A stretch of 64,000 nucleotides of DNA from a virus. Shown here piece after piece: positions 1-64,000 of the stretch (its first letter is position 1; every line of letters begins with the position of its first letter). The translations under genes were made by a program, and so were the position numbers. The stretch is from positions 12,247-76,246 of the IMG/VR virus record IMGVR_UViG_3300028835_002196, one strand, 5' to 3'. The notes below the pieces were generated by a model that was not told the origin of the DNA, made no database searches, and worked only from the letters and a program-made list of their open reading frames with translations.

Positions 1-240
1 ACCCGTGAAATGTACCCCAGGGTAAGTGTATGGGTATGGGTATTCCATGATTATTATCCGGCTGGTGATTTCAAAAGAAAATCGGAATTTCCGCACCCGC
101 CCCCCCATGTCCGTGGATGTTCGCACATTTATATGATCAGATCAAAAGCTGTTTTTTGCTCGGGAATATGAAAAGCAATTGAATTAACACCATTTTGATT
201 CACACCGGTGGGGTAGGGGAGAGGTGAAAACCTGCCTATT
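1..240. other. Non-coding region with G/C tracts; possible genome-end, packaging or regulatory region
   Basis: No ORF of 60 aa or more; runs such as CACCCGCCCCCCC (95-107) and GGTGGGGTAGGGGAGAGG (207-224) in an AT-rich genome. Function is inference only. Confidence 0.3.
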
Positions 241-448
241 CATGCCGTTTACAAAGTCTATTGAACATAATAATAGTTATGTGACATTTTATATTGCCCT
301 GTAATTCAACGCCCGATCTGCCCCTGCCTCTCCTCCTGTGCCACGTTTCGCACGCCTGCCTCTTGCTTTATTGTGGCACGGAATGTATTCTAACCCATCA
401 AATTAATGCTACCTTTACAATCACTATCCAATTCAATCTACACCGTTT

Positions 449-952
449 ATGGGACGCAAAGGAATGCCACTACAATTGAAGACGACAAAATTCGAAGACC
501 AGCTCGAGAACGTCAGCCCATTTCAACGCGAACTAATCCGTAAACAGATCATTGCTTATAAGAAGAAGATGTATAAGATCATTGAAGAGGGGTTTTTCTA
601 TGGTGTTGGTGGTATAATGCACTTCTGGTTGTGGCACGCTGTACTGTCTTCTAAACATATTCCTATCACTTATTTTGTATTGTTATCAAGAGCGAGATGG
701 TTGAAAGAACAACAGGATCAAGATATGTTCAAACTTTCAGATTTATCCCCCTGTAGTATTTCAAGTCGTCAAATTGCTTTACTTATTACTTCAGGCATCA
801 AGCGAGGACACATAAAACGGCATCCTTCTGTTTATGGCAAATACATCATAACTCCCAAAGGAAATGAATACCTAACCAGATTAACTAAAGAAATGTACAA
901 GGTTGTAGTCGATTTATATGATCCTGGTATTAAAAAAGACCTGAAGGTTTAA
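449..952 (+). CDS. Winged-helix DNA-binding protein
   Basis: C-terminal SSRQIALLITSGIKRGHIKR...KYIITPKGNEYL fits a MarR/ArnR1-like winged helix (YxITxKG wing). Alternative start at ATG 617. Confidence 0.55.
   Translation: MGRKGMPLQLKTTKFEDQLENVSPFQRELIRKQIIAYKKKMYKIIEEGFFYGVGGIMHFWLWHAVLSSKHIPITYFVLLSRARWLKEQQDQDMFKLSDLSPCSISSRQIALLITSGIKRGHIKRHPSVYGKYIITPKGNEYLTRLTKEMYKVVVDLYDPGIKKDLKV
591..619 (+). repeat. Imperfect direct repeat, copy 1
   Basis: GGTTTTTCTATGGTGTTGGTGGTATAATG; 26/29 identical to 961-988. Confidence 0.8.
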
Positions 953-967
953 AGTCATCAGGTCTTT
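935..967. terminator. Hairpin between convergent genes, probable bidirectional terminator
   Basis: AAAGACCTGA (935-944) and TCAGGTCTTT (958-967) form a perfect 10-bp inverted repeat with A/T flanks at the convergence of 449..952 and 999..1853. Confidence 0.65.
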
Positions 968-988
968 CTCTGGTGTTGGTGTATAATG
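961..988 (+). repeat. Imperfect direct repeat, copy 2
   Basis: GGTCTTTCTCTGGTGTTGGTGTATAATG; partner of 591-619. Confidence 0.8.
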
Positions 989-998
989 TTGTGTAAGG

Positions 999-1853
999 TT
1001 AGTCATCATCAACCTTAACCTCTATAAGATCATGCTCCCATTCACTCTCTGTAATAATGTAACCAAACCTGTTTACCAAATGTAAACCCGATACGATCCA
1101 AAACACACCATCTGTTTCTATAATCGTCCAAATCCTCCGTGGCTTTTTCTTGCCCATTTCCCGTACATATGCTAATTCTCTATCATACGTTTCAAAAAAC
1201 CAACCATCCCAACTGGCATTACTATTCAAATGATTTTTTACGGGTTTGTACTTCTCTATGAACTCATCATAGCTAATTATTTCAGGTGTTAATCCTTTCT
1301 CTTTGTTATACCAGTTTATAAATTTAAGAGCCAATAAATACGTTGAGTTCATCCAATCCGTTTGCTTAATTGATACACTTACTACAACTTTTCCTGTAAA
1401 TGCGTCTAATACTTCGGCGGCTGATCCCATCAACTTCACACAGTAATAGTATTTCTCAATATTATTTGATAAACACCTTGTAGTATCTATTTTTACTATC
1501 ACAGACATAATCCAATCGTATGATGTACTAAATTTCAAGTCCTTCGTTCCGTTTCCCATCCATCCGGGAGAAAAAGGCAATCCCGCCTTTTTAAGTTCTT
1601 GCCCATCATACCAGCCTTTTTTATCAGGGATAACGCCCATAAACTTACCTATAATTTTAGACGCATCTAAAGGCAGTTTATCAAATCTGATCATAAATAG
1701 CTGGGCTTCCTCTCTCTGTCTGGTGTTCATTACCTTGTACCCGCTTTTTTTGTCCTTATGAATTAAATCATCAAGGCTTTGGGGATCGAAACCATTTTCG
1801 TGCATCCATTCTCTGATGTCACGGTGAAGTATTTCTTCTGGTGTTGCTGTCAT
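999..1853 (-). CDS. Hypothetical multidomain phage early protein
   Basis: 284-aa ORF in the leftward early operon; FSTSYDWIMSVI segment and a C-terminal FETY...IWT...G.HLVNR.GY domain of a type common in phages. Confidence 0.7.
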   Translation of the reverse strand: MTATPEEILHRDIREWMHENGFDPQSLDDLIHKDKKSGYKVMNTRQREEAQLFMIRFDKLPLDASKIIGKFMGVIPDKKGWYDGQELKKAGLPFSPGWMGNGTKDLKFSTSYDWIMSVIVKIDTTRCLSNNIEKYYYCVKLMGSAAEVLDAFTGKVVVSVSIKQTDWMNSTYLLALKFINWYNKEKGLTPEIISYDEFIEKYKPVKNHLNSNASWDGWFFETYDRELAYVREMGKKKPRRIWTIIETDGVFWIVSGLHLVNRFGYIITESEWEHDLIEVKVDDD

Positions 1854-1879
1854 AATGTGTGTCCTTTCTTTTTATGGTG

Positions 1880-2119
1880 TTAATGAATAACAGGAATTAC
1901 TTGTAACTCTGTAAATGATGCGAACAATGATCCTGCGTCATTCCCTTCATCATCCCTCGATGGATAGATAAACGATCCATCTGTAAAGAAGATCACTAAA
2001 GGCTTACGAAACCAACCGTGATTTTCTTGCTCTTTATCCGTCATGTAACGAACTTCTTTAATAGTCTTACCTACTAAATGTTTCGAGCAAATTTGTTCCC
2101 ATTCTTTTTGTGTTCCCAT
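1880..2119 (-). CDS. Hypothetical protein
   Basis: 79-aa ORF with A-rich leader and PSRDDEGNDAG motif. Confidence 0.7.
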   Translation of the reverse strand: MGTQKEWEQICSKHLVGKTIKEVRYMTDKEQENHGWFRKPLVIFFTDGSFIYPSRDDEGNDAGSLFASFTELQVIPVIH

Positions 2120-2148
2120 TTTGTTTGTTTTTTTGGTGTTAATATATA

Positions 2149-2823
2149 TTATATCGAATTTCTTCCCATTTGCCCATCGTCAGCAAAACTATGGTAATGA
2201 TCACAAGTAATAATAACATGATCTAACACTTGTACATCCATCCACTTACACGCCTTCTCTATTTTTATTGTTATTATTTGATCTAATTCACTTGGCATAA
2301 TGTTTCCTGATGGATGATTGTGACATAATATTATAGAACTGGCTAACCTGTCGATTGCAGCTTTACATATTAACTTTACATCTATTACTGTACCGTTAAC
2401 GCCTCCCTGACTTATTTTAACTTTGTCCGTTATTGCATTTCTCCTATCTAAATACAACGCCCAAAACTCCTCATACTTCAAATGCCCCAGCAATGGTAAC
2501 ATCGTATCATATACATCCCTTGAACTACTAATTTTAGGCAATTTATTAGCTTCCTGTATCCTTGAACGCCTTGCCATTTCCTGACTTACTAAAAGCCTGA
2601 AACTCTGTTGTTTTGTTAAGCCTTTATTTTGCAGATCATAGGTAGATTGCCTCTCTAATACTTTGTAATTGTTGTTACAATCATTAAGTATCGTTCGGGC
2701 TTGCTGTAACGTATACTCTTCGGGCTTATTGTTAGCAATCAATATACTTATTAATTCCGCATCTGATAACGCCATTAAACCCTTTTGAAATAATTTGTCT
2801 GTCAATGTTTCCGTGTCTTTCAT
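2149..2823 (-). CDS. radC: RadC-family (UPF0758/JAB) protein
   Basis: N-terminal LSDAEL, EEFWALYLDRRN, and JAB motif HNHPSG...PS..D...LDHVII. Confidence 0.93.
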   Translation of the reverse strand: MKDTETLTDKLFQKGLMALSDAELISILIANNKPEEYTLQQARTILNDCNNNYKVLERQSTYDLQNKGLTKQQSFRLLVSQEMARRSRIQEANKLPKISSSRDVYDTMLPLLGHLKYEEFWALYLDRRNAITDKVKISQGGVNGTVIDVKLICKAAIDRLASSIILCHNHPSGNIMPSELDQIITIKIEKACKWMDVQVLDHVIITCDHYHSFADDGQMGRNSI

Positions 2824-2849
2824 GGTGTTTGGAGTGTTTGATAACTCTA

Positions 2850-3134
2850 CTATTTGTTTGAATGATACTTGATAATATAACCTATCAAAAATTTCTGATA
2901 ATGCTTAGTCATTTCCTGTACCCAATTAACTATAACGGAAACAGTCAAATAATCAGCTTTCTCGACTGCCTGAACCATTTTTAATTTACTCATAAAGTGT
3001 TGGGTTATGTGATCATCCCAAGGGGTATTTTTCGCAAGGTGGTTAATGTCAATGTTGTATAAAAAATGCTGATACGCATTAAATACACTAAATTCATTGT
3101 CACCAACTGTTTGTGTGTCTGTCTTTTGTGCCAT
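2850..3134 (-). CDS. Hypothetical protein, first gene of the leftward early operon
   Basis: 94-aa ORF directly downstream of the 3167-3198 promoter. Confidence 0.65.
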   Translation of the reverse strand: MAQKTDTQTVGDNEFSVFNAYQHFLYNIDINHLAKNTPWDDHITQHFMSKLKMVQAVEKADYLTVSVIVNWVQEMTKHYQKFLIGYIIKYHSNK

Positions 3135-3166
3135 AATTGTGTGTTTTTAATTGGTTAATGTCAGAT

Positions 3167-3198
3167 CAAATGTATTATATATATTAATATAAAACAAA
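3167..3198 (-). promoter_or_regulatory. Bacteroidota primary-sigma promoter (leftward)
   Basis: Minus strand TTTG-N20-TACATTTG, an exact match to the -33/-7 consensus TTTG...TAnnTTTG. Confidence 0.8.
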
Positions 3199-3224
3199 TA
3201 TTTTGTAACTTTTTTTACAAAAGA

Positions 3225-3256
3225 TTTGTTTTTATCATTTATTTGATTTAATATTG
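3225..3256 (+). promoter_or_regulatory. Bacteroidota-like promoter (rightward, divergent)
   Basis: TTTG-N20-TAATATTG, one mismatch to the -7 consensus, upstream of the rightward early genes. Confidence 0.55.
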
Positions 3257-3284
3257 TACTGTCTAATATTAATAAATACATATT

Positions 3285-3380
3285 ATGGAAACACAAACGA
3301 CACGCATTCAATTATTTATAATGAAAGTAATCACCGTTGCTTTGATTATAGCGGGAACATTTCTCTCCTGTGTGCTTTAA
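3285..3380 (+). CDS. 31-aa hydrophobic peptide (not in ORF track)
   Basis: Hand translation METQTTRIQLFIMKVITVALIIAGTFLSCVL; lies between a promoter and a terminator. Confidence 0.55.
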   Translation: METQTTRIQLFIMKVITVALIIAGTFLSCVL

Positions 3381-3390
3381 TTGGTGTTAG

Positions 3391-3424
3391 AAGGGGTTGG
3401 GGCATCCGTCCCAATCCCTTTTTT
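3391..3424 (+). terminator. Intrinsic terminator
   Basis: Stem AAGGGGTTGGG / CCCAATCCCTT followed by a T run. Confidence 0.7.
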
Positions 3425-3459
3425 ATTTAACTTTACCATAGCAAAAAAACCAGATCACC

Positions 3460-3693
3460 ATGGCAAAAGAAAAGCCAGATCACATGAAACAGTATTTTAA
3501 TCAGAAAAGGGAAGAGATAAGAAATGCCAAATCTATTTCCGAACTACTTAATTTAGCAACTCTCAAAGGAAATTCACCTAATTATTTCACTATAAAACAG
3601 TATTTTGAAAACGAACTCAATAATGATCTGGAAAAATGCAGAGAACATGCTACAAATATTGTTAGCGGTCTGCAATATAAAATGTATAACTAA
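3460..3693 (+). CDS. Hypothetical protein
   Basis: 77-aa ORF in the rightward early operon. Confidence 0.6.
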   Translation: MAKEKPDHMKQYFNQKREEIRNAKSISELLNLATLKGNSPNYFTIKQYFENELNNDLEKCREHATNIVSGLQYKMYN

Positions 3694-3706
3694 AACCCTT
3701 GAAATC

Positions 3707-3940
3707 ATGACTGAAAAGCAAATAAAAGAAAAAGTACAGGAAATGTATAATAGTATTGATATACAATGGTATGTTGATAAAGTTCTCCAATCTGGATGCG
3801 TTAATATTGATAGTTGGGAAGATAATGATCGTCTACCTAAAATAATATTAGCAACAGCACTAAAGCAAATGGCATTTCAATATGAACCAATGGACGCAAC
3901 TGATAAAAATACGGTCTCAAACATTATATTACTTCTCTAA
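3707..3940 (+). CDS. Hypothetical protein
   Basis: ATG 3707 (MTEKQIK) with an A-rich leader avoids overlap with the previous gene. Confidence 0.65.
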   Translation: MTEKQIKEKVQEMYNSIDIQWYVDKVLQSGCVNIDSWEDNDRLPKIILATALKQMAFQYEPMDATDKNTVSNIILLL

Positions 3941-3963
3941 ATATTCACCAAACCAAACATTTT

Positions 3964-4248
3964 ATGACAAAGACAATTCACATCTTCAAGTATTCACCGG
4001 TATCCATTGTGGTATTAGGTGATACGAAACCCATCAAAGACAGGCTGAAAGCCATTGGTGGAGTGTACAATCCACGTCTAACCCATCCCCGGACTAAAGA
4101 AAGAGTGCCGGGCTGGGTGTTTAGCTCGAAAAGAGAGCAATTAATTATAGGTGTCTGTCAAGACGCTATAAAGGATAAGGTCATTAATAAGGTCGAATCC
4201 CATATGCCTGAGAATATCAGCGAAAAGAATTTAATAGCAACCGTATAA
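3964..4248 (+). CDS. Conserved phage hypothetical protein
   Basis: YS..SIVV.GDTKPIKD.LK.IGG.YNP.L...GWVF pattern, a recurring small domain of unknown function. Confidence 0.7.
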   Translation: MTKTIHIFKYSPVSIVVLGDTKPIKDRLKAIGGVYNPRLTHPRTKERVPGWVFSSKREQLIIGVCQDAIKDKVINKVESHMPENISEKNLIATV

Positions 4249-4258
4249 ATTAAAAATC

Positions 4259-5200
4259 ATGGAAACAACACAGGAAAATTGGAAACACTTCATTCTGCAC
4301 CTTTATAAAGGATTGGCAGATGAACTCTTAGGCTCTTATACCTCAAAGGAAAGGGATAAAGAGATCGAAAGACTTAATTCTACGCATGATGAGGTATATC
4401 ATTATTTTATACCCATATCTATTCAGGGGGAAATACAAAAACTGGTTGTTGAGGGGCTTTACTGGAATGAAGAAACAGAAAAAGAAAAGATTAAGATTAC
4501 CCCCGCTATGAAAAATCTGAAAGGGATACACCACATAAGTTTACAGGATATCCTTACACAGCATGTTTATGATATGTCTAACGGATATTTTTCTCCTCAA
4601 GGTAAAGTAGGCGTTGAACCCGAAACATGGGCTATTGATTGTTATTGGGACGGAGAAGTATTCGAAACATTTTTATATCAAAGTAAACACGAATATGAAA
4701 GTGATATCGAAACTCTAAGCCCCAAAAAAGAATCCCCGGCAGAAGGTTATACATTCATTAACTGTTCTATCTGTAACAAGGACTTTAAAAAGGATGCGAC
4801 TGATTTCCTTTTAGGCTTAACAGATGAGGCAAATACTATCTGTCCCAAATGTACTGATAGTGAAAAAGAACCAAACGTATTCATTAATTTTTATCAATGT
4901 GTTTGTGGTAAGGAATGGGAAAGCGTTTGGAGTTGTGCATGTAACAGTAAATGTCCAGAATGTAACAGCGAAATAGAACCACATCAAACCGAAGACATAC
5001 CGCCGGCCAAAAATAAAGGCTATGCCGATATGGTATTAAGAAGAGACGTAGAGGGAGTATTTAACCCTGATTCAGAAGATACTATTCTTGTATGTCTGAG
5101 TGAAGATGTTAAATGGTTAGAGGAAAGGTACAAGCAATTATTAATTGATAAGTATCATGCCACCAAAAGTATTATTTCGACCCATTACGGCAAACATTAA
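4259..5200 (+). CDS. Multidomain protein with zinc-ribbon motifs
   Basis: CSIC...CPKC and YQCVCGKEW...WSCACNSKCPEC cysteine clusters. Confidence 0.7.
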   Translation: METTQENWKHFILHLYKGLADELLGSYTSKERDKEIERLNSTHDEVYHYFIPISIQGEIQKLVVEGLYWNEETEKEKIKITPAMKNLKGIHHISLQDILTQHVYDMSNGYFSPQGKVGVEPETWAIDCYWDGEVFETFLYQSKHEYESDIETLSPKKESPAEGYTFINCSICNKDFKKDATDFLLGLTDEANTICPKCTDSEKEPNVFINFYQCVCGKEWESVWSCACNSKCPECNSEIEPHQTEDIPPAKNKGYADMVLRRDVEGVFNPDSEDTILVCLSEDVKWLEERYKQLLIDKYHATKSIISTHYGKH

Positions 5201-5247
5201 GCCCTAAGATCATGACTTATCAAAGTAAATTTTTTACAACAGAACAG

Positions 5248-5296
5248 ATGTCCGGATCAGGTCAGTTAAATTTAATTGACCTGATTGAACGGACAT
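5248..5296. promoter_or_regulatory. Long intergenic inverted repeat
   Basis: ATGTCCG-G-ATCAGGTCA ... TGACCTGAT-TGAA-CGGACAT; no U tract, so not a classic terminator. Confidence 0.5.
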
Positions 5297-5323
5297 TAGA
5301 TAAAACTAAAATCATCAAAAAAC

Positions 5324-5578
5324 ATGACCGAAAAAAAAGCAAATCGACTAAAAAAGAACTTGGAACGCATACCGTACGGATCACTTGATGTTCGTAAGGT
5401 TAAGGGATTATTGCCTAAAAAAGACTGGAATCTTATTGTTTATGAAATGGATATAATTAAAAAAGAAAAACAACTGGTTCTCATACACATTGAATTTATG
5501 TTATCTTTTAAAATAAAGCATTGTTGCGGTCTATTAATTGAGGCTGAGGGTAATATTCCTTATTATACATTATATTAG
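5324..5578 (+). CDS. Hypothetical protein, possibly the N-terminus of the downstream MTase
   Basis: 84-aa ORF whose TAG overlaps the motif-I frame of the C5 MTase. Confidence 0.55.
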   Translation: MTEKKANRLKKNLERIPYGSLDVRKVKGLLPKKDWNLIVYEMDIIKKEKQLVLIHIEFMLSFKIKHCCGLLIEAEGNIPYYTLY

Positions 5579-7158
5579 ACCTGTTAGCTGGTGCTGGTGG
5601 AACTACCACCGGTGCATTAGCTGTTAAGGGAATTATAGTTGTCTGGGCATTGAATCATTCCAAAGAAGCTATATTCACTCACCAGGTCAATCACCCCAAC
5701 ACCGAACATTTCCACGCTGATCTGGCAGAAATGGATGTAACTAAACTCTGCCCGGTTGATGGTTTATTTGCAGGTCTGGAATGCACGAACTTCAGCAATG
5801 CCAAAGGAGGTTTATCAAGAGATGCTGACAGCAGAATGTTAGCATACGAACTGGACAAATATATAATTCATTGCCTGCCCAAGTATATAATGATTGAGAA
5901 TGTAAGAGAGTTTCTGGATTGGGGACCACTGAGAATTAAGGAAGATCAAGCCAGATCGACCAAAAAATACTCTGCCTTAGCTATAGTCGAAAAAGGTAAG
6001 AAGAAAGGTGAATATGTTATTATTCCAATCAAAGAACGCAAAAAAGAATATTATAATAAATGGATCGAACACGTTAAAGGTTTGGGATATATAAATTATC
6101 AGTATAGAATGTTGAACTCGGCAGATTATGGCTCATTCACCTCCAGGAAGCGTTATTTCGGCATTTTTTCCCTGCCCGGTTATCCAATATCATTTCCTTT
6201 ACAAACTCATCACAGGGACGGAATCAACGGTTTTAAGAAGTGGATGGCATGTAAGAAAAAGATCGACCTGAAAAATACCGGGGAATCCATGTTCGGCAGG
6301 GAATTTAATCTCAATCTACCTAAACAGGTAAGGAAACCATTAGTAAAACGCTCGATCAGCAGGATCATTAACGGTATGAAAAAACATTGCCCGGAAATGC
6401 TGCAGTACATTGTTAAGTATTATGGATCAGGAGGAGGACAGCACAGCTCGATCAACACACCATTGGATACCATTACAACCAAAGCTCGACATGCTCTTGT
6501 TACCCTGAAAAGAGAACAATTTATCAGCGAACATTTTTGGGGACAGGATCCTTCACAAAAAACGGATAAACCCCTCAACGTGATAACGACAAAAGAATCC
6601 AAACAGCTTGTTACGGTTGAAAAAAAACAGTTCATTAACCAGTGTTGGGGAAACGATTATAATCATTCCGGAATAAAAGAACCCCTGAAAACAATAACGA
6701 CTACTAATAAGCATCAGCTTGTTACTATTGAAAAGCAACAATTTCTCACCCAATATTATGGCAGGGATAATGCCAATCAGAATCTTAAAGAACCAATAAG
6801 AACTATCACCACTTGGAACACTCACCGGTTGGTCACAGTCGAAAAACAACAATTCATATCGACATACTTTGGTAAAAGCGGAGCACATTCTCTTGATAAA
6901 CCCTTGGGAACTATTACAACAGAACCCAAACATGCTCTTACAACTGTCCTGGCTAATGGAGATTTTGATATTAAGGTACGTTTCCTTACCCCTGCAGAGC
7001 TGGGGGATATAACGGGATTCCCGAAAAATTATCAATGGTACGGTAGTAATAGGTTGCGAATATGGATGATAGGCAATGCTGTTCCTATTCCAATGGCTAA
7101 GGCACTTATTGAGCAAATTAAAATCGAATTTATTAACCTTAAACCCATTAAATCATGA
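5569..7158 (+). CDS. DNA (cytosine-5) methyltransferase with five internal ~37-aa repeats; start uncertain
   Basis: In-frame motif I ILDLLAGAGG upstream of the ORF-track TTG, catalytic GLECTNFS, IENV, R.RYF, RFLTPAEL...GFP and IGNAVP. Confidence 0.9.
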   Translation: MILDLLAGAGGTTTGALAVKGIIVVWALNHSKEAIFTHQVNHPNTEHFHADLAEMDVTKLCPVDGLFAGLECTNFSNAKGGLSRDADSRMLAYELDKYIIHCLPKYIMIENVREFLDWGPLRIKEDQARSTKKYSALAIVEKGKKKGEYVIIPIKERKKEYYNKWIEHVKGLGYINYQYRMLNSADYGSFTSRKRYFGIFSLPGYPISFPLQTHHRDGINGFKKWMACKKKIDLKNTGESMFGREFNLNLPKQVRKPLVKRSISRIINGMKKHCPEMLQYIVKYYGSGGGQHSSINTPLDTITTKARHALVTLKREQFISEHFWGQDPSQKTDKPLNVITTKESKQLVTVEKKQFINQCWGNDYNHSGIKEPLKTITTTNKHQLVTIEKQQFLTQYYGRDNANQNLKEPIRTITTWNTHRLVTVEKQQFISTYFGKSGAHSLDKPLGTITTEPKHALTTVLANGDFDIKVRFLTPAELGDITGFPKNYQWYGSNRLRIWMIGNAVPIPMAKALIEQIKIEFINLKPIKS

Positions 7159-7547
7159 AAAAATTATCAAGCACAGTAAAAGAAAGAGCTGAAAAGGCAC
7201 ATGATATTGAAAAATTGATTGATCAGCTTAAAGTTATGTTGCTTAGTATAAGCAATAGAATTAAGGAAAAAAAAGCAAAGAAAGACATTACAATTATCCT
7301 GGCCGATTGGCAAGGTTGTGATAGAACTACATTTAACCGGGATAATTTTAATGCAATAAAAAAGGCTGAAGGAGAAGCTATTGGAGCAAAGTCTTATGAA
7401 TCATGGTTAATTGCCCAAGATGCAATTTTACAAATCATATTTTCATTCCTTGAATCTGAATTAGATAGGTTAGTAGAGGCCTATAACGATCTTGAACACC
7501 TGGAAGTGATAGAAGAACCAGAATTTGAAGATTTAGGACAAAAATGA
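7155..7547 (+). CDS. Hypothetical protein
   Basis: ATGA-coupled to the MTase; helical 130-aa ORF. Confidence 0.65.
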   Translation: MKKLSSTVKERAEKAHDIEKLIDQLKVMLLSISNRIKEKKAKKDITIILADWQGCDRTTFNRDNFNAIKKAEGEAIGAKSYESWLIAQDAILQIIFSFLESELDRLVEAYNDLEHLEVIEEPEFEDLGQK

Positions 7548-7840
7548 AATCAAACCATCCCCAGGATATTTATGCTGAAACAATACCAAAGCCCCGTAAC
7601 AAGGGCATAGGTCAACTTCCGCATTGTATTGATTGTGGAGAATATAAAGACGAACCCATGATCTATGCCGGCTTGGGTGGTAAAACAGCTCATTGTAAAA
7701 AATGTTTATTGAAAATGGACCCGGAAAGCGAATTATTCCCCGTTCATATCAAGCACAAAGGAATGTTGGTTAAGGAAGCTATCGAAATCCTTAATAAGCA
7801 TGTAAGTAAAGATCAAACAGGACAATTATTATTGTTTTAA
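7544..7840 (+). CDS. Hypothetical zinc-finger protein
   Basis: CIDC...CKKC; ATGA overlap with the previous gene. Confidence 0.6.
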   Translation: MKSNHPQDIYAETIPKPRNKGIGQLPHCIDCGEYKDEPMIYAGLGGKTAHCKKCLLKMDPESELFPVHIKHKGMLVKEAIEILNKHVSKDQTGQLLLF

Positions 7841-7854
7841 CTAAAATAAAAATC

Positions 7855-8133
7855 ATGAAACACAAATTATCAGGTAATGCAGAAACAAGGGAAGTTCATC
7901 TTGATGGTGAATTTCTTGACCCTAAACCAAGCCAAAAACATTACAATCATTCTCCCGATGGATTTAATTGGGGGTATGGTGGTAGTGGGCCGGCACAACT
8001 CGCACTGGCAATAATGCTAAAACTAACCGGCAGGGCAATCGGCAAGGCCGAAGGTTATCAAGAGTTTAAATTTAGAGTAATTGCAGCAATCCCAGGTGGC
8101 GAAGATTTTGACATTGAATTTAATTTAAAATAA
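7855..8133 (+). CDS. DUF6166-like protein
   Basis: NHSPDGFNWGYGGSGPAQLALA signature. Confidence 0.75.
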   Translation: MKHKLSGNAETREVHLDGEFLDPKPSQKHYNHSPDGFNWGYGGSGPAQLALAIMLKLTGRAIGKAEGYQEFKFRVIAAIPGGEDFDIEFNLK

Positions 8134-8141
8134 CACACATC

Positions 8142-8351
8142 ATGGACGACTGGAATAATCCGAAATTCGCATTCTGCCTCCTGCCCACCAGCCTTATACT
8201 AAAATTTGTTAATGGGAAATTGGATGCAAATGCCTACCTTAAACGTGAACTTGCAAACAGGGGAGTAAATTTGCAGGGGACATGGGTAGGACATGAGAGA
8301 TCAGAAGAACTATTATTAACCTCAAAAGACAAAGACGATGAAACCAGCTAA
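8142..8351 (+). CDS. Hypothetical protein
   Basis: 69 aa with ELANRG...G.WVG motif; tightly packed in the operon. Confidence 0.65.
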   Translation: MDDWNNPKFAFCLLPTSLILKFVNGKLDANAYLKRELANRGVNLQGTWVGHERSEELLLTSKDKDDETS

Positions 8352-8613
8352 TTTTAAAAAGATCGAAGAACTTATGGAAGAGAGAGAGAACCTGATCGTT
8401 CTCCGGGGTAAATTCAAATCTTGTAAAGGTACTGCAATAGACATAGGTCCGGATGAAGAACCCAAAATAAATCTTTCAGTTAATGTAGGCGGAGGCCCTT
8501 ACACAAACACTTTACAAGAAGATCACAGCTATGCTATGGCGTTTGTTACAGGCTATATTTTTACTCTGAAACAAAAAATTGATATGATCAACGCTCAACT
8601 CAAGTCATTATGA
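8338..8613 (+). CDS. Hypothetical protein
   Basis: 91-aa ORF overlapping both neighbours by a few bases. Confidence 0.6.
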   Translation: MKPANFKKIEELMEERENLIVLRGKFKSCKGTAIDIGPDEEPKINLSVNVGGGPYTNTLQEDHSYAMAFVTGYIFTLKQKIDMINAQLKSL

Positions 8614-8780
8614 AAATAGAATTAACCACTAACATCCCATGTGACGGTTTCAAAAAAGGAGATACCTTCAAGGTATTAAGATATCATGGCAATACTCATG
8701 TTGTAGTAGAAACCCCCGCCGGGAGGGTTGCTTACATACCAAGAACCAGGTTTACATTTAAGTCTGAAAAAACAGATTGA
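8610..8780 (+). CDS. 56-aa small beta-barrel (SH3-like) protein (not in ORF track)
   Basis: Hand translation MKIELTTNIPCDGFKKGDTFKVLRYHGNTHVVVETPAGRVAYIPRTRFTFKSEKTD; fills the gap with ATGA/TGATG overlaps. Confidence 0.6.
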   Translation: MKIELTTNIPCDGFKKGDTFKVLRYHGNTHVVVETPAGRVAYIPRTRFTFKSEKTD

Positions 8781-9199
8781 TGACAAAATTCAAAACAGTA
8801 TTTGAAAGCCCTTACGTTCACGTAACAACTGATGAGGTAAAAGTAATTGATCGCACTACGGATTTAGGTATAGCCGGTAAAAAAATATTAGCCCGACTAA
8901 CTAAAGCCATACATGACCCCGAAAAACCTGTTCGTAATATGGTAGCTGATTTTGCCTATCATAGCCGTTTAGGAGAACTTTATCTTTTTGTAGCTGATAA
9001 CAAACCCCTGGGTCTGAAACTCTGGAAATCGTCTGATAAAGTAGGTCACATAGTCGTATTTATGTCATACAGCTCTATGGCCATGCTTGAGTACTTACGA
9101 ACCTCTCAAAAGAATGATCCCGACAACAAAACCACGTATAGTGATCTTATTAATTATTTAAGATTACAATTTTATAAAAGTAAAATCGAAGTAAAATGA
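8780..9199 (+). CDS. Hypothetical protein
   Basis: ATG overlapping the previous TGA; ~139 aa. Confidence 0.65.
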   Translation: MTKFKTVFESPYVHVTTDEVKVIDRTTDLGIAGKKILARLTKAIHDPEKPVRNMVADFAYHSRLGELYLFVADNKPLGLKLWKSSDKVGHIVVFMSYSSMAMLEYLRTSQKNDPDNKTTYSDLINYLRLQFYKSKIEVK

Positions 9200-9405
9200 G
9201 TGATATTAACCACGGATGGGAAGACAAAGAGCCAAAGGAAATAATTCTTCATCCGGGTATGTATGAAAAATATAAAAAATATCCTGAAAAAGAAAAAGAT
9301 ATAATTTATGGATCGCCACGCAGAGAACCGGGTTATTTAAGATGGGGGGTCATTATTCTTTTTTTTATCCTGGCGATTGTTATCCTTTTTATTATTTGGT
9401 TTTGA
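9196..9405 (+). CDS. Small membrane protein
   Basis: C-terminal hydrophobic helix GVIILFFILAIVILFIIWF; ATGA coupling. Confidence 0.55.
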   Translation: MSDINHGWEDKEPKEIILHPGMYEKYKKYPEKEKDIIYGSPRREPGYLRWGVIILFFILAIVILFIIWF

Positions 9406-9894
9406 TGGTGTTTGCTTTCGTATTGATTCTTGTAATAACAGCCCTACAAATATTCCATTTAACTTTCTTATAACATCGCGAACCTCTTCTTCCTTGTACC
9501 TCATTATCATTATACCCGACATTTTTGGGAATACAGCATTGTATTCACTCAATAAATCTTTCCTTAATATGTCAATCTTGCCCCAATCAGCCGTTTTAAC
9601 TGTCTTAGAATAAGATATTCGCTGATCTTCTGTGCCCTGGTCAAGTAAAACATGTTCTCCTGGCGTTAAGAGGATGATATTGCGTAGATAATACTTAAAA
9701 TGGGGAAATTTACCTTTATCTTTAGGCAATACATGGGCAAACATGTTTAAAAAATAGGGGGTATTGAAAAAATCTCTTAAGTATACGCCTGATAAATAAG
9801 ACCGGTGATCCATATAATGCCAAAGTGTTTTAAAGGCCGCAAATTCACTCTGACTAATTTCTCTAATTATTTCAGGTAATGGGGGCTTTTCCAT
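9337..9894 (-). CDS. HNH-like protein
   Basis: FAHVLPK...FPHF...NIILLT..EH resembles a degenerate H-N-H fold. Confidence 0.45.
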   Translation of the reverse strand: MEKPPLPEIIREISQSEFAAFKTLWHYMDHRSYLSGVYLRDFFNTPYFLNMFAHVLPKDKGKFPHFKYYLRNIILLTPGEHVLLDQGTEDQRISYSKTVKTADWGKIDILRKDLLSEYNAVFPKMSGIMIMRYKEEEVRDVIRKLNGIFVGLLLQESIRKQTPSKPNNKKDNNRQDKKKNNDPPS

Positions 9895-10074
9895 GACTAT
9901 TTTTATTAAAACTATTGATTTTAGGGGATACTACGGTATTCCACTACATAAGAAAATTGTTTAAAACGTCTTAAATTAAGTCAAATTTTGCAAAAACGTT
10001 ACTTTTAGTCGAAAAATATAACGATTAAAAGTAACGGCATTATATAAGCCCCTCTAAGAAGGCCTGATATCAAT

Positions 10075-10112
10075 AAAAAAAGGACATCCGGTGTTGACCG
10101 GATATCCCTTTT
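10075..10112 (-). terminator. Intrinsic terminator downstream of the RecT-like gene
   Basis: Minus strand GGATATCCGGT-CAAC-ACCGGATGTCC followed by a T7 run. Confidence 0.7.
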
Positions 10113-10173
10113 AAGTAGTAAATCTTGACAAAGACTGACGAATAGTATGTTGTAAAAAAGATTCAACATAAAA

Positions 10174-11748
10174 TTACGAATCATATCTGGTTAGTAAATA
10201 GTGAATATCAACAGCCGGTGCATTTTTTAAGAAGTATTCAAGGTCATCAAACTTACTTCTATACGTTATCTTATGCTCCTTTGAAAAATAAATTCTACTG
10301 GCCAACTCCTGATAAGTGGCGTTATTAAACCCATTATCTGCAAGTTGCAGGGCTATACTTCTTGCTTTTTGAAAATCACGTTCCCTGTGCCCCTCTTCAA
10401 TTTCAGAGATTTCAATACCAAAAGGATTTGACTTTTCTGAGGAAGGAGAATATTCTTCCGAGATCTGATCTTCTTCTTGCTGCGGGGTCTCTTTTTCATC
10501 ATCCAAGGCAGGGTGTGAGACCGTTTCTTTCTTAGGGATACTTTCTGTATCTTCCGGACCAATCTTTGTTCCGGGCGGAGTTTCGGCAGGAGGAACTGCC
10601 GGGGCTTGTGATTCTATATAATTTGTAAACCTGCCTTTTTGAAAAGCAAGTATGGCCAGTCTATACTTTTTATTACTTTTCTTACCTGGGAGCTTGTCAA
10701 TTTCATCTACAATACTTATTCCATCTAAACAACATTTCTTTGCCAGTTCATAAATTTTTGTTCCCATTTTTAATAACTGATCTTCGGCAAACCCCGTAAA
10801 AGCCTCTTTCCTGCTTATAGGAGATGGATCGATCTTTACTTTTTTCTTTCCCGGTTCCGGTTTTTCCTTTCCCGGTTCTATTTTTTTCAAATCCTCTGCT
10901 GTTTCACGCAATTTGTTTTTGTCTTTGTCTCCTAATCCTAGTTTCTCATGACGTTTGGTAACCTTATCTGCTACTGCCCCGGTTAACTGTTCACTTTTTT
11001 GAGTTTTCCCATCAATATCGGTTATAGCAACAGGGCCACCTTTAGTGTCAATAATTTTTACTGACACATCAGGATAATCATTGATTTCCTCCAAGATAAC
11101 CAGTTGCCCCAACACATCAGGATAAAGGTCTCTCGATATAAAACCTAAACCACGGTACATACACATGCGATCAGGGTACCGGTACCATGGAGACTGCCTG
11201 TGCATTGCTCCCTGATTCCCATTTAATTTTTGTTGCGTCACCCATAAGTCAGCTCGTTTGGCTTCACGCACTCCAAAACTCCGGGTAATGGTCGTTCCAC
11301 TGGTCCTGGTACTGGTGATTGTGTATTGATAATCGTCTTTATCAATATTACCGCTAGCCGTTTCTTTCCATTCTTTTACCAGGCCTGATGAAAATATCAT
11401 AGCTTTTGCCCCGTCTCCTTTAATAGCCATTTTGCCATATATAGGAACAATCATATTTAAAGATGCAAACGGAGATAAACCAATTTCTTTACCGGCACTG
11501 ACAACGGCAAGAATCAGCCCGCAGATAGGTTTAGTATAATCAACTGGCCACCGGTCCTCAGTAACACCTTCAGTTTTTGTTTTTTCATAATATTTATCAG
11601 GCAAACTACCTCCCTCAGCTATTGCTTGTGCCCATTTTAAAGCCGAATCTATTTCTGAAAGAGATTTTTCAGTAAATATGTATAATCTTGAATCCTGCGG
11701 GACAATAGATTTTAATGGTTGTTCTTCCGTTGTTTTTTCATTTTCCAT
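10174..11748 (-). CDS. RecT/Bet-like single-strand annealing protein with a long low-complexity C-terminus
   Basis: G.EIGLSPFASL, AKRADLW and PWYRYPDRM..YR...F..RDLYPDVL...EE pattern; same operon as the YqaJ exonuclease. Confidence 0.7.
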   Translation of the reverse strand: MENEKTTEEQPLKSIVPQDSRLYIFTEKSLSEIDSALKWAQAIAEGGSLPDKYYEKTKTEGVTEDRWPVDYTKPICGLILAVVSAGKEIGLSPFASLNMIVPIYGKMAIKGDGAKAMIFSSGLVKEWKETASGNIDKDDYQYTITSTRTSGTTITRSFGVREAKRADLWVTQQKLNGNQGAMHRQSPWYRYPDRMCMYRGLGFISRDLYPDVLGQLVILEEINDYPDVSVKIIDTKGGPVAITDIDGKTQKSEQLTGAVADKVTKRHEKLGLGDKDKNKLRETAEDLKKIEPGKEKPEPGKKKVKIDPSPISRKEAFTGFAEDQLLKMGTKIYELAKKCCLDGISIVDEIDKLPGKKSNKKYRLAILAFQKGRFTNYIESQAPAVPPAETPPGTKIGPEDTESIPKKETVSHPALDDEKETPQQEEDQISEEYSPSSEKSNPFGIEISEIEEGHRERDFQKARSIALQLADNGFNNATYQELASRIYFSKEHKITYRSKFDDLEYFLKNAPAVDIHYLLTRYDS

Positions 11749-11759
11749 GACTATTGATC

Positions 11760-12125
11760 TTAGTGAATAAATTTAATACTTGGATTTATATCCTTTTCCT
11801 GCATCCATTGAAAATTTAATCCATGTCCAAAATCATTAAGAACATCCATATCACATGGGTTAAACCATTCTAATTCACTACCTTTAATAAAAACTTTATA
11901 AAAGGTATGGTTTGGGTTTGAATATCCTCCAAAGTCTCCTTTGGATGGAAAATTAACCTCCCCCTTATCCTCATATGGTTCTGGTGCAAGTAATGAATTG
12001 TACCAATCAATAAGTTTTTGCTTTTCATAAGCAAGGGCAACTACATTGCCATTTTCGGTATTTTCTTTCAGGGGATTTAAAATAAGTCCCCAAACTTTTA
12101 CTTCTTCAATCTGTCTTGTTTCCAT
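11760..12125 (-). CDS. Hypothetical protein
   Basis: 121-aa ORF in the operon. Confidence 0.65.
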   Translation of the reverse strand: METRQIEEVKVWGLILNPLKENTENGNVVALAYEKQKLIDWYNSLLAPEPYEDKGEVNFPSKGDFGGYSNPNHTFYKVFIKGSELEWFNPCDMDVLNDFGHGLNFQWMQEKDINPSIKFIH

Positions 12126-12336
12126 TGTTTTTGATATTAGTTAATTTTTTTAATCTGTTCATCTCGTCATTTGTAGTCCATATAGGATCATCACACTTAC
12201 ATTGAGAATAATGATTATCACACCGGGCACACCACCGCATAAGAATATGAGAGCTGCTTTTTAAACTTGCCAATCTCTCTTTAATATCTTCGCAGGTACA
12301 ATCTCTTAGATCGTTTCCGCATTTACAACAAAACAT
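12106..12336 (-). CDS. Small Cys-rich metal-binding protein
   Basis: Two copies of CxxC-x6-CxC. Confidence 0.6.
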   Translation of the reverse strand: MFCCKCGNDLRDCTCEDIKERLASLKSSSHILMRWCARCDNHYSQCKCDDPIWTTNDEMNRLKKLTNIKNNGNKTD

Positions 12337-12346
12337 AATTATTTAG

Positions 12347-12619
12347 TTAATTAATACTTATATGTAATTCAGTGCCATAATGATTCATTAACAATTCAAT
12401 GCTATGATCATCACCCTTAATCCATGTGAATTTTCTTAATTCAAAAGCTGTTACTTCATTTACATAACCCCCGCTCTTAAATATTTGATCAAAAATATCG
12501 AATATATGTTTAATATAATCGTCTAACCCAATATCCTCAACTGTGCTGGGCTCAATTCTGAATTTTGCATGACCTACATCCCATTTTTTTAATATATCTT
12601 CACTTTTTGTACAGCTCAT
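12347..12619 (-). CDS. Hypothetical protein
   Basis: 90-aa ORF in the operon. Confidence 0.6.
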   Translation of the reverse strand: MSCTKSEDILKKWDVGHAKFRIEPSTVEDIGLDDYIKHIFDIFDQIFKSGGYVNEVTAFELRKFTWIKGDDHSIELLMNHYGTELHISIN

Positions 12620-12629
12620 TTTATTGTTT

Positions 12630-13214
12630 TTATGGTGAATAATTTATTTTATTATGTTTACTTATCCAGGATCTCTTCGAAGGTTCGACCCAGGCCAAGC
12701 CTAAGAATTTAAAAAAATCCTCTTCCGTAGTAAATGGGGGGGGGAGGGTAGGGTGTTCCTTAAATTCTTTTTTTATTTTCCAGGTCTGTCCTTTATGATC
12801 GCACTCTTTCTTTCTACGTAAACCGTCTTTAGTTCCGCACCACCCCAGCCTATTCCAGGTTATAGCCAGAACATTATGACTAAAAGCCGAGGATCCGGTA
12901 CGAATAGCTACAATCCTTCCATAATCTATCGGGTTGGTAATGTACAACTCTATTTGAATACCAGACTTAGGATAATAAAATCTTTTCAATCTTGACCCAT
13001 TAACTTTTATTCCCGGATAATTTTTGTGAAAGTGCATATCAAGGCTCAGGGGATCATCAGTCAGGGGCAGACAAACAACTTCTATATCTCCCACGTCAAC
13101 CTTTAGTCTACGTGTACTCCCTACAACAATAGCCTTATTACAGTGAGGCCCTAATTCTGTCATGAACCTCTTTGCTATATTTAATGCTTGAGAAAGCGGC
13201 ATTCTGTTTTTCAT
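12630..13214 (-). CDS. Minimal family X DNA polymerase / nucleotidyltransferase
   Basis: GSTRR...GDIE, RTGS and thumb motif TEEDFF..LGL.WVEP..R. Confidence 0.85.
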   Translation of the reverse strand: MKNRMPLSQALNIAKRFMTELGPHCNKAIVVGSTRRLKVDVGDIEVVCLPLTDDPLSLDMHFHKNYPGIKVNGSRLKRFYYPKSGIQIELYITNPIDYGRIVAIRTGSSAFSHNVLAITWNRLGWCGTKDGLRRKKECDHKGQTWKIKKEFKEHPTLPPPFTTEEDFFKFLGLAWVEPSKRSWISKHNKINYSP

Positions 13215-13516
13215 AATTTCGATATATTAAGTCCTTCCAGGTTTGCATACCATTTTCTTTGACCACCGGTTATTATTTTAGAATTTCCCCGGGCCTGAAA
13301 AGTTATATGAACATGTTCATTTAAAGCAAAGCCATTAGATAAGCTCATGCGTTCATTTATAAAACTAATAGGTATTTCTTGTTTATACCCGTCAGCTAAG
13401 ACCTCTATAACTAAATTACGGTACGTGAATTTTGGTGAATGAGATACAACATTGCCAATATGAACAATGTATCCGTCAATTTCGTGTTCGTTCTTAATTC
13501 TGTACTTTTTTGCCAT
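13211..13516 (-). CDS. DUF3127-like OB-fold ssDNA-binding protein
   Basis: F.YR.LVIE...Y.Q.I...F...V.I.F..RG...WY.NL pattern; ATG 13516 with an A-rich leader. Confidence 0.7.
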   Translation of the reverse strand: MAKKYRIKNEHEIDGYIVHIGNVVSHSPKFTYRNLVIEVLADGYKQEIPISFINERMSLSNGFALNEHVHITFQARGNSKIITGGQRKWYANLEGLNISKL

Positions 13517-13539
13517 AATGTTTTTTTTAAGTGTTAATA

Positions 13540-13682
13540 ATAACAGGGTCAACTCCCTGTTGATCTTAATTGGCCATGACGGGGTTGATTTTGGCTTCAA
13601 ACAGACGTTGTTACTCCGGAGTTTGAAATAATCCAACTTTCCCTAAATTATTTCTCCACTGCCGCCTTTATAGGCCCGGTGC
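13540..13682 (-). ncRNA. Candidate structured intergenic RNA or leader
   Basis: Several adjacent hairpins in a GC-richer gap of ~170 nt in an otherwise tightly packed operon. Confidence 0.35.
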
Positions 13683-13688
13683 AATATT

Positions 13689-13892
13689 TTAATCATGTTT
13701 ACGAATTAATATAGTTCCTATCAGTACTTCACTGTCTTCAAAACGCCGAAGTAAATTATTAAGCATATATTGTCTTTCTTCAAGCTCCGCTTCTGCAATT
13801 ATTATATTTTCAGCAGATATTGTTGAAGTGATGGGACGAAATCTTATTAGCGTCCCATGCTGGGTTATAGCAGTCCATTGATAATTTCTCAT
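13689..13892 (-). CDS. Hypothetical protein
   Basis: ATG 13892 (MRNYQW) ATGA-coupled to the upstream gene. Confidence 0.55.
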   Translation of the reverse strand: MRNYQWTAITQHGTLIRFRPITSTISAENIIIAEAELEERQYMLNNLLRRFEDSEVLIGTILIRKHD

Positions 13893-14319
13893 AATAACTG
13901 TTGATTTTGAAGGTTCCTGATTTTTTCTTTTAATTTTAGTATTCTCAATGTTCCGAGCCTGGCTAATTTGCATCTATCCTCTTCACTCCATTTCACGGCA
14001 TTTTCATTTCTCCGACAATACTTTATTAGTTCTACTTCAATTGAACCTTCTATCGGGTCTTTAATTGCAACAAGAATACCCGCTCTTTCAGGTATACATT
14101 TCAATGCAATTAGTTTGAGTTTTTCCGGTACTGCAAAAAATAACTGAGCAATCTTTTCGTCATGATGACCATGCCATTTCCTGTGGCATACCCGGCTTTA
14201 CTTAAACTTAAAATATCACACTCATGTAAATCCATTCCCCAGCTCACATTTGGAACAATAAGGTTTGTTCTTGTTCCAAGATATTCCATAACTGCTATTT
14301 CTATATCAAGACTTTTCAT
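13889..14319 (-). pseudogene. MmcB-like PD-(D/E)XK protein with an internal deletion/frameshift
   Basis: IVPNVSWG..LHECDILSLSKAGYAT in one frame continues as KWHGHHDEKIAQLFFAVPEKL...CIPERAGIL in another; the expected E-x-K segment is missing at ~14180. Confidence 0.6.
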
Positions 14320-15155
14320 GAATTAGCCATTTTATAACCAACAACAGTTGGATTTGACCATTCTCTCGTAAAAAGATTCCATTTTCTTTTATCCGGAATT
14401 TCGTTAGAAAATTTATATTCATTATTCTTGTAAAACATGGCCATTGGTGTAAATCCTAATCCCATAACATCAGTCAACCTTTTTTCCGCCTTTTCAAATG
14501 TATCTGTCGGATAACCTATTAAAACAAAACATTTTGCCTTATGTTTTTTATTTTTATGAATTATTCCGGCTTTCTTAAGCATTTTTGAAGCACTTATTAA
14601 GGGTTCAAAGTCATCTGGTGTATCATAAGCAAAAAATATACGTTCTAATTTAAGTTGCAACAATAAATCAATATGCCATTCTTTCAACCTTCGTGCTTCT
14701 AATCCGCCGGTAAACGCAATCCATTGATCTTGCCGCTTTAACATTTCAAATACATTCCGGATATGATCTTCTGAACACGCAAGTAGATTATCATCCAAAA
14801 TATTCCATCCATTTTTTATTTCCAGCTCCTCGATATCCCCAAACTTTTTCCAAACATTACAAAACCAGCACTTATTCGGACAACCCCGGCTCGTGATCAC
14901 ATATCCCTTTTTAAGATACATGCCAAGCATAAATTCTCCTTTACAATTATTTGTTGCCGGGCCACCTATCTTTACCGGTGCAACTAACCTCCATTGTTCA
15001 GCTAACTGTTCTGCTCTTTCTAAGTCCCAACTAAATGTAACGCTAATATGAATTTCATCTGCCTGGTCAAATAATCCGGGAGTCCCAAACCTCACCTTAT
15101 CATCCAAAGGAGTGGCGTTTGTTTTTCTCGGAAACACTCGAATTATTTTATTCAT
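14316..15155 (-). CDS. Radical SAM protein
   Basis: TSRGCPNKCWFC (CxxxCxxC), DDN, and an N-terminal ISVTF...VKIGGP resembling a reduced B12-binding-like domain. Confidence 0.85.
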   Translation of the reverse strand: MNKIIRVFPRKTNATPLDDKVRFGTPGLFDQADEIHISVTFSWDLERAEQLAEQWRLVAPVKIGGPATNNCKGEFMLGMYLKKGYVITSRGCPNKCWFCNVWKKFGDIEELEIKNGWNILDDNLLACSEDHIRNVFEMLKRQDQWIAFTGGLEARRLKEWHIDLLLQLKLERIFFAYDTPDDFEPLISASKMLKKAGIIHKNKKHKAKCFVLIGYPTDTFEKAEKRLTDVMGLGFTPMAMFYKNNEYKFSNEIPDKRKWNLFTREWSNPTVVGYKMANS

Positions 15156-15987
15156 AACCTATTGTATATTGTCCTTGATCTTTGCCATCATAATTCATCC
15201 AAATACATTCCCTGCCTTTCCTTCCGGAGATAGTATGATAATCTCCCAGCGGAATCATAACACAATCCTTGTAAAGCCTGTTCATTGTCGGGCACTCATA
15301 ACCGCTGATCATGAACATTCCCCTGACCTGGTGTAATACTTCTGCAAGGTCCTGGTGATCCTGATCACTAAAATCAAACATATAATCATGATGACTTGTT
15401 CTACTTTCACGACAATACGGGGGATCGCAATAAAAGAAAGTCTTGGGATCATCAACTAATGGCACTAGTTTCCGAAAATCCCGGTTTTCAATCTGAATAC
15501 ATTTAAGCCGGTCAATCACCGGTAATAACTTTTCAACCCCATTTAACCATTTTGAGACAATTTCGGCGACATTCGCCCTGGAATTTTTACAGGTAGGACC
15601 CCAGCCCTTATTTTCTCTTTGTGATCCTAATCCGAAAAAACTCTGCCTCAGCCTGACATAAAATCTCCTGGCCTTTTCAACATCACTACAACTCTCAATG
15701 TCCCATGCCTGGTTATATTCTTCCCTCGAGGTGGGAGTAAGGTATAATAACGACAATAATTCCTGGGGCTGCTCTCGTAATGTTTTGAAGAAATTTACTA
15801 CTTCGCTATTAATATCATTAGCCGTATCAATCCCTGATAATGGTTTGTTCAGAGTTACAACCATGCTCCCGCAAAACAGATCCACGAAATGATCATGCTT
15901 GGGGAAATAATCATATAACTTCTGTACCATCTGGAATTTTCCCCCAAAATAGTTGAATGCAATTAATTTTTTCGTGTTCCCTGCCAT
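15148..15987 (-). CDS. D12-class DNA adenine methyltransferase (Dam-like)
   Basis: YFGGK, DLFCGS, ND.N and FYCDPPY; probable start ATG 15987. Confidence 0.9.
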   Translation of the reverse strand: MAGNTKKLIAFNYFGGKFQMVQKLYDYFPKHDHFVDLFCGSMVVTLNKPLSGIDTANDINSEVVNFFKTLREQPQELLSLLYLTPTSREEYNQAWDIESCSDVEKARRFYVRLRQSFFGLGSQRENKGWGPTCKNSRANVAEIVSKWLNGVEKLLPVIDRLKCIQIENRDFRKLVPLVDDPKTFFYCDPPYCRESRTSHHDYMFDFSDQDHQDLAEVLHQVRGMFMISGYECPTMNRLYKDCVMIPLGDYHTISGRKGRECIWMNYDGKDQGQYTIGYE

Positions 15988-15988
15988 A

Positions 15989-16759
15989 TTACTGATTAAA
16001 AAGGTCATTCTGAAGAAATTCTATAATCCGAAGATTAGCCAAATTACAATAAAATAATGAATTATCACTCCCACAATATAGCCTGTTAAGCTTTAATGCA
16101 GTAATAGCAGTTGTACCACTTCCCATAAACGGAGCATACACTATCTGCCCGGGATCCGTACTGAACATTATTGCCCGGCCAACTAATTTTTCAGGCATTT
16201 GAGCCAAATGAGCTTTCTCCCGGGTCCCTAGTTTTAAAATAGCCTCCGGATGTACTATTGACCCAGCGTAAATAGGCCTGATATCATCCCAATAATCCAG
16301 TAATTGTCCTCTTTGATTCTCTTTTCGCTTGGGATTCCAGGGAACTACACCCTGCCTGGTTTCTGCATAGGTATTAAATATGTAATCTTTTGTTTTCGCA
16401 TAGAACAATATCGGTTGCGTGCTGTTCCAAAAACTTCTCTTTGTATGATCACCGGTAACATTTTTCCATTTAATCAGATTTAGAAATATCCCATGTTTGT
16501 CCATTAACGGAAATGTTTTTGACAGATTCCGATCGAGCGTCATTAAGTAAAAACTGCCGGTAGGTTTTAATATTCGCCAGCACTCACTTATCCACTGATC
16601 ACACCATTGAAAATAATCCGTCCTTTTATCGTTAGATCCCCTGTATTTTTTTCCAATATTGAAGGGAGGATCTGCGAATATCATATCAACACTTTCGCTG
16701 TGCATGTTATACAGTGCATCTAACACGTCTTTATTAAATATTGTGTCTATGTAATTCAT
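15989..16759 (-). CDS. N4/N6 DNA methyltransferase (beta class)
   Basis: FADPPFN precedes H..Q.PE and PFMGSGTT. Confidence 0.9.
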   Translation of the reverse strand: MNYIDTIFNKDVLDALYNMHSESVDMIFADPPFNIGKKYRGSNDKRTDYFQWCDQWISECWRILKPTGSFYLMTLDRNLSKTFPLMDKHGIFLNLIKWKNVTGDHTKRSFWNSTQPILFYAKTKDYIFNTYAETRQGVVPWNPKRKENQRGQLLDYWDDIRPIYAGSIVHPEAILKLGTREKAHLAQMPEKLVGRAIMFSTDPGQIVYAPFMGSGTTAITALKLNRLYCGSDNSLFYCNLANLRIIEFLQNDLFNQ

Positions 16760-16761
16760 GT

Positions 16762-17052
16762 TTACCTATAAGTCGTATAACCAAGTATTTTTAATTGCGT
16801 GGGATGAAAAGTATGTATCTGCCCGGTTTCTGCCTCCTCGACAATAGCCGTGGTTATTGTATTAACTCCCACAACCTCCTCTTCACTATTCATTACAGGA
16901 TTACTTTCTTGCCCCCAATGGTGAAGGTATCCCTTTAATTCACGAAAATCCGGCAGTTCTTCTTCATCTTTGCCTCCAGCTATATCTAACGCTCGTATTT
17001 CCTGTTCTTCTTCGGTCAAATCTATATTTACACTAACCAATAATTTTCTCAT
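16762..17052 (-). CDS. Hypothetical protein
   Basis: G.LHHWG...TTAIVE...GQI pattern; TAATG coupling. Confidence 0.65.
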   Translation of the reverse strand: MRKLLVSVNIDLTEEEQEIRALDIAGGKDEEELPDFRELKGYLHHWGQESNPVMNSEEEVVGVNTITTAIVEEAETGQIHTFHPTQLKILGYTTYR

Positions 17053-17408
17053 TAATCTTCTTTTCTATAATAAATATCATCTTTAAATCTCCAACAATAA
17101 CCATAAGCAGTATGTTGCCGGCCCTGTATTACAGCTCTTATATTTGAAGCATTGCCATTCATGCGTTTTGCTGCGGTGTTAATACTTGGATGAATTTGAA
17201 TAATATGACCGTATTCATTAAGCTGTAAAACCGCTTTACCCTGTTTATAAAGGATGGTGTTCGCTCTATAATCAAAACCGGCTCCATAAGCACAATCTAT
17301 AGCGTAATTTAGGGCATCACTAATCTTATCAGCCCAACTGGCTTCATCCAGATGAGTTGTGGCCATAAACTCATACCAAATAATTTCTTTAGCTTTTTCT
17401 GGCTTCAA
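17052..17408 (-). CDS. NUMOD1-domain DNA-binding protein
   Basis: VLQL...G.II...SI..AA......SNI.....G...TAYGY.W.F. Confidence 0.75.
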   Translation of the reverse strand: MKPEKAKEIIWYEFMATTHLDEASWADKISDALNYAIDCAYGAGFDYRANTILYKQGKAVLQLNEYGHIIQIHPSINTAAKRMNGNASNIRAVIQGRQHTAYGYCWRFKDDIYYRKED

Positions 17409-18505
17409 TATGTTAAATCTAATTTACCAATTTCTCTATCTACTATATCCTCTGAAGGTTTTTCTTTGAGGTTAATAACAAGGGATTTTGTTGTTAAATT
17501 ACGTTTATCAACCCAGCGAACACCCCCGTCATTACCAAAGTCAATAAAATCTGATCGGTTATTTACCATATACTCAATTAACTGGTTTTTTGTATAATCC
17601 CTCTTGAATCCTAATCTTTGAATGATCTTTTTCAACATTTCATCTTCCCTGCATACTGCAAATAAGGCAAAGGATCCTTGTATTCGATCACGTTCTTTTA
17701 AGAATTTTAATGACATATATTCTTTATAAGCCTCTGTATCGTCAGGGGGGGGTTCCAGTCTTTGAATTATCGCATCATACTTTTCCGCTATAGCAATTTC
17801 CCCTGCTATATCTGCTTCATTTCTCTTTAGAAAAGCTTCTTTTGCCGGAACTATTCTATCATACCAGAAAGACTTTGTTACTTCAAGAATTTTCTCTGCC
17901 ATGGCCCTGTCCTGTTGAATGTATTCAACCCGGAAATCATTACCATCCTTCAGGATCGCTATTTCAGCGTAATCAACTTCTAATATTATCATGTATGTCT
18001 GTAACTGGACCAGGAAATACTGCGGGATACCACTTTCCCATACCTGGGAAGCCCAATAAGACAGGGTTTTGCATTCCAGGGGAACTTCATCAGTTAAAGG
18101 TTCGCTGGTAATAAAATTTGCTCCCCCTTCAATATTTATAACCCTATCTACAGACGCAAATAACCACGGGTACTTGGGATTAACCACGTACCCGTTAACA
18201 TTCTTACATCTGCGAATTACCCGGTTATTAGCCCGGTTTTTAACATATCCATCAGGGGTGTCATCCCAATACTGCCAGATCTCGGCTATTTTATTCTCAT
18301 GCTCCCTGCCCCAAAACATTTTCGTGTTATCTTCCATCCATAGATCTGCTGTCCCTACTTTCTCGTGGTATATACGCATCCAGGTATCATACTTGTTTAT
18401 TCCCAACACCGTTCCTACTTCCGATCCACCAATACCATTTGCCCTGTAAGCATACCACCCAGGGCTGTGCATGGCCATTCTGATTATCTTAATACCCTTT
18501 TTCAT
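17405..18505 (-). CDS. YqaJ-like viral recombinase / lambda-type exonuclease
   Basis: W...R..GIGGSE, WGREHE, ASVDR, LECKT and Y..QLQ.YM. Confidence 0.9.
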   Translation of the reverse strand: MKKGIKIIRMAMHSPGWYAYRANGIGGSEVGTVLGINKYDTWMRIYHEKVGTADLWMEDNTKMFWGREHENKIAEIWQYWDDTPDGYVKNRANNRVIRRCKNVNGYVVNPKYPWLFASVDRVINIEGGANFITSEPLTDEVPLECKTLSYWASQVWESGIPQYFLVQLQTYMIILEVDYAEIAILKDGNDFRVEYIQQDRAMAEKILEVTKSFWYDRIVPAKEAFLKRNEADIAGEIAIAEKYDAIIQRLEPPPDDTEAYKEYMSLKFLKERDRIQGSFALFAVCREDEMLKKIIQRLGFKRDYTKNQLIEYMVNNRSDFIDFGNDGGVRWVDKRNLTTKSLVINLKEKPSEDIVDREIGKLDLTY

Positions 18506-18513
18506 ATTATATT

Positions 18514-18741
18514 TTAATTTTCGGATGTAAAAATTTTCAACCTGATTGCTTTTGCCAATTCTTCCAGTTTTTCTGCAAGCAGTTTAGGTGTAAGTGTCTT
18601 ATCAAAAGTGAGAAAAAATGAGTGATCTTTTTTCATGCCTGCCATTAAAAATAATCTTGATTTCTCCTTGGTAAGTTGCTTCGCCCATTTACTAGCCCGA
18701 TCATTATTAAATATTTCTGTTACTCTGTCTTCTCCTATCAT
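18514..18741 (-). CDS. Hypothetical protein
   Basis: 75 aa; ATGA coupling. Confidence 0.6.
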   Translation of the reverse strand: MIGEDRVTEIFNNDRASKWAKQLTKEKSRLFLMAGMKKDHSFFLTFDKTLTPKLLAEKLEELAKAIRLKIFTSEN

Positions 18742-19409
18742 AATTCATCAAGATTAAGGTGTTTCAGCATTCCTTTTACAGTATTATAATAATCATTCAA
18801 CTTTTCTATTTGCCCGGGAAGTAATTTTTCAGGAAAAGATCCCTGATGTAAAATATCTTCTTTGATATTAACATAATGCCTGGCAATTTCATTTACCAGG
18901 TTCTCATGCCGTTTTACTAAAGTAACCGTAGTGTTATATGTTTTGCTACAAATCTCAAGCTCTGTCTTTAACTTTTCAAAATAAGCCTGGTATTTCTTTT
19001 TTTTATCGGCAGGAATAATACTATCTCTCATATATTCCCATCCTTTCTCTACTTTTTCTGCTAATGGAAGGATAAACCGGCCGTGAAACTCGTCCAATTG
19101 ACTTGCACATTCCCAATTATCCACTACACTGTACTCGTCTTTGGGATTATATTCGTCAGCCTTCTGCACATGTTGTTGTAAAACATTAATAGGTACAATA
19201 TTAAGATTTACACCTTTTATGTTTTGCTGCGGAAACTCCCGGATCTTTCTTATTGGTATAACAAATGTTCCCGGATACAACAACTTTCCTGTTCCTTTCT
19301 CAATATAGGTAATTTTAACCATTACCTGATCATTGGCATCTAATCCCAGGACATTAAGCCCCACGGACCGGTCCTTCCATATAGGTTCTTCTATTTCAAT
19401 TAATTTCAT
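18738..19409 (-). CDS. Hypothetical two-domain protein
   Basis: N-terminal IEEPIW..RSVG beta domain plus a helical C-terminus. Confidence 0.65.
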   Translation of the reverse strand: MKLIEIEEPIWKDRSVGLNVLGLDANDQVMVKITYIEKGTGKLLYPGTFVIPIRKIREFPQQNIKGVNLNIVPINVLQQHVQKADEYNPKDEYSVVDNWECASQLDEFHGRFILPLAEKVEKGWEYMRDSIIPADKKKKYQAYFEKLKTELEICSKTYNTTVTLVKRHENLVNEIARHYVNIKEDILHQGSFPEKLLPGQIEKLNDYYNTVKGMLKHLNLDEL

Positions 19410-19735
19410 GACAGTTTCAATTCAGGGTGACGGCTGAGTTCTTTTATTCTCTGGCTTTCTTTTTTACTCAACACGCACCCGCTACCCTCATTTTTCTCCC
19501 ATTCCTTTGCATGATCAATTAATTGCTGGGCAATTTTCATCCAGAAATTCTGAATATCCTCACCCATCATATTAAAAAAAGTAAGTGCAAAGGCTTTCCC
19601 ATGTTGCCGGGCAAGTTTTTCGGCAAGATTTTTAATATGGGGCGTACCCTCGTAAAGGGCTTCCGCTAATTCCCTAGCAGACAACTTTGCGTCTTCGGGT
19701 TTCAGCATTACTGAGTTAAACGGAGTTAATACCAT
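19406..19735 (-). CDS. Hypothetical protein
   Basis: 109 aa; ATGA coupling. Confidence 0.6.
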   Translation of the reverse strand: MVLTPFNSVMLKPEDAKLSARELAEALYEGTPHIKNLAEKLARQHGKAFALTFFNMMGEDIQNFWMKIAQQLIDHAKEWEKNEGSGCVLSKKESQRIKELSRHPELKLS

Positions 19736-19739
19736 AATC

Positions 19740-20630
19740 TTACGATTTGATTTTTACTGGCAATTCTATCTCGAATTTTATATTATTTATTGCTTTTTCA
19801 ACAATGCCCGGTACTTCTTCTTTGATGATCCTACGTACCTGATCATCAATTTCCATTAATGCTTTTGCAGACAAATTTACTCCACTAGGGCCAGGAGCAC
19901 CTATTCCCTTATACGTATCCCAAATTCCTTTACCATCAGACGCAGTCTTATACTTGCCACCATCAGGCTGAGGGGTCCCTACTGGAAAAAGCACCCCCAT
20001 ATCTTCATATACTTTAAACTTACCATCAGGGCATTCCACAAAATTAACTATTCCGTTTTCTTTATCAACCCACACGAAATTTCCTACACGCACTTCTAAA
20101 TCTATTTTAGCTTCCTGCTTACCTTCAGGAGTAAATTCCAATGTCTCTTTCGTGACAATCTCAACATCTGCCTTATCCATAGATGTCTCCTGATCCCCGG
20201 CATTAATTTCTGAAACGTCTTCGGGAGCCGTAACGTGAACTTCTTTCCTGCTTTTCGGATCAGTATATGTCCTTACCTTAGAATCATCGGGAGACGGACT
20301 ACTATCGGTCTTCTTCTCACGTGTAAGCTTCTTTGTCTTAAGGTCATCTATCTGAATAATTTTAACCGGTTTTTCCCCATGATCTTTAATAACACCGGCT
20401 TCAATAAACAAGTTATTACTAGCTTTATACAGGGTCTCCCAATGTCTTTGAGGGATTTGAGTAAACCAGTAACTCTCATTTCCCAGGCGAGTATATATGT
20501 AATCAGGAACGCCTAATATTCTACAAACCTCCTGAGTTGATACCTGGTTAAGTTCTCTTCGAAATTCTAATATTTTACTTGCTACCTTTTTATAAACAAG
20601 CTCGCTCCATGGATAACGTTTTGGATTCAT
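19740..20630 (-). CDS. Hypothetical protein, possible N-terminal HTH
   Basis: STQEVCRILGVP segment; probable start ATG 20630. Confidence 0.55.
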   Translation of the reverse strand: MNPKRYPWSELVYKKVASKILEFRRELNQVSTQEVCRILGVPDYIYTRLGNESYWFTQIPQRHWETLYKASNNLFIEAGVIKDHGEKPVKIIQIDDLKTKKLTREKKTDSSPSPDDSKVRTYTDPKSRKEVHVTAPEDVSEINAGDQETSMDKADVEIVTKETLEFTPEGKQEAKIDLEVRVGNFVWVDKENGIVNFVECPDGKFKVYEDMGVLFPVGTPQPDGGKYKTASDGKGIWDTYKGIGAPGPSGVNLSAKALMEIDDQVRRIIKEEVPGIVEKAINNIKFEIELPVKIKS

Positions 20631-20641
20631 AATATATAGTT

Positions 20642-22594
20642 TTAAAATGGACAATCATCATCAATAGGGGTATATATTTCCAACTGATCAGGATCCTCTT
20701 CCTGAGTGATCGTTCCAAGGTTTATTTTTTTATGTGTTATATGATAGTCTTTGTCTTTTTTATTTATCCTGAAATTATTGAATTTAAGAAAATCAAGCCT
20801 GATAATCCCTTCTGTTCCAATCTCCTCAAACCGAATCTTCTCTACTTTCAGATAAGTAGTTGTAATATCTTTGGCCTTATATTTCAAGTCATCGTTTTCC
20901 TCTTCCATCTCCGCAGCTTCCCCATCGGTAAGAGCAGCAAATTTATACCTGTGTATAATGACTGCAATATCCGCCTTCTCATACCATGCCGAAGATCCTT
21001 TGATATCATAAACACTTGGCATAATGTAATTTCCATTCCTGTCTTTCGCTAATTTCGTGGGATGAGCAATAATAAAACCATGAATATTATGATAGGTATT
21101 AAAATCCGCCAAGTATTCAAGTTGGCTTTCAATAAATTTGGTTTCGCTCATGTAGCCTGGTGCATCATTATCCAGCTTATTATAAGCATCAATCACATAA
21201 CCAAAGATATTCTCTGTTTTAACAAGATGGCTAATATATTTACAAATAGACTGTAATTTAGTCACATCTGTCCTTTTAATCGTGCCATCAAAACTTTCAT
21301 AATTCCGGTTATCAGGAGCCACTACAATGAAACGGTTCTCGATAAAGTTCAATATATCTGCCCATTCCTTATCATCCATACTATCAGGTTGACCCTCCTG
21401 ATATGTTTTCTCAACGAACAATTCAGCCAATTTAACGTGTTCTCTTGCTGTTGGCCTGTTTTCAGGTGTAAACATGGCCAGTTTAACTTCAGTATTTACC
21501 TTCACAAGTTCTTTTAAATACCATCTTAAAACAACAGATTTCCCCATGCCCGGAACGCCTGACCAGAAAGATATATGGCCTCTTTTAGGAGTAAATAAAA
21601 AATCCAGTTCCGGATGTCCGCAGCTCAAGCCGGGTTGTAACCCTTGTTTACGATATTCAATTAAATCATGCTTTATATCACTTGGCCGGATAATTCCCTG
21701 AATAGGCAGATTAGTGGCATTCTCATAACATTCCCTGACTTTATCAACACCCAGGGCCTCTAACTTGTCTGCCCCTCTCAATACTTCATTAATATCTTTG
21801 TAACCTTTGGGATACTTTATTATCTTACATCTCCACTTACCCAGCCTGCGGGTAAGCTCTTCAAATAGCACATACCCGGCATCGTCATCATCAACGCTGA
21901 TATAAAAATAATCAACATGCTTTGCTATTTCCCTGAAATAAGGATCATTGAGATAATTAAATTCCTTTTTAAAATTTTTTGCCTTCAGGCTGGGTGCTCC
22001 CTGGGGAACACTAAGTATATTCCTTAGCCCGGCCTCCCGGTAAGTCAGACAATCCCATTCTCCTTCTGTAATACCTACAATATTGTCTTCTTCCCGGAGG
22101 GGATCTTTATTAATTGACAGGGTTTCTAATCCCCAAAAAACAATTTTAGTCCCATACTCTTTCTTGATCTGCCACCACTTAAGCTTTGCTCCGGGTTTAT
22201 AGTTCAGGAATTTTACATTAACCAGGGCGTAATTTTCATAATAAGGAAAACCGATAATACCCTTATCGGTTTCATATATCATAGCCTGGGTCAATGTTGT
22301 TGTTGAAAAACCGCGATCCCTGTAATACTTTGTAAATTCCAGGGAAAATTTCCTCTCTACATTCATATGTGTCGGCATGCCCGAATTTGCCCTAACCTTC
22401 TCATACTTCTCCATCACTTCCAAATTGCCGGACCATCCACAACGATGACACTTAAACCATCTGTTACCAACTTCATTGTTTACCGTAAGGCAAGGGTGTT
22501 TGGGGTGTTTGCTTGTCTCGCTACAATTAGGACAGGTAACAGAATGTCGGTCTTTCCCCGGGGGGGACTTTATGCCTAATTCTATAAATTCCAT
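20642..22594 (-). CDS. Primase-helicase (T7 gp4/Twinkle-like)
   Basis: Zn finger CPNC...CHRC, TOPRIM ITEGEWD and DDDDAG, KDINE, Walker A GVPGMGKS, IAHP.K and YDIKGS..WY.KAD. Confidence 0.93.
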   Translation of the reverse strand: MEFIELGIKSPPGKDRHSVTCPNCSETSKHPKHPCLTVNNEVGNRWFKCHRCGWSGNLEVMEKYEKVRANSGMPTHMNVERKFSLEFTKYYRDRGFSTTTLTQAMIYETDKGIIGFPYYENYALVNVKFLNYKPGAKLKWWQIKKEYGTKIVFWGLETLSINKDPLREEDNIVGITEGEWDCLTYREAGLRNILSVPQGAPSLKAKNFKKEFNYLNDPYFREIAKHVDYFYISVDDDDAGYVLFEELTRRLGKWRCKIIKYPKGYKDINEVLRGADKLEALGVDKVRECYENATNLPIQGIIRPSDIKHDLIEYRKQGLQPGLSCGHPELDFLFTPKRGHISFWSGVPGMGKSVVLRWYLKELVKVNTEVKLAMFTPENRPTAREHVKLAELFVEKTYQEGQPDSMDDKEWADILNFIENRFIVVAPDNRNYESFDGTIKRTDVTKLQSICKYISHLVKTENIFGYVIDAYNKLDNDAPGYMSETKFIESQLEYLADFNTYHNIHGFIIAHPTKLAKDRNGNYIMPSVYDIKGSSAWYEKADIAVIIHRYKFAALTDGEAAEMEEENDDLKYKAKDITTTYLKVEKIRFEEIGTEGIIRLDFLKFNNFRINKKDKDYHITHKKINLGTITQEEDPDQLEIYTPIDDDCPF

Positions 22595-22597
22595 AGG

Positions 22598-22981
22598 CTA
22601 AAGACAATAACCCAGGCTAACATTCAAATATTTCATTGATTTATCGTCCCTGTATATAAATCTCGGACCTTTGTGATCATCCCCAGGGAAAGGATAACAG
22701 TGATTCAATGCAACCCCCGTGTCAGCACCATCATTAAAAAAAACTGGCCGGTTAGTCATGTTTGTTATCGTGGGAACACTTTTTTTGGTCAGGTCAGCAA
22801 ATTGCTTAATCGTCCAAACATTATATCTCATACGCTCTATGACGTACTCTTTGTCTTTGTTAAGCTTCTTGCTGAGCATGCCTATAAGATCATGATCAAA
22901 CTTAACAAAACAAATTATAACATCCTTTATTTCTCCCGGACGTTCCTGAATTACTACCGAATCTTCTTTTGTCTCTGTCAT
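22598..22981 (-). CDS. HTH-like protein, first gene of the replication operon
   Basis: WTIKQFADLTKKSVPTI resembles an excisionase/MerR-type HTH; ATG 22981 lies just downstream of the promoter. Confidence 0.55.
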   Translation of the reverse strand: MTETKEDSVVIQERPGEIKDVIICFVKFDHDLIGMLSKKLNKDKEYVIERMRYNVWTIKQFADLTKKSVPTITNMTNRPVFFNDGADTGVALNHCYPFPGDDHKGPRFIYRDDKSMKYLNVSLGYCL

Positions 22982-23002
22982 ATTATAAAACTTTTGTTTG
23001 CT

Positions 23003-23034
23003 CAAAGATATTCATAAAAGATAACTTTTACAAA
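23003..23034 (-). promoter_or_regulatory. Bacteroidota primary-sigma promoter for the replication operon
   Basis: Minus strand TTTG-N20-TATCTTTG, exact consensus. Confidence 0.8.
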
Positions 23035-23058
23035 CTTTCTTTTAAATAAAATTTGCTA

Positions 23059-23097
23059 TAAATAAAACATGGGGCAATCTTGTGTGAAAGCCCCATG
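23059..23097 (-). terminator. Intrinsic terminator of the late/lysis operon
   Basis: CATGGGGC...GCCCCATG stem followed by TTTTATTT on the minus strand. Confidence 0.75.
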
Positions 23098-23133
23098 AGT
23101 GAAGATCTAAATAGCGAGGAGCTATGAGATCTA

Positions 23134-23743
23134 TTATCTTTTTAGTTTTATTTTTCGGCCAAACTTAAACCCGATCAAATTTTCCTGACCAAACCTGGTA
23201 TACTGGATACCGTAGATGTTATCCTTCTTGTTGATCAAGTCCAGATCAGCTCCGAATAAGAACTTTCCGCTATGGGTTCCCCCCCCTAACCTAATAGCAC
23301 CATATAATCCTGTTTGCTGAACCCTGACCTCGTACGGTACCGGTATAGGTTTTGTTACCTCCACGATCGTCTGCACCTCTGTGAGGGTTATTTCATGTCG
23401 CCAATTCCAATACGTTAGCAAACCTTTTACTGTTGCATTAATCCAAAAAGAACGTATCATTAATAGTGCTATCACTATAATAATTTGTCTGAGGATCTAC
23501 AGCTATAGCTTTTGGAATTTCACGATCAATAAACTCTGTTTTCCATCGTGTTATAAAGGTGTCTACCTTTACCGTATCCGGAGGCCTGTTAGCAATGGCT
23601 ATGATACTATCAATAAAAGATTGATCAACCACTGTTTTACCGGCCGGTAATTTATCTGGTCTCGAACATTCTTGCAGAAATACAACATACCCTACCAATA
23701 CAATGATAGTAATACCCATTAATGATATGCCAAATTTTTTCAT
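23134..23743 (-). CDS. Spanin-like membrane protein split by a +1 frameshift at 23445-23449
   Basis: N-terminal TM helix, DTV.VDT linker and C-terminal alternating beta strands; the two ORFs join as NDTFFWINATVKG if one T of a T5 run is skipped. Confidence 0.5.
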
Positions 23744-23745
23744 TA

Positions 23746-24045
23746 CTAGGTAGCTGAAATGGTTGCATTTGATGAGGCAACTTTCCAATTCGAGCCATCA
23801 CTGATAGCTAGCGTTGGAGCACCCGCATGACCATCGGTCACATAAATCATTGCACCTGCAACTTGTTCTTCATCCAAAGCCTGGGCCTCGGCAGTAGTGT
23901 ATGATGGTAACATGAAGGGAAGTTCAACAAAGGCCCTGGTCCCCTGTACTCCTATTCTTTTACGACCACCAGTAACCGTCTGAAATTGGATCGCACTTAT
24001 ATCTAAATCACGATCAAATACTCTTTTTGGAACATCAAGTTTCAT
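23746..24045 (-). CDS. Small fibre/decoration-like protein
   Basis: LPSYTTA...GAMIYVTD...SDGSNW motif typical of trimeric fibre segments. Confidence 0.55.
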   Translation of the reverse strand: MKLDVPKRVFDRDLDISAIQFQTVTGGRKRIGVQGTRAFVELPFMLPSYTTAEAQALDEEQVAGAMIYVTDGHAGAPTLAISDGSNWKVASSNATISAT

Positions 24046-24140
24046 AATTTTTAATGGTTTAAGTTAATACTGGATTTAATTATATAAAAAAACGAATTTA
24101 CATTATTTTCCTTAATATCTCCTATCCAATCCATAATAAT

Positions 24141-24704
24141 TTATGCTATTTTTTTTCTCGGTACCTGAATCTTACTTAAGTTTTCTAGTTTTTCCCTGAT
24201 TGATTTTCTTGCTCTCAAATATTGCGACCTGGATGTACTCTCGTTAATTCCCATCAATTTAGCAATTTCCTTATGACTATACTCCTGCACTGCATACAAT
24301 TCAAAAATCATTTTGTATCCTCTAGGTAGCGAGCCTATTATGTCAAGCAATTCATTACACACAAAAACTGGATCGTTAAAACTCAGCTCTATTTCTGTTT
24401 CATCAATACTTTTGACATCGTAATGATAGTGATAATGCTTCTTATTTCTGTTATAGTTTGTTTTAGCCGTGTTGAAGATTATTGCTGCCATCCAGGCCCT
24501 TAATGGAGCTGTTCCCCTGTACTCGTCGATTTTCAGTAAAATCTTCAGAAACCCCTCCTGTAATATATCTTCAGCCTCCGAAGTTTCAAAGGCATACCTT
24601 TTACAGATGTTTATGAAAAACACTGAATACTGTTCAAATAGTTGCTTCTGAGCCTGCTGGTTCTGTTTTATACATTGTTCTATAAGTTGCTTCTCATTAA
24701 ACAT
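24141..24704 (-). CDS. ECF-type sigma-70 factor
   Basis: Region 2 AEDILQEGFLKI...W...I..N and region 4 LP.GY..IF.LYA...YSHKEIA..MGI.ESTSRSQY.RAR. Confidence 0.92.
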   Translation of the reverse strand: MFNEKQLIEQCIKQNQQAQKQLFEQYSVFFINICKRYAFETSEAEDILQEGFLKILLKIDEYRGTAPLRAWMAAIIFNTAKTNYNRNKKHYHYHYDVKSIDETEIELSFNDPVFVCNELLDIIGSLPRGYKMIFELYAVQEYSHKEIAKLMGINESTSRSQYLRARKSIREKLENLSKIQVPRKKIA

Positions 24705-24727
24705 TTTCGTGCATTATTTTGGTTTTT

Positions 24728-25390
24728 TCATGATTGAAATTTTAAGTATTCAAGAATCCCTTCAAATATAGCATAAGCTCGATCATTACGAAACCCATCA
24801 TCTTTCAAGTATCTTAAATCCCTGTTATTTGTCATAAAAGCATTCTCAACCAGCACCCATACACCTTTCGTTTCACGTAATATGAAATAATTCTGTCCTT
24901 TAATTCCATTGTCATGCCTGGGACGAATTACGTGACTATTTTTTGCATCAGATTGCCTTATACTATCAGCAATACACATGGCCAGCAACTTCCCTTTTTT
25001 AGATTCCCTTTTACCCTTCTTATAATAGTACACACAGAAACCATTTGCATCCGGTTTAGGAACTAATCCGTCAGCATGAAGGGAAACACCTATCAATTTT
25101 TTGCCTCTTGCCTGAGCGTCTAAAAACAACCTGTTCTCTATTTCTTTTCTCCTGTTCAATCCTTCATCTCTCCAACCGGCAGCCAGTTGATAATATTCCA
25201 TTCCGGAATAATTCCATAAAAGAGTGAGCTTGTCTTCTTCTGCCGTGTTAAATTCATTCTCTCTCAAGGATCCGTCAATACTCCTCTTACCGCCAGTCAG
25301 CCAACCATGCCCCGAATCTGCCACGAATACATAATTTTTGATAAGAGATGTCAATTGGATTATTGCCTGTTTATCAAATATGTTATACAT
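24728..25390 (-). CDS. N-acetylmuramoyl-L-alanine amidase (Amidase_3) endolysin
   Basis: DSGHG, E, SLHAD and LVENAFMTN. Confidence 0.9.
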   Translation of the reverse strand: MYNIFDKQAIIQLTSLIKNYVFVADSGHGWLTGGKRSIDGSLRENEFNTAEEDKLTLLWNYSGMEYYQLAAGWRDEGLNRRKEIENRLFLDAQARGKKLIGVSLHADGLVPKPDANGFCVYYYKKGKRESKKGKLLAMCIADSIRQSDAKNSHVIRPRHDNGIKGQNYFILRETKGVWVLVENAFMTNNRDLRYLKDDGFRNDRAYAIFEGILEYLKFQS

Positions 25391-25426
25391 TATTTTCCCC
25401 TTTCTTTTTTGTAACAAAACTGTCTT

Positions 25427-25894
25427 CTATACAATTCGAATCAGCATTCCAAGCCATACCAGATAATAAGCTACTATCTCAATCCAGAATGTATGATTTC
25501 TCATATTACATTTCATTGCCGGAATCGTAAATATTAACTGGGCCAAAACAAAGTACCAGAGATTGAAATCAATGATCAATGCGGCCATCCCGAAAATAAT
25601 TCCGGCCATAGCACCGATAACATGAACCTTCTCAGTTAGTTCAGTATTTTTTGTATCCGCTGCGGCTCCGGCAAAACATATTGCTAATCCGGCAAGGAAG
25701 GTTAAAGCTGTTCCTCCTGCTATCATTAACGGGATTGAAAACCCCCAGAGAGAGAGGGTAAAAATCCATTTATTTTCGATATAATACCATGATGCTGAAA
25801 CAGACCGGAGCCATCCAAACTTAATTGTTATTCCTGCCACATAGGACGTGAATATAATGAAACTCAGGATCAACGCTATTAATTTGTAATTCAT
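25427..25894 (-). CDS. Multi-pass membrane protein, holin-like by position
   Basis: Five or more hydrophobic helices; directly upstream of the endolysin. Confidence 0.55.
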   Translation of the reverse strand: MNYKLIALILSFIIFTSYVAGITIKFGWLRSVSASWYYIENKWIFTLSLWGFSIPLMIAGGTALTFLAGLAICFAGAAADTKNTELTEKVHVIGAMAGIIFGMAALIIDFNLWYFVLAQLIFTIPAMKCNMRNHTFWIEIVAYYLVWLGMLIRIV

Positions 25895-25907
25895 CACATT
25901 TAGAGTT

Positions 25908-26144
25908 TTAGTTTTTAAGTAAGTAAGAAACTCCAAGGATAAAAGCCGTCCATGCTCCACCTATTATGGCAAAAAATTTGTTTTGCCTTTTTTTTAAATT
26001 CTGAATACAATCGGTGTTATCTTGTATTTGTTTAGATACACCTCCTGGAGTATACTTGGTGCCTAACGCCCAATCTTTTATTTCTCTTACGTCTTCAGCA
26101 AGAGCTACAAAAGTTTCTTCATTCACTTCAATTTTTTTGCTCAT
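25908..26144 (-). CDS. Small coiled-coil plus C-terminal TM protein (holin/antiholin-like)
   Basis: MSKKIEV...FFAIIGGAWTAFILGVSYLL; ATGA coupling. Confidence 0.55.
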   Translation of the reverse strand: MSKKIEVNEETFVALAEDVREIKDWALGTKYTPGGVSKQIQDNTDCIQNLKKRQNKFFAIIGGAWTAFILGVSYLLKN

Positions 26145-26554
26145 TTGAGAATACGGGTTATAATTTCTTTTATCCATAAATTCTTTATACCAAGTAATAT
26201 CAGCCCCGCTAAAATTACTAACGTTAGTTTCCACATGCTAAACCATCCCAGGAAGAGCAGAATAACCGCTGCTGTAATGGAGAGTAGACTTATCATGATT
26301 ATTTTCCAGTACTTTCTATACTTGAAGGCATACACGGGACTTATTACCGGGATCTCCGGGCTGAGAATTTCATCCAGAATCTCCAAAGGAATTTTGTCTA
26401 AGTTATTCAGTATAACACGCAGGCCTTTATCCCCGTTGCCTTCACCACGAGGAATAGGGTTAGAAGGAATAGAAACTTCCCCAGGGTCAACCCATAATTG
26501 ATATGATCGATAAACAACAAAAGGCATTAACCTGCCCGTTCTACCTAAACTCAT
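26141..26554 (-). CDS. Membrane protein with two C-terminal TM helices
   Basis: Hydrophobic C-terminal half; lysis region. Confidence 0.5.
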   Translation of the reverse strand: MSLGRTGRLMPFVVYRSYQLWVDPGEVSIPSNPIPRGEGNGDKGLRVILNNLDKIPLEILDEILSPEIPVISPVYAFKYRKYWKIIMISLLSITAAVILLFLGWFSMWKLTLVILAGLILLGIKNLWIKEIITRILK

Positions 26555-26557
26555 GTT

Positions 26558-26869
26558 TCAACGCATTACTGTTATATACAATTTAGCACCTAATACAGAA
26601 ATTTTCGTTGTTATCTGTACGGTAAAATATTCTACCAAATCCAAAGGCAAATATTTATCCGTTGCTGCTGCCGTTGTTCCAAAAATAAAATGACATACAG
26701 CATCCGCAACTAACCTCACCACTTGACCAGGATAAAATGTTTCAGTAGATGTTGCTGAGGCACTTGTTCCATCAACTATTTCATGGTGCCCCACAGGAGA
26801 TAACGCCTGAATAGGTCTTTTTGAATAATCGTTCCCTAGCTTGGGAACATCGCCTTTCTTATTAGCCAT
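26558..26869 (-). CDS. Small beta-rich structural-type protein
   Basis: VVRL.AD..CHF.FG...A..TD.YLP..VEYF pattern. Confidence 0.6.
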   Translation of the reverse strand: MANKKGDVPKLGNDYSKRPIQALSPVGHHEIVDGTSASATSTETFYPGQVVRLVADAVCHFIFGTTAAATDKYLPLDLVEYFTVQITTKISVLGAKLYITVMR

Positions 26870-26921
26870 AACTTTTAACTATTTATATTTAGTAAATCTA
26901 ATCAATACTTTTAAACAAATT

Positions 26922-29900
26922 TTATCTTTTAGGCCCTATCTTCCCTCTTCCTGCTTTCTTCCTGGCCTTTCTCTTTTTTTCTTTTTCCAGGTGTTCTTCG
27001 TAAAAATCCCTGGTCTCCCACTGGCTTCTCAGGTTTTCTGCATAATCAATAACCTCGAGACCAAACCTCTGTCTTTCCTTAGCACCGCCAATATCAAAAT
27101 ACTGATTCAGTAATTCACTTAAAGCCCTGTATTCAGGCTCATAAAACAACTCATGTTTACGAGCTGTCTTCATTATCCATTGCACATCTTTAGACCCATA
27201 AACATTCGAATATCTAAACTGCCCCGTATCAGACCAATCCCATTTATGCCGGCTATCCTCTGCCTTGCCTCTTACTGCCTGATAGGTATCAATAAATTGT
27301 TTACCAAAATAAGTGAATTGAGCATTAACAAAAGCATCAACCATTCTTGCATCAATGAAAGGTGGTTTCTCAGGTGTTCCTTTCTTGCGAAAGAAATTGT
27401 TCATAAACTGTGTCATATTCATAACATCCTTGCCAAACTGACTGGCCCATTGTGTATTTCTTTCACGAATATCCTTATAAAATTCCTCCGGAGGAATATA
27501 ATATTTATCTCTAAAAAAATCTTTCTTCGTAGTAATAGCCGTTATACCACCAATAGCAGAGCTTAAATTATATAACCTGAACGGAAATATCAAATTAAAC
27601 AAAGTCGAATTAATATAATTATCGAATGCCTTATCATCTCCCAAAATAAACTTATCAGCCAATCGCTGCATACCACTTGATAAAATTCCCAAGTCAAAAG
27701 CTCTCGGAATAGAAATCCATCCCCCCCAGGGTGTTGGAAAATTCATAAACAGATCTCGCCTCCACGCCGGGAACTGAAAATATTCTTTTCTTTCACGATC
27801 ATCCAACATTGCCATTAATGATGTCTGCAAGGCTGTAATAATGGCTCCATAAATGGCCAATCTAATAGTTGTACCACGTGGATTCTGCCTCATCTTCCAA
27901 ATACTCTTCGCCTGACCTCTTATCATGGGATTGAGAAATGGTACATTAGGAGCTATCCTGCGAATATAATACCCCATCACACGAAAATCCATTATTCTTC
28001 TCCCCTGTAACCCAGCATAAAGCAAAGCATCATAATCTACCATCCCTTTCTTTTTAGCCCATCTATAAGAACTGGAAAAAATAGCCGTACGTGGCTTTCT
28101 TTCACCTGACTTCATAAATCTTTCATATCCCCGATCCCATAATACTGTTTTAAGGTGTTCGGGATTCATGACAATAACAGATTTATCCTTTAATAACTTG
28201 GTCATAGCAACCTTCATTAAACCATAATACTGCCTATCTGTTGTCAGGTACCATCCAAACTGACCGCCCCCCATACGATTCATCATTTCACTCGACCACT
28301 TCTGCATTGCCGGGCTAAACCAATCCTTGAGCTTAAACCTATGATCATGCGTTATACCAGCAAACGACACGTCCCGTTCAAAATTTCGTAAATAAAATAC
28401 CAGGTTAAATACTACCGAAGATCTAAATATGGTGGCCATCTGAGAAAGTATGGGTATGGGCACGGATTCGGCTACATTCATCATGCCATTATAAAATACC
28501 GGATCTACCTGCCACCACTGCTGCTCACCATACTTTTTAAATCCAACACTTTTTTCTAATTTATAAGGCACTCTCCTGGCCAGTTCTGCCAATCCTGAAA
28601 TCTCGGAAGAATACATCTCCCTGGTAGGAACAAACCATTTGAACAGTTGTACTTTATAATTATTATAATCGCTTTCCTGGATCGTCCTTGTAGTTAAATA
28701 CAATAACTGGTCCAGGGGATCTTTAATAAACTTAGCACTTCCTTTGGCCCTGTGCATCCAGTCCGGAGTAAATTGAACACCTATCCCTCTCCTGTTACCC
28801 GGCCTCATCTCTGTTTTACGTATATCCCACGCCTCATCAGGGCTCATTACCATTAATCTTGCCAGGGCAACGTATGATAAGTTTCTTTCTCTTATATACT
28901 GCCCGGCCTCCTGGGATAACAAACCGGATCTAATCGAATATTCAATTAAATTATCTCCAAAAAAACGATACTTTCTTGCAAACTCCTCCCATCGCTTAAC
29001 ATCTTCTTTATTTTTCCTAACCTCTTTTAAAAGAGCTTGTGCTGCTTCATTATCAGTAACAAATCCTCCTCCAATGCCCGTATACACTCCTTTCGAAAAA
29101 TCATATCTTTCTATGGGGAAATACAAATCTTCATCGCTAATATTATTTTCTATAACCCATTCAGTTATCCTGTTTATATGTACGGCATACTTTTCTGCTA
29201 TTGCCGGATGAAGCTTTAATATTTCAAGAGGAGGTAATTTATCACTATAATTTTTCAAATCATACATTACCTGATCACCCTGTATCTTCCACTCCAATTC
29301 AATAGACCTTTCAGCAATCATATATGTCATCGCATCATGTAGATCTTTAACAAATGTTCCATAATCTGTTTTATCAAGATCATCCAACATCCATACGATA
29401 TTAACCTGTTTATTCGTTACGGGATCATACACCGTTTTTCCATCGGGCATTTGCATACCATGTTGAAATATGGCCACCATCTTATCATTGTGACCGGCAA
29501 GCAGTGATCCCATGTACAGGGGATTTTCACTCGGTTTTACGTTAAGAGGATCCCATGCCTGTACCACGTTCTTTACAACTCCCTGCCGTTTCAAGGCCTC
29601 AACAAATGCTTTCTGTACAGGCCACATATCATTTGATAACCCCCAAACAATCTTATCAGCCCATCCCCACTTCAGGCCAAGGGCATTATTATCTTTTCTA
29701 TGTAAAAAGTTCTCAAACAGGGATTCCGGCTGCTCTTTTAATTTAAAATCAGCATGAGATTGGGCACGCTCCATCCATGTCGATCCAACATACCTGCGAA
29801 TATCATCACCAAATTCCCGGATAACTTCCAAAAACTCATCAGGAACTCTTTCTTTAAACCATTCCGTTAGCTTTGGAAAATCTTTTTCTGTTTGATTGGG

Positions 29901-32900
29901 ATTAATAATCCAGGCCCTTATATATTCAGCCGTTCCCTCAGATCTACGATAAGCCTCTTTATCTAAAGTATCCTTTTTAGGCTTACTGCCATATTTCCAC
30001 AACCTGCTTAATTCATGATTTATATCGGGGATCTTCCAGCTCACTTCCGGACCAACTATCCCAAACATATCATCAATGCGATGACCTAACTCATGTGCTG
30101 TAACGTCAAGATCTCCCTGGTATTTCAAAATAATCATCTCCTCGCCAGGTACATAAAATCCCGCAATTCCTTTACGTGGTTTCTGATACCTGACACCTGC
30201 CCGGAACTTTCGTGGTATAGATAATTGTATTTCCCATATCTTTTTTGGAGGACCTTCACTTGGCAGAGGATCAGGAGATATTCTCCCAACCCTTCCCCCG
30301 GTGTTATTCTCATACTGAATATCCTCGTCAGGTGGTGGTAAGTCGCTATCACGCTTAATGGCCGTGGCTGTGTCAATAAAATCTTGTACGACACTTGACT
30401 GTCCATGAAGAGCCTCAGCTGCATTAAACGCACTCTGAGCAACCTTCTCCGGCCTCGTTGCAATGGTAAGCCTGTAATCATCTAATATCTGTAATACCTC
30501 ATCTAACTGACTTTCCCTAAAAAAGCCGTTAAAACTTTGATTGATCTGTGTAAATTCACCATCAAACATGATAGCCGGTAACTTGCTTTTACTGGCATCC
30601 CAATATTTAGCTCCTTTCTCCCTGCTTGACGGCACACGTAAGGTATATAATTGATCATCTGTATAATCACCATAATTATATTCCATAGATCTCGGTATTC
30701 CCTTCATGATACTAACATGGCCATCCGTGGTTTCTACATAATCCTTGTTTGCCAGGGCCAGTATAATATTTTTTGCATCCTTGATGGCGATTGTTACCAT
30801 TTTATCCACACGGGGCTCAAAATTATCAGGCAATAATATTCCCTTTTTTATCAATCCTTCTTTGGTGGTGAACTCAATCAACTTGCCCTTATAATCTTTA
30901 AATGCCTGCAGGATATTATTAGTAACAATATATCTTTTTACCCTTTTACCGGCACCCTTCAAATGATAATCCCATTGTTCTTTTGCACTTGTTCTCTCTG
31001 AAGGTGAGAGAGAATAGCTGCTCGCTATAATCGTGTCCAAATACTGATCCTTGCTCAGGGGGACCTGAAAAGATCTGCGACTATCTGCTGTTGCAAATTT
31101 AATTCTTATATTACTCGGGACCCATGGATTAAGTTTATTTACATTTATATCATAACCCACAACGTAACCCTTATTCATTCTTGTAATATTCCCGATATCC
31201 TCCTCGTAAGCAACTTCATAAATCTCCCCAACCTTGAAAAACTTAATATACCTGTCAATCGAATTTGTTAATAAAGTGTTATTTTTCTGAACAGTACTAA
31301 GTCTGTACCCTCTAAACTCTTCAAGCTTATTTATTTTATCTTTCCTCATCTCCTCAGCGTCCCTGACATTTTTCCCTTTCTCAACTGCCTCATCATACCT
31401 GCGATGCTCTTCCTTTATTTTAATATCGTACATCTCGGTAACTTCCTGCTGTTTCTTTTCAAGATTCTTCTGCAAGCCATCATAAATCTTTTTGTACGTG
31501 TCCTCTACATGTGCCTCAGCCGTCTTTCCCATAAGCTCTTTATTGATCAGATCATCAATCTCTTTAGCCATCATGGGGTTTTTCATACTATTAACATCCA
31601 TTAATTCCATAAAACTATCATCCCCGAAAGCACTAAACCCCCCTCGTCCACGAATAACAAGGTCTTTATTTATACTCTCTGCTTGCAAATCCAAGGCCTT
31701 AACCTCAAGATCATTTTGATCGGTTTCGTTAAGATAGTCAATCAAGGCCTTATACCGGTCTATAACGTCTGTATAAAATTCCTCTTGCTGCTGGGTTGTA
31801 AGTATCGATACTTCATTAGTTACTTTTCTTGTAGGATTCTCTGCCCTGTTCTTAGATTCATCAACTATACCCAAAGGATCACCGATAAGAGTATTAATAT
31901 CCAGGTTATCCCTTAAATATTCTTCAACAACCTGATCACCGTACTTATTCAAAATATCAACAATATCCAGCATCTTCTCGCTTTGTTTCTGATTTGATGT
32001 GGTGTTGGCATCAAGCATACCTATTTTCTGCCGGGTCATCATCAGTAGTCTTTGCTCTGCAGGCACAACACTACTTACATTATTATATATCGGATCCGTT
32101 ACCTGACCGGCACGATGAATCCTTCCTATCTTCTGCATATAGGCATTAATATCTGGCTCTGGTTGTACAATAGTCATCACCCTTTGCGACTGATCTTTAA
32201 AATCAACCGATGAATGAGCCGAAAGACCGGTAGACGAAGCCACGTTACCAAGAATTACCCAGCCAGGTTCATTATTAAACTTGCGTATAAGCTCATTTTT
32301 AGTTGGCCTAGGATTACTAACCAGTTTCCCCTTCATATAATTATCACCTGTAAACTCTATTTTTGTTTTTCTACCCGTAATTTCTGCAACCTTGTAACCT
32401 GCTTTTTCAATTTCATGTATCATTATATCAATTGGTGATGCAGATATTTCCTCGCCAATCTCTCTTATTTTCTCTAACAAAGCATAATATGTTTCCTGAC
32501 CGGCAGGGCCCAGAACTCCCGGATCTAAATATTCGGGATGAGGTACACCTGTTTCGTCCACAACTGTTGCTTTCATCACTCCTTTTAAGCCACGTTCCAG
32601 TACATAAGAAAAGTTTGTTGAAACTTCATCTCCCATACTGACTAATCCTTCATCCATCATGTGTTTGAACATGCTCTCCATAGTATTAGAAAATGCAACA
32701 AACGGCTTCTGCCCCTTCTCTAACTGTTGAATAATGGTAGGTGTTATATGTTGAGCTTTCAGAGTAAACAATAACTGGTTAATAACATTATAAATTTTAT
32801 TGAAATAAGGATAATTTTGCACGCCCATTCTTGTAGTTCCCCTTCTTTCCTCCATCTGCTTTCCTTCAGCCTTAAGCTTTGCATTCCACGCTTTAATAAT

Positions 32901-35552
32901 AGGCTTAACAAACATCTCCTGAAAACTGATTATCTGTCTCACCAGATCAGTAACGGCATCATATTTCTTCAATATATCCTTACCGGCATCATTAATCTTT
33001 CCTGTCTCGGGGTCCCTGCCGTAAACAATCCAGTTATTCTCTATACCCTTCATGCTACGCTCCCTGCGAATAAGCTGCATAGATTCCACAAGTTGTGAAC
33101 TAATAATCTCCATCAGGGCCGGCCCTCCAGCCTTTATAGCCTCAGCCAATTCTTCGTCTGTAAGAGCAGCCTCCCTGATCACCGTATTAACACCATATAA
33201 AGGCAAGTTGTCAGGACGTTTCGCATAGGTAGCTGATAAGAAAGTAGCTCCGTCAGCACTTCCTAGTACATCACGAAGAAAGAATCCAACATTGCTCTGT
33301 CCGCTAGCCAAATGACTTTCATCCATTACTACTATATTATTCCTTGCCAAATTCTCAAATAATGCTCTCTTCTTACGCCCATTCTCTGTTTTATCTGTCA
33401 TTAACTGAGAATAACTGACAAGTATAACATTATATTCCTCTGAAATATCACCCTCGTCCATTGCTTTATTTATGGCTGCCGGATCTGACTGGTATAATTC
33501 CCTGCCTTCGGGATCAGTAATGATCACGGCTCCGGAGCCATCTGCAAATGTCTTATTAAACATAAACGGCCTTAACTCACCAGATCCTATCCCTATCAGG
33601 TCACGATAAATATCCGAATACAGCCCCGCATCTTTAGTCATGAAGATTGGCCTGTAACCATTATTAACAGCATATCTCAAAATGCCTGCTGCTACCCTTC
33701 CTTTGCCAACTCCTGTCTGATCACCAATAATTACCGCCTCCCCATTACTGATATTATATAATGCCATGGCCAGGGCATCTATCTGCTCCGCATAAAAAGC
33801 CTTATACATATCTGCTCTTGAAGGATAATTGAGTTTTCCCATTACATAATTATCAAAATCCCCTATCTCCCCGGCAAGTTGGTACAGGGCATCTTCCATT
33901 TCGTTTGCCTGAGACAAAGGAATGACTGTTTCTCCCGATGGTCCTTTAGAAAGTGGTCTATATGGCTCTACGCCCCCTGCCTGTTTAATAATGAGTTGTT
34001 GCTTTCTCTGAGATCGTGGAGCCACTGCTCCAAGGACAATTCTTCCAACATCTCCTTCGCCTCTGATTGTTTCATCAGGGGTGGTAATCCCTTCACCGGT
34101 TGGATCTCCTGAAGTTCCGATGTCAGGTCTCGGAGTTCCTGGGATTCTACCAGGAATGCTACCAGCCTCTCCCGGTCCGGGTGAAACAGGTTGGGAAATG
34201 TCTCCTGGAATATTCGGGCCAGGTTCCTCTGGGGGACCAATAGTAGTAGGTCGTGTAGCTTTGGGTAAAGGAGGGGCCTCATCCGGTTGGGTCGGGGGAA
34301 TTTCGTCAACCCTTCTTTCAATCCGAATATCCGTATCACTTCCTCCCCCCTCATCCATGACGGGTCGTAATAATGCTTTTTCATTTGGTTTACTTATTAA
34401 ATCGTTAATATTTTTATAAACATCCCCCCAGGTAACTGCAGGGGTAAGACCTTCTTCCTTAAACATCGGAGCAACGCCTTCTGGTATGGGTTTACGCCCC
34501 CCAATCATTATAAGTCTTATAGGCCATGAAGTCCCCATACGACTATACAGATCTCCTTCAATATTTACAATACCATCAACAACATAGTTCTTATAAAGCC
34601 AGTTATAAAAATACAAATCACCGCCTTTAATTGCTCCGTCCTCATCCACTTCAAGATGCCCTCCGGCAATAATCGCGGCTTTTCCATCATCACTCATCAA
34701 ATCTAACCCGTTCATGGCAATAATATGTTCAATCCTCGATACATCAAACCCTTTCATCCTGATTTTTGGAACCGATCCAAAAGGAGGATTAAGAACAACG
34801 GCAGGAAAATGTCTCTCCATGAAATCGAAATCCGTATCCTTTACCGGTTTTGTCGCATCAAAGTTGGCGACCTGATTGAATCCCAATGTTTTTAAATTCT
34901 TATACCTGCTTTCTGACAGGTCATTAACAAACACCCTCAGGGGATCTGCATAAATAACCAACATTCCATTTCCTGCCGAATTATCACCTATATACTTGGC
35001 TGCATCTCCGTTTACATACTGGTGCATCATAAAAGCTAATGGTCCCGGAGTACTATATTGTTGCTTGCCCTTAACTTCACTGGTAAGTTTGCTTAAAGAA
35101 GGCTGAGTATTATAAAACGTAACCAACTTATTAAATCTTTCCTGTTCGGAAATATTCCTGTCCCTTGCTATATCCCTAAACCTCTCTGTAAATGCAAGCT
35201 CCATCTGGTCCCGGATCTCCGAATCGGTAAGAGTTAACCCGTAGCCCGGTAATAAGGCCTTAACTGTTGTGAAAGTAACCCTGCGACCGTTAAGAAGATC
35301 GTTCTTTATCTGATTACGTAAAAGGTATGACCTTGCATTTTTTAATTTTTCCCTGGCTTGGGCAACATCATTATCAAATAACGACTGTGCATGTTGCAGT
35401 CTTTTAGGATCTGCAACCTTATAAGAAAGAACTATCTGTTTTTGTCTCTCTGCAATAAGACTAAGCCAGTCTTCAAGGCTTGCCTTAAACCAGTCAACAT
35501 AATCACTAAGCCAGGTATTCCCTCCCATTTCCAAAGCCCCTGAAAGAGCCAT
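26922..35552 (-). CDS. Giant DarB-like polyvalent protein: N6-MTase + Strawberry-notch SF2 helicase + HExxH metallopeptidase-like + LPD38-like domain
   Basis: QQYSTP, SAGNG and NPPFG (MTase); GDQTGVGKG, DESH, SATYAK, STGLS and GRIHR.GQ (Sno helicase); HELGH (30081-30095); PFLNP...G and W.RD...WI.IPR.F (LPD38-like). Confidence 0.85.
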   Translation of the reverse strand: MALSGALEMGGNTWLSDYVDWFKASLEDWLSLIAERQKQIVLSYKVADPKRLQHAQSLFDNDVAQAREKLKNARSYLLRNQIKNDLLNGRRVTFTTVKALLPGYGLTLTDSEIRDQMELAFTERFRDIARDRNISEQERFNKLVTFYNTQPSLSKLTSEVKGKQQYSTPGPLAFMMHQYVNGDAAKYIGDNSAGNGMLVIYADPLRVFVNDLSESRYKNLKTLGFNQVANFDATKPVKDTDFDFMERHFPAVVLNPPFGSVPKIRMKGFDVSRIEHIIAMNGLDLMSDDGKAAIIAGGHLEVDEDGAIKGGDLYFYNWLYKNYVVDGIVNIEGDLYSRMGTSWPIRLIMIGGRKPIPEGVAPMFKEEGLTPAVTWGDVYKNINDLISKPNEKALLRPVMDEGGGSDTDIRIERRVDEIPPTQPDEAPPLPKATRPTTIGPPEEPGPNIPGDISQPVSPGPGEAGSIPGRIPGTPRPDIGTSGDPTGEGITTPDETIRGEGDVGRIVLGAVAPRSQRKQQLIIKQAGGVEPYRPLSKGPSGETVIPLSQANEMEDALYQLAGEIGDFDNYVMGKLNYPSRADMYKAFYAEQIDALAMALYNISNGEAVIIGDQTGVGKGRVAAGILRYAVNNGYRPIFMTKDAGLYSDIYRDLIGIGSGELRPFMFNKTFADGSGAVIITDPEGRELYQSDPAAINKAMDEGDISEEYNVILVSYSQLMTDKTENGRKKRALFENLARNNIVVMDESHLASGQSNVGFFLRDVLGSADGATFLSATYAKRPDNLPLYGVNTVIREAALTDEELAEAIKAGGPALMEIISSQLVESMQLIRRERSMKGIENNWIVYGRDPETGKINDAGKDILKKYDAVTDLVRQIISFQEMFVKPIIKAWNAKLKAEGKQMEERRGTTRMGVQNYPYFNKIYNVINQLLFTLKAQHITPTIIQQLEKGQKPFVAFSNTMESMFKHMMDEGLVSMGDEVSTNFSYVLERGLKGVMKATVVDETGVPHPEYLDPGVLGPAGQETYYALLEKIREIGEEISASPIDIMIHEIEKAGYKVAEITGRKTKIEFTGDNYMKGKLVSNPRPTKNELIRKFNNEPGWVILGNVASSTGLSAHSSVDFKDQSQRVMTIVQPEPDINAYMQKIGRIHRAGQVTDPIYNNVSSVVPAEQRLLMMTRQKIGMLDANTTSNQKQSEKMLDIVDILNKYGDQVVEEYLRDNLDINTLIGDPLGIVDESKNRAENPTRKVTNEVSILTTQQQEEFYTDVIDRYKALIDYLNETDQNDLEVKALDLQAESINKDLVIRGRGGFSAFGDDSFMELMDVNSMKNPMMAKEIDDLINKELMGKTAEAHVEDTYKKIYDGLQKNLEKKQQEVTEMYDIKIKEEHRRYDEAVEKGKNVRDAEEMRKDKINKLEEFRGYRLSTVQKNNTLLTNSIDRYIKFFKVGEIYEVAYEEDIGNITRMNKGYVVGYDINVNKLNPWVPSNIRIKFATADSRRSFQVPLSKDQYLDTIIASSYSLSPSERTSAKEQWDYHLKGAGKRVKRYIVTNNILQAFKDYKGKLIEFTTKEGLIKKGILLPDNFEPRVDKMVTIAIKDAKNIILALANKDYVETTDGHVSIMKGIPRSMEYNYGDYTDDQLYTLRVPSSREKGAKYWDASKSKLPAIMFDGEFTQINQSFNGFFRESQLDEVLQILDDYRLTIATRPEKVAQSAFNAAEALHGQSSVVQDFIDTATAIKRDSDLPPPDEDIQYENNTGGRVGRISPDPLPSEGPPKKIWEIQLSIPRKFRAGVRYQKPRKGIAGFYVPGEEMIILKYQGDLDVTAHELGHRIDDMFGIVGPEVSWKIPDINHELSRLWKYGSKPKKDTLDKEAYRRSEGTAEYIRAWIINPNQTEKDFPKLTEWFKERVPDEFLEVIREFGDDIRRYVGSTWMERAQSHADFKLKEQPESLFENFLHRKDNNALGLKWGWADKIVWGLSNDMWPVQKAFVEALKRQGVVKNVVQAWDPLNVKPSENPLYMGSLLAGHNDKMVAIFQHGMQMPDGKTVYDPVTNKQVNIVWMLDDLDKTDYGTFVKDLHDAMTYMIAERSIELEWKIQGDQVMYDLKNYSDKLPPLEILKLHPAIAEKYAVHINRITEWVIENNISDEDLYFPIERYDFSKGVYTGIGGGFVTDNEAAQALLKEVRKNKEDVKRWEEFARKYRFFGDNLIEYSIRSGLLSQEAGQYIRERNLSYVALARLMVMSPDEAWDIRKTEMRPGNRRGIGVQFTPDWMHRAKGSAKFIKDPLDQLLYLTTRTIQESDYNNYKVQLFKWFVPTREMYSSEISGLAELARRVPYKLEKSVGFKKYGEQQWWQVDPVFYNGMMNVAESVPIPILSQMATIFRSSVVFNLVFYLRNFERDVSFAGITHDHRFKLKDWFSPAMQKWSSEMMNRMGGGQFGWYLTTDRQYYGLMKVAMTKLLKDKSVIVMNPEHLKTVLWDRGYERFMKSGERKPRTAIFSSSYRWAKKKGMVDYDALLYAGLQGRRIMDFRVMGYYIRRIAPNVPFLNPMIRGQAKSIWKMRQNPRGTTIRLAIYGAIITALQTSLMAMLDDRERKEYFQFPAWRRDLFMNFPTPWGGWISIPRAFDLGILSSGMQRLADKFILGDDKAFDNYINSTLFNLIFPFRLYNLSSAIGGITAITTKKDFFRDKYYIPPEEFYKDIRERNTQWASQFGKDVMNMTQFMNNFFRKKGTPEKPPFIDARMVDAFVNAQFTYFGKQFIDTYQAVRGKAEDSRHKWDWSDTGQFRYSNVYGSKDVQWIMKTARKHELFYEPEYRALSELLNQYFDIGGAKERQRFGLEVIDYAENLRSQWETRDFYEEHLEKEKKRKARKKAGRGKIGPKR

Positions 35553-35572
35553 AAGCTCATTAGATTCATTTA

Positions 35573-38500
35573 TTATATCATTCTAAATATTATATCTTCA
35601 TCCGTAGATACTGTAATCTTATCACTTGGCTTGGGAATAACCTCGCCATCATAAATCTTTCTCGCCTCCAACCTCTCATTCCCAATTTTTATCATTCTCT
35701 CCGATCTCTCTTTCCATAAAGGATCTGCCGCCCCTTCCCTCTTCTCAAGTAAACTTACATGGGGGGCAGATTGTCCCCGGTCAAGATATTTTTGAGCATC
35801 TTCTGTTTCTCCCAAAGCATTACGTTGCCTGGCAATTTCATTATTTAATTCAGTCCACTCCTGCATGTGTTTAAATGGCGGAGGTGCAACGGCCTCGCCT
35901 GACTTGATCATTCCCCTCAACTGATCAACAGAAATCCCCAACATTGATCCTCCATAATTACTGTTATCCGAATATACAGCAACCATTATTTTCTGTCCGA
36001 TCGGCTTTTCAGCAAACAACGGGCCTCCGTATTTTTTCAACCCTTCATCATTATCATCCCACTCCTCTACACGAATAATATCTAAAACCTTTTGAGAATT
36101 ACCCTTACTCAGGTTAGGAAACAAAAAACTCTTACCAACAATATCCGAAAAATCCTCTTTCTTTGCTGGCTCGTGCATGGCCTGGTAGATCTCGCCAATA
36201 TCTTCTTGTTTAAATCGCCTGGCCTGGGCAATATCCATCTTCTCAAATACCGTATCTTCTACATCAGCTCCAATAGTTGTCATATATGCTCCATACCCTT
36301 GTTTAAGGTATGGCAACAACCTTTCAAGTTTCTCCTGGGTAACACTCCCTGCTACTTTTTTTATCATTTCCGGGAACTTATATATTTTATTCCCTACAAA
36401 ACGCTCGACTATTTTAGTGGCAACCTTAGCCAACTTAATCTCGTTAGGTGAATCCGTTTGTCTGCCTTCAGGAGATCCGTAAGAAAAATCAATATCTCCC
36501 AAAAGGCCTGTCATCTCGTCCAGTTCGACCGAAATATCTACTTCCCCTGGCTCTCCTTCCACCTTTTTGCCTTTAACACCAACTCCCTTAGTTGGAGTGA
36601 TGCCTTCTGCCGGTTCTTCCCCGGCTTTTTTACTTTGCTTTTCTTTTTCATATAAATATTCTTTTACAATTTGTCCTTCTTCCTCAGTAAATGGAAATCC
36701 TGTGAAATATTTCTCACGAATACTCTCAAAATCTTTTAATGTAATACTTTCAATGCCTTCCTCTTCCTTAAGCATCTCCATTACATCAACAAAATCAAAG
36801 TCTGATTTATCTATACCTTTTAAAAACGCCTGTTCATCTTCAATATACTTATCAATACTCATCCCCGCAACTTCCTTAAACCTGATTTCCAGTTCTTTCA
36901 TTACAGGATCCTTTGCCTCAGCCTTCTGCTTACTCGGATTCTCCATAATAAATTCCGCAATCATATCAGTAGTTACCTCGATGCCAAATTCCTCTGTCAT
37001 ATCTTTGGCAAGAACATCAATCTTGCTCGTGCCGGCAGCATATTGTTTGGTAATTGGATCTTTTTTTCCTATCCAATTTTTCATCATGGCCATACTAAAC
37101 TTATTAGGATCACCAAACTCCGCAAGACTTTTTTTTGTTACTTTTGTAGTTAATAACCTTTCCTGCCAGGGTACTAACTTAGGCTGATAATGCTCCTGGC
37201 CCATTTGATAAATCCTGACAATCTCCTCTGGGTCTTCACTCTTTTCTGATACCTGCTTTGCCAGGATCTCAAAATCCTGGGGTTTTGCTGGTGCTGGTTT
37301 CCCTTTTTTCTTTACTTCTGGTTCTTCAGGTTTTAGTTTCTTAAGTTTTTGTTCAGTTTCTATTAAATCTACTTTTACTTGTTTTTCAAATTCCACTAAA
37401 TCCTTTTCATTAACAACCTCCCGATACTCCTTATCTAACCTTGCTCCCCGCTTTATAATCTTATCCCTCCATTGTCGGGTAGGGTGTTCAAACACTATTT
37501 CTTCTCCTTCGGGAAGTTTTTCTCTTGTTTTTTCTATAGCAGCCAATAATTTTTCTCCCGCCTGTTTTCTTCCTTCAATGTATTCTTTTTCTTCAAGATA
37601 TTTTTCACCTAGCCACTTATTTATGAATTCCTCCATAGGTTGCTTGGCGTAAATATCTACCGGTATTTCACCGTTTAATATCTGATCAGCCAAAACATTA
37701 ACCTCATCCTCTATTTGCTCAGGTGTCATATCAGGATCTATCTCTCTGATCTTATCCCTTACAAGATCGTAAACGCCTTCCTGTAACTGCAAATTCTCAG
37801 TAGTTACTTCCTGAAAGGCTTTTTCTATCTTGTTAATCAATACTCCTTTTTGCTCTTTTAGCTTATCAATCTCACGTCTTTGAGTAAGATCCTTACGTCC
37901 CTTGAATTTCCCCAACTTCTCATCTATCTCCGTAATCTCTTTTTTCAACGGCTCTGTTTGTTTATCTGTCTCCATCCATTGATCAGTCCATTGCTGTCTA
38001 AAATCAGCTATTGTTCCTTCAAGAGCTTTCTGTGGAGGGCCAAACCTATTACCTTCCCACTCTTCAGCTTGTTTTATTTCCTGATAAACTTTCCTGTCGT
38101 AAGTCATCGTCAGTGTTTGCTTTGGAAACACGTCTCCCCCTTCACTCACGGGCAATGCCGGCAACATAGGAGCTTCCCCTTCCTTAAGACCTGCTTGCAT
38201 AAACTTACCAGCCTGCTTCCTCGTTTCCATTTCAAAATTAAACACTCCCCTGTTCTCATACAGATCCTCAAGTAATAGGTCTGTATGAAACCGGTTATTA
38301 AGAAGTATAGATTTCTCTGCCTTCCCTTCTTTCCATTTAGCCTGTGTCGGAAATTTGTTTTTTGCCCTGGTGTTCTCAACAACCGTTATGGCATTCTCAT
38401 AATTTTTTAACGTGCTTTCCAGCCAGCGATCTTCAAACGACTTGGCAATTTCGGATTTACTGGCTATTCTGGCCTCCTTAACACCCTCTGTAGCCAATGG

Positions 38501-41224
38501 CCCATCGTATATATCCAACCATCTATACATTCTTTCTGCTGTATTGGTCATTCCTAAATCTTCTGCTTGGCGGGACGTTTTTTTCACTCGATCAAAATAC
38601 TTAGGACTGAGGTACGAATACCACTTACCCCCCAGGGGATCAGAAAGTTTTTTTGCAGATGTTACTGAATATAACTGTAAAGGCCCAAATAATAAAGTAT
38701 TAAATATCATCTCAGCCACCACTCTCTTTCCTGCCTCATCCATATTGCCCCACTGCTGATCCCAGGCCTCTTTAAAACTTTTATCCGCCGAAAAAGCTGC
38801 CTCAACAGCATTCGCAGTAGTAAAACCTACCTCCATACCTGCTGTTGTTCCCAAAGTTGTTTTCAGTAAAGGCCCAAATATCCTGCCTACCTTACTTTTA
38901 AACTTAATCCTGTCCGTAAGAGTATGTGTTGCATTCATCCCTGATATAACACCAGGGGCAAATCCTCCTATACCAGTGAATATTGCCTCGTCCAATAAAA
39001 ACTCTAACGCTATAGCACTTGACCTGCTTATACGTGTCGGATTAACCTCTTTTATCACCTCCCAGCCAATAGGAACGGGATCTTTTAAACCAATAACTGA
39101 TTTCGCTGCTTTATGGGGTACTGGTTCTTCGCCCCCCCATCGAACAATACCGGGCAAGCCTTTAGGAGCTTGTCTTGTTCCTAACGGAACTGGTTTGACT
39201 GTAGGTGCTTTATAAAAAGGATGCCTTATAATTTTATAGCCGTTCTTTAAACGCCCCAGCTTCATTGCTCCTTTTGCAAACTTTGACACTCCCGATGATA
39301 TAAAGAGTAATGGAAGATGAGGTACCGCACTGCCTGTAAACTCAAAAAATCTTTCCCACATAACCGGCTCAATATGTTTTTTCTCTTCATCTGTAAGCCC
39401 AACCGTCTCATTACCAATCTGTGCAAGTTTATGTATGATCGCAGCATCTATAGATCCAGGACTAGCCTCAAGTACATTTTCCTCCCCAACAAATGAATGT
39501 AAGGCAGCATTACCAAATATCTGTGCATAATAACCGTCTTCTTTTGTAATATCCATAGGCCCTACATTCTTCATGGCCATTAACGCATGTGCCTGAAAGT
39601 CTGCCTGTGCATATCCCTTATTGCGTAAAAGATCATCATACTGTTTCCTTGACATTTTCCCTGTCTGAAAGGCTGCCTTTCCGTCTTCAAGCCTTCTTTG
39701 CCAATATTGGAGCTTAACGAAACTATCGGCCATACGGTCATCAAGCTTTTCTTGTGGTGTTGGTGTTGGTTTCGATGTTGGTTCTTTTTTCTTCTCTGCC
39801 ACCTCTTTCCACGATCCAGCAGCAAATTCAACGGCTTTCTCTTTATCATCAAAAGCAATATAATTTTTTTCATCCAAAGCCGTTTTCATAGGATCTTCAG
39901 GCTCATCCCACTTGCCATCTTTATATGTAAGGGTAGGGTAAACATAATATTTTCCATCAGCCTCCCCCCACGCCATTAAGTGAGATGATTCCGTACCATC
40001 TTCGTTCTTTCTTACCGGACCTTTATCACCTTGTAATATCCTTTTAACAAACGGAACATTTTTATTATCACGTAATACTTTTTCTGTGTCAGACAATTCC
40101 CCTTCTTGCTCCTTGTTATATTGACTGACCCGGCCCTTAATCCCCTTAGCTTTTTGAATATAGTCAAGCTGTGCCTTCTTCCAGGCATCTGTACGATCCC
40201 AATAACCGATCAGGAAATCCGATCTTGGTATCTCATCTTGTTTCCCTACCCAATCTTCGGCCTCTTTGCGTAACCCCTCTACCCTTACTCCTTCCTCGTC
40301 AAGTGTCTTGATCTCTTCCCCTAATTCTGTAATCTCTGGATCTTCCTCTGCCGGCACCTGGGCTGTCTCGAATAATTCTTGCATATAGGCAACAATATCC
40401 GCTTCCTCTACTGTTTCCGGTTTCCGGTGTAATCCTGTCTCCGGATCTAAAAATGTTCCCTCTTCCCATCCATCAATATAGGGCTCTGCCTCTTTCCTGG
40501 CTACTTCGGGTATATTGGTATATTTAAGGGTGGTTTCTTTCTCCTTGCTCACAAGCTCACTTTCTGCATATTGCTGAAGCATGGGTATAATCTTCTTGAT
40601 CACATGATTATCGTAACCATCCTCTTTTAATTTTCTCTCGATACGTCTCTTTTCCCCTGTATGAAGAATAGACAGAAACCCTCCCGGATTATCTTTGATG
40701 TAACCAAACTCCTTATCGCTCATTAGATCATTAAACGCCTTCTCTGCCTGCAGTGCTGTTTCTGCTCGCCCCTCCTTAAGGGATTCTCGCTCTCTAATAC
40801 CCAATTCTGTTACCTGCCCTTTTATGGCATCTGCTTCGGCAATAAATGTTTGAGGGGATATTCTTGGCAGTATATCTTCAATTCCGACTTGGAGTTCATC
40901 ATACAACTTTTCTGTCTCTCCGGCCTGGTAATCTATTGGAGAAAAATCTCTCTCCTTTTTTTTTGGTGAGGCCTTACCTAAATTCTCGGCAATAAAACTT
41001 TCTCTGATCCGATCAAATTCAAGTTGATCTTCTAATCCCTGGTGCTTAAGATATGGAGTTGTTATCTTATCAAAAAAACTTTCCAGCTCTGTTTTTTTAT
41101 CTTCCTCTACCATCCTGGAAAATTCAGGGCTATTAACTAAATTCCACTTGGCTTGATTGTACTGTTCTTTTTTTACATCAAACCCTTTCTGAAATTTCTT
41201 TTTATCGTCAACAATTCCATTCAT
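35573..41224 (-). CDS. Large internal virion (ejection) protein, possibly the N-terminal part of the giant protein
   Basis: 1883 aa, E/K-rich with a central hydrophobic G/A-rich segment; follows the tail genes. Confidence 0.65.
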   Translation of the reverse strand: MNGIVDDKKKFQKGFDVKKEQYNQAKWNLVNSPEFSRMVEEDKKTELESFFDKITTPYLKHQGLEDQLEFDRIRESFIAENLGKASPKKKERDFSPIDYQAGETEKLYDELQVGIEDILPRISPQTFIAEADAIKGQVTELGIRERESLKEGRAETALQAEKAFNDLMSDKEFGYIKDNPGGFLSILHTGEKRRIERKLKEDGYDNHVIKKIIPMLQQYAESELVSKEKETTLKYTNIPEVARKEAEPYIDGWEEGTFLDPETGLHRKPETVEEADIVAYMQELFETAQVPAEEDPEITELGEEIKTLDEEGVRVEGLRKEAEDWVGKQDEIPRSDFLIGYWDRTDAWKKAQLDYIQKAKGIKGRVSQYNKEQEGELSDTEKVLRDNKNVPFVKRILQGDKGPVRKNEDGTESSHLMAWGEADGKYYVYPTLTYKDGKWDEPEDPMKTALDEKNYIAFDDKEKAVEFAAGSWKEVAEKKKEPTSKPTPTPQEKLDDRMADSFVKLQYWQRRLEDGKAAFQTGKMSRKQYDDLLRNKGYAQADFQAHALMAMKNVGPMDITKEDGYYAQIFGNAALHSFVGEENVLEASPGSIDAAIIHKLAQIGNETVGLTDEEKKHIEPVMWERFFEFTGSAVPHLPLLFISSGVSKFAKGAMKLGRLKNGYKIIRHPFYKAPTVKPVPLGTRQAPKGLPGIVRWGGEEPVPHKAAKSVIGLKDPVPIGWEVIKEVNPTRISRSSAIALEFLLDEAIFTGIGGFAPGVISGMNATHTLTDRIKFKSKVGRIFGPLLKTTLGTTAGMEVGFTTANAVEAAFSADKSFKEAWDQQWGNMDEAGKRVVAEMIFNTLLFGPLQLYSVTSAKKLSDPLGGKWYSYLSPKYFDRVKKTSRQAEDLGMTNTAERMYRWLDIYDGPLATEGVKEARIASKSEIAKSFEDRWLESTLKNYENAITVVENTRAKNKFPTQAKWKEGKAEKSILLNNRFHTDLLLEDLYENRGVFNFEMETRKQAGKFMQAGLKEGEAPMLPALPVSEGGDVFPKQTLTMTYDRKVYQEIKQAEEWEGNRFGPPQKALEGTIADFRQQWTDQWMETDKQTEPLKKEITEIDEKLGKFKGRKDLTQRREIDKLKEQKGVLINKIEKAFQEVTTENLQLQEGVYDLVRDKIREIDPDMTPEQIEDEVNVLADQILNGEIPVDIYAKQPMEEFINKWLGEKYLEEKEYIEGRKQAGEKLLAAIEKTREKLPEGEEIVFEHPTRQWRDKIIKRGARLDKEYREVVNEKDLVEFEKQVKVDLIETEQKLKKLKPEEPEVKKKGKPAPAKPQDFEILAKQVSEKSEDPEEIVRIYQMGQEHYQPKLVPWQERLLTTKVTKKSLAEFGDPNKFSMAMMKNWIGKKDPITKQYAAGTSKIDVLAKDMTEEFGIEVTTDMIAEFIMENPSKQKAEAKDPVMKELEIRFKEVAGMSIDKYIEDEQAFLKGIDKSDFDFVDVMEMLKEEEGIESITLKDFESIREKYFTGFPFTEEEGQIVKEYLYEKEKQSKKAGEEPAEGITPTKGVGVKGKKVEGEPGEVDISVELDEMTGLLGDIDFSYGSPEGRQTDSPNEIKLAKVATKIVERFVGNKIYKFPEMIKKVAGSVTQEKLERLLPYLKQGYGAYMTTIGADVEDTVFEKMDIAQARRFKQEDIGEIYQAMHEPAKKEDFSDIVGKSFLFPNLSKGNSQKVLDIIRVEEWDDNDEGLKKYGGPLFAEKPIGQKIMVAVYSDNSNYGGSMLGISVDQLRGMIKSGEAVAPPPFKHMQEWTELNNEIARQRNALGETEDAQKYLDRGQSAPHVSLLEKREGAADPLWKERSERMIKIGNERLEARKIYDGEVIPKPSDKITVSTDEDIIFRMI

Positions 41225-41226
41225 AG

Positions 41227-42789
41227 TTAATAATCAAGTTTTTTCTTTTTCACTTGCCTGGGATCAAATATTCCCTTGTTCATTTGGTTTGTAATATCAT
41301 TTACAGTTTGTTCGTACTCATCCCAACTCACATCCTTCATCCCACCAACTTTAGCTTTTACGTCATCCTTTATTACAGAATAAGGCACATAATCTGAACG
41401 ATTAAATGAACTTATATCGTCTCCTTGCTCTACTTGGCCATATTTCATTCTAACCAAAAAGTACGGCATCCAACTATAATTTATTCTCTTACCCGATCCC
41501 GTTAACTTATCATTAATCTTTTCAAGTTCCGCGAACTGTTCATCACCTATTGGTTTGTCTTTAAACGTATTCATTGGTCTAAAAATACTTTGTATTGGCC
41601 CCATCCAGGGCGATTGTTCTTTATTCAAATCAACATCCTCATCTCCTACCGGAAGCCAAATTATTTTCATTGGAAGTACAGAATAATTCCCCGCTTTTAC
41701 CTCCGGCATGCCATCCTGGGTATTTACAAAATCTTCCGTAACATCTATGGCCACAGAACTGCTAGGTGTATTTTTGAATACACCCTGTAAATTAACCGCA
41801 AAAGGCGAAGTATGTTCTATCGGACTATCTGCATTATCATTATAAAGAAGAACAGTATCCGGGTTCCCAATAAACATACCCTGTTCATCTTTTTTTGGAA
41901 TACCTGATCCTATCGAAATTTTAAGTCCTCCTTCACCAACTGAATAGAAGGTTTCCTCAACCTTGCTGCCGGATTTTACATTCAAAAATTCTTTAGAATA
42001 ATACTTATGAACATTTTCTTCTTTATTGGGATCAAGGTTATTCTTTATATCAGATCTCATTATATCTGCAATACCTTCCCTAAACTCATCGCCCATTGCC
42101 TTTTGGCTCAACCATATCTTTTCAAGTGCGTCTTTACGATCTGTTGTAGAAATACCCTCCCAGGTTTTCTTTTTAATTTTCCCCGTCAGGGGATCAAATG
42201 CGTTCTCTAGCACGTCTTTTGTTACTTTAGTATAATCAGCCACTCCACCTGTAATGGTTTCTAATATATCCATTGGCTCAGTTTTATGCACAACCAGGCC
42301 AGGTACTTGTTTTGCCCTCTCAAATATATCGCCTTCATAATCAATATAATCCATTATTTTCTGTTTCGTTTTCACTTTATCAACATCCTCTCTCTGCATC
42401 GCCTCCCAAGCACTCTTTACCGCCGCCCCTTGTCTTGTATAAAGATCCGAGGCCTGTTTCACCCTGTCTTTTTCCTGGGCAAATTTCTTAGCCAACAATT
42501 GTTCTTTTTCTGTAGTAGGGTTAGCAATATTATATCCTGCTTGGAAAGATTGATTCCAAATTTCCTCAAGATTTCTCATGCCGCCGGTTATCTCCCTGAA
42601 ATTACGATCATCTTCCCATGCCTTTAAATCATCAAACTCCTCAAATTCTGCTCGATCAACACTCATTTTCTTTTTCAAAGCAGTTTTATTGGCTATATGA
42701 TACTCCCAAGCAGGACTGGTATAACGCTCATTTTCGATTACCTGTGCCCTACCAAAGGATTGATTTATTCCAGATTGTCTAAGTGCCAT
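41227..42789 (-). CDS. Putative internal virion protein
   Basis: 520 aa; position in the ejection-protein block. Confidence 0.55.
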   Translation of the reverse strand: MALRQSGINQSFGRAQVIENERYTSPAWEYHIANKTALKKKMSVDRAEFEEFDDLKAWEDDRNFREITGGMRNLEEIWNQSFQAGYNIANPTTEKEQLLAKKFAQEKDRVKQASDLYTRQGAAVKSAWEAMQREDVDKVKTKQKIMDYIDYEGDIFERAKQVPGLVVHKTEPMDILETITGGVADYTKVTKDVLENAFDPLTGKIKKKTWEGISTTDRKDALEKIWLSQKAMGDEFREGIADIMRSDIKNNLDPNKEENVHKYYSKEFLNVKSGSKVEETFYSVGEGGLKISIGSGIPKKDEQGMFIGNPDTVLLYNDNADSPIEHTSPFAVNLQGVFKNTPSSSVAIDVTEDFVNTQDGMPEVKAGNYSVLPMKIIWLPVGDEDVDLNKEQSPWMGPIQSIFRPMNTFKDKPIGDEQFAELEKINDKLTGSGKRINYSWMPYFLVRMKYGQVEQGDDISSFNRSDYVPYSVIKDDVKAKVGGMKDVSWDEYEQTVNDITNQMNKGIFDPRQVKKKKLDY

Positions 42790-42819
42790 TGATTGTTTCT
42801 TATTTAATTAATTTTATGA

Positions 42820-43500
42820 TTATTCTCCCTCTTCGCTTTCACTATTACCAGAAAGGCCCAATAACCGTTGTATTAACTGATTAAATATTGAACTGTTTTC
42901 ATCTCCTCCTTTATTCATGCCCAATATTCCTCCCAGGCCAATCGTATCCCCTATGGATTTAAACAGGTTAGACGTTCCGCCCATTATATTCTGTGTTCCC
43001 GCTCCTAGCATGGCGTTAGCCTCTGCCATCTTCTCCTGGTACTTCTGTTTCTTATTCCAATCCCACGCCATCTGCTCATATTGTCCTTTTTGACCCAAGG
43101 CAGATCCTAACCGACCCTGGTTTTGATAAATCATTTCTTCAAGCCTTGCCTGAAGGTTCGAAAACTTATCCTGTTCTCCCGCAACCATCTGGGTTACTGC
43201 CCCCAAACCACCGGCTCCCGATTGCATATCTTTAATAGCCTCAATTCCCGTTGCTGTCGAGGATCGAATATTTCCCTCGTATATATCCTGTCCCGGAAGC
43301 CTGTCTGCCCCGGCAAGATTCCTGAATAAATTAACCATTTCATCTATGGATTCAGGGGTCCCCATCGTTGGGCGGGTTTTCTCCCATTTTCTAAGCATTT
43401 TACTTCCCTTCCCGGCTTGCCACATACCATAACCGGTTTTAATAAGATCACCGAATGATCCTACTAACTGTGATGCACCTAATCCCATTTGTAGTACCAT
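42820..43500 (-). CDS. Putative ejection/pilot protein
   Basis: G/A/Q/M-rich, hydrophobic ends and coiled-coil middle; directly after the tail nozzle gene. Confidence 0.6.
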   Translation of the reverse strand: MVLQMGLGASQLVGSFGDLIKTGYGMWQAGKGSKMLRKWEKTRPTMGTPESIDEMVNLFRNLAGADRLPGQDIYEGNIRSSTATGIEAIKDMQSGAGGLGAVTQMVAGEQDKFSNLQARLEEMIYQNQGRLGSALGQKGQYEQMAWDWNKKQKYQEKMAEANAMLGAGTQNIMGGTSNLFKSIGDTIGLGGILGMNKGGDENSSIFNQLIQRLLGLSGNSESEEGE

Positions 43501-43511
43501 GATATTTAACT

Positions 43512-46500
43512 TTAACTTGTTTCGCTATCTGTATATCTAATCCTGATATTTTCTAAAAGATAAAACTCTCCATCATTCCCGTCATTTTCTAATTCAACAA
43601 TAAGCACCTGCCCTCTCATCTCCCTTCCATTTATAGCCTTCTGGTCTGCTGACCACCCTGCCCGTGGCGTATTCATGTCTTTCATTACCGGAGCATAATA
43701 AATTCCTTCTTTCGCTTCCAGCAAGCTTTCAGGAAATCTTGTTTCCATACCCAAGGGATAATTTGGATCTGCCGGCACCTGCAAGGCATCAGAAGATTCA
43801 TTATAAAATTTTCTATTAGCCTTTATTGACATAGCTTTCCATATTTTCACCTGATCAGGATCCACATTAACAACGAATATAATTGATGGATTATAAACCG
43901 AACCATCGTATTGATTGTAATTACTTCCCCTGTTATGAATAAAAATCTTATTATTTATAGTGGATATCAATGTATTTCCGAAATTAATATATCTATCAAC
44001 CCCCTCATTCGTGCCGTGTGTCCATCGTTTTTTATCCTCGTTAAACACCATTGTTTGTCGATGCTGGCCATCCCAAAACCAATGAGCAAATATTTCCTCA
44101 AACCCTTCATTAACACCAACAATACACCTAACATCCGTTTCATTTCCAATAGTATCTGACAAGTTCCTGAAATATGTTCTCATCTTATAAGACGAAACCG
44201 CAAACGGGCCATTCGCACTATCCCTGATAAACTTGGCTGTACTACGATCCCAAAAATAAAGGTGCCTTTCATGTGCAAGTACGCTTTCAGGATTCTGTGT
44301 GCCCCAATTTTGTGTCGATGGCCTTTTTGTTCCCAGGATCGTATTTGTTAAGATAATATTTTCCGATCCGTCAGGATTAAATGAAGAAGTTCTTTTAATA
44401 TAAATACTCCATATTTTATGTGCCTGGATAATCTTCAGTACAAACCCAACCTCTTGCAATCCATAAATCCCCCCGTGTTTTTCTGGAAGGTCTGTATAAT
44501 CACCGTACTCAAAATCTGCGATCTGATTATTTTTTGTTCCAATACTCAATATTCCGCCAAAACGTATTCGGTTTTTCATACGCACCTGTCGTGCCAAATC
44601 GCTTTCAATCTTTGGAAACCCCAAACCAATAAGGTTAGACGGCCTCGTATAATCACTAAGATGAGCACTTTCACAATAAAATTGTGTAACATCTAAAAGT
44701 TCTCTCCGGTATTTATAACTGTCATTCGCAACAACAGTTACTTCTGCCCCGGTTATATTCTGTCCATAAGAATTTATTGTCTGATCTACATCGCCTCCAT
44801 GAATAGGCCCATCACCTGTTACAATGATCGGATATTTCTGGGCAATCTCAAAGTACAGGTTCGCAGTTGTTGTTCTTTTTGGTCTGTATATCTCAACCAT
44901 ATGATCAACAGTCAAATCTGTATCATCCAAATATCTTTGTATCCTTAAAATATCCGAATCCTCCGGATCTGTTCCTATAACCTCAACATCAATATACCGG
45001 TCATACATAGTAAATGATCCCGAATCTATATATCCTATAACCCTCAATCTGTCACCATTCTGAAAATCATACCTGTCAACTTCAAAATTCCTGTACGCAT
45101 TCTTCACGCTATCAATCCAATCATTTATGTTAATCTCGATATAATCGGTCTGAAATTCCACACTATTTATTCTTGCCTGTATCCAATAGGACATGCTAAG
45201 ATTTCCGGTATAAACGATATGATAATGCGTGGCCCACGGTGGAGGTATATGATTAATAATAAGTTTTATCTGCCAATGCTTATCATGCTCAAGGTTCCCT
45301 GACCCCCTGTCATCATTATAAAAATCAAGATAAACGCCCATCTCTTTAGTCACGGAAACCGGGTTTTGTCTTCTCCGGTCATCATAATAAACCATTCCCA
45401 GGCCATGAGTAGCTCCTGCCTTAAGATTAATATATTTGGCAATAAGTTCTCCGGGGTCCTGTACCTGCCCTTCTACCTTATATCCAATTGTTTCATAATA
45501 ATTTTCAATCTGCCCTAACTGTACTATGTGCCTATTAAAACAAATAATCCCGTCCAAGGTAAGGTAAGAATAACATGTATCAACATCTATTCCCTGCACA
45601 CCACATTCCGTAACCAGAGCATCTCTTACGCTATTAGGATATCCGGCCTCATCACCTGACAACATAATATAAGTAGCTGTTTTTACTACTGTATAATTAT
45701 TTGAATATTCTACAATTTTATACACCGATCCAACATAACCTTTTTCAGGAAGAATTATCATATAATGTCCTTCTTCCTGTAATGGATTAGGAGGATCGGG
45801 GGCTAAATCCCATGATATAACCTCCACCTGCATAGTAATAATTACAGGATCAGTGGTATCTCCCACAATACTTTTCTCAACCACTACACCCAATTTTACT
45901 TCCGGATACCCTTCGGTGGGATCGGCAAAAATTATATGATTATCCTCAATTATTTCAAGAAACCCTGCCTTTTGAGGAACGTAATGAAAAGGTTTATAAA
46001 CTTCTGTATCAGAAATAGCATATGGAACAATATCATCAAAGAAAGAATACACCCTGTCCTGATAATCTCTTAATGTCTGATAATCATTATCATCATACTT
46101 ATTAACCACGGTAACCCTATACCATGTCGAAAGATCTTTAGAACTGCGAAATATAATCTCGATATGCACAACTCCTGATCCTCCTGATCCATAATTTATA
46201 TCAATGCGATTATTTACACTTGTATCTTCGTTTGGTTCACCATCATGTGATTCATCGCCTTCTGGCAAAGTAATGTTTGACACGGGTCCAAAAACACTTT
46301 TACGAAAATCATCATAGATCCAACGATAAGCGAATTGATAAAGATTTCCACGAAGATTATTTGATTTTCTGGACGTATCAGTTATATAAGTATATGTTGC
46401 GGGATCAATAGGAGGTGTCGCAATAAACAAAACATCTTCAATAAATAATTGGGGTTTATAACTATCCAAAATAAGACTTTTCTGATCCCAATAAGATGAC

Positions 46501-47108
46501 CCACTCTCGGGTTCCTCACCTGTACTACCCTGAGATGCTGTCCAAAAATACCCATTATGCCCTACAACATCGCCGGTAAGGTATGATTCTGTTGCCAGCC
46601 ATTCTCCTGAATATTGTTGCACATCATCAAACCCATTAGCCATATACTGTATAGCCTTATCAATCTTCAAATATTTCGGCTCTTCATTATTATCTGTCCA
46701 AAAAAATTTCCCGTTCAGTACTCTTGCATTATATACAGGATACAGAGGATCTAATTTCATAACGCCATATGTTCCTATGAGATCCTTAAATATTATAGCC
46801 GTTGTTTCATTATTAGCATCGATCACGATCACGAAGTCAGCTACCGTTGGCTCATGATATAATAAATAAATCTTATCAAATTCTTTATCCACAGCTCCCC
46901 CTATACATTTGGAAGCCGAAGAAACCGGACCCCCCGCAACACTTTTAAGCAGCGGAGACTGTATCGCTTCCAACATGCCCCCGTAAGCAGCTATAGAAAT
47001 ACCAGACCTCATGTTCAAAAGACTTCTATAATCTTCTTCCGGAACATCTTTGTCGTGATCATCCGAATTAAGTCCTCCCCTAAACCTTTGTCGTACTTCT
47101 TTTATCAT
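43512..47108 (-). CDS. Tail nozzle/muzzle (stabilisation) protein, crAss-like
   Basis: F.GGLN.D, FFWTDN.EEP, YQFAYRW.Y.D...S, K.GA.H..G.VYYD...R, G.QNPES and KEG.YYA; beta-propeller-like 1198 aa. Confidence 0.75.
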   Translation of the reverse strand: MIKEVRQRFRGGLNSDDHDKDVPEEDYRSLLNMRSGISIAAYGGMLEAIQSPLLKSVAGGPVSSASKCIGGAVDKEFDKIYLLYHEPTVADFVIVIDANNETTAIIFKDLIGTYGVMKLDPLYPVYNARVLNGKFFWTDNNEEPKYLKIDKAIQYMANGFDDVQQYSGEWLATESYLTGDVVGHNGYFWTASQGSTGEEPESGSSYWDQKSLILDSYKPQLFIEDVLFIATPPIDPATYTYITDTSRKSNNLRGNLYQFAYRWIYDDFRKSVFGPVSNITLPEGDESHDGEPNEDTSVNNRIDINYGSGGSGVVHIEIIFRSSKDLSTWYRVTVVNKYDDNDYQTLRDYQDRVYSFFDDIVPYAISDTEVYKPFHYVPQKAGFLEIIEDNHIIFADPTEGYPEVKLGVVVEKSIVGDTTDPVIITMQVEVISWDLAPDPPNPLQEEGHYMIILPEKGYVGSVYKIVEYSNNYTVVKTATYIMLSGDEAGYPNSVRDALVTECGVQGIDVDTCYSYLTLDGIICFNRHIVQLGQIENYYETIGYKVEGQVQDPGELIAKYINLKAGATHGLGMVYYDDRRRQNPVSVTKEMGVYLDFYNDDRGSGNLEHDKHWQIKLIINHIPPPWATHYHIVYTGNLSMSYWIQARINSVEFQTDYIEININDWIDSVKNAYRNFEVDRYDFQNGDRLRVIGYIDSGSFTMYDRYIDVEVIGTDPEDSDILRIQRYLDDTDLTVDHMVEIYRPKRTTTANLYFEIAQKYPIIVTGDGPIHGGDVDQTINSYGQNITGAEVTVVANDSYKYRRELLDVTQFYCESAHLSDYTRPSNLIGLGFPKIESDLARQVRMKNRIRFGGILSIGTKNNQIADFEYGDYTDLPEKHGGIYGLQEVGFVLKIIQAHKIWSIYIKRTSSFNPDGSENIILTNTILGTKRPSTQNWGTQNPESVLAHERHLYFWDRSTAKFIRDSANGPFAVSSYKMRTYFRNLSDTIGNETDVRCIVGVNEGFEEIFAHWFWDGQHRQTMVFNEDKKRWTHGTNEGVDRYINFGNTLISTINNKIFIHNRGSNYNQYDGSVYNPSIIFVVNVDPDQVKIWKAMSIKANRKFYNESSDALQVPADPNYPLGMETRFPESLLEAKEGIYYAPVMKDMNTPRAGWSADQKAINGREMRGQVLIVELENDGNDGEFYLLENIRIRYTDSETS

Positions 47109-47125
47109 TGTTTTTACAATTTTAA

Positions 47126-47890
47126 TTACCTGCGTTTGGGTGACTGTTTAAGCATTTTATACATAATGTCCCTGTATTCATCCATTGTAGGAGTGAATAC
47201 AAAAGATCTTAATTCCATAACATCCCTGTCATAAAGTTTTTCCCTGCGTGTTTTTTCGTGACCAGGAATTCTTTTATCAAATTCCCCTAATTGCCAGTGC
47301 GTCCATGACAATAATGGTTTAACTGCTGGTCTTGGAATAGTCGTTGATGAGGTTAAAGATACTCCACTACTGACATACTCAAGTACAATTTCTGATCTTG
47401 GTACCTCCGGTGTAAAAATAAATTGTCTCATTTCTTCATCATACCGGAAATATGCTACATTATACCCCCCACTCATTCCATAAAGAGCTCCTACATATTT
47501 CCCGCCCTTAAAATGACTTACAAAAGAAGATACGTTACCAGGATCCGCACTATCAAGATGTCCAACATCTTTACCGTCTGGGAATTTTCGGGGCAATAAC
47601 ATGTTTTTTCTCTTTGTCAGTGTAACTAATTTTCCATTAACCGGAATCCCCACCTTAACCCAATCAATAAAATCCGAAGGAACATTAACTATTTTTGCCT
47701 CATCCATATACAGATATTCCACCTCTATATTTGTAGTATGATACAGGTTCAGGTCAGTAAACCCTTCTATCACTATCTGAGCAAGACGTTTATAATTTCT
47801 CATTGAATAGTCATTTATCCTGTTAAGATAAGACATCACCACAAATTTGAGGTTAACCAACCCTGCTGTTTTAGTATTTGCTAAACTCAT
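47126..47890 (-). CDS. Tail ring/adaptor protein
   Basis: VPSDFIDWVKV and EIVLEYVS.G motifs; position between fibre and nozzle genes. Confidence 0.65.
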   Translation of the reverse strand: MSLANTKTAGLVNLKFVVMSYLNRINDYSMRNYKRLAQIVIEGFTDLNLYHTTNIEVEYLYMDEAKIVNVPSDFIDWVKVGIPVNGKLVTLTKRKNMLLPRKFPDGKDVGHLDSADPGNVSSFVSHFKGGKYVGALYGMSGGYNVAYFRYDEEMRQFIFTPEVPRSEIVLEYVSSGVSLTSSTTIPRPAVKPLLSWTHWQLGEFDKRIPGHEKTRREKLYDRDVMELRSFVFTPTMDEYRDIMYKMLKQSPKRR

Positions 47891-48522
47891 TGTTTGGCTA
47901 TATTATCGTTAATTTGATCTTCCGGAGCCATAGCAGACATCCTCTCCACGATAAGATCTACAACTGCCAGATCTTGCCCTGCCGGCATGGGTATTTCATC
48001 AAAATCATCATATTGACTAAGTGGCAAAAGCATCAATACTGCTATTTTTAATGTACTAAGATCGGGCTGATCATAATAGATCCTGTACACGTTGCCCTCG
48101 TACTTTTCAATCCAAAAGGAAGGAACATCGTCCACTCTTCCCACGTCTAATACTGTAAAAACCGCTTGCGAATTGCTATCCACATGGGCAAACGGATTTG
48201 TGGGATCGTTCTGTGGATACAACATTCGTATACCTAAGTTTTCAGGCAACCTTACGGGAGGAAATGGTAATAAAGAATATTTTAGGTTTCTATCAGTATC
48301 ATCGCTAACATCAATATTCCTAAAAGTCCTGGCATACATATCAAGCTGAGAAAAATCCTGATTCTTCACGCCTTCTTCATAAGTATCCCTGATAAGTTTG
48401 TTATAAGCAGCCTCGATATGCTTTTCAATTATTGCTCCATGGTACCTGCTCTTAACATCTGCGGTCGTATCACCCCCTGAAAGACGTGATTCAACCATTT
48501 CTATTAACACTTGTTTCCTCAT
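47887..48522 (-). CDS. Tail ring/adaptor protein
   Basis: Coupled to both neighbours; D..EIPMP C-terminal motif. Confidence 0.55.
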   Translation of the reverse strand: MRKQVLIEMVESRLSGGDTTADVKSRYHGAIIEKHIEAAYNKLIRDTYEEGVKNQDFSQLDMYARTFRNIDVSDDTDRNLKYSLLPFPPVRLPENLGIRMLYPQNDPTNPFAHVDSNSQAVFTVLDVGRVDDVPSFWIEKYEGNVYRIYYDQPDLSTLKIAVLMLLPLSQYDDFDEIPMPAGQDLAVVDLIVERMSAMAPEDQINDNIAKQ

Positions 48523-49244
48523 TAAATTCCTTTCGCTTTTTGCATTTCTGCATATTGTATAAGGTCCTGTTTAGTAAGATTCATCCCCAGGTAACTCATC
48601 ATGATCCTTACCAGGTCCATGTGTTTCTCTTTTCCCCATTCAAATTCAGTAGATGTCCCCGAAGCATAAATTATCTCATTATCTACAATTGTATAATCAA
48701 ACACCGGCTCAACAGGCATTCTATAATAATGAATATCCACGGCATTAATTGTGTTAGGATAAAGGTCAAACCGGTCATTCGGAGATTCTGTCATATTCCT
48801 TCTCATCACGGTAACAGGATATTTTGCCGATGGTGCTTTAGTGAAATTTCCCCTCCTGTCTGCCAGCTCACTCTCACGGAGCAATTCGACCGGTCGGGGA
48901 AATGTTCGGGCTTGCCCGTCTACTGTAGTCTGCCAATTATAAGTCATAGAATCCCAATACACATAACCCGTTGGTATTGCAAAAGCCCCGCTACTAACAG
49001 CTTGATCAAATACATGTAGCTTGAAAGCACTTATCTCTGCCAAGGCTTTATGGTTCATTTCAAAATATTCCCTGGCCACCGGTGTTCCTGGTTGGTATTC
49101 CTCCGGTAATCCCGTAACTTTTTTAAACAAGTCAATATTTGCAGCTATAATAGCCAACTTATAATGTTCGGGCTTAAAAAAATTGCCATTAAAATCTTTA
49201 TCACCAATAAATTTGATAAAATCATACATTTGCATTAATGTCAT
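48522..49244 (-). CDS. Tail ring/adaptor protein (P22 gp4-like)
   Basis: K...G.F.P..Y, P....P and Y.R.P..P.F.Y pattern. Confidence 0.6.
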   Translation of the reverse strand: MTLMQMYDFIKFIGDKDFNGNFFKPEHYKLAIIAANIDLFKKVTGLPEEYQPGTPVAREYFEMNHKALAEISAFKLHVFDQAVSSGAFAIPTGYVYWDSMTYNWQTTVDGQARTFPRPVELLRESELADRRGNFTKAPSAKYPVTVMRRNMTESPNDRFDLYPNTINAVDIHYYRMPVEPVFDYTIVDNEIIYASGTSTEFEWGKEKHMDLVRIMMSYLGMNLTKQDLIQYAEMQKAKGI

Positions 49245-49247
49245 AGC

Positions 49248-49817
49248 TTACTTTTTTTTCTTTTTATCGGGTTTTGATATTTTTTTCTCTTCTTTAAATT
49301 CGATAATAAATAAAACCCCATCCATAGCACTCTGGGGAAGATCATCCGGCACCAAATTAAAAGGAATCAGGTAAGGCTCAAAATCGCTCTCCTCTTCAAG
49401 AAAATCATTAAATTTTTCAAGCTGCTCTTTCCTTTCCTTAATTTCCTTTTTGTATTTATTCTCTAGTTTTTCAAAAGCCCGGGAATATTCACTATCGGGA
49501 TCGCCCTGCCCCTCTATATCATATCTTTCTCCTTTCACCCGCCCTTCTACAGTAGGAATAATAATGTTTTTACCTTCTTCGTCTTTGCGACAAAACTTCT
49601 TGCTCAGCCCTTGTTCTTCCTTTCGATACTTACTATAATCCTCCGAGGACTTAATCGCTTCCTCTACATCTTTAAGATGATTATTAAGCATCCATTTGTT
49701 CTTACTAACAGCAAGTTTAAAATTAATAATACCTTTTTTCTTCACATTCTCATAAGATACCTTGTCAGGAACAGCATTTAAACCGTCTCTCATTACATAC
49801 AATTCGTCATTTTTCAT
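49248..49817 (-). CDS. Hypothetical protein, possible fibre assembly chaperone
   Basis: Charged helical 189-aa ORF immediately after the fibre gene. Confidence 0.5.
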   Translation of the reverse strand: MKNDELYVMRDGLNAVPDKVSYENVKKKGIINFKLAVSKNKWMLNNHLKDVEEAIKSSEDYSKYRKEEQGLSKKFCRKDEEGKNIIIPTVEGRVKGERYDIEGQGDPDSEYSRAFEKLENKYKKEIKERKEQLEKFNDFLEEESDFEPYLIPFNLVPDDLPQSAMDGVLFIIEFKEEKKISKPDKKKKK

Positions 49818-49854
49818 AACTATAACTATTTAATTAATAAAAAAATACAATATA

Positions 49855-52800
49855 TCAATTTTTTAAAAGTTCAACTTCATCTTCCAGGTCTTTAACTCGT
49901 TTCTCTAACTGAATTATTTTATCCTCATGTGACTTAGTAATATTATAATGCTGCTTAATTCCTGCCATCATAACAGGAATTAATTTTGATGGGGATATCA
50001 TCTTATAATCTGATTCAGGGTCAACAGAAACCATATCAGGAAATATCTGCTCAACTTCATCAGCAATCCAGCCATGAGATTCAAGTTTATTAGAATCCCT
50101 TTTCCAATTGTATACCCGATATTGCATCTGTTTAATAATACTCAATCCATCAATATTATAATCTTTTATGTTTTCCTTTAATGTAATATCAGATGTAAAA
50201 GCAAATTGAATAGAATCAGTATCGTAATTTATATTTGCAATACCACCATAATCTCCGTCAAAAAATTTAATAGGATAATTATTAGTTGAAACAACATCTT
50301 CGCCACATTGAATCCCGATTCCCCACCTAGTAGTAAAACCACCATCGTTGAAAAAAAATCCTGCATATCCTGCAGCAACAGCCGTATTTGCTGTTATTCT
50401 ACCTGTAACAGTCGCTCCTACAGAAGTCGTTTCAAATTTCTTCACTCCAGCATAATAAAAATCCACTGCCCCGTCAGGATCGGCATAAATTAATGCTTTG
50501 TTTGAACCAGCAGCATTTTCACCTTGCATTATAATACGACCACCGTGTTTAAGACTTCTTATAAAGAAATCTGTATCATCGTGATATATTCTGCTAACAT
50601 CTGTTCCAAATAATATGTAATCACTAACTCCAAGATATATATAAGCGTTACAATAAAGATTGCCTGTAAATCTTCCTGTTCCGTTTACGTCTAATATGTA
50701 AGAAGGTGTTGAATCCAAGATTCCAACTTTTCCATCGTTTAGCATAGTAATTACATTACTACCAAGAGCATAATTGTAAAAAAACATACTGTCATTACTA
50801 CTTTCAAACTTTTGTAGCCATTTATTAGCTCCATCATCTTGAAACTGAAGACGGATATCATTACCTGCCCCACCAGCATCAAGATTCAAATAGCAATGTC
50901 CTGCATTTGCCTCTAAATTAAGTGTGGCAGATGTTGCTCCATAAATATCTAATAAAGAACCTGTTATTCTTACTCCTGTTGAAGTTGTTTCAAGTTTTAG
51001 AGCAGTAGGAGCAGTTGAACCATATCTTAATTGAACCTCAGTTGTAGTTAAATACAACAATGAATTAACAGAAGCCTGAGCAAGCCCATTTGTTATAAAA
51101 CACATATAACCACCCGCAGTAGCAGCTTTAATATAATTTGCAGAATTTCTTGTAAAGTCTATTGTTTGAGGTAATATTTGTGTTTCATAAGTTGCCCCTT
51201 TTACTTTAAAGGTTGTTCCATCAAAAATAAGATTTGTTTCAGAAATTAATTTTCCATTTGCATCTGTTGTAATAAGAGCATTATCATTATTTAAAGTTCC
51301 AATAATTACATCATCTGTAAATCTTCCTGTTCCAGTTACGTCTAATGAATAAGTAGGATCATTATTATTTATCCCTAATTTAGTAGCACAATATGTTTTA
51401 AGATCACTAATGAAAAATAAAATATTACCCCCCCCACTAGTACTAGTATCTGATAAAAAGTAAAAATGATTTTCTAGAAAATCGTCATTTTGATCTACAT
51501 TGAAATAAATATTTTGATCACCAGCAAACAATAAATTACCACCACTAAAACTAGGTCCTGCAGCTACACTTTTTGTACTAGTAAGAGTATCTGTAAACCT
51601 CCCTGTTCCGTTTACGTCTAATTGATACGAAGGAGAATCATCGTTAATTCCAACTTTTCCATCTGATAGTATTCTTATTCTTTCAGAACCACCTGCAAAT
51701 AACTTCATATTATCACCTATGGCACCAATTCTTACCTTTGCATTATCAGTTGTAGTGTTGTCCATAAAAGAAAGGAACACATTTGCATCAGTAGACTCAA
51801 ACGTAACCATAACATCTTGAGATGACTTTACATAAAGTTGTTTAACAGGATTTATTACATTTATTCCTACTTTTCCATCTGCTAAAATCGTAAATCTGTC
51901 AGTGCGTTGATCAAATAATTCCCCTGTTGAAGAAGTAACTGATGCAATCGCTAACCTATTAGCTGCTTGATCATTTCTTATTCTCCAACCTATACCTGCT
52001 TCATCCAAAGCAAAATCTGTACTCGTTCCCGAAGCTGTTTTCAGATGTAATAATTCAATTGGACTTGTTGTTCCAATTCCTACGTTTCCACTATCAAGTA
52101 AAATCATTTTCGTATCACCAGAATCATAGTCATAGAAATTAAGCGAAGTACCACCTAACGGATCATTTGCTAAATAAATTGATTTAGAATCTAAATTATT
52201 TCTTGTAAATTTTAATACAGGAGAACTCTCATCATCTGTTTCTATTTCTAATCTTTGTGCTCCTGCTCCTTGAATATGAAGTTTCTCCTGAGGACTTGCT
52301 GTTCCAATTCCTAATCCAGTTACAGTAAAAACAAGGTTTGCCGAATAAAGAAAATCATCTCCTGCTACATTCATATATGGAATCTGAGTAGTAGTCCCTA
52401 AAGAAACACCCCCGGTAGGTACAGACCATCCCCCTGTACCATCAAGATATTCAGTAACTACATTAGAAAGAATAGGCAATAACCCAACAGCAGTTGAAGT
52501 AGCCGTAGCTATAATATCTCCGCCTCCTGTTATATGAGAGGAAGCATGAGCCGTAGGAGTACGTGCATCCGAAAGCCTTGCATCATTTCCGACACAAGCA
52601 GTAGAAGCAGCCGAACCATAAACTACATTATCTCCATGAATATTTACAGCTCCCTGATCAGCTTCCCATTCATATAAAGTAGCATCTGATAAGGCAGTAT
52701 TCAAGTTGGCCAGAGTATCATTTATTCCATATCCTGCAAAAGTAGTAGGTACTCCGGAAGTAATATCTGACCAAGCATGATTATGAGCAATAGGGGCTGG

Positions 52801-53613
52801 TTGTGACCCTGTTAACTCCGACCAATCCACCGTCCCCCATCCAGGATACGTTGCACCCATTTTTAATACATAATTTTGAGTTCCCTTTGCAAGAACCGCC
52901 CAATCACTTACCTGCCTGGTTATAATATCCCCTGCTGTACCGGGTGCTAAATCTACCAAAGGTAAACTATCTGTATGTGGCCCGGCAGTTGCTAAAGTAT
53001 GAACTTCGCTGTGATGATCATCTACAGAAACATCCGCAATATTATCGTGTGAAATTTTAGTCTCGTCTATTTGAAGTATTCTTGTTTCATCAGCACCCTC
53101 CCCAATGGTAGAAAATTCAAGGATTTCTGACTCATTGCCTCCATAAGATAATGCTAATTTATCCTCTAGGTAACCCGGAGTAGTGTCATTCGATGAAATT
53201 TTGAGTTTAGAAGTAGCTTCTGCAAAATTGGCCCACCCCACTGCTCCTGCTGAATAATCATAAAATAATATCTTGTCTTCCCCCGGGGCCGTTAGATCTT
53301 CAAGCCCTAAATGAGACAATGAAATAACTGCCCCGGTAATATCAATACCTGCCCCTTCGGTATAAAATCCCCCTTCCTCTTCTTCTTCCTCTTCCCCTCC
53401 TCCTGTTGGATTCATTTTTAAAAAAATACTCTTAATAGTGCTATCAAAAACCGTATCAATATCATATTTTCTCCCCGCCTTAAAAGCAAAAGAACTTCTC
53501 GAGGCAATAGGAACACGATCTTTTACAACAAAAACCTTCCCTTCTCTGACAACATATCCATTTGCTCTCAGAAGTCTAATTTTTTCTTCAGTATTATATG
53601 AAACAGTATCCAT
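49855..53613 (-). CDS. Tail fibre with C-terminal Peptidase S74 intramolecular chaperone
   Basis: Repeated GNVGIGT.SP / GKVGIN modules, SDITLKENI cleavage motif, GWIADEVE.IFP and a terminal coiled coil. Confidence 0.85.
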   Translation of the reverse strand: MDTVSYNTEEKIRLLRANGYVVREGKVFVVKDRVPIASRSSFAFKAGRKYDIDTVFDSTIKSIFLKMNPTGGGEEEEEEEGGFYTEGAGIDITGAVISLSHLGLEDLTAPGEDKILFYDYSAGAVGWANFAEATSKLKISSNDTTPGYLEDKLALSYGGNESEILEFSTIGEGADETRILQIDETKISHDNIADVSVDDHHSEVHTLATAGPHTDSLPLVDLAPGTAGDIITRQVSDWAVLAKGTQNYVLKMGATYPGWGTVDWSELTGSQPAPIAHNHAWSDITSGVPTTFAGYGINDTLANLNTALSDATLYEWEADQGAVNIHGDNVVYGSAASTACVGNDARLSDARTPTAHASSHITGGGDIIATATSTAVGLLPILSNVVTEYLDGTGGWSVPTGGVSLGTTTQIPYMNVAGDDFLYSANLVFTVTGLGIGTASPQEKLHIQGAGAQRLEIETDDESSPVLKFTRNNLDSKSIYLANDPLGGTSLNFYDYDSGDTKMILLDSGNVGIGTTSPIELLHLKTASGTSTDFALDEAGIGWRIRNDQAANRLAIASVTSSTGELFDQRTDRFTILADGKVGINVINPVKQLYVKSSQDVMVTFESTDANVFLSFMDNTTTDNAKVRIGAIGDNMKLFAGGSERIRILSDGKVGINDDSPSYQLDVNGTGRFTDTLTSTKSVAAGPSFSGGNLLFAGDQNIYFNVDQNDDFLENHFYFLSDTSTSGGGNILFFISDLKTYCATKLGINNNDPTYSLDVTGTGRFTDDVIIGTLNNDNALITTDANGKLISETNLIFDGTTFKVKGATYETQILPQTIDFTRNSANYIKAATAGGYMCFITNGLAQASVNSLLYLTTTEVQLRYGSTAPTALKLETTSTGVRITGSLLDIYGATSATLNLEANAGHCYLNLDAGGAGNDIRLQFQDDGANKWLQKFESSNDSMFFYNYALGSNVITMLNDGKVGILDSTPSYILDVNGTGRFTGNLYCNAYIYLGVSDYILFGTDVSRIYHDDTDFFIRSLKHGGRIIMQGENAAGSNKALIYADPDGAVDFYYAGVKKFETTSVGATVTGRITANTAVAAGYAGFFFNDGGFTTRWGIGIQCGEDVVSTNNYPIKFFDGDYGGIANINYDTDSIQFAFTSDITLKENIKDYNIDGLSIIKQMQYRVYNWKRDSNKLESHGWIADEVEQIFPDMVSVDPESDYKMISPSKLIPVMMAGIKQHYNITKSHEDKIIQLEKRVKDLEDEVELLKN
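50664..51622 (+). repeat. Three ~32-bp dispersed repeats in the fibre gene
   Basis: CTGTAAATCTTCCTGTTCCGTTTACGTCTAAT-like copies at 50664, 51315 and 51591 (LDVxGTGRFT). Confidence 0.8.
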
Positions 53614-53614
53614 G

Positions 53615-56600
53615 TTATGTAACTATTTTTAAAGTTCCGGAATCATTCCATATATCCCCCGAATTTAAGCCGGAAGGACTAGTTGGAACATTACCAAAAT
53701 TAGGTTGGGCATTTATAGTTACCGTTCCCTGCTGGTTGTTATCTTCTCCTTTTATTATAAGCAAAGGATTTCCTTTCCCACTTCCTATGGTTGTTGAACG
53801 ATATTTTGTACTCCCCCCCTGATAACCAAACATATTTATATAAATATATCCTGAATCAAAATTCGCTCCATCTTCCCGTATTTCTCTGCCTGTAACTTTA
53901 ATTTTCTGAGAAGCAAATCCCACAAAAGATATGTCTATAACTTCTCTTAGTCCGCACTGCCCCGAATTAGGTCCCCCCTCTGCATTAACATAAAAGTTAG
54001 GAAGGTGTAATGAACCATCTGCCATAAATGTTGCCGTTCCTGGGGTTGCATAACCATCTGTCAGTTTCTCCGCTCCATGATGAATTGAGTTACTCGATAA
54101 ATCCCATCCTCCGATATTTCCATCACTTGCATTAACCGTTCCTTTAATTGTTAAGGTTTCTTCCGAAGAATCCCATGTTAAATAACCACTTGTCCCACTT
54201 AAGAAAAAATCACCGTTACTGGCCATGTAAGTTTTCCAGGCACCTCCATTGTAATAACCCAAATGTGTAGAACCTAGATATAATCCTGCTCCGTCAGGAG
54301 TAGCTGCACGGTCTATCAATCCATCTGCGTCATTAGGAATTAACCCTAATGCTGTTGTAGCGTCTGCCTGTGCTGCATCTGCGGCGGTGTCATCAGTAAA
54401 TCCGGCATCATTATTAAGGTCCGAAGTATTTATGTCACCGGGATTAGAAATTATAATTTTCCCTGTTAAATAAACATTGTCTGAATATGATCCAAAACCG
54501 GGTGAAGCAGGAACAATTCCATAGCTGGCAAGATTTTCAAGATTCCCGTCTTGTAATCCTACATTATCTAAATCAGTAAAGGCTGCAAGACTGTCTACCC
54601 CTGTTAATACTCTTCTAAAAGGTCCATCACTATCAGAAACAGTAGTATATATCATTGCCTGCCTGTCAGTATTGGTAGGATGTCCTCTTTGAGTGATAAC
54701 ATCACCTATTGCAACATCCGTTATTGCACCATTTCCCCCGGCTACAGCAAAATTTAAAGTAAGAGTAAGTCCTGTTATTGCTGTTATTTGCCCCCTACAA
54801 TCAGAAAATACTGCTTTGTTGATATCAATAGCCTTAATCCAGAAAAAATCATTAACAGCAAAAGCGGATGTTCCTTTATTGTTTGGATCCTCAAGGGTTA
54901 TTTTACTCTCCCCTGTATTTATACTCGCCACCTTACCTCTTGCAATAGACATCAAATTTGTTCCTGCAATAATAGAAAGTTGATCTATTATTAACTCCCG
55001 AAATCGTGCAGCACCTCGTACTAAAATATTTTCTACTTCTTCATCTCCGGCTGATGTTATTTGCCAGTTACTACCAAACCACCCTGATGAAAATAAAGAA
55101 TTTTGAACATTTGCTTCGGCAAATAAATTACCCGTAACCCTTACTGTTCCCGTAACATCAAATTTATAGGCCCCTGGGGCTGCTCCAATTCCTACATTAC
55201 CACTATTGTTATTATATATATCATCACCTGTTACTGTCCAAAAACCACCAGTCGTAAAGTTTAGATTATCCTGCATATAGGTTTGGAGAACGGAAATATC
55301 CATCCTTTTTATAACTCCTGCATCACTCAGCACTAATTCATCTGTATTCACCAGGCCAGATGTTAATTCTGCCTGTCCTGTTATAGCAGAAACGGTTAAG
55401 GTTGTTGTTCCAAGCCCAACTGATGTTACGTGGCCGGTATGATCTCCGTGTGCACCACCTGAACTACTCCACTCAGGATATGTAGCACCCATTTTTAATA
55501 CATAATCCTCCGTCCCCCCCCCAAGCACGGCCCAATCGGCAGCACCTCCATACATTAAAGCTCCTACTGCATAATTATCAAGATCCGTTAAAGGCAATGC
55601 CCCTGTATGATCTCCTGACGTTGCCAGAATATGTGCCTGGTTATGATGATCGTCCGCAGAAACATCACCAATACTATCATGCGAAATCTTACTCTCGTCT
55701 AATTGAAGTTGACGAATTTCGCCCCCCCCAGGACTTAAGGTAGTAAGCTCAAGTATATTTGTCACATTCCCCCCATGAGATACCGTAAATTTGTCTTCGA
55801 TAAATCCCATGGTAGTATCATCAGCAGATATTTTTAATTCTCCATAATCAGTTAATGAAATAACTTTCCCCTGAACATCAATATCAATACCGGTACCTTC
55901 GGTATAAAATCCACCACCCTGTCCTCCCCCCCATTCAGGACAGGCATCAACCTGTACACTTGAACCGGAAGGACACATATCAATATCCGACTTTTCAATA
56001 ATTTCCCTTATTGTTTCCGCTTGCCTGTCCGCTTCTTCTAAATCTACATACATCCAGGCAATATCAAGTAATTGCCAGGCTGTATTAATTTGTTGTAACC
56101 TTTCCCTGAACACCCCTGCCCTGCTTGGATTTACTCCAATATATCCCCGGTACATGGTAAGCATCTCATCAACACTACTATAAAAAGAACTGATACATGC
56201 CCCGGTCACACAATGCGTAACTGTCTGGGTCCCCCCCCAGCGATATTCAAGATCATCTCCCTGTTTATAATCAACCACTGAGGTTACAATTATTGTCCAC
56301 TCATTTGTATAAATAGGATCTACTTCATAGGATGCTAATGTGGTTACTATGTCGGGAAGTGATAAATCCGTAGGATATTGTATTCTATGCTCCCTTGTAA
56401 GAAGAGAAATATCACTGCCATAATCCGTATTATCATTACTCCTTAATTTTGCAGAATAAGGACCACTATCCACGTTAACGGCCATCGTAGGATTGTCAAA
56501 ATGAAATCCGTAAACGTTAGAATTTTCATAAGTGTTCTCTGAAACCGTGTCTTTAACACTATACTTAATAGTATACTGCCCTTTCATCACCTGATAATCA

Positions 56601-56851
56601 TTCAGGGGATCAAGAATAAGATATATTAAAGTAGTCATCTGCCGTGACGTACCGGGTACTATATCGGGATTGTTAAAGTCTGTATTTTCATAGATTACTC
56701 CTGAAGGGCCGGAAACCTTTACGATACCAACAAAGTCATTAATATCTTCTCCCAGGCCCGAATAATCAATAGTGTCATAGATCTCAACTGTTCTGTTTGG
56801 GGTGAGGTCTAATCTAAATTTCGTGTCAAATTGAACATCAGAATTTTCCAT
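53615..56851 (-). CDS. Tail fibre / fibre-attachment protein
   Basis: GNVGIG, G..G..W.I...G.....N..VRG, G.IGGW and C-terminal PTS.SGL.SGDIWNDSGTLKI motifs. Confidence 0.75.
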   Translation of the reverse strand: MENSDVQFDTKFRLDLTPNRTVEIYDTIDYSGLGEDINDFVGIVKVSGPSGVIYENTDFNNPDIVPGTSRQMTTLIYLILDPLNDYQVMKGQYTIKYSVKDTVSENTYENSNVYGFHFDNPTMAVNVDSGPYSAKLRSNDNTDYGSDISLLTREHRIQYPTDLSLPDIVTTLASYEVDPIYTNEWTIIVTSVVDYKQGDDLEYRWGGTQTVTHCVTGACISSFYSSVDEMLTMYRGYIGVNPSRAGVFRERLQQINTAWQLLDIAWMYVDLEEADRQAETIREIIEKSDIDMCPSGSSVQVDACPEWGGGQGGGFYTEGTGIDIDVQGKVISLTDYGELKISADDTTMGFIEDKFTVSHGGNVTNILELTTLSPGGGEIRQLQLDESKISHDSIGDVSADDHHNQAHILATSGDHTGALPLTDLDNYAVGALMYGGAADWAVLGGGTEDYVLKMGATYPEWSSSGGAHGDHTGHVTSVGLGTTTLTVSAITGQAELTSGLVNTDELVLSDAGVIKRMDISVLQTYMQDNLNFTTGGFWTVTGDDIYNNNSGNVGIGAAPGAYKFDVTGTVRVTGNLFAEANVQNSLFSSGWFGSNWQITSAGDEEVENILVRGAARFRELIIDQLSIIAGTNLMSIARGKVASINTGESKITLEDPNNKGTSAFAVNDFFWIKAIDINKAVFSDCRGQITAITGLTLTLNFAVAGGNGAITDVAIGDVITQRGHPTNTDRQAMIYTTVSDSDGPFRRVLTGVDSLAAFTDLDNVGLQDGNLENLASYGIVPASPGFGSYSDNVYLTGKIIISNPGDINTSDLNNDAGFTDDTAADAAQADATTALGLIPNDADGLIDRAATPDGAGLYLGSTHLGYYNGGAWKTYMASNGDFFLSGTSGYLTWDSSEETLTIKGTVNASDGNIGGWDLSSNSIHHGAEKLTDGYATPGTATFMADGSLHLPNFYVNAEGGPNSGQCGLREVIDISFVGFASQKIKVTGREIREDGANFDSGYIYINMFGYQGGSTKYRSTTIGSGKGNPLLIIKGEDNNQQGTVTINAQPNFGNVPTSPSGLNSGDIWNDSGTLKIVT

Positions 56852-56866
56852 AAAGTTAAAAATATC

Positions 56867-56901
56867 AAAAGGGATACCGCTAAAAAGCAGTACCCTTTTT
56901 T
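56867..56901. terminator. Terminator-like hairpin
   Basis: AAAAGGG...CCCTTTT imperfect stem downstream of 56938..57864. Confidence 0.5.
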
Positions 56902-56937
56902 ATAAATACTTCATTCAATATCAAAGACCGTTATATA

Positions 56938-57864
56938 CTACACCGGTCCTGCCCCTGGCTCCGTATCAAGCTCTTTCTTCGCTTCTTCCATTGCTCCTAA
57001 TCCTTCAAGCTCTGCATCAAGACGTTCTTTGAAATCGGAATTATTCTGATACCATTCAAGCATGGCGTTTTCTGGTAATGTCTTGGTCAGTACCTTACAA
57101 ATACTTTCGGCCTTCTCCCCTTCCACTGTTCTCCATCTCCAAGTACGAGATCTTGGATCAAAATGAAACAATTTAAGGTCTAAGGCTGTCTGTATTTTTC
57201 CCCTGGCCTCTAAAAACTCTTTTGATTTTGATAACTCAAAAAAGTTCTCAATACCATGTTTAGTATCACGCTTAACACTTAAATCAACAGCAACCCTTAC
57301 CTGATTAATATGCAACTTATCAACATTAGGAATAAAATAAGCTTTTGCAAGGGCTCTTAATTCTTTTTCCGGCAATCCAATTTCTGAATCGTTTAACAGA
57401 ACTTCATATCTTGATATGATAGCTTTTCTGTTGACCGTATCAGTAGCAATTCTAACAAGGTCTTCTATCATAAAATATGATTTCTTTCTAAATTGCTTAT
57501 CAATCGCCCCATTATAACAATGAGGAGATTTATAATACAAGAAATACAACAATTCAAGATCCATCTCTGTTAATGTTGCATCTCCCATAAAACCAAGATT
57601 TCTCGGAGTATATTTTGTTCTATTCAGGGCATCATATGATATAGAATTAGCCCATCTCCACTCTTCTGTCTCACCATCCCGGTTTCTGAATATATTCCTG
57701 CAAGGAATATTAATACTCCGTGGTTTATCCGGTAACCTATTCACTGTACTTGAGCGAACAAGGTTTGCAGGATAAACAAGTTTGAGAGGAAAAGAAAATT
57801 TTGCACGAAGCTCCTTTTTCTCTCTGTCCGTCATTTTGTAAATTACTCCATTTTTAAACAACAT
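56938..57864 (-). CDS. Conserved protein downstream of the major capsid gene (crAss-like head block)
   Basis: Gene order portal / scaffold-like / MCP / this gene; function unknown. Confidence 0.55.
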   Translation of the reverse strand: MLFKNGVIYKMTDREKKELRAKFSFPLKLVYPANLVRSSTVNRLPDKPRSINIPCRNIFRNRDGETEEWRWANSISYDALNRTKYTPRNLGFMGDATLTEMDLELLYFLYYKSPHCYNGAIDKQFRKKSYFMIEDLVRIATDTVNRKAIISRYEVLLNDSEIGLPEKELRALAKAYFIPNVDKLHINQVRVAVDLSVKRDTKHGIENFFELSKSKEFLEARGKIQTALDLKLFHFDPRSRTWRWRTVEGEKAESICKVLTKTLPENAMLEWYQNNSDFKERLDAELEGLGAMEEAKKELDTEPGAGPV

Positions 57865-57878
57865 ACTTTTTTAGTTTT

Positions 57879-57948
57879 AAAAAAAGGGGATCTCCGGGCT
57901 AATCCGGGGGTTAAGTAAACGCCAGGAATATGCGGGAAATCCCCTTTT
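57879..57948 (-). terminator. Long stem-loop with U tract after the MCP gene
   Basis: Minus strand AAAAGGGGATTTCC ... GGAGATCCCCTTTTTTT enclosing ~40 nt. Confidence 0.6.
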
Positions 57949-57966
57949 CAGTTAACATTACTAATA

Positions 57967-59406
57967 CTACTGAGGATCAAGCAACACGAATTGATTCCCG
58001 CCTCTAAAATGAGCTCCAATGTGGCATCTCATATAGGTTTCGCGTTTATCAAATTCCGTTACCTTCATTCCTTCGCCGGCACCACCAATTGACCAGACCT
58101 CCATACGCCTGTTATAGCGACCCAGGGCCCTGTATCTTACCCCAAGGGATTCGACCAGTTTCTTGGATTTAGGATCTTTCCTTTTATTGAGTGGTAACAT
58201 AACTCCTACAGATGGCCAATCCTGACTATAACCGGTATAATAACCTCCAACATCTGCCCAACCACCAACGGTGTTAGAATTACTTAGGTTAGAAAACCTC
58301 TTAAACATAAAAGTTCTCTCATTTTTCGTGAGATATTTAAAGTTTACAGAGGCCCCAAGGCTCTCATTTTTATTGAACAAAACATTGTTAGCCACTTGCC
58401 GGGCATACTGAATATTGGTATCTGCAAAATACAGTTTCAAAACGTCCTCAACTTCTCCCTGTACTTTTATCCCTAAAAGGGAAAGGATATGGTTCCCCGC
58501 GAACTCCCTATCCAGGACCAGGTTAACATCATCAAAATCTGCGATGTCAAATGATCCAATGGTGTAGGGGTGCACATTACCAACACGATTAATATAGGGA
58601 AACAACCCTTCGGTTGTTTTGATTACCCTACCGGTATCGGGGTCAATTGGCTCCGTCCCTGATCTGGATACGTTAGTTGTCCTTTTCTGGAACAGTAATG
58701 CACCATCAATTTTCAAGGTAATCCGATAATCAATATCGAATTGACCAAGATGATAGTATGCGGGAATACTCTTGCCGTCACTTGTAACTTTAAACCATGT
58801 CTGATTTACCATTTCCGTACCGGTCATCCCGATAGTTTCTTTGATAATCTGAGCATCGTTATCGTATTTCCATGCACCCCGGATGGCACCTTCGGGCTGC
58901 CCTGATCCTTCTGAGAAGGAATCCGAAACTATTGGAATATATTCACCTATTTCAAGCTGAGGGAATGTATCGTCTTCATCATTCAGCCTTACGGTGATCG
59001 TAGGGTCTGCCGGTGTGCTAACATCAATATCCTGAATGTATCCGGTCACATCATTACTAAATAACAATGTATCGTACATTCGGGGATAAAATCTATTATT
59101 AGCATCCATGGCATCAGTATCCAGTATAAATACAATATCTGCACCTTGAGCGGGAGCTGATACTTGTGCCCGAACTTTCGCTCGTTCATGTGTCCTGTTC
59201 TCCTCAAAATGATAATATGTATCCTGTGCTACTGATTTCTCAAATCCTAATGATCTAAGCAACTGAAAATAAGCCAGGCCTTGATCATCATACCTCATAA
59301 AGAGGTCATTCAGGTATTCCGGCTTATGAATATCAAATCCGGAAACTACCTCTGATGCGTATATCTCTTGAATAGCATCAGGAGATGTTAAAACTGCTTT
59401 CGGCAT
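57967..59406 (-). CDS. Major capsid protein
   Basis: 479 aa; Y.HFEE.R, FSEGS.QP, QIIKE and TEGL motifs of HK97-fold crAss-like MCPs; expected gene position and a downstream terminator. Confidence 0.8.
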   Translation of the reverse strand: MPKAVLTSPDAIQEIYASEVVSGFDIHKPEYLNDLFMRYDDQGLAYFQLLRSLGFEKSVAQDTYYHFEENRTHERAKVRAQVSAPAQGADIVFILDTDAMDANNRFYPRMYDTLLFSNDVTGYIQDIDVSTPADPTITVRLNDEDDTFPQLEIGEYIPIVSDSFSEGSGQPEGAIRGAWKYDNDAQIIKETIGMTGTEMVNQTWFKVTSDGKSIPAYYHLGQFDIDYRITLKIDGALLFQKRTTNVSRSGTEPIDPDTGRVIKTTEGLFPYINRVGNVHPYTIGSFDIADFDDVNLVLDREFAGNHILSLLGIKVQGEVEDVLKLYFADTNIQYARQVANNVLFNKNESLGASVNFKYLTKNERTFMFKRFSNLSNSNTVGGWADVGGYYTGYSQDWPSVGVMLPLNKRKDPKSKKLVESLGVRYRALGRYNRRMEVWSIGGAGEGMKVTEFDKRETYMRCHIGAHFRGGNQFVLLDPQ

Positions 59407-59485
59407 TTTTTTCTCCTTATTAATTAATACTATAACTATTCAACATAAATAAACGCACAATCTTTTTATTACTACTTTTTATAGG

Positions 59486-60814
59486 TTAAGCCTGTCCTGG
59501 TCCTGAAATGTTTTCTTTCTCGGCCTGATAGATCTCATCCCTCTGCTGTTCTTGGTCTGATATAGTTCCTGCAGGTGGAATATCCGTGTTGCCACTACCA
59601 CTTGGATTCTCATAAAATTTATCCCACTCCTCAGCCGTTAAGCTCCTTACCTTTTCAGAGACAGCATGAAGTATTGCTGGCAAATTATCTGCCACCAAAT
59701 CCCTCTGCATCATCGAAAACACTTGCTTTACGTTTTCCTCATTAAGTTCCATTTGGTTCTCAATACAAAAATCTTTAGCATGTGATATAAGATTTTGCTT
59801 TGTCTCTGCAGGTATCTCATAATTGAGTATTGGGACTTTCCTCCCTGTTGGTGTAAGTGGGTAAGACTTCCATTTATCACCAATTTCCTTGGTTAAATTT
59901 TCCCAACCATTTTTAATCTGGGTTTTCTGTTCATCTGTCAGTACAGGCCCGCCCGGGGGTGGTGTTGGCGGAGTTTCCTCCGGCAACTTCACTCCCCCTT
60001 TTAATTCCGTCAATGACTGTCTCGCAGTCTCGGCATCACTTGCCAGGCTAATCTTATTAATTTCAAGCTCATCCGTATCCATCTCCTCATCATCAACCTT
60101 GTATTGTTTTTCGAATTTTGCTTTCAATTTACTTTCTTGCCCTATAAATTTAGGCTTATCCGTTATTTCTTTCAGTACCATCACCTCTACATCCCCAAGT
60201 TTACTTAGGTCTGTATTCATAAGCTTATTAAAAGCTTCGTAGTTCTGGATCCCTGTTTTCTTAACGAACTCGTTAAAAAGGGCAATACTCTCGTTAGCAT
60301 AACCAAAGGGTCTTCCTTCGGCCTGGCTCTTAAAGGTGGCGTTCGCCTCTCTCAGGGTACTAACCTCTTTTAAGGTATCGGTTATTTTTGCCTTCTTCAC
60401 ATCATCAAAGGATTTAAACTGATCGCCGAATATCTCATTCACGACCTGCATTCTTATTTCCTCTGTAGATGGAGAAGGTGGTGGTGTTCCTTCGCCTCCT
60501 GGTGGAGGTGTTCCTTCGCCTCCTGGTGGAGGTGTTCCTTCGCCTCCTGGTGGAGGTGTTCCTTCGCCTCCCGGTGGAGGTGTTCCTTCGCCTCCCGGTG
60601 GAGGTGTTCCTTCGCCCCCCGGTGGAGGTGTTCCTTCGCCTCCCGGGGGGGGTGTTCCTTCGCCCCCCGGTGGAGGTGTTCCTTCGCCTCCCGGTGGAGG
60701 TGTTCCTTCGCCTCCCGGTGGGGGTGTTCCTTCGTTTCCTACAACATCACCAATACTGCCTTTTAAGGCTTGAAATTCCGGGTCGCTTTCGTCAAATTTT
60801 TTTGGGTCTGGCAT
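59486..60814 (-). CDS. Scaffold-like head protein with an EGTPPPGG repeat
   Basis: Acidic, low-complexity N-terminus; between portal and MCP. Confidence 0.6.
   Translation of the reverse strand: MPDPKKFDESDPEFQALKGSIGDVVGNEGTPPPGGEGTPPPGGEGTPPPGGEGTPPPGGEGTPPPGGEGTPPPGGEGTPPPGGEGTPPPGGEGTPPPGGEGTPPPGGEGTPPPSPSTEEIRMQVVNEIFGDQFKSFDDVKKAKITDTLKEVSTLREANATFKSQAEGRPFGYANESIALFNEFVKKTGIQNYEAFNKLMNTDLSKLGDVEVMVLKEITDKPKFIGQESKLKAKFEKQYKVDDEEMDTDELEINKISLASDAETARQSLTELKGGVKLPEETPPTPPPGGPVLTDEQKTQIKNGWENLTKEIGDKWKSYPLTPTGRKVPILNYEIPAETKQNLISHAKDFCIENQMELNEENVKQVFSMMQRDLVADNLPAILHAVSEKVRSLTAEEWDKFYENPSGSGNTDIPPAGTISDQEQQRDEIYQAEKENISGPGQA
60477..60734 (+). repeat. 24-bp coding tandem repeat, 10 full copies plus 1 partial
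   Basis: GGTGGAGGTGTTCCTTCGCCTCC(T/C) unit encoding EGTPPPGG on the minus strand; variation only at synonymous sites. Confidence 0.95.
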
Positions 60815-60816
60815 AA

Positions 60817-63192
60817 CTACTTGTTTTTTGATTTATTACTACTACTGTCTTTGCTACTACTACTGTCGGGTTTATTATCACGATAATTTTCGGCCTCGGC
60901 CTCCAGCATTTTCTCTGCTCCCATTTCTTTCATCTTATTTTTATGTTTTTCCCTTTCAAGGCGTATAATTTCAGTTGTTTTATGTGTTTCGAATTCTTTC
61001 TTCAAATCAAATTCTTTTTCCTTTTTCTTCCTTTCCTGATCCCCTTTAGTTTCTATTACTTTAATAGCATTCTTATTATCAATCTGCATATTTTCCCTCT
61101 GTAATGACACTTGCCTTTGCTTATTCATTTTTGACCGGTAACTCAGTACGGCCTGGGCTAATATTAAATTTGATGCCTCCAATAATCTCTCCACCATTAA
61201 ATAATCATGATATTCAAGACCAATATGCCCATCCTTATCAGGGGCCTGGGCCTTCTGTGCTGTAAGACGTATCATTTGCTTGGCCTCACTTGTAGGTCTT
61301 GCTATCAGTTTAATATAAAAATCCGCATCAACTATTTCTGCCCCAATACTCAATGCCTGCAAAGAAGCTTTACCCAACACCGGATAATACCCTTTATATG
61401 CCTTTTTAGAATGCTTGACAATAATCTGTAATCTCAGGGCAACGTTCTTCGCCACATGTTCTTTACAATGTATATATGCACTATATATTGGCCGAATAAC
61501 ATTGCCTGTTGCAGCAACGGCCATCTTTGACCCTCCAACAGATTGTTTGGGATCGGGGGTACTGGCATCAGCTATTTGATTTATTCCCGATAATTCACGA
61601 ATAAAATTAAAATTAAGTTCAAATATTCGAACAAACTCTTCAAGGCTCTGCCCTATCCCTCCTTCAAGTTCCTGAACGGGTTTGCCCGAATGCGGCCCTG
61701 CAACATATCCCCGGTGTGTTGTTGCCCGATAAACCAGATCTCCCTGTCCTCTGCGTATCTGTAGTATCTCTAACGGCTCTAAAACCCCCCCCTTAATAAC
61801 CATATTCTGCAAACTTGAATATTCTACAGCCAGGCCAGAAGGCGAAGCCTGTGCTATTGCATTTTGCATTTTCAAAAACGTTAACTGAATCTGGTCAAGG
61901 TTTGGTTGTATCAGGCTGATCATGGATCTGCCATGAATTTTATAGGTATGGAAAGATAACTCTACCTCTTTTTTACCTGGCCTGGGTATATCGTATTGAT
62001 AACCATAATCAAAAATATGATCTGTCCCTATAATCCATTTCCCCCTGTGCACGGTTTTTGTTTCAACAATCTTTGTTGTCCGGTTATCTGTATCCCTGAT
62101 CTTTCCCCATTCATCTTCATAATAAAATTCCTCACCTCTCTCGTTTCTTCTTTTCTGCTTATACCGTATATCAACACTTTTCACCTCAAAATCCAGAACA
62201 TCCACCAAATAATTATCATATTTATATGATCCATCCCTATTCTGCAAGTCAGTTATTCCTCCGACAATAAGCGATGGATTCCTGCTGGTCCCGGAAAAAT
62301 CAGTTGCTATCTGCATTAACTGATCTTCACTTAACCGGTTTTCTTCAGGTTCAGAACTCATAGCAGCCCTGATATCAATAATTTTCATAGGTTTTATCTG
62401 GCCAGCCCATTCGGTATTTTTATGATCATTACGCAGACTGTACTGCTGAATCAATCTTGCGGGATCAACATATTCCACTCTGACTTTTTGTGTAAACTTG
62501 TCAACATAATCCCGGCATGATGCTATACCGATAGTCAAAAAATCAATTATTTTTTTTCGTTTGATTTCCTTCCAGTCACTAATATAGAGAGTATAATCTA
62601 TTCCTCTTTCAATGGCGTACTCCTTCTTCATCTTAAACCCCCCCAGCTCCTCAAACAAAGCCATCTCTTCCGACGTTTCAGGTCCCATCTCTTGCCCCTG
62701 TGCTTGTGACTGCAGGCCTAAGTTTTTATTAACATAGTCAATATCCTGCCTGTTTTGAGACTGAAACCACATCTGCCATTTTATTTCCTCCCGTTCTTTC
62801 CCTGATGTCGGATCTACCGCAGTAGCAGTTATATCGTGTTCCTGGTCTTCCATCATTCCCAGGACAACATTTATAAACTTAGGAGCAACACTGAATATAT
62901 CCCAATTAATATTAAACCATCCTTCACGCTCTCCGGAATTAGGTCCTTCTTCTTGTTCTCCAAGAAGTATGTCCTGGTATATTTCGGGATCCTGCCTGCC
63001 CTCTGCATAAGAACGAAGAATTTTGTATTCATCAAGAATATTATAGGGGATTGCGGTTTTGTTACGTACCCAATTGGCATACATCGCTTTACCAAAGTCC
63101 AAATGCCACTGCTTTTTTTTAAGCTTAGGATCTATCTCATGTTTTGGAAATGGATATTCACCGGTTCTATAAGAATTAATGCTAACAGCCAT
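60817..63192 (-). CDS. Portal protein
   Basis: R.YA.G.Q....Y, NINW....V.PKF..V..G, A.A.DP, YVDPA.L, D.IQLT..K.Q and GIN...D.S.P; follows the terminase. Confidence 0.85.
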   Translation of the reverse strand: MAVSINSYRTGEYPFPKHEIDPKLKKKQWHLDFGKAMYANWVRNKTAIPYNILDEYKILRSYAEGRQDPEIYQDILLGEQEEGPNSGEREGWFNINWDIFSVAPKFINVVLGMMEDQEHDITATAVDPTSGKEREEIKWQMWFQSQNRQDIDYVNKNLGLQSQAQGQEMGPETSEEMALFEELGGFKMKKEYAIERGIDYTLYISDWKEIKRKKIIDFLTIGIASCRDYVDKFTQKVRVEYVDPARLIQQYSLRNDHKNTEWAGQIKPMKIIDIRAAMSSEPEENRLSEDQLMQIATDFSGTSRNPSLIVGGITDLQNRDGSYKYDNYLVDVLDFEVKSVDIRYKQKRRNERGEEFYYEDEWGKIRDTDNRTTKIVETKTVHRGKWIIGTDHIFDYGYQYDIPRPGKKEVELSFHTYKIHGRSMISLIQPNLDQIQLTFLKMQNAIAQASPSGLAVEYSSLQNMVIKGGVLEPLEILQIRRGQGDLVYRATTHRGYVAGPHSGKPVQELEGGIGQSLEEFVRIFELNFNFIRELSGINQIADASTPDPKQSVGGSKMAVAATGNVIRPIYSAYIHCKEHVAKNVALRLQIIVKHSKKAYKGYYPVLGKASLQALSIGAEIVDADFYIKLIARPTSEAKQMIRLTAQKAQAPDKDGHIGLEYHDYLMVERLLEASNLILAQAVLSYRSKMNKQRQVSLQRENMQIDNKNAIKVIETKGDQERKKKEKEFDLKKEFETHKTTEIIRLEREKHKNKMKEMGAEKMLEAEAENYRDNKPDSSSSKDSSSNKSKNK

Positions 63193-63246
63193 TGAATCCT
63201 GTTTTTGATAAATATAAAAAAATCTTATTAACAGTTTTCAACCGAC

Positions 63247-64000
63247 CTAACGTTTTTTATATTTTCTTTTCTTAAAATAATTTGACACATCTGATTGCTC
63301 TCGTTGTAATCTTTGCACTTCATCATAAATAGTAAGTGTTCCAAGCAAAGCAAATCCTCCCGCAGTAAACAGGTCAAAAAACGTCATATCTTCCGGACCA
63401 CCGATATCCCTACATTGTTCTAAAACTTCAACATGCACTTCCTCGTCAATCTCGTTTGCTATCCATGACATATACTCTGTAAAAATATCTTGTTTAATTC
63501 TCTCTGACGTGCTCGCCCCGGGAGTTATTTTTGTCTCCATTGTTGTCGGATCTATTCTATATAGTAAATACCGGCTATATTTACGCTGCTCAAAATAATC
63601 CCATAACAAAGGAATATCTATCTCCGGGAACATCTGCACTCCAAAAAATACACACATCATCAACATGTCCTCGGCATACTCCCATTTATCTTTCGTGCGG
63701 TTACTATAAGTACACACAAATCTCCTCTTCCTTACAAGCTTACCTTCCTGTACATCATACTTCCCTTTCCTTATAACTGCTCCTCCTGCATCAGATCTGC
63801 GATTATGTTCCGTGCGATTAAATTTAAAAGGGTCCCCCCCCGCAATACCAAAATCCGTATTAAGGGGTATCCATGATTCTTCATATCGATCATAAATTTT
63901 TCTATTCGCTTCATGTTTATCAAACATTTGTGAAACTCTAAACTTCCCCCCTGGAGTATCCACAAATTCCACCTCCCCATCTCTAACGCCCCCCTTCCAT
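63247..64000 (-). CDS. terL: Terminase large subunit, C-terminal nuclease part (partial)
   Basis: Frame open to the window edge (WKGGVRDGEVEF); GGDPF...SD.G, Y..R, EDMLM..VF.G and T.FDL..A.G RNase H-like motifs. Confidence 0.85.
   Translation of the reverse strand, partial: WKGGVRDGEVEFVDTPGGKFRVSQMFDKHEANRKIYDRYEESWIPLNTDFGIAGGDPFKFNRTEHNRRSDAGGAVIRKGKYDVQEGKLVRKRRFVCTYSNRTKDKWEYAEDMLMMCVFFGVQMFPEIDIPLLWDYFEQRKYSRYLLYRIDPTTMETKITPGASTSERIKQDIFTEYMSWIANEIDEEVHVEVLEQCRDIGGPEDMTFFDLFTAGGFALLGTLTIYDEVQRLQREQSDVSNYFKKRKYKKR

Follow-up and report, generated by a model that had tools for sequence, protein, structure and literature searches.

Phage polyvalent proteins, in which several unrelated enzyme domains are carried on one very long polypeptide, were described by Iyer, Burroughs, Anand, de Souza and Aravind in 2017; a methylase-helicase dyad is among the domain combinations reported, and the proteins are predicted to be packaged and injected (PMC5512222). 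The giant protein studied here, whose gene lies in a 64,000-nt stretch (the window) of the IMG/VR virus record IMGVR_UViG_3300028835_002196, resembles them in holding several unrelated enzyme domains, in pairing an adenine methylase with a SWI2/SNF2-type (here Strawberry-notch) ATPase, in having an LPD domain and a zincin motif, and in adjoining virion genes. It differs from them in that ~1,900 N-terminal residues are without a recognised domain and that it is larger than most of those described. DarB of phage P1, a virion-delivered methylase-helicase antirestriction protein that we compare by its description in PMC5512222 only, has the same pairing and a proposed cis action on incoming DNA, whereas the protein of the window has a Strawberry-notch helicase, extra domains and about twice the length. 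One relative, gp3 of the Bacteroides phage BS-TP4 (5,391 aa, PQ571277.1), is encoded by a single giant ORF and aligns from residue 2563 onward, at 33% identity across more than 1,600 residues, with the second of the two ORFs described below (ORF2); BLASTP of the first (ORF1) found no similarity to its N-terminal 2,560 residues, and its gene neighbourhood is unlike that of the window.

In the window the giant gene is broken into these two ORFs, and the earlier note had proposed that they are joined by a programmed bypass or by a reversible duplication. The systems called to mind by such a junction are the bypass of T4 gene 60 and hops at "shifty stops", which like the junction have a take-off codon right before a stop and an identical landing codon downstream. 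Unlike them, the junction has no conserved gap, no hairpin and no conserved break, and its relatives have plain coding sequence in its place.

Results

Both ORFs are on the minus strand. ORF1 (35573..41224, 1883 aa) ends with ...TDEDIIFRMI followed by TAA, and comprises the N-terminal 1881 residues of a giant polyvalent protein plus two out-of-frame residues (MI). The frame of ORF2 (26922..35582) is open from 35582, right after a TAG at 35585-35583, and comprises the C-terminal 2885 residues; its first start codon, an ATG at 35552, gives a product of 2876 aa. The 90% cluster to which ORF1 (P0034) and ORF2 (P0035) belong also includes P0002, P0036 and P0033. P0002 and P0036 are proteins of 4,791 aa, each encoded by a single ORF, on a JGI contig of 78,376 nt and an ENA contig of 77,534 nt, respectively; nine further proteins of the window are identical in these two contigs, which were assembled independently and come from an essentially identical phage, and P0033 (4,583 aa) is from a partial third assembly of a near-identical one. 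Residues 1-1881 of ORF1 are 100% identical to residues 1-1881 of both P0002 and P0036, and the ORF2 frame, from DIINESNELM to its end, is 100% identical to residues 1907-4791 of P0002 (2,885 residues). Exactly at the break, between ...DEDIIFR and DIINESNELM, P0002 has 25 additional residues (IDGKRKKPIAEFALKHDPDRWRINL). We are thus highly confident that ORF1 and ORF2 together make up a single gene for a giant polyvalent protein of ~4,791 aa; the earlier claim that they form one giant protein is borne out by the sister assemblies, which code for it as a single 4,791-aa ORF.

On the minus strand, the sequence at the break reads ...ACG GAT GAA GAT ATA ATA TTT AGA ATG ATA TAA TAA ATG AAT CTA ATG AGC TTA TGG..., and the features reported from it earlier (the 9-nt repeat with its 17-nt spacing, the TAA stop and the ATA codons at +2 and +5) are all present. 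The GATATAATA direct repeat (35571..35596, with 8 nt between the copies) was read directly; its copies, at 35596-35588 and 35579-35571, each code for Asp-Ile-Ile (DII). In the intact gene these copies lie 90 nt apart, by arithmetic from the protein alignment and the contig coordinates, and their 17-nt spacing in the window is the product of a 73-nt deletion. A 9-nt repeat at this position is unremarkable for the window, which has 27 groups of perfect 9-nt direct repeats spaced by 30 nt or less (18 if one tandem array is set aside; 8.6 +/- 2.7 such groups expected from first-order Markov shuffles). The tandem stop TAA TAA in the ORF1 frame (35570..35575), made up of the TAA at 35575-35573 and a second in-frame TAA directly after it, is out-of-frame sequence laid bare by the deletion, its bases being read in the intact gene as ..ATA ATA AAT.. 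(DIIN). The last sense codon of ORF1 is an ATA (35578-35576), and ATA codons of the ORF2 frame stand at 35576-35574 (+2) and 35573-35571 (+5). The ORF2 frame is +2/-1 relative to that of ORF1, and taking out 17 nt fuses the frames as TDEDIINESNELM; the candidate junction peptides of a product that reads across are ...DEDIIFRMI-I-NESNELM and ...DEDIINESNELM.

The deletion point is at 35579..35581 (minus strand), where 73 nt of the sister assemblies are absent between AGAAT and GATATAATA, with an ambiguity of 1 nt (T, 35580). The size and place of the missing stretch were derived from contig coordinates and from the protein sequence of P0002, which has 25 codons (75 nt) at the break against 2 nt in the window; 73 nt equal 24 codons plus 1 nt, and so their loss shifts the frame. 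A Logan contig of run X1, which is probably the source sample of the record, is 8,561 nt long at a depth of 26.9 and matches window positions 34600-35580 at 5890-6870 and 35580-36600 at 6943-7963, leaving 73 extra letters at 35580 as the sole difference from the window over 2 kb. Reads that restore a single ORF had been named beforehand as the observation that would speak against recoding, and at the contig level this is what X1 gives, its contig being intact; since Logan contigs drop rare variants, the intact form is shown in X1 and a minor deleted allele could be hidden. The contigs of X2 and X3/X4, from two other studies and from relatives 88-90% identical, have the same 73-letter offset at the same place. 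Relocation of the 73 nt within the record was considered and rejected, as the 25-aa segment is encoded nowhere in its 76,246 nt. The 9-nt repeat was likewise rejected as mediator of the deletion: it would take out 90 nt in frame, whereas the real loss is 73 nt and is flanked by just 1 nt of microhomology, with no obvious biological or computational mechanism.

Homologues with a single ORF retain the missing segment at identities as low as about 33%. It aligns in P0003 (75%), P0004 (54%) and P0005 (40%), and P1899 within it does not vary in homologues down to 33% identity. Both halves are matched in collinear order by single proteins in at least eight homologues, which are 4,035-5,364 aa long; at the IMG/VR loci L004 and L005 the gene is likewise one ORF, of 4,839 and 5,081 aa, respectively. 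The twin assemblies and all collinear homologues read through in one ORF, which settles against a conserved break the earlier question of whether relatives have one ORF or share the interruption at the same place. Relatives of ORF1 are nearly all giant proteins of 4,000-5,500 aa, and it is because of this length that a word-indexed search with the last 584 residues of ORF1, confined to proteins of 1,035-3,296 aa, returned nothing. A search of the "phages" DNA collection with the junction region gave no match, and scans with peptide patterns, of the ORF1 C-terminus and the ORF2 N-terminus in viral_contigs and likewise in metagenome_contigs, gave no confirmed relatives. An exact 24-mer was also sought in viral_contigs, a collection that seems not to include near-identical records, and had no match there.

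The domains recognised in the giant protein lie in its ORF2 half. An N6-adenine methylase is indicated by motif IV, NPPFG (34776..34790, minus strand, as are the following), with motif I, AGNGML, upstream; motif IV is invariant in the homologue alignment and aligns with the methylase region of BS-TP4 gp3, and a homologue from an Acinetobacter phage carries the annotation N-6 DNA methylase. A Strawberry-notch-type SF2 helicase (31902..33740) is matched by Pfam PF13872 (E 9.5e-12) and by PF13871 (E 2.4e-16), each exceeding its gathering score, and has the motifs GVGKGR at 33713-33696 and DESH at 33323-33312. Further on is a zincin-type metallopeptidase motif, HELGH (30081..30095; H3735-E-L-G-H3739), which is invariant in six homologues of 33-82% identity and in whose region no Pfam model matched, and then LPD38, the large polyvalent protein associated domain 38 (27228..27788; PF18857, E 2e-10, 41.5 bits vs a cut-off of 27). 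ORF1 had no Pfam or PHROG match, a Pfam scan of small proteins that share a domain of it (P0002 residues 1320-1530) yielded no family for the domain itself, and a PDB sequence search with both ORFs returned nothing. By these motif and profile matches, domains with at least two quite different biochemical activities are predicted in one polypeptide, as is asked of a polyvalent protein.

The giant gene is downstream of genes for a portal (phrog_6547), a capsid-like protein (phrog_13704), a tail fibre and a muzzle C-domain protein (PF25729). To judge from these assignments it has the phage virion context that is also asked of a polyvalent protein, at the end of a putative crAss-like virion module; the portal and virion-protein PHROGs match, and the muzzle C-domain is just above its cut-off (29.1 bits vs 27). 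Domain content and position together suggest that the virion probably carries the giant protein and ejects it along with the DNA. Its methylase-helicase pair would then shield the incoming genome from restriction, a predicted antirestriction role.

Discussion

From the sequences compared, we consider it very probable that the break is a lesion or an assembly fault of one record, in which 73 nt were lost from a single giant gene, and not programmed recoding. The absence of 73 nt of conserved coding sequence at window position 35580 would interrupt the gene in this one record, and the missing bases would complete 25 codons, IDGKRKKPIAEFALKHDPDRWRINL. Their loss would shift the frame, expose TAA TAA and bring two DII-coding GATATAATA words to 17 nt from each other. 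In the phage as found elsewhere the ORF is unbroken, so that the protein would be made by ordinary translation and no recoding would be needed. An assembly artefact and a deletion variant in the sampled population appear about equally probable to us. As for the simple alternative offered in the earlier note, a 1-nt assembly error, an error of assembly may well have occurred, but its size would be 73 nt and not 1 nt.

If the 73-nt deletion circulates, the split could be real and either tolerated or adaptive, the 1883-aa N-terminal half and the 2876-aa enzyme half being made separately, with termination-reinitiation at the ATG 20 nt past the stop giving the latter. The 20-nt gap from stop to ATG resembles other junctions of this operon, distant polyvalent relatives have the methylase-helicase block in proteins of ~2,700-3,300 aa (P0007, P0009, P0022 and P0024), the record was assembled with the deletion, and the contigs are compatible with a minor allele. 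We nevertheless hold a real split to be improbable: the deletion is known from one record only and takes out a motif that relatives as distant as 33% identity retain, the contig of the probable source run is intact at its depth of 26.9, none of the shorter relatives begins at this position, and the reinitiation Met at 35552 is not conserved, being V, S and N in P0003, P0004 and P0005. The "poor A-rich context" previously ascribed to this ATG is uninformative, as nearly all genes of the window have an A/T-rich leader and no Shine-Dalgarno sequence. That the deletion is a real allele dominant in some samples is similarly doubtful; were it so, it would constitute a natural experiment on an injected giant polyvalent protein that has come apart into carrier and enzyme halves and still works, by way of translational coupling or of a low-level +2 hop on ATA.

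Clearly less probable than a real split is programmed recoding, in which peptidyl-tRNA-Ile on the ATA at 35578-35576 would hop +2 or +5 over the TAA onto another ATA, or a -1 shift would occur, giving a ~4,765-aa fusion at a set ratio. Short forward hopping at "shifty stops" is on record for reporter constructs in E. coli, and here matching take-off and landing codons do flank the stop, yet the stretch is A/T-rich, which makes the match weak evidence. Against recoding, the break is absent from every relative, the independently assembled X1 contig included, all of them and the twin assemblies being continuous with 73 nt more at this place, and a fused product would be without the conserved 25-aa motif. 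There is no X XXY YYZ slippery heptamer in the 7-nt overlap window 35582-35576 and no stimulatory RNA structure at the junction (MFE -17.3 kcal/mol vs a shuffle mean of -20.7, z +1.16), the genes of the window do not use SD sequences and no SD-like upstream stimulator is present, and the take-off codon is followed by the tandem TAA TAA. Least probable of all, to a degree that we would hardly reckon with it, is a reversible 17-nt duplication, in which gain and loss of one unit containing GATATAATA would act as a phase switch between fused and split forms. Removing 17 nt does restore the frame, but a form without them is seen nowhere, the repeat covers just 9 of the 17 nt, and such repeats are common in the window. 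The intact allele differs by a further 73 nt of conserved coding sequence (25 aa) and not by the loss of one 17-nt unit, which makes the 9-nt repeat a coincidental feature and leaves no role for a reversible duplication.

With the loss of 73 nt from one gene as our preferred reading, the main point is one of data quality, an apparent recoding site being in all likelihood a lesion of one database record. The annotated 1883-aa and 2876-aa proteins are best taken together as a single polyvalent protein of 4,791 aa, large and for the most part uncharacterised, that would belong to the injected polyvalent-protein class. Where giant phage ORFs break in metagenome assemblies, sister assemblies should be checked before recoding is proposed. 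A second broken ORF in the same gene family is provided by locus L006, which is identical to L004 across 14.5 kb save for one base lost in an A-run and, like the window, belongs to an otherwise identical pair of records in which one indel splits the same giant gene. The break of L006 is a 1-nt loss at another position of the gene, whereas in the window 73 nt are lost, with microhomology of 1 nt, and on comparison of these sequences sporadic breaks do arise elsewhere in this gene family.

A single giant gene at the junction

Read on the minus strand, the junction between the two large reading frames runs ...ACG GAT GAA GAT ATA ATA TTT AGA ATG ATA TAA TAA ATG AAT CTA ATG AGC TTA TGG..., with ORF1 (41224-35573, 1883 aa) ending in FRMI-TAA followed by a second in-frame TAA, and the ORF2 frame lying open from 35582, after a TAG, with its first start codon at ATG 35552 (2876 aa). 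The features described here in the earlier note are indeed present: the 9-nt repeat GATATAATA occurs at 35596-35588 and 35579-35571, its minus-strand copies 17 nt apart, removal of 17 nt fuses the two frames, and the ORF2 frame offers an ATA at both +2 and +5 from the ATA preceding the ORF1 stop. The repeat itself is unremarkable for the window, in which 27 groups of perfect 9-nt repeats spaced by at most 30 nt were counted, 18 of them outside one tandem array (Markov shuffles, 8.6 +/- 2.7). Likewise, ATG 35552 does have an A/T-rich leader lacking a Shine-Dalgarno sequence, but this is the rule across the genome rather than a peculiarity of this ATG. Almost all genes in the window start in this manner, as is usual in Bacteroidota and their phages.

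Queried with the first 560 residues of ORF2, a protein search gave as its top match a protein of 4,791 aa at 100% identity (P0002, encoded on a 78,376-nt JGI contig), followed by proteins of 4,632, 4,655 and 4,601 aa (75, 54 and 40% identity), all of them single proteins. The 90% cluster of P0002 has five members: ORF1 and ORF2 of the window, P0002 itself, a second 4,791-aa protein encoded on a 77,534-nt ENA contig (P0036), and a truncated copy on a 23-kb contig (P0033). Nine further window proteins are letter-identical on the JGI and ENA contigs, indicating that these sister contigs represent the same phage. Residues 1-1881 of ORF1 show zero substitutions relative to P0002, as does the whole ORF2 frame beginning with DIINESNELM; P0002 harbors 25 additional residues between these two parts (...TDEDIIFR-IDGKRKKPIAEFALKHDPDRWRINL-DIINESNELMALSG...). 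Since P0002 has 75 nt at the junction and the window 2 nt, the window is short by 73 nt. ORF1 and ORF2 are thus one giant protein, as the earlier note suspected, encoded by a single 4,791-aa ORF in the sister assemblies.

The same surplus was observed in DNA. A public run labelled a subsurface metagenome, which may be the source sample, contains 99% of the words sampled from a 2-kb stretch, and its Logan contig (8,561 nt, depth 26.9) has no substitution relative to the window. Window 34600-35580 aligns with contig 5890-6870 and window 35580-36600 with contig 6943-7963, a jump that places 73 additional contig bases at window 35580. Contigs of relatives ~88-90% identical, from two other studies, carry the 73-base surplus at the unchanged position; these runs are labelled sediment metagenomes. 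The outcome that the earlier note named as a refutation, recovery of a single ORF from the reads, is thus obtained in contigs, although a deleted allele could still exist in the sample.

Conservation of the intact gene

The missing 25 residues align with RIDSKFTRPIAEFGLKYDPQRWKDAL, SIDSSLKRPIAEFAKKFDPLRWDQNL and SLDRGKKKPVMDFAHQRDPELWDQAM of three homologues (P0003, P0004 and P0005, respectively), and P1899, inside this segment, is invariant in six sequences with identity down to 33%. The start Met of ORF2 is aligned with V, S and N in relatives, indicating that no initiation site is conserved there. In a full HMMER search, the last 1,200 residues of ORF1 matched mostly giant proteins. By BLASTP, both halves are collinear with at least eight homologues of 4,035-5,364 aa, and single ORFs of 4,839 and 5,081 aa occur in the IMG/VR relatives L004 and L005. 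A third IMG/VR relative, L006, shares with L004 an identical 14.5-kb giant polyvalent gene bar one A missing from an A-run (CTATTAAAGTAAAG against CTATTAAGTAAAG; 18627-18700). This 1-base loss splits the L006 ORF into 2,922 + 1,917 aa at another place altogether than in the window, so frame breaks are sporadic in this gene family. Gp3 of the Bacteroides phage BS-TP4 (L002:1511-17686) is likewise one giant ORF (5,391 aa). Its C-terminal part aligns with ORF2, with which it has the methylase-helicase and downstream region in common, whereas the first 2,560 residues bear no relation to ORF1. BS-TP4 is a cultured phage and could be used as a model system for experiments on this protein class.

Origin of the frame break

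The earlier note favored programmed bypass or a reversible 17-nt duplication. Programmed recoding is contradicted by the intact ORF in the twins, by the double stop that terminates ORF1, by the lack of an X XXY YYZ motif in 35582-35576, the sole stretch permitting fusion of the frames by a -1 shift, and by an RNA fold around and after the junction no better than that of shuffles (z +1.16). The ATA-containing bases proposed for stop-hopping read plainly as DIIN in the intact gene. A phase switch by a 17-nt unit fails as well, as the intact allele differs by 73 nt. The break is instead a private 73-nt deletion of this record, with an endpoint ambiguity of 1 nt only (T at 35580), and no other part of the record encodes the missing 25-aa segment. 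Mediation by the GATATAATA words was dropped, since recombination between the copies would take out 90 nt, in frame. Whether the segment was lost by the assembler or in a phage subpopulation is close to an even call, and under either origin the loss is not a programmed feature.

Gene setting and proposed function

The IMG/VR virus record to which the window belongs is 76,246 nt long and is rated complete. Along the minus strand, genes for a portal (phrog_6547) and for a capsid-like virion protein (phrog_13704) are followed by those for a tail fibre carrying an S74 chaperone domain and a protein of 1,198 aa bearing the crAss muzzle C-terminal domain, by a 520-aa ORF, ORF1 and ORF2, and then by lysis and replication genes (primase-helicase, RecE-like, RecT-like). 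Between the portal and capsid-like genes sits a 442-aa ORF (59486-60814, minus) in which a 24-nt unit (GGTGTTCCTTCGCCTCCTGGTGGA, with variants) is repeated in tandem (60483-60723).

ORF2 harbors Strawberry-notch-type helicase (PF13872, PF13871) and LPD38 (PF18857) Pfam domains, together with an adenine-methylase motif (NPPFG) and a HELGH motif that is invariant. It thereby shares its domain make-up, methylase-helicase dyad included, with the 'polyvalent proteins' described from phages and conjugative elements (PMC5512222). ORF1 has no match in Pfam, PHROG or PDB. Its residues about 1320-1530 (window 36500-37300) form a domain lacking a Pfam model, seen in small stand-alone proteins of 166-266 aa and in other polyvalent proteins bearing PBECR1 or InPase domains, and may constitute an undescribed polyvalent-protein module.

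We infer that the single 4,791-aa polypeptide would be produced late, alongside virion proteins, packaged, and then leave the virion together with the DNA on ejection. Modification of the incoming genome would fall to the adenine methylase in its coupling with the Strawberry-notch ATPase, by analogy with what is proposed for P1 DarB-like dyads (PMC5512222), and processing of the polyprotein might be the role of the putative HELGH zincin domain.

Start of the C5 methylase

At window 5554-5731 (+), motif I of a C5 methylase (DLLAGAGG) sits upstream of any ATG, GTG or TTG, and the gene call of 475 aa that begins at ATG 5731 was found in this record only. An 85% identical protein of 541 aa (P0086) has a Met start 18 residues ahead of motif I. 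The C5 methylase may thus have a start that is non-canonical, or the record may carry a second lesion here; the 84-aa ORF upstream of it is identical in the sister contigs.
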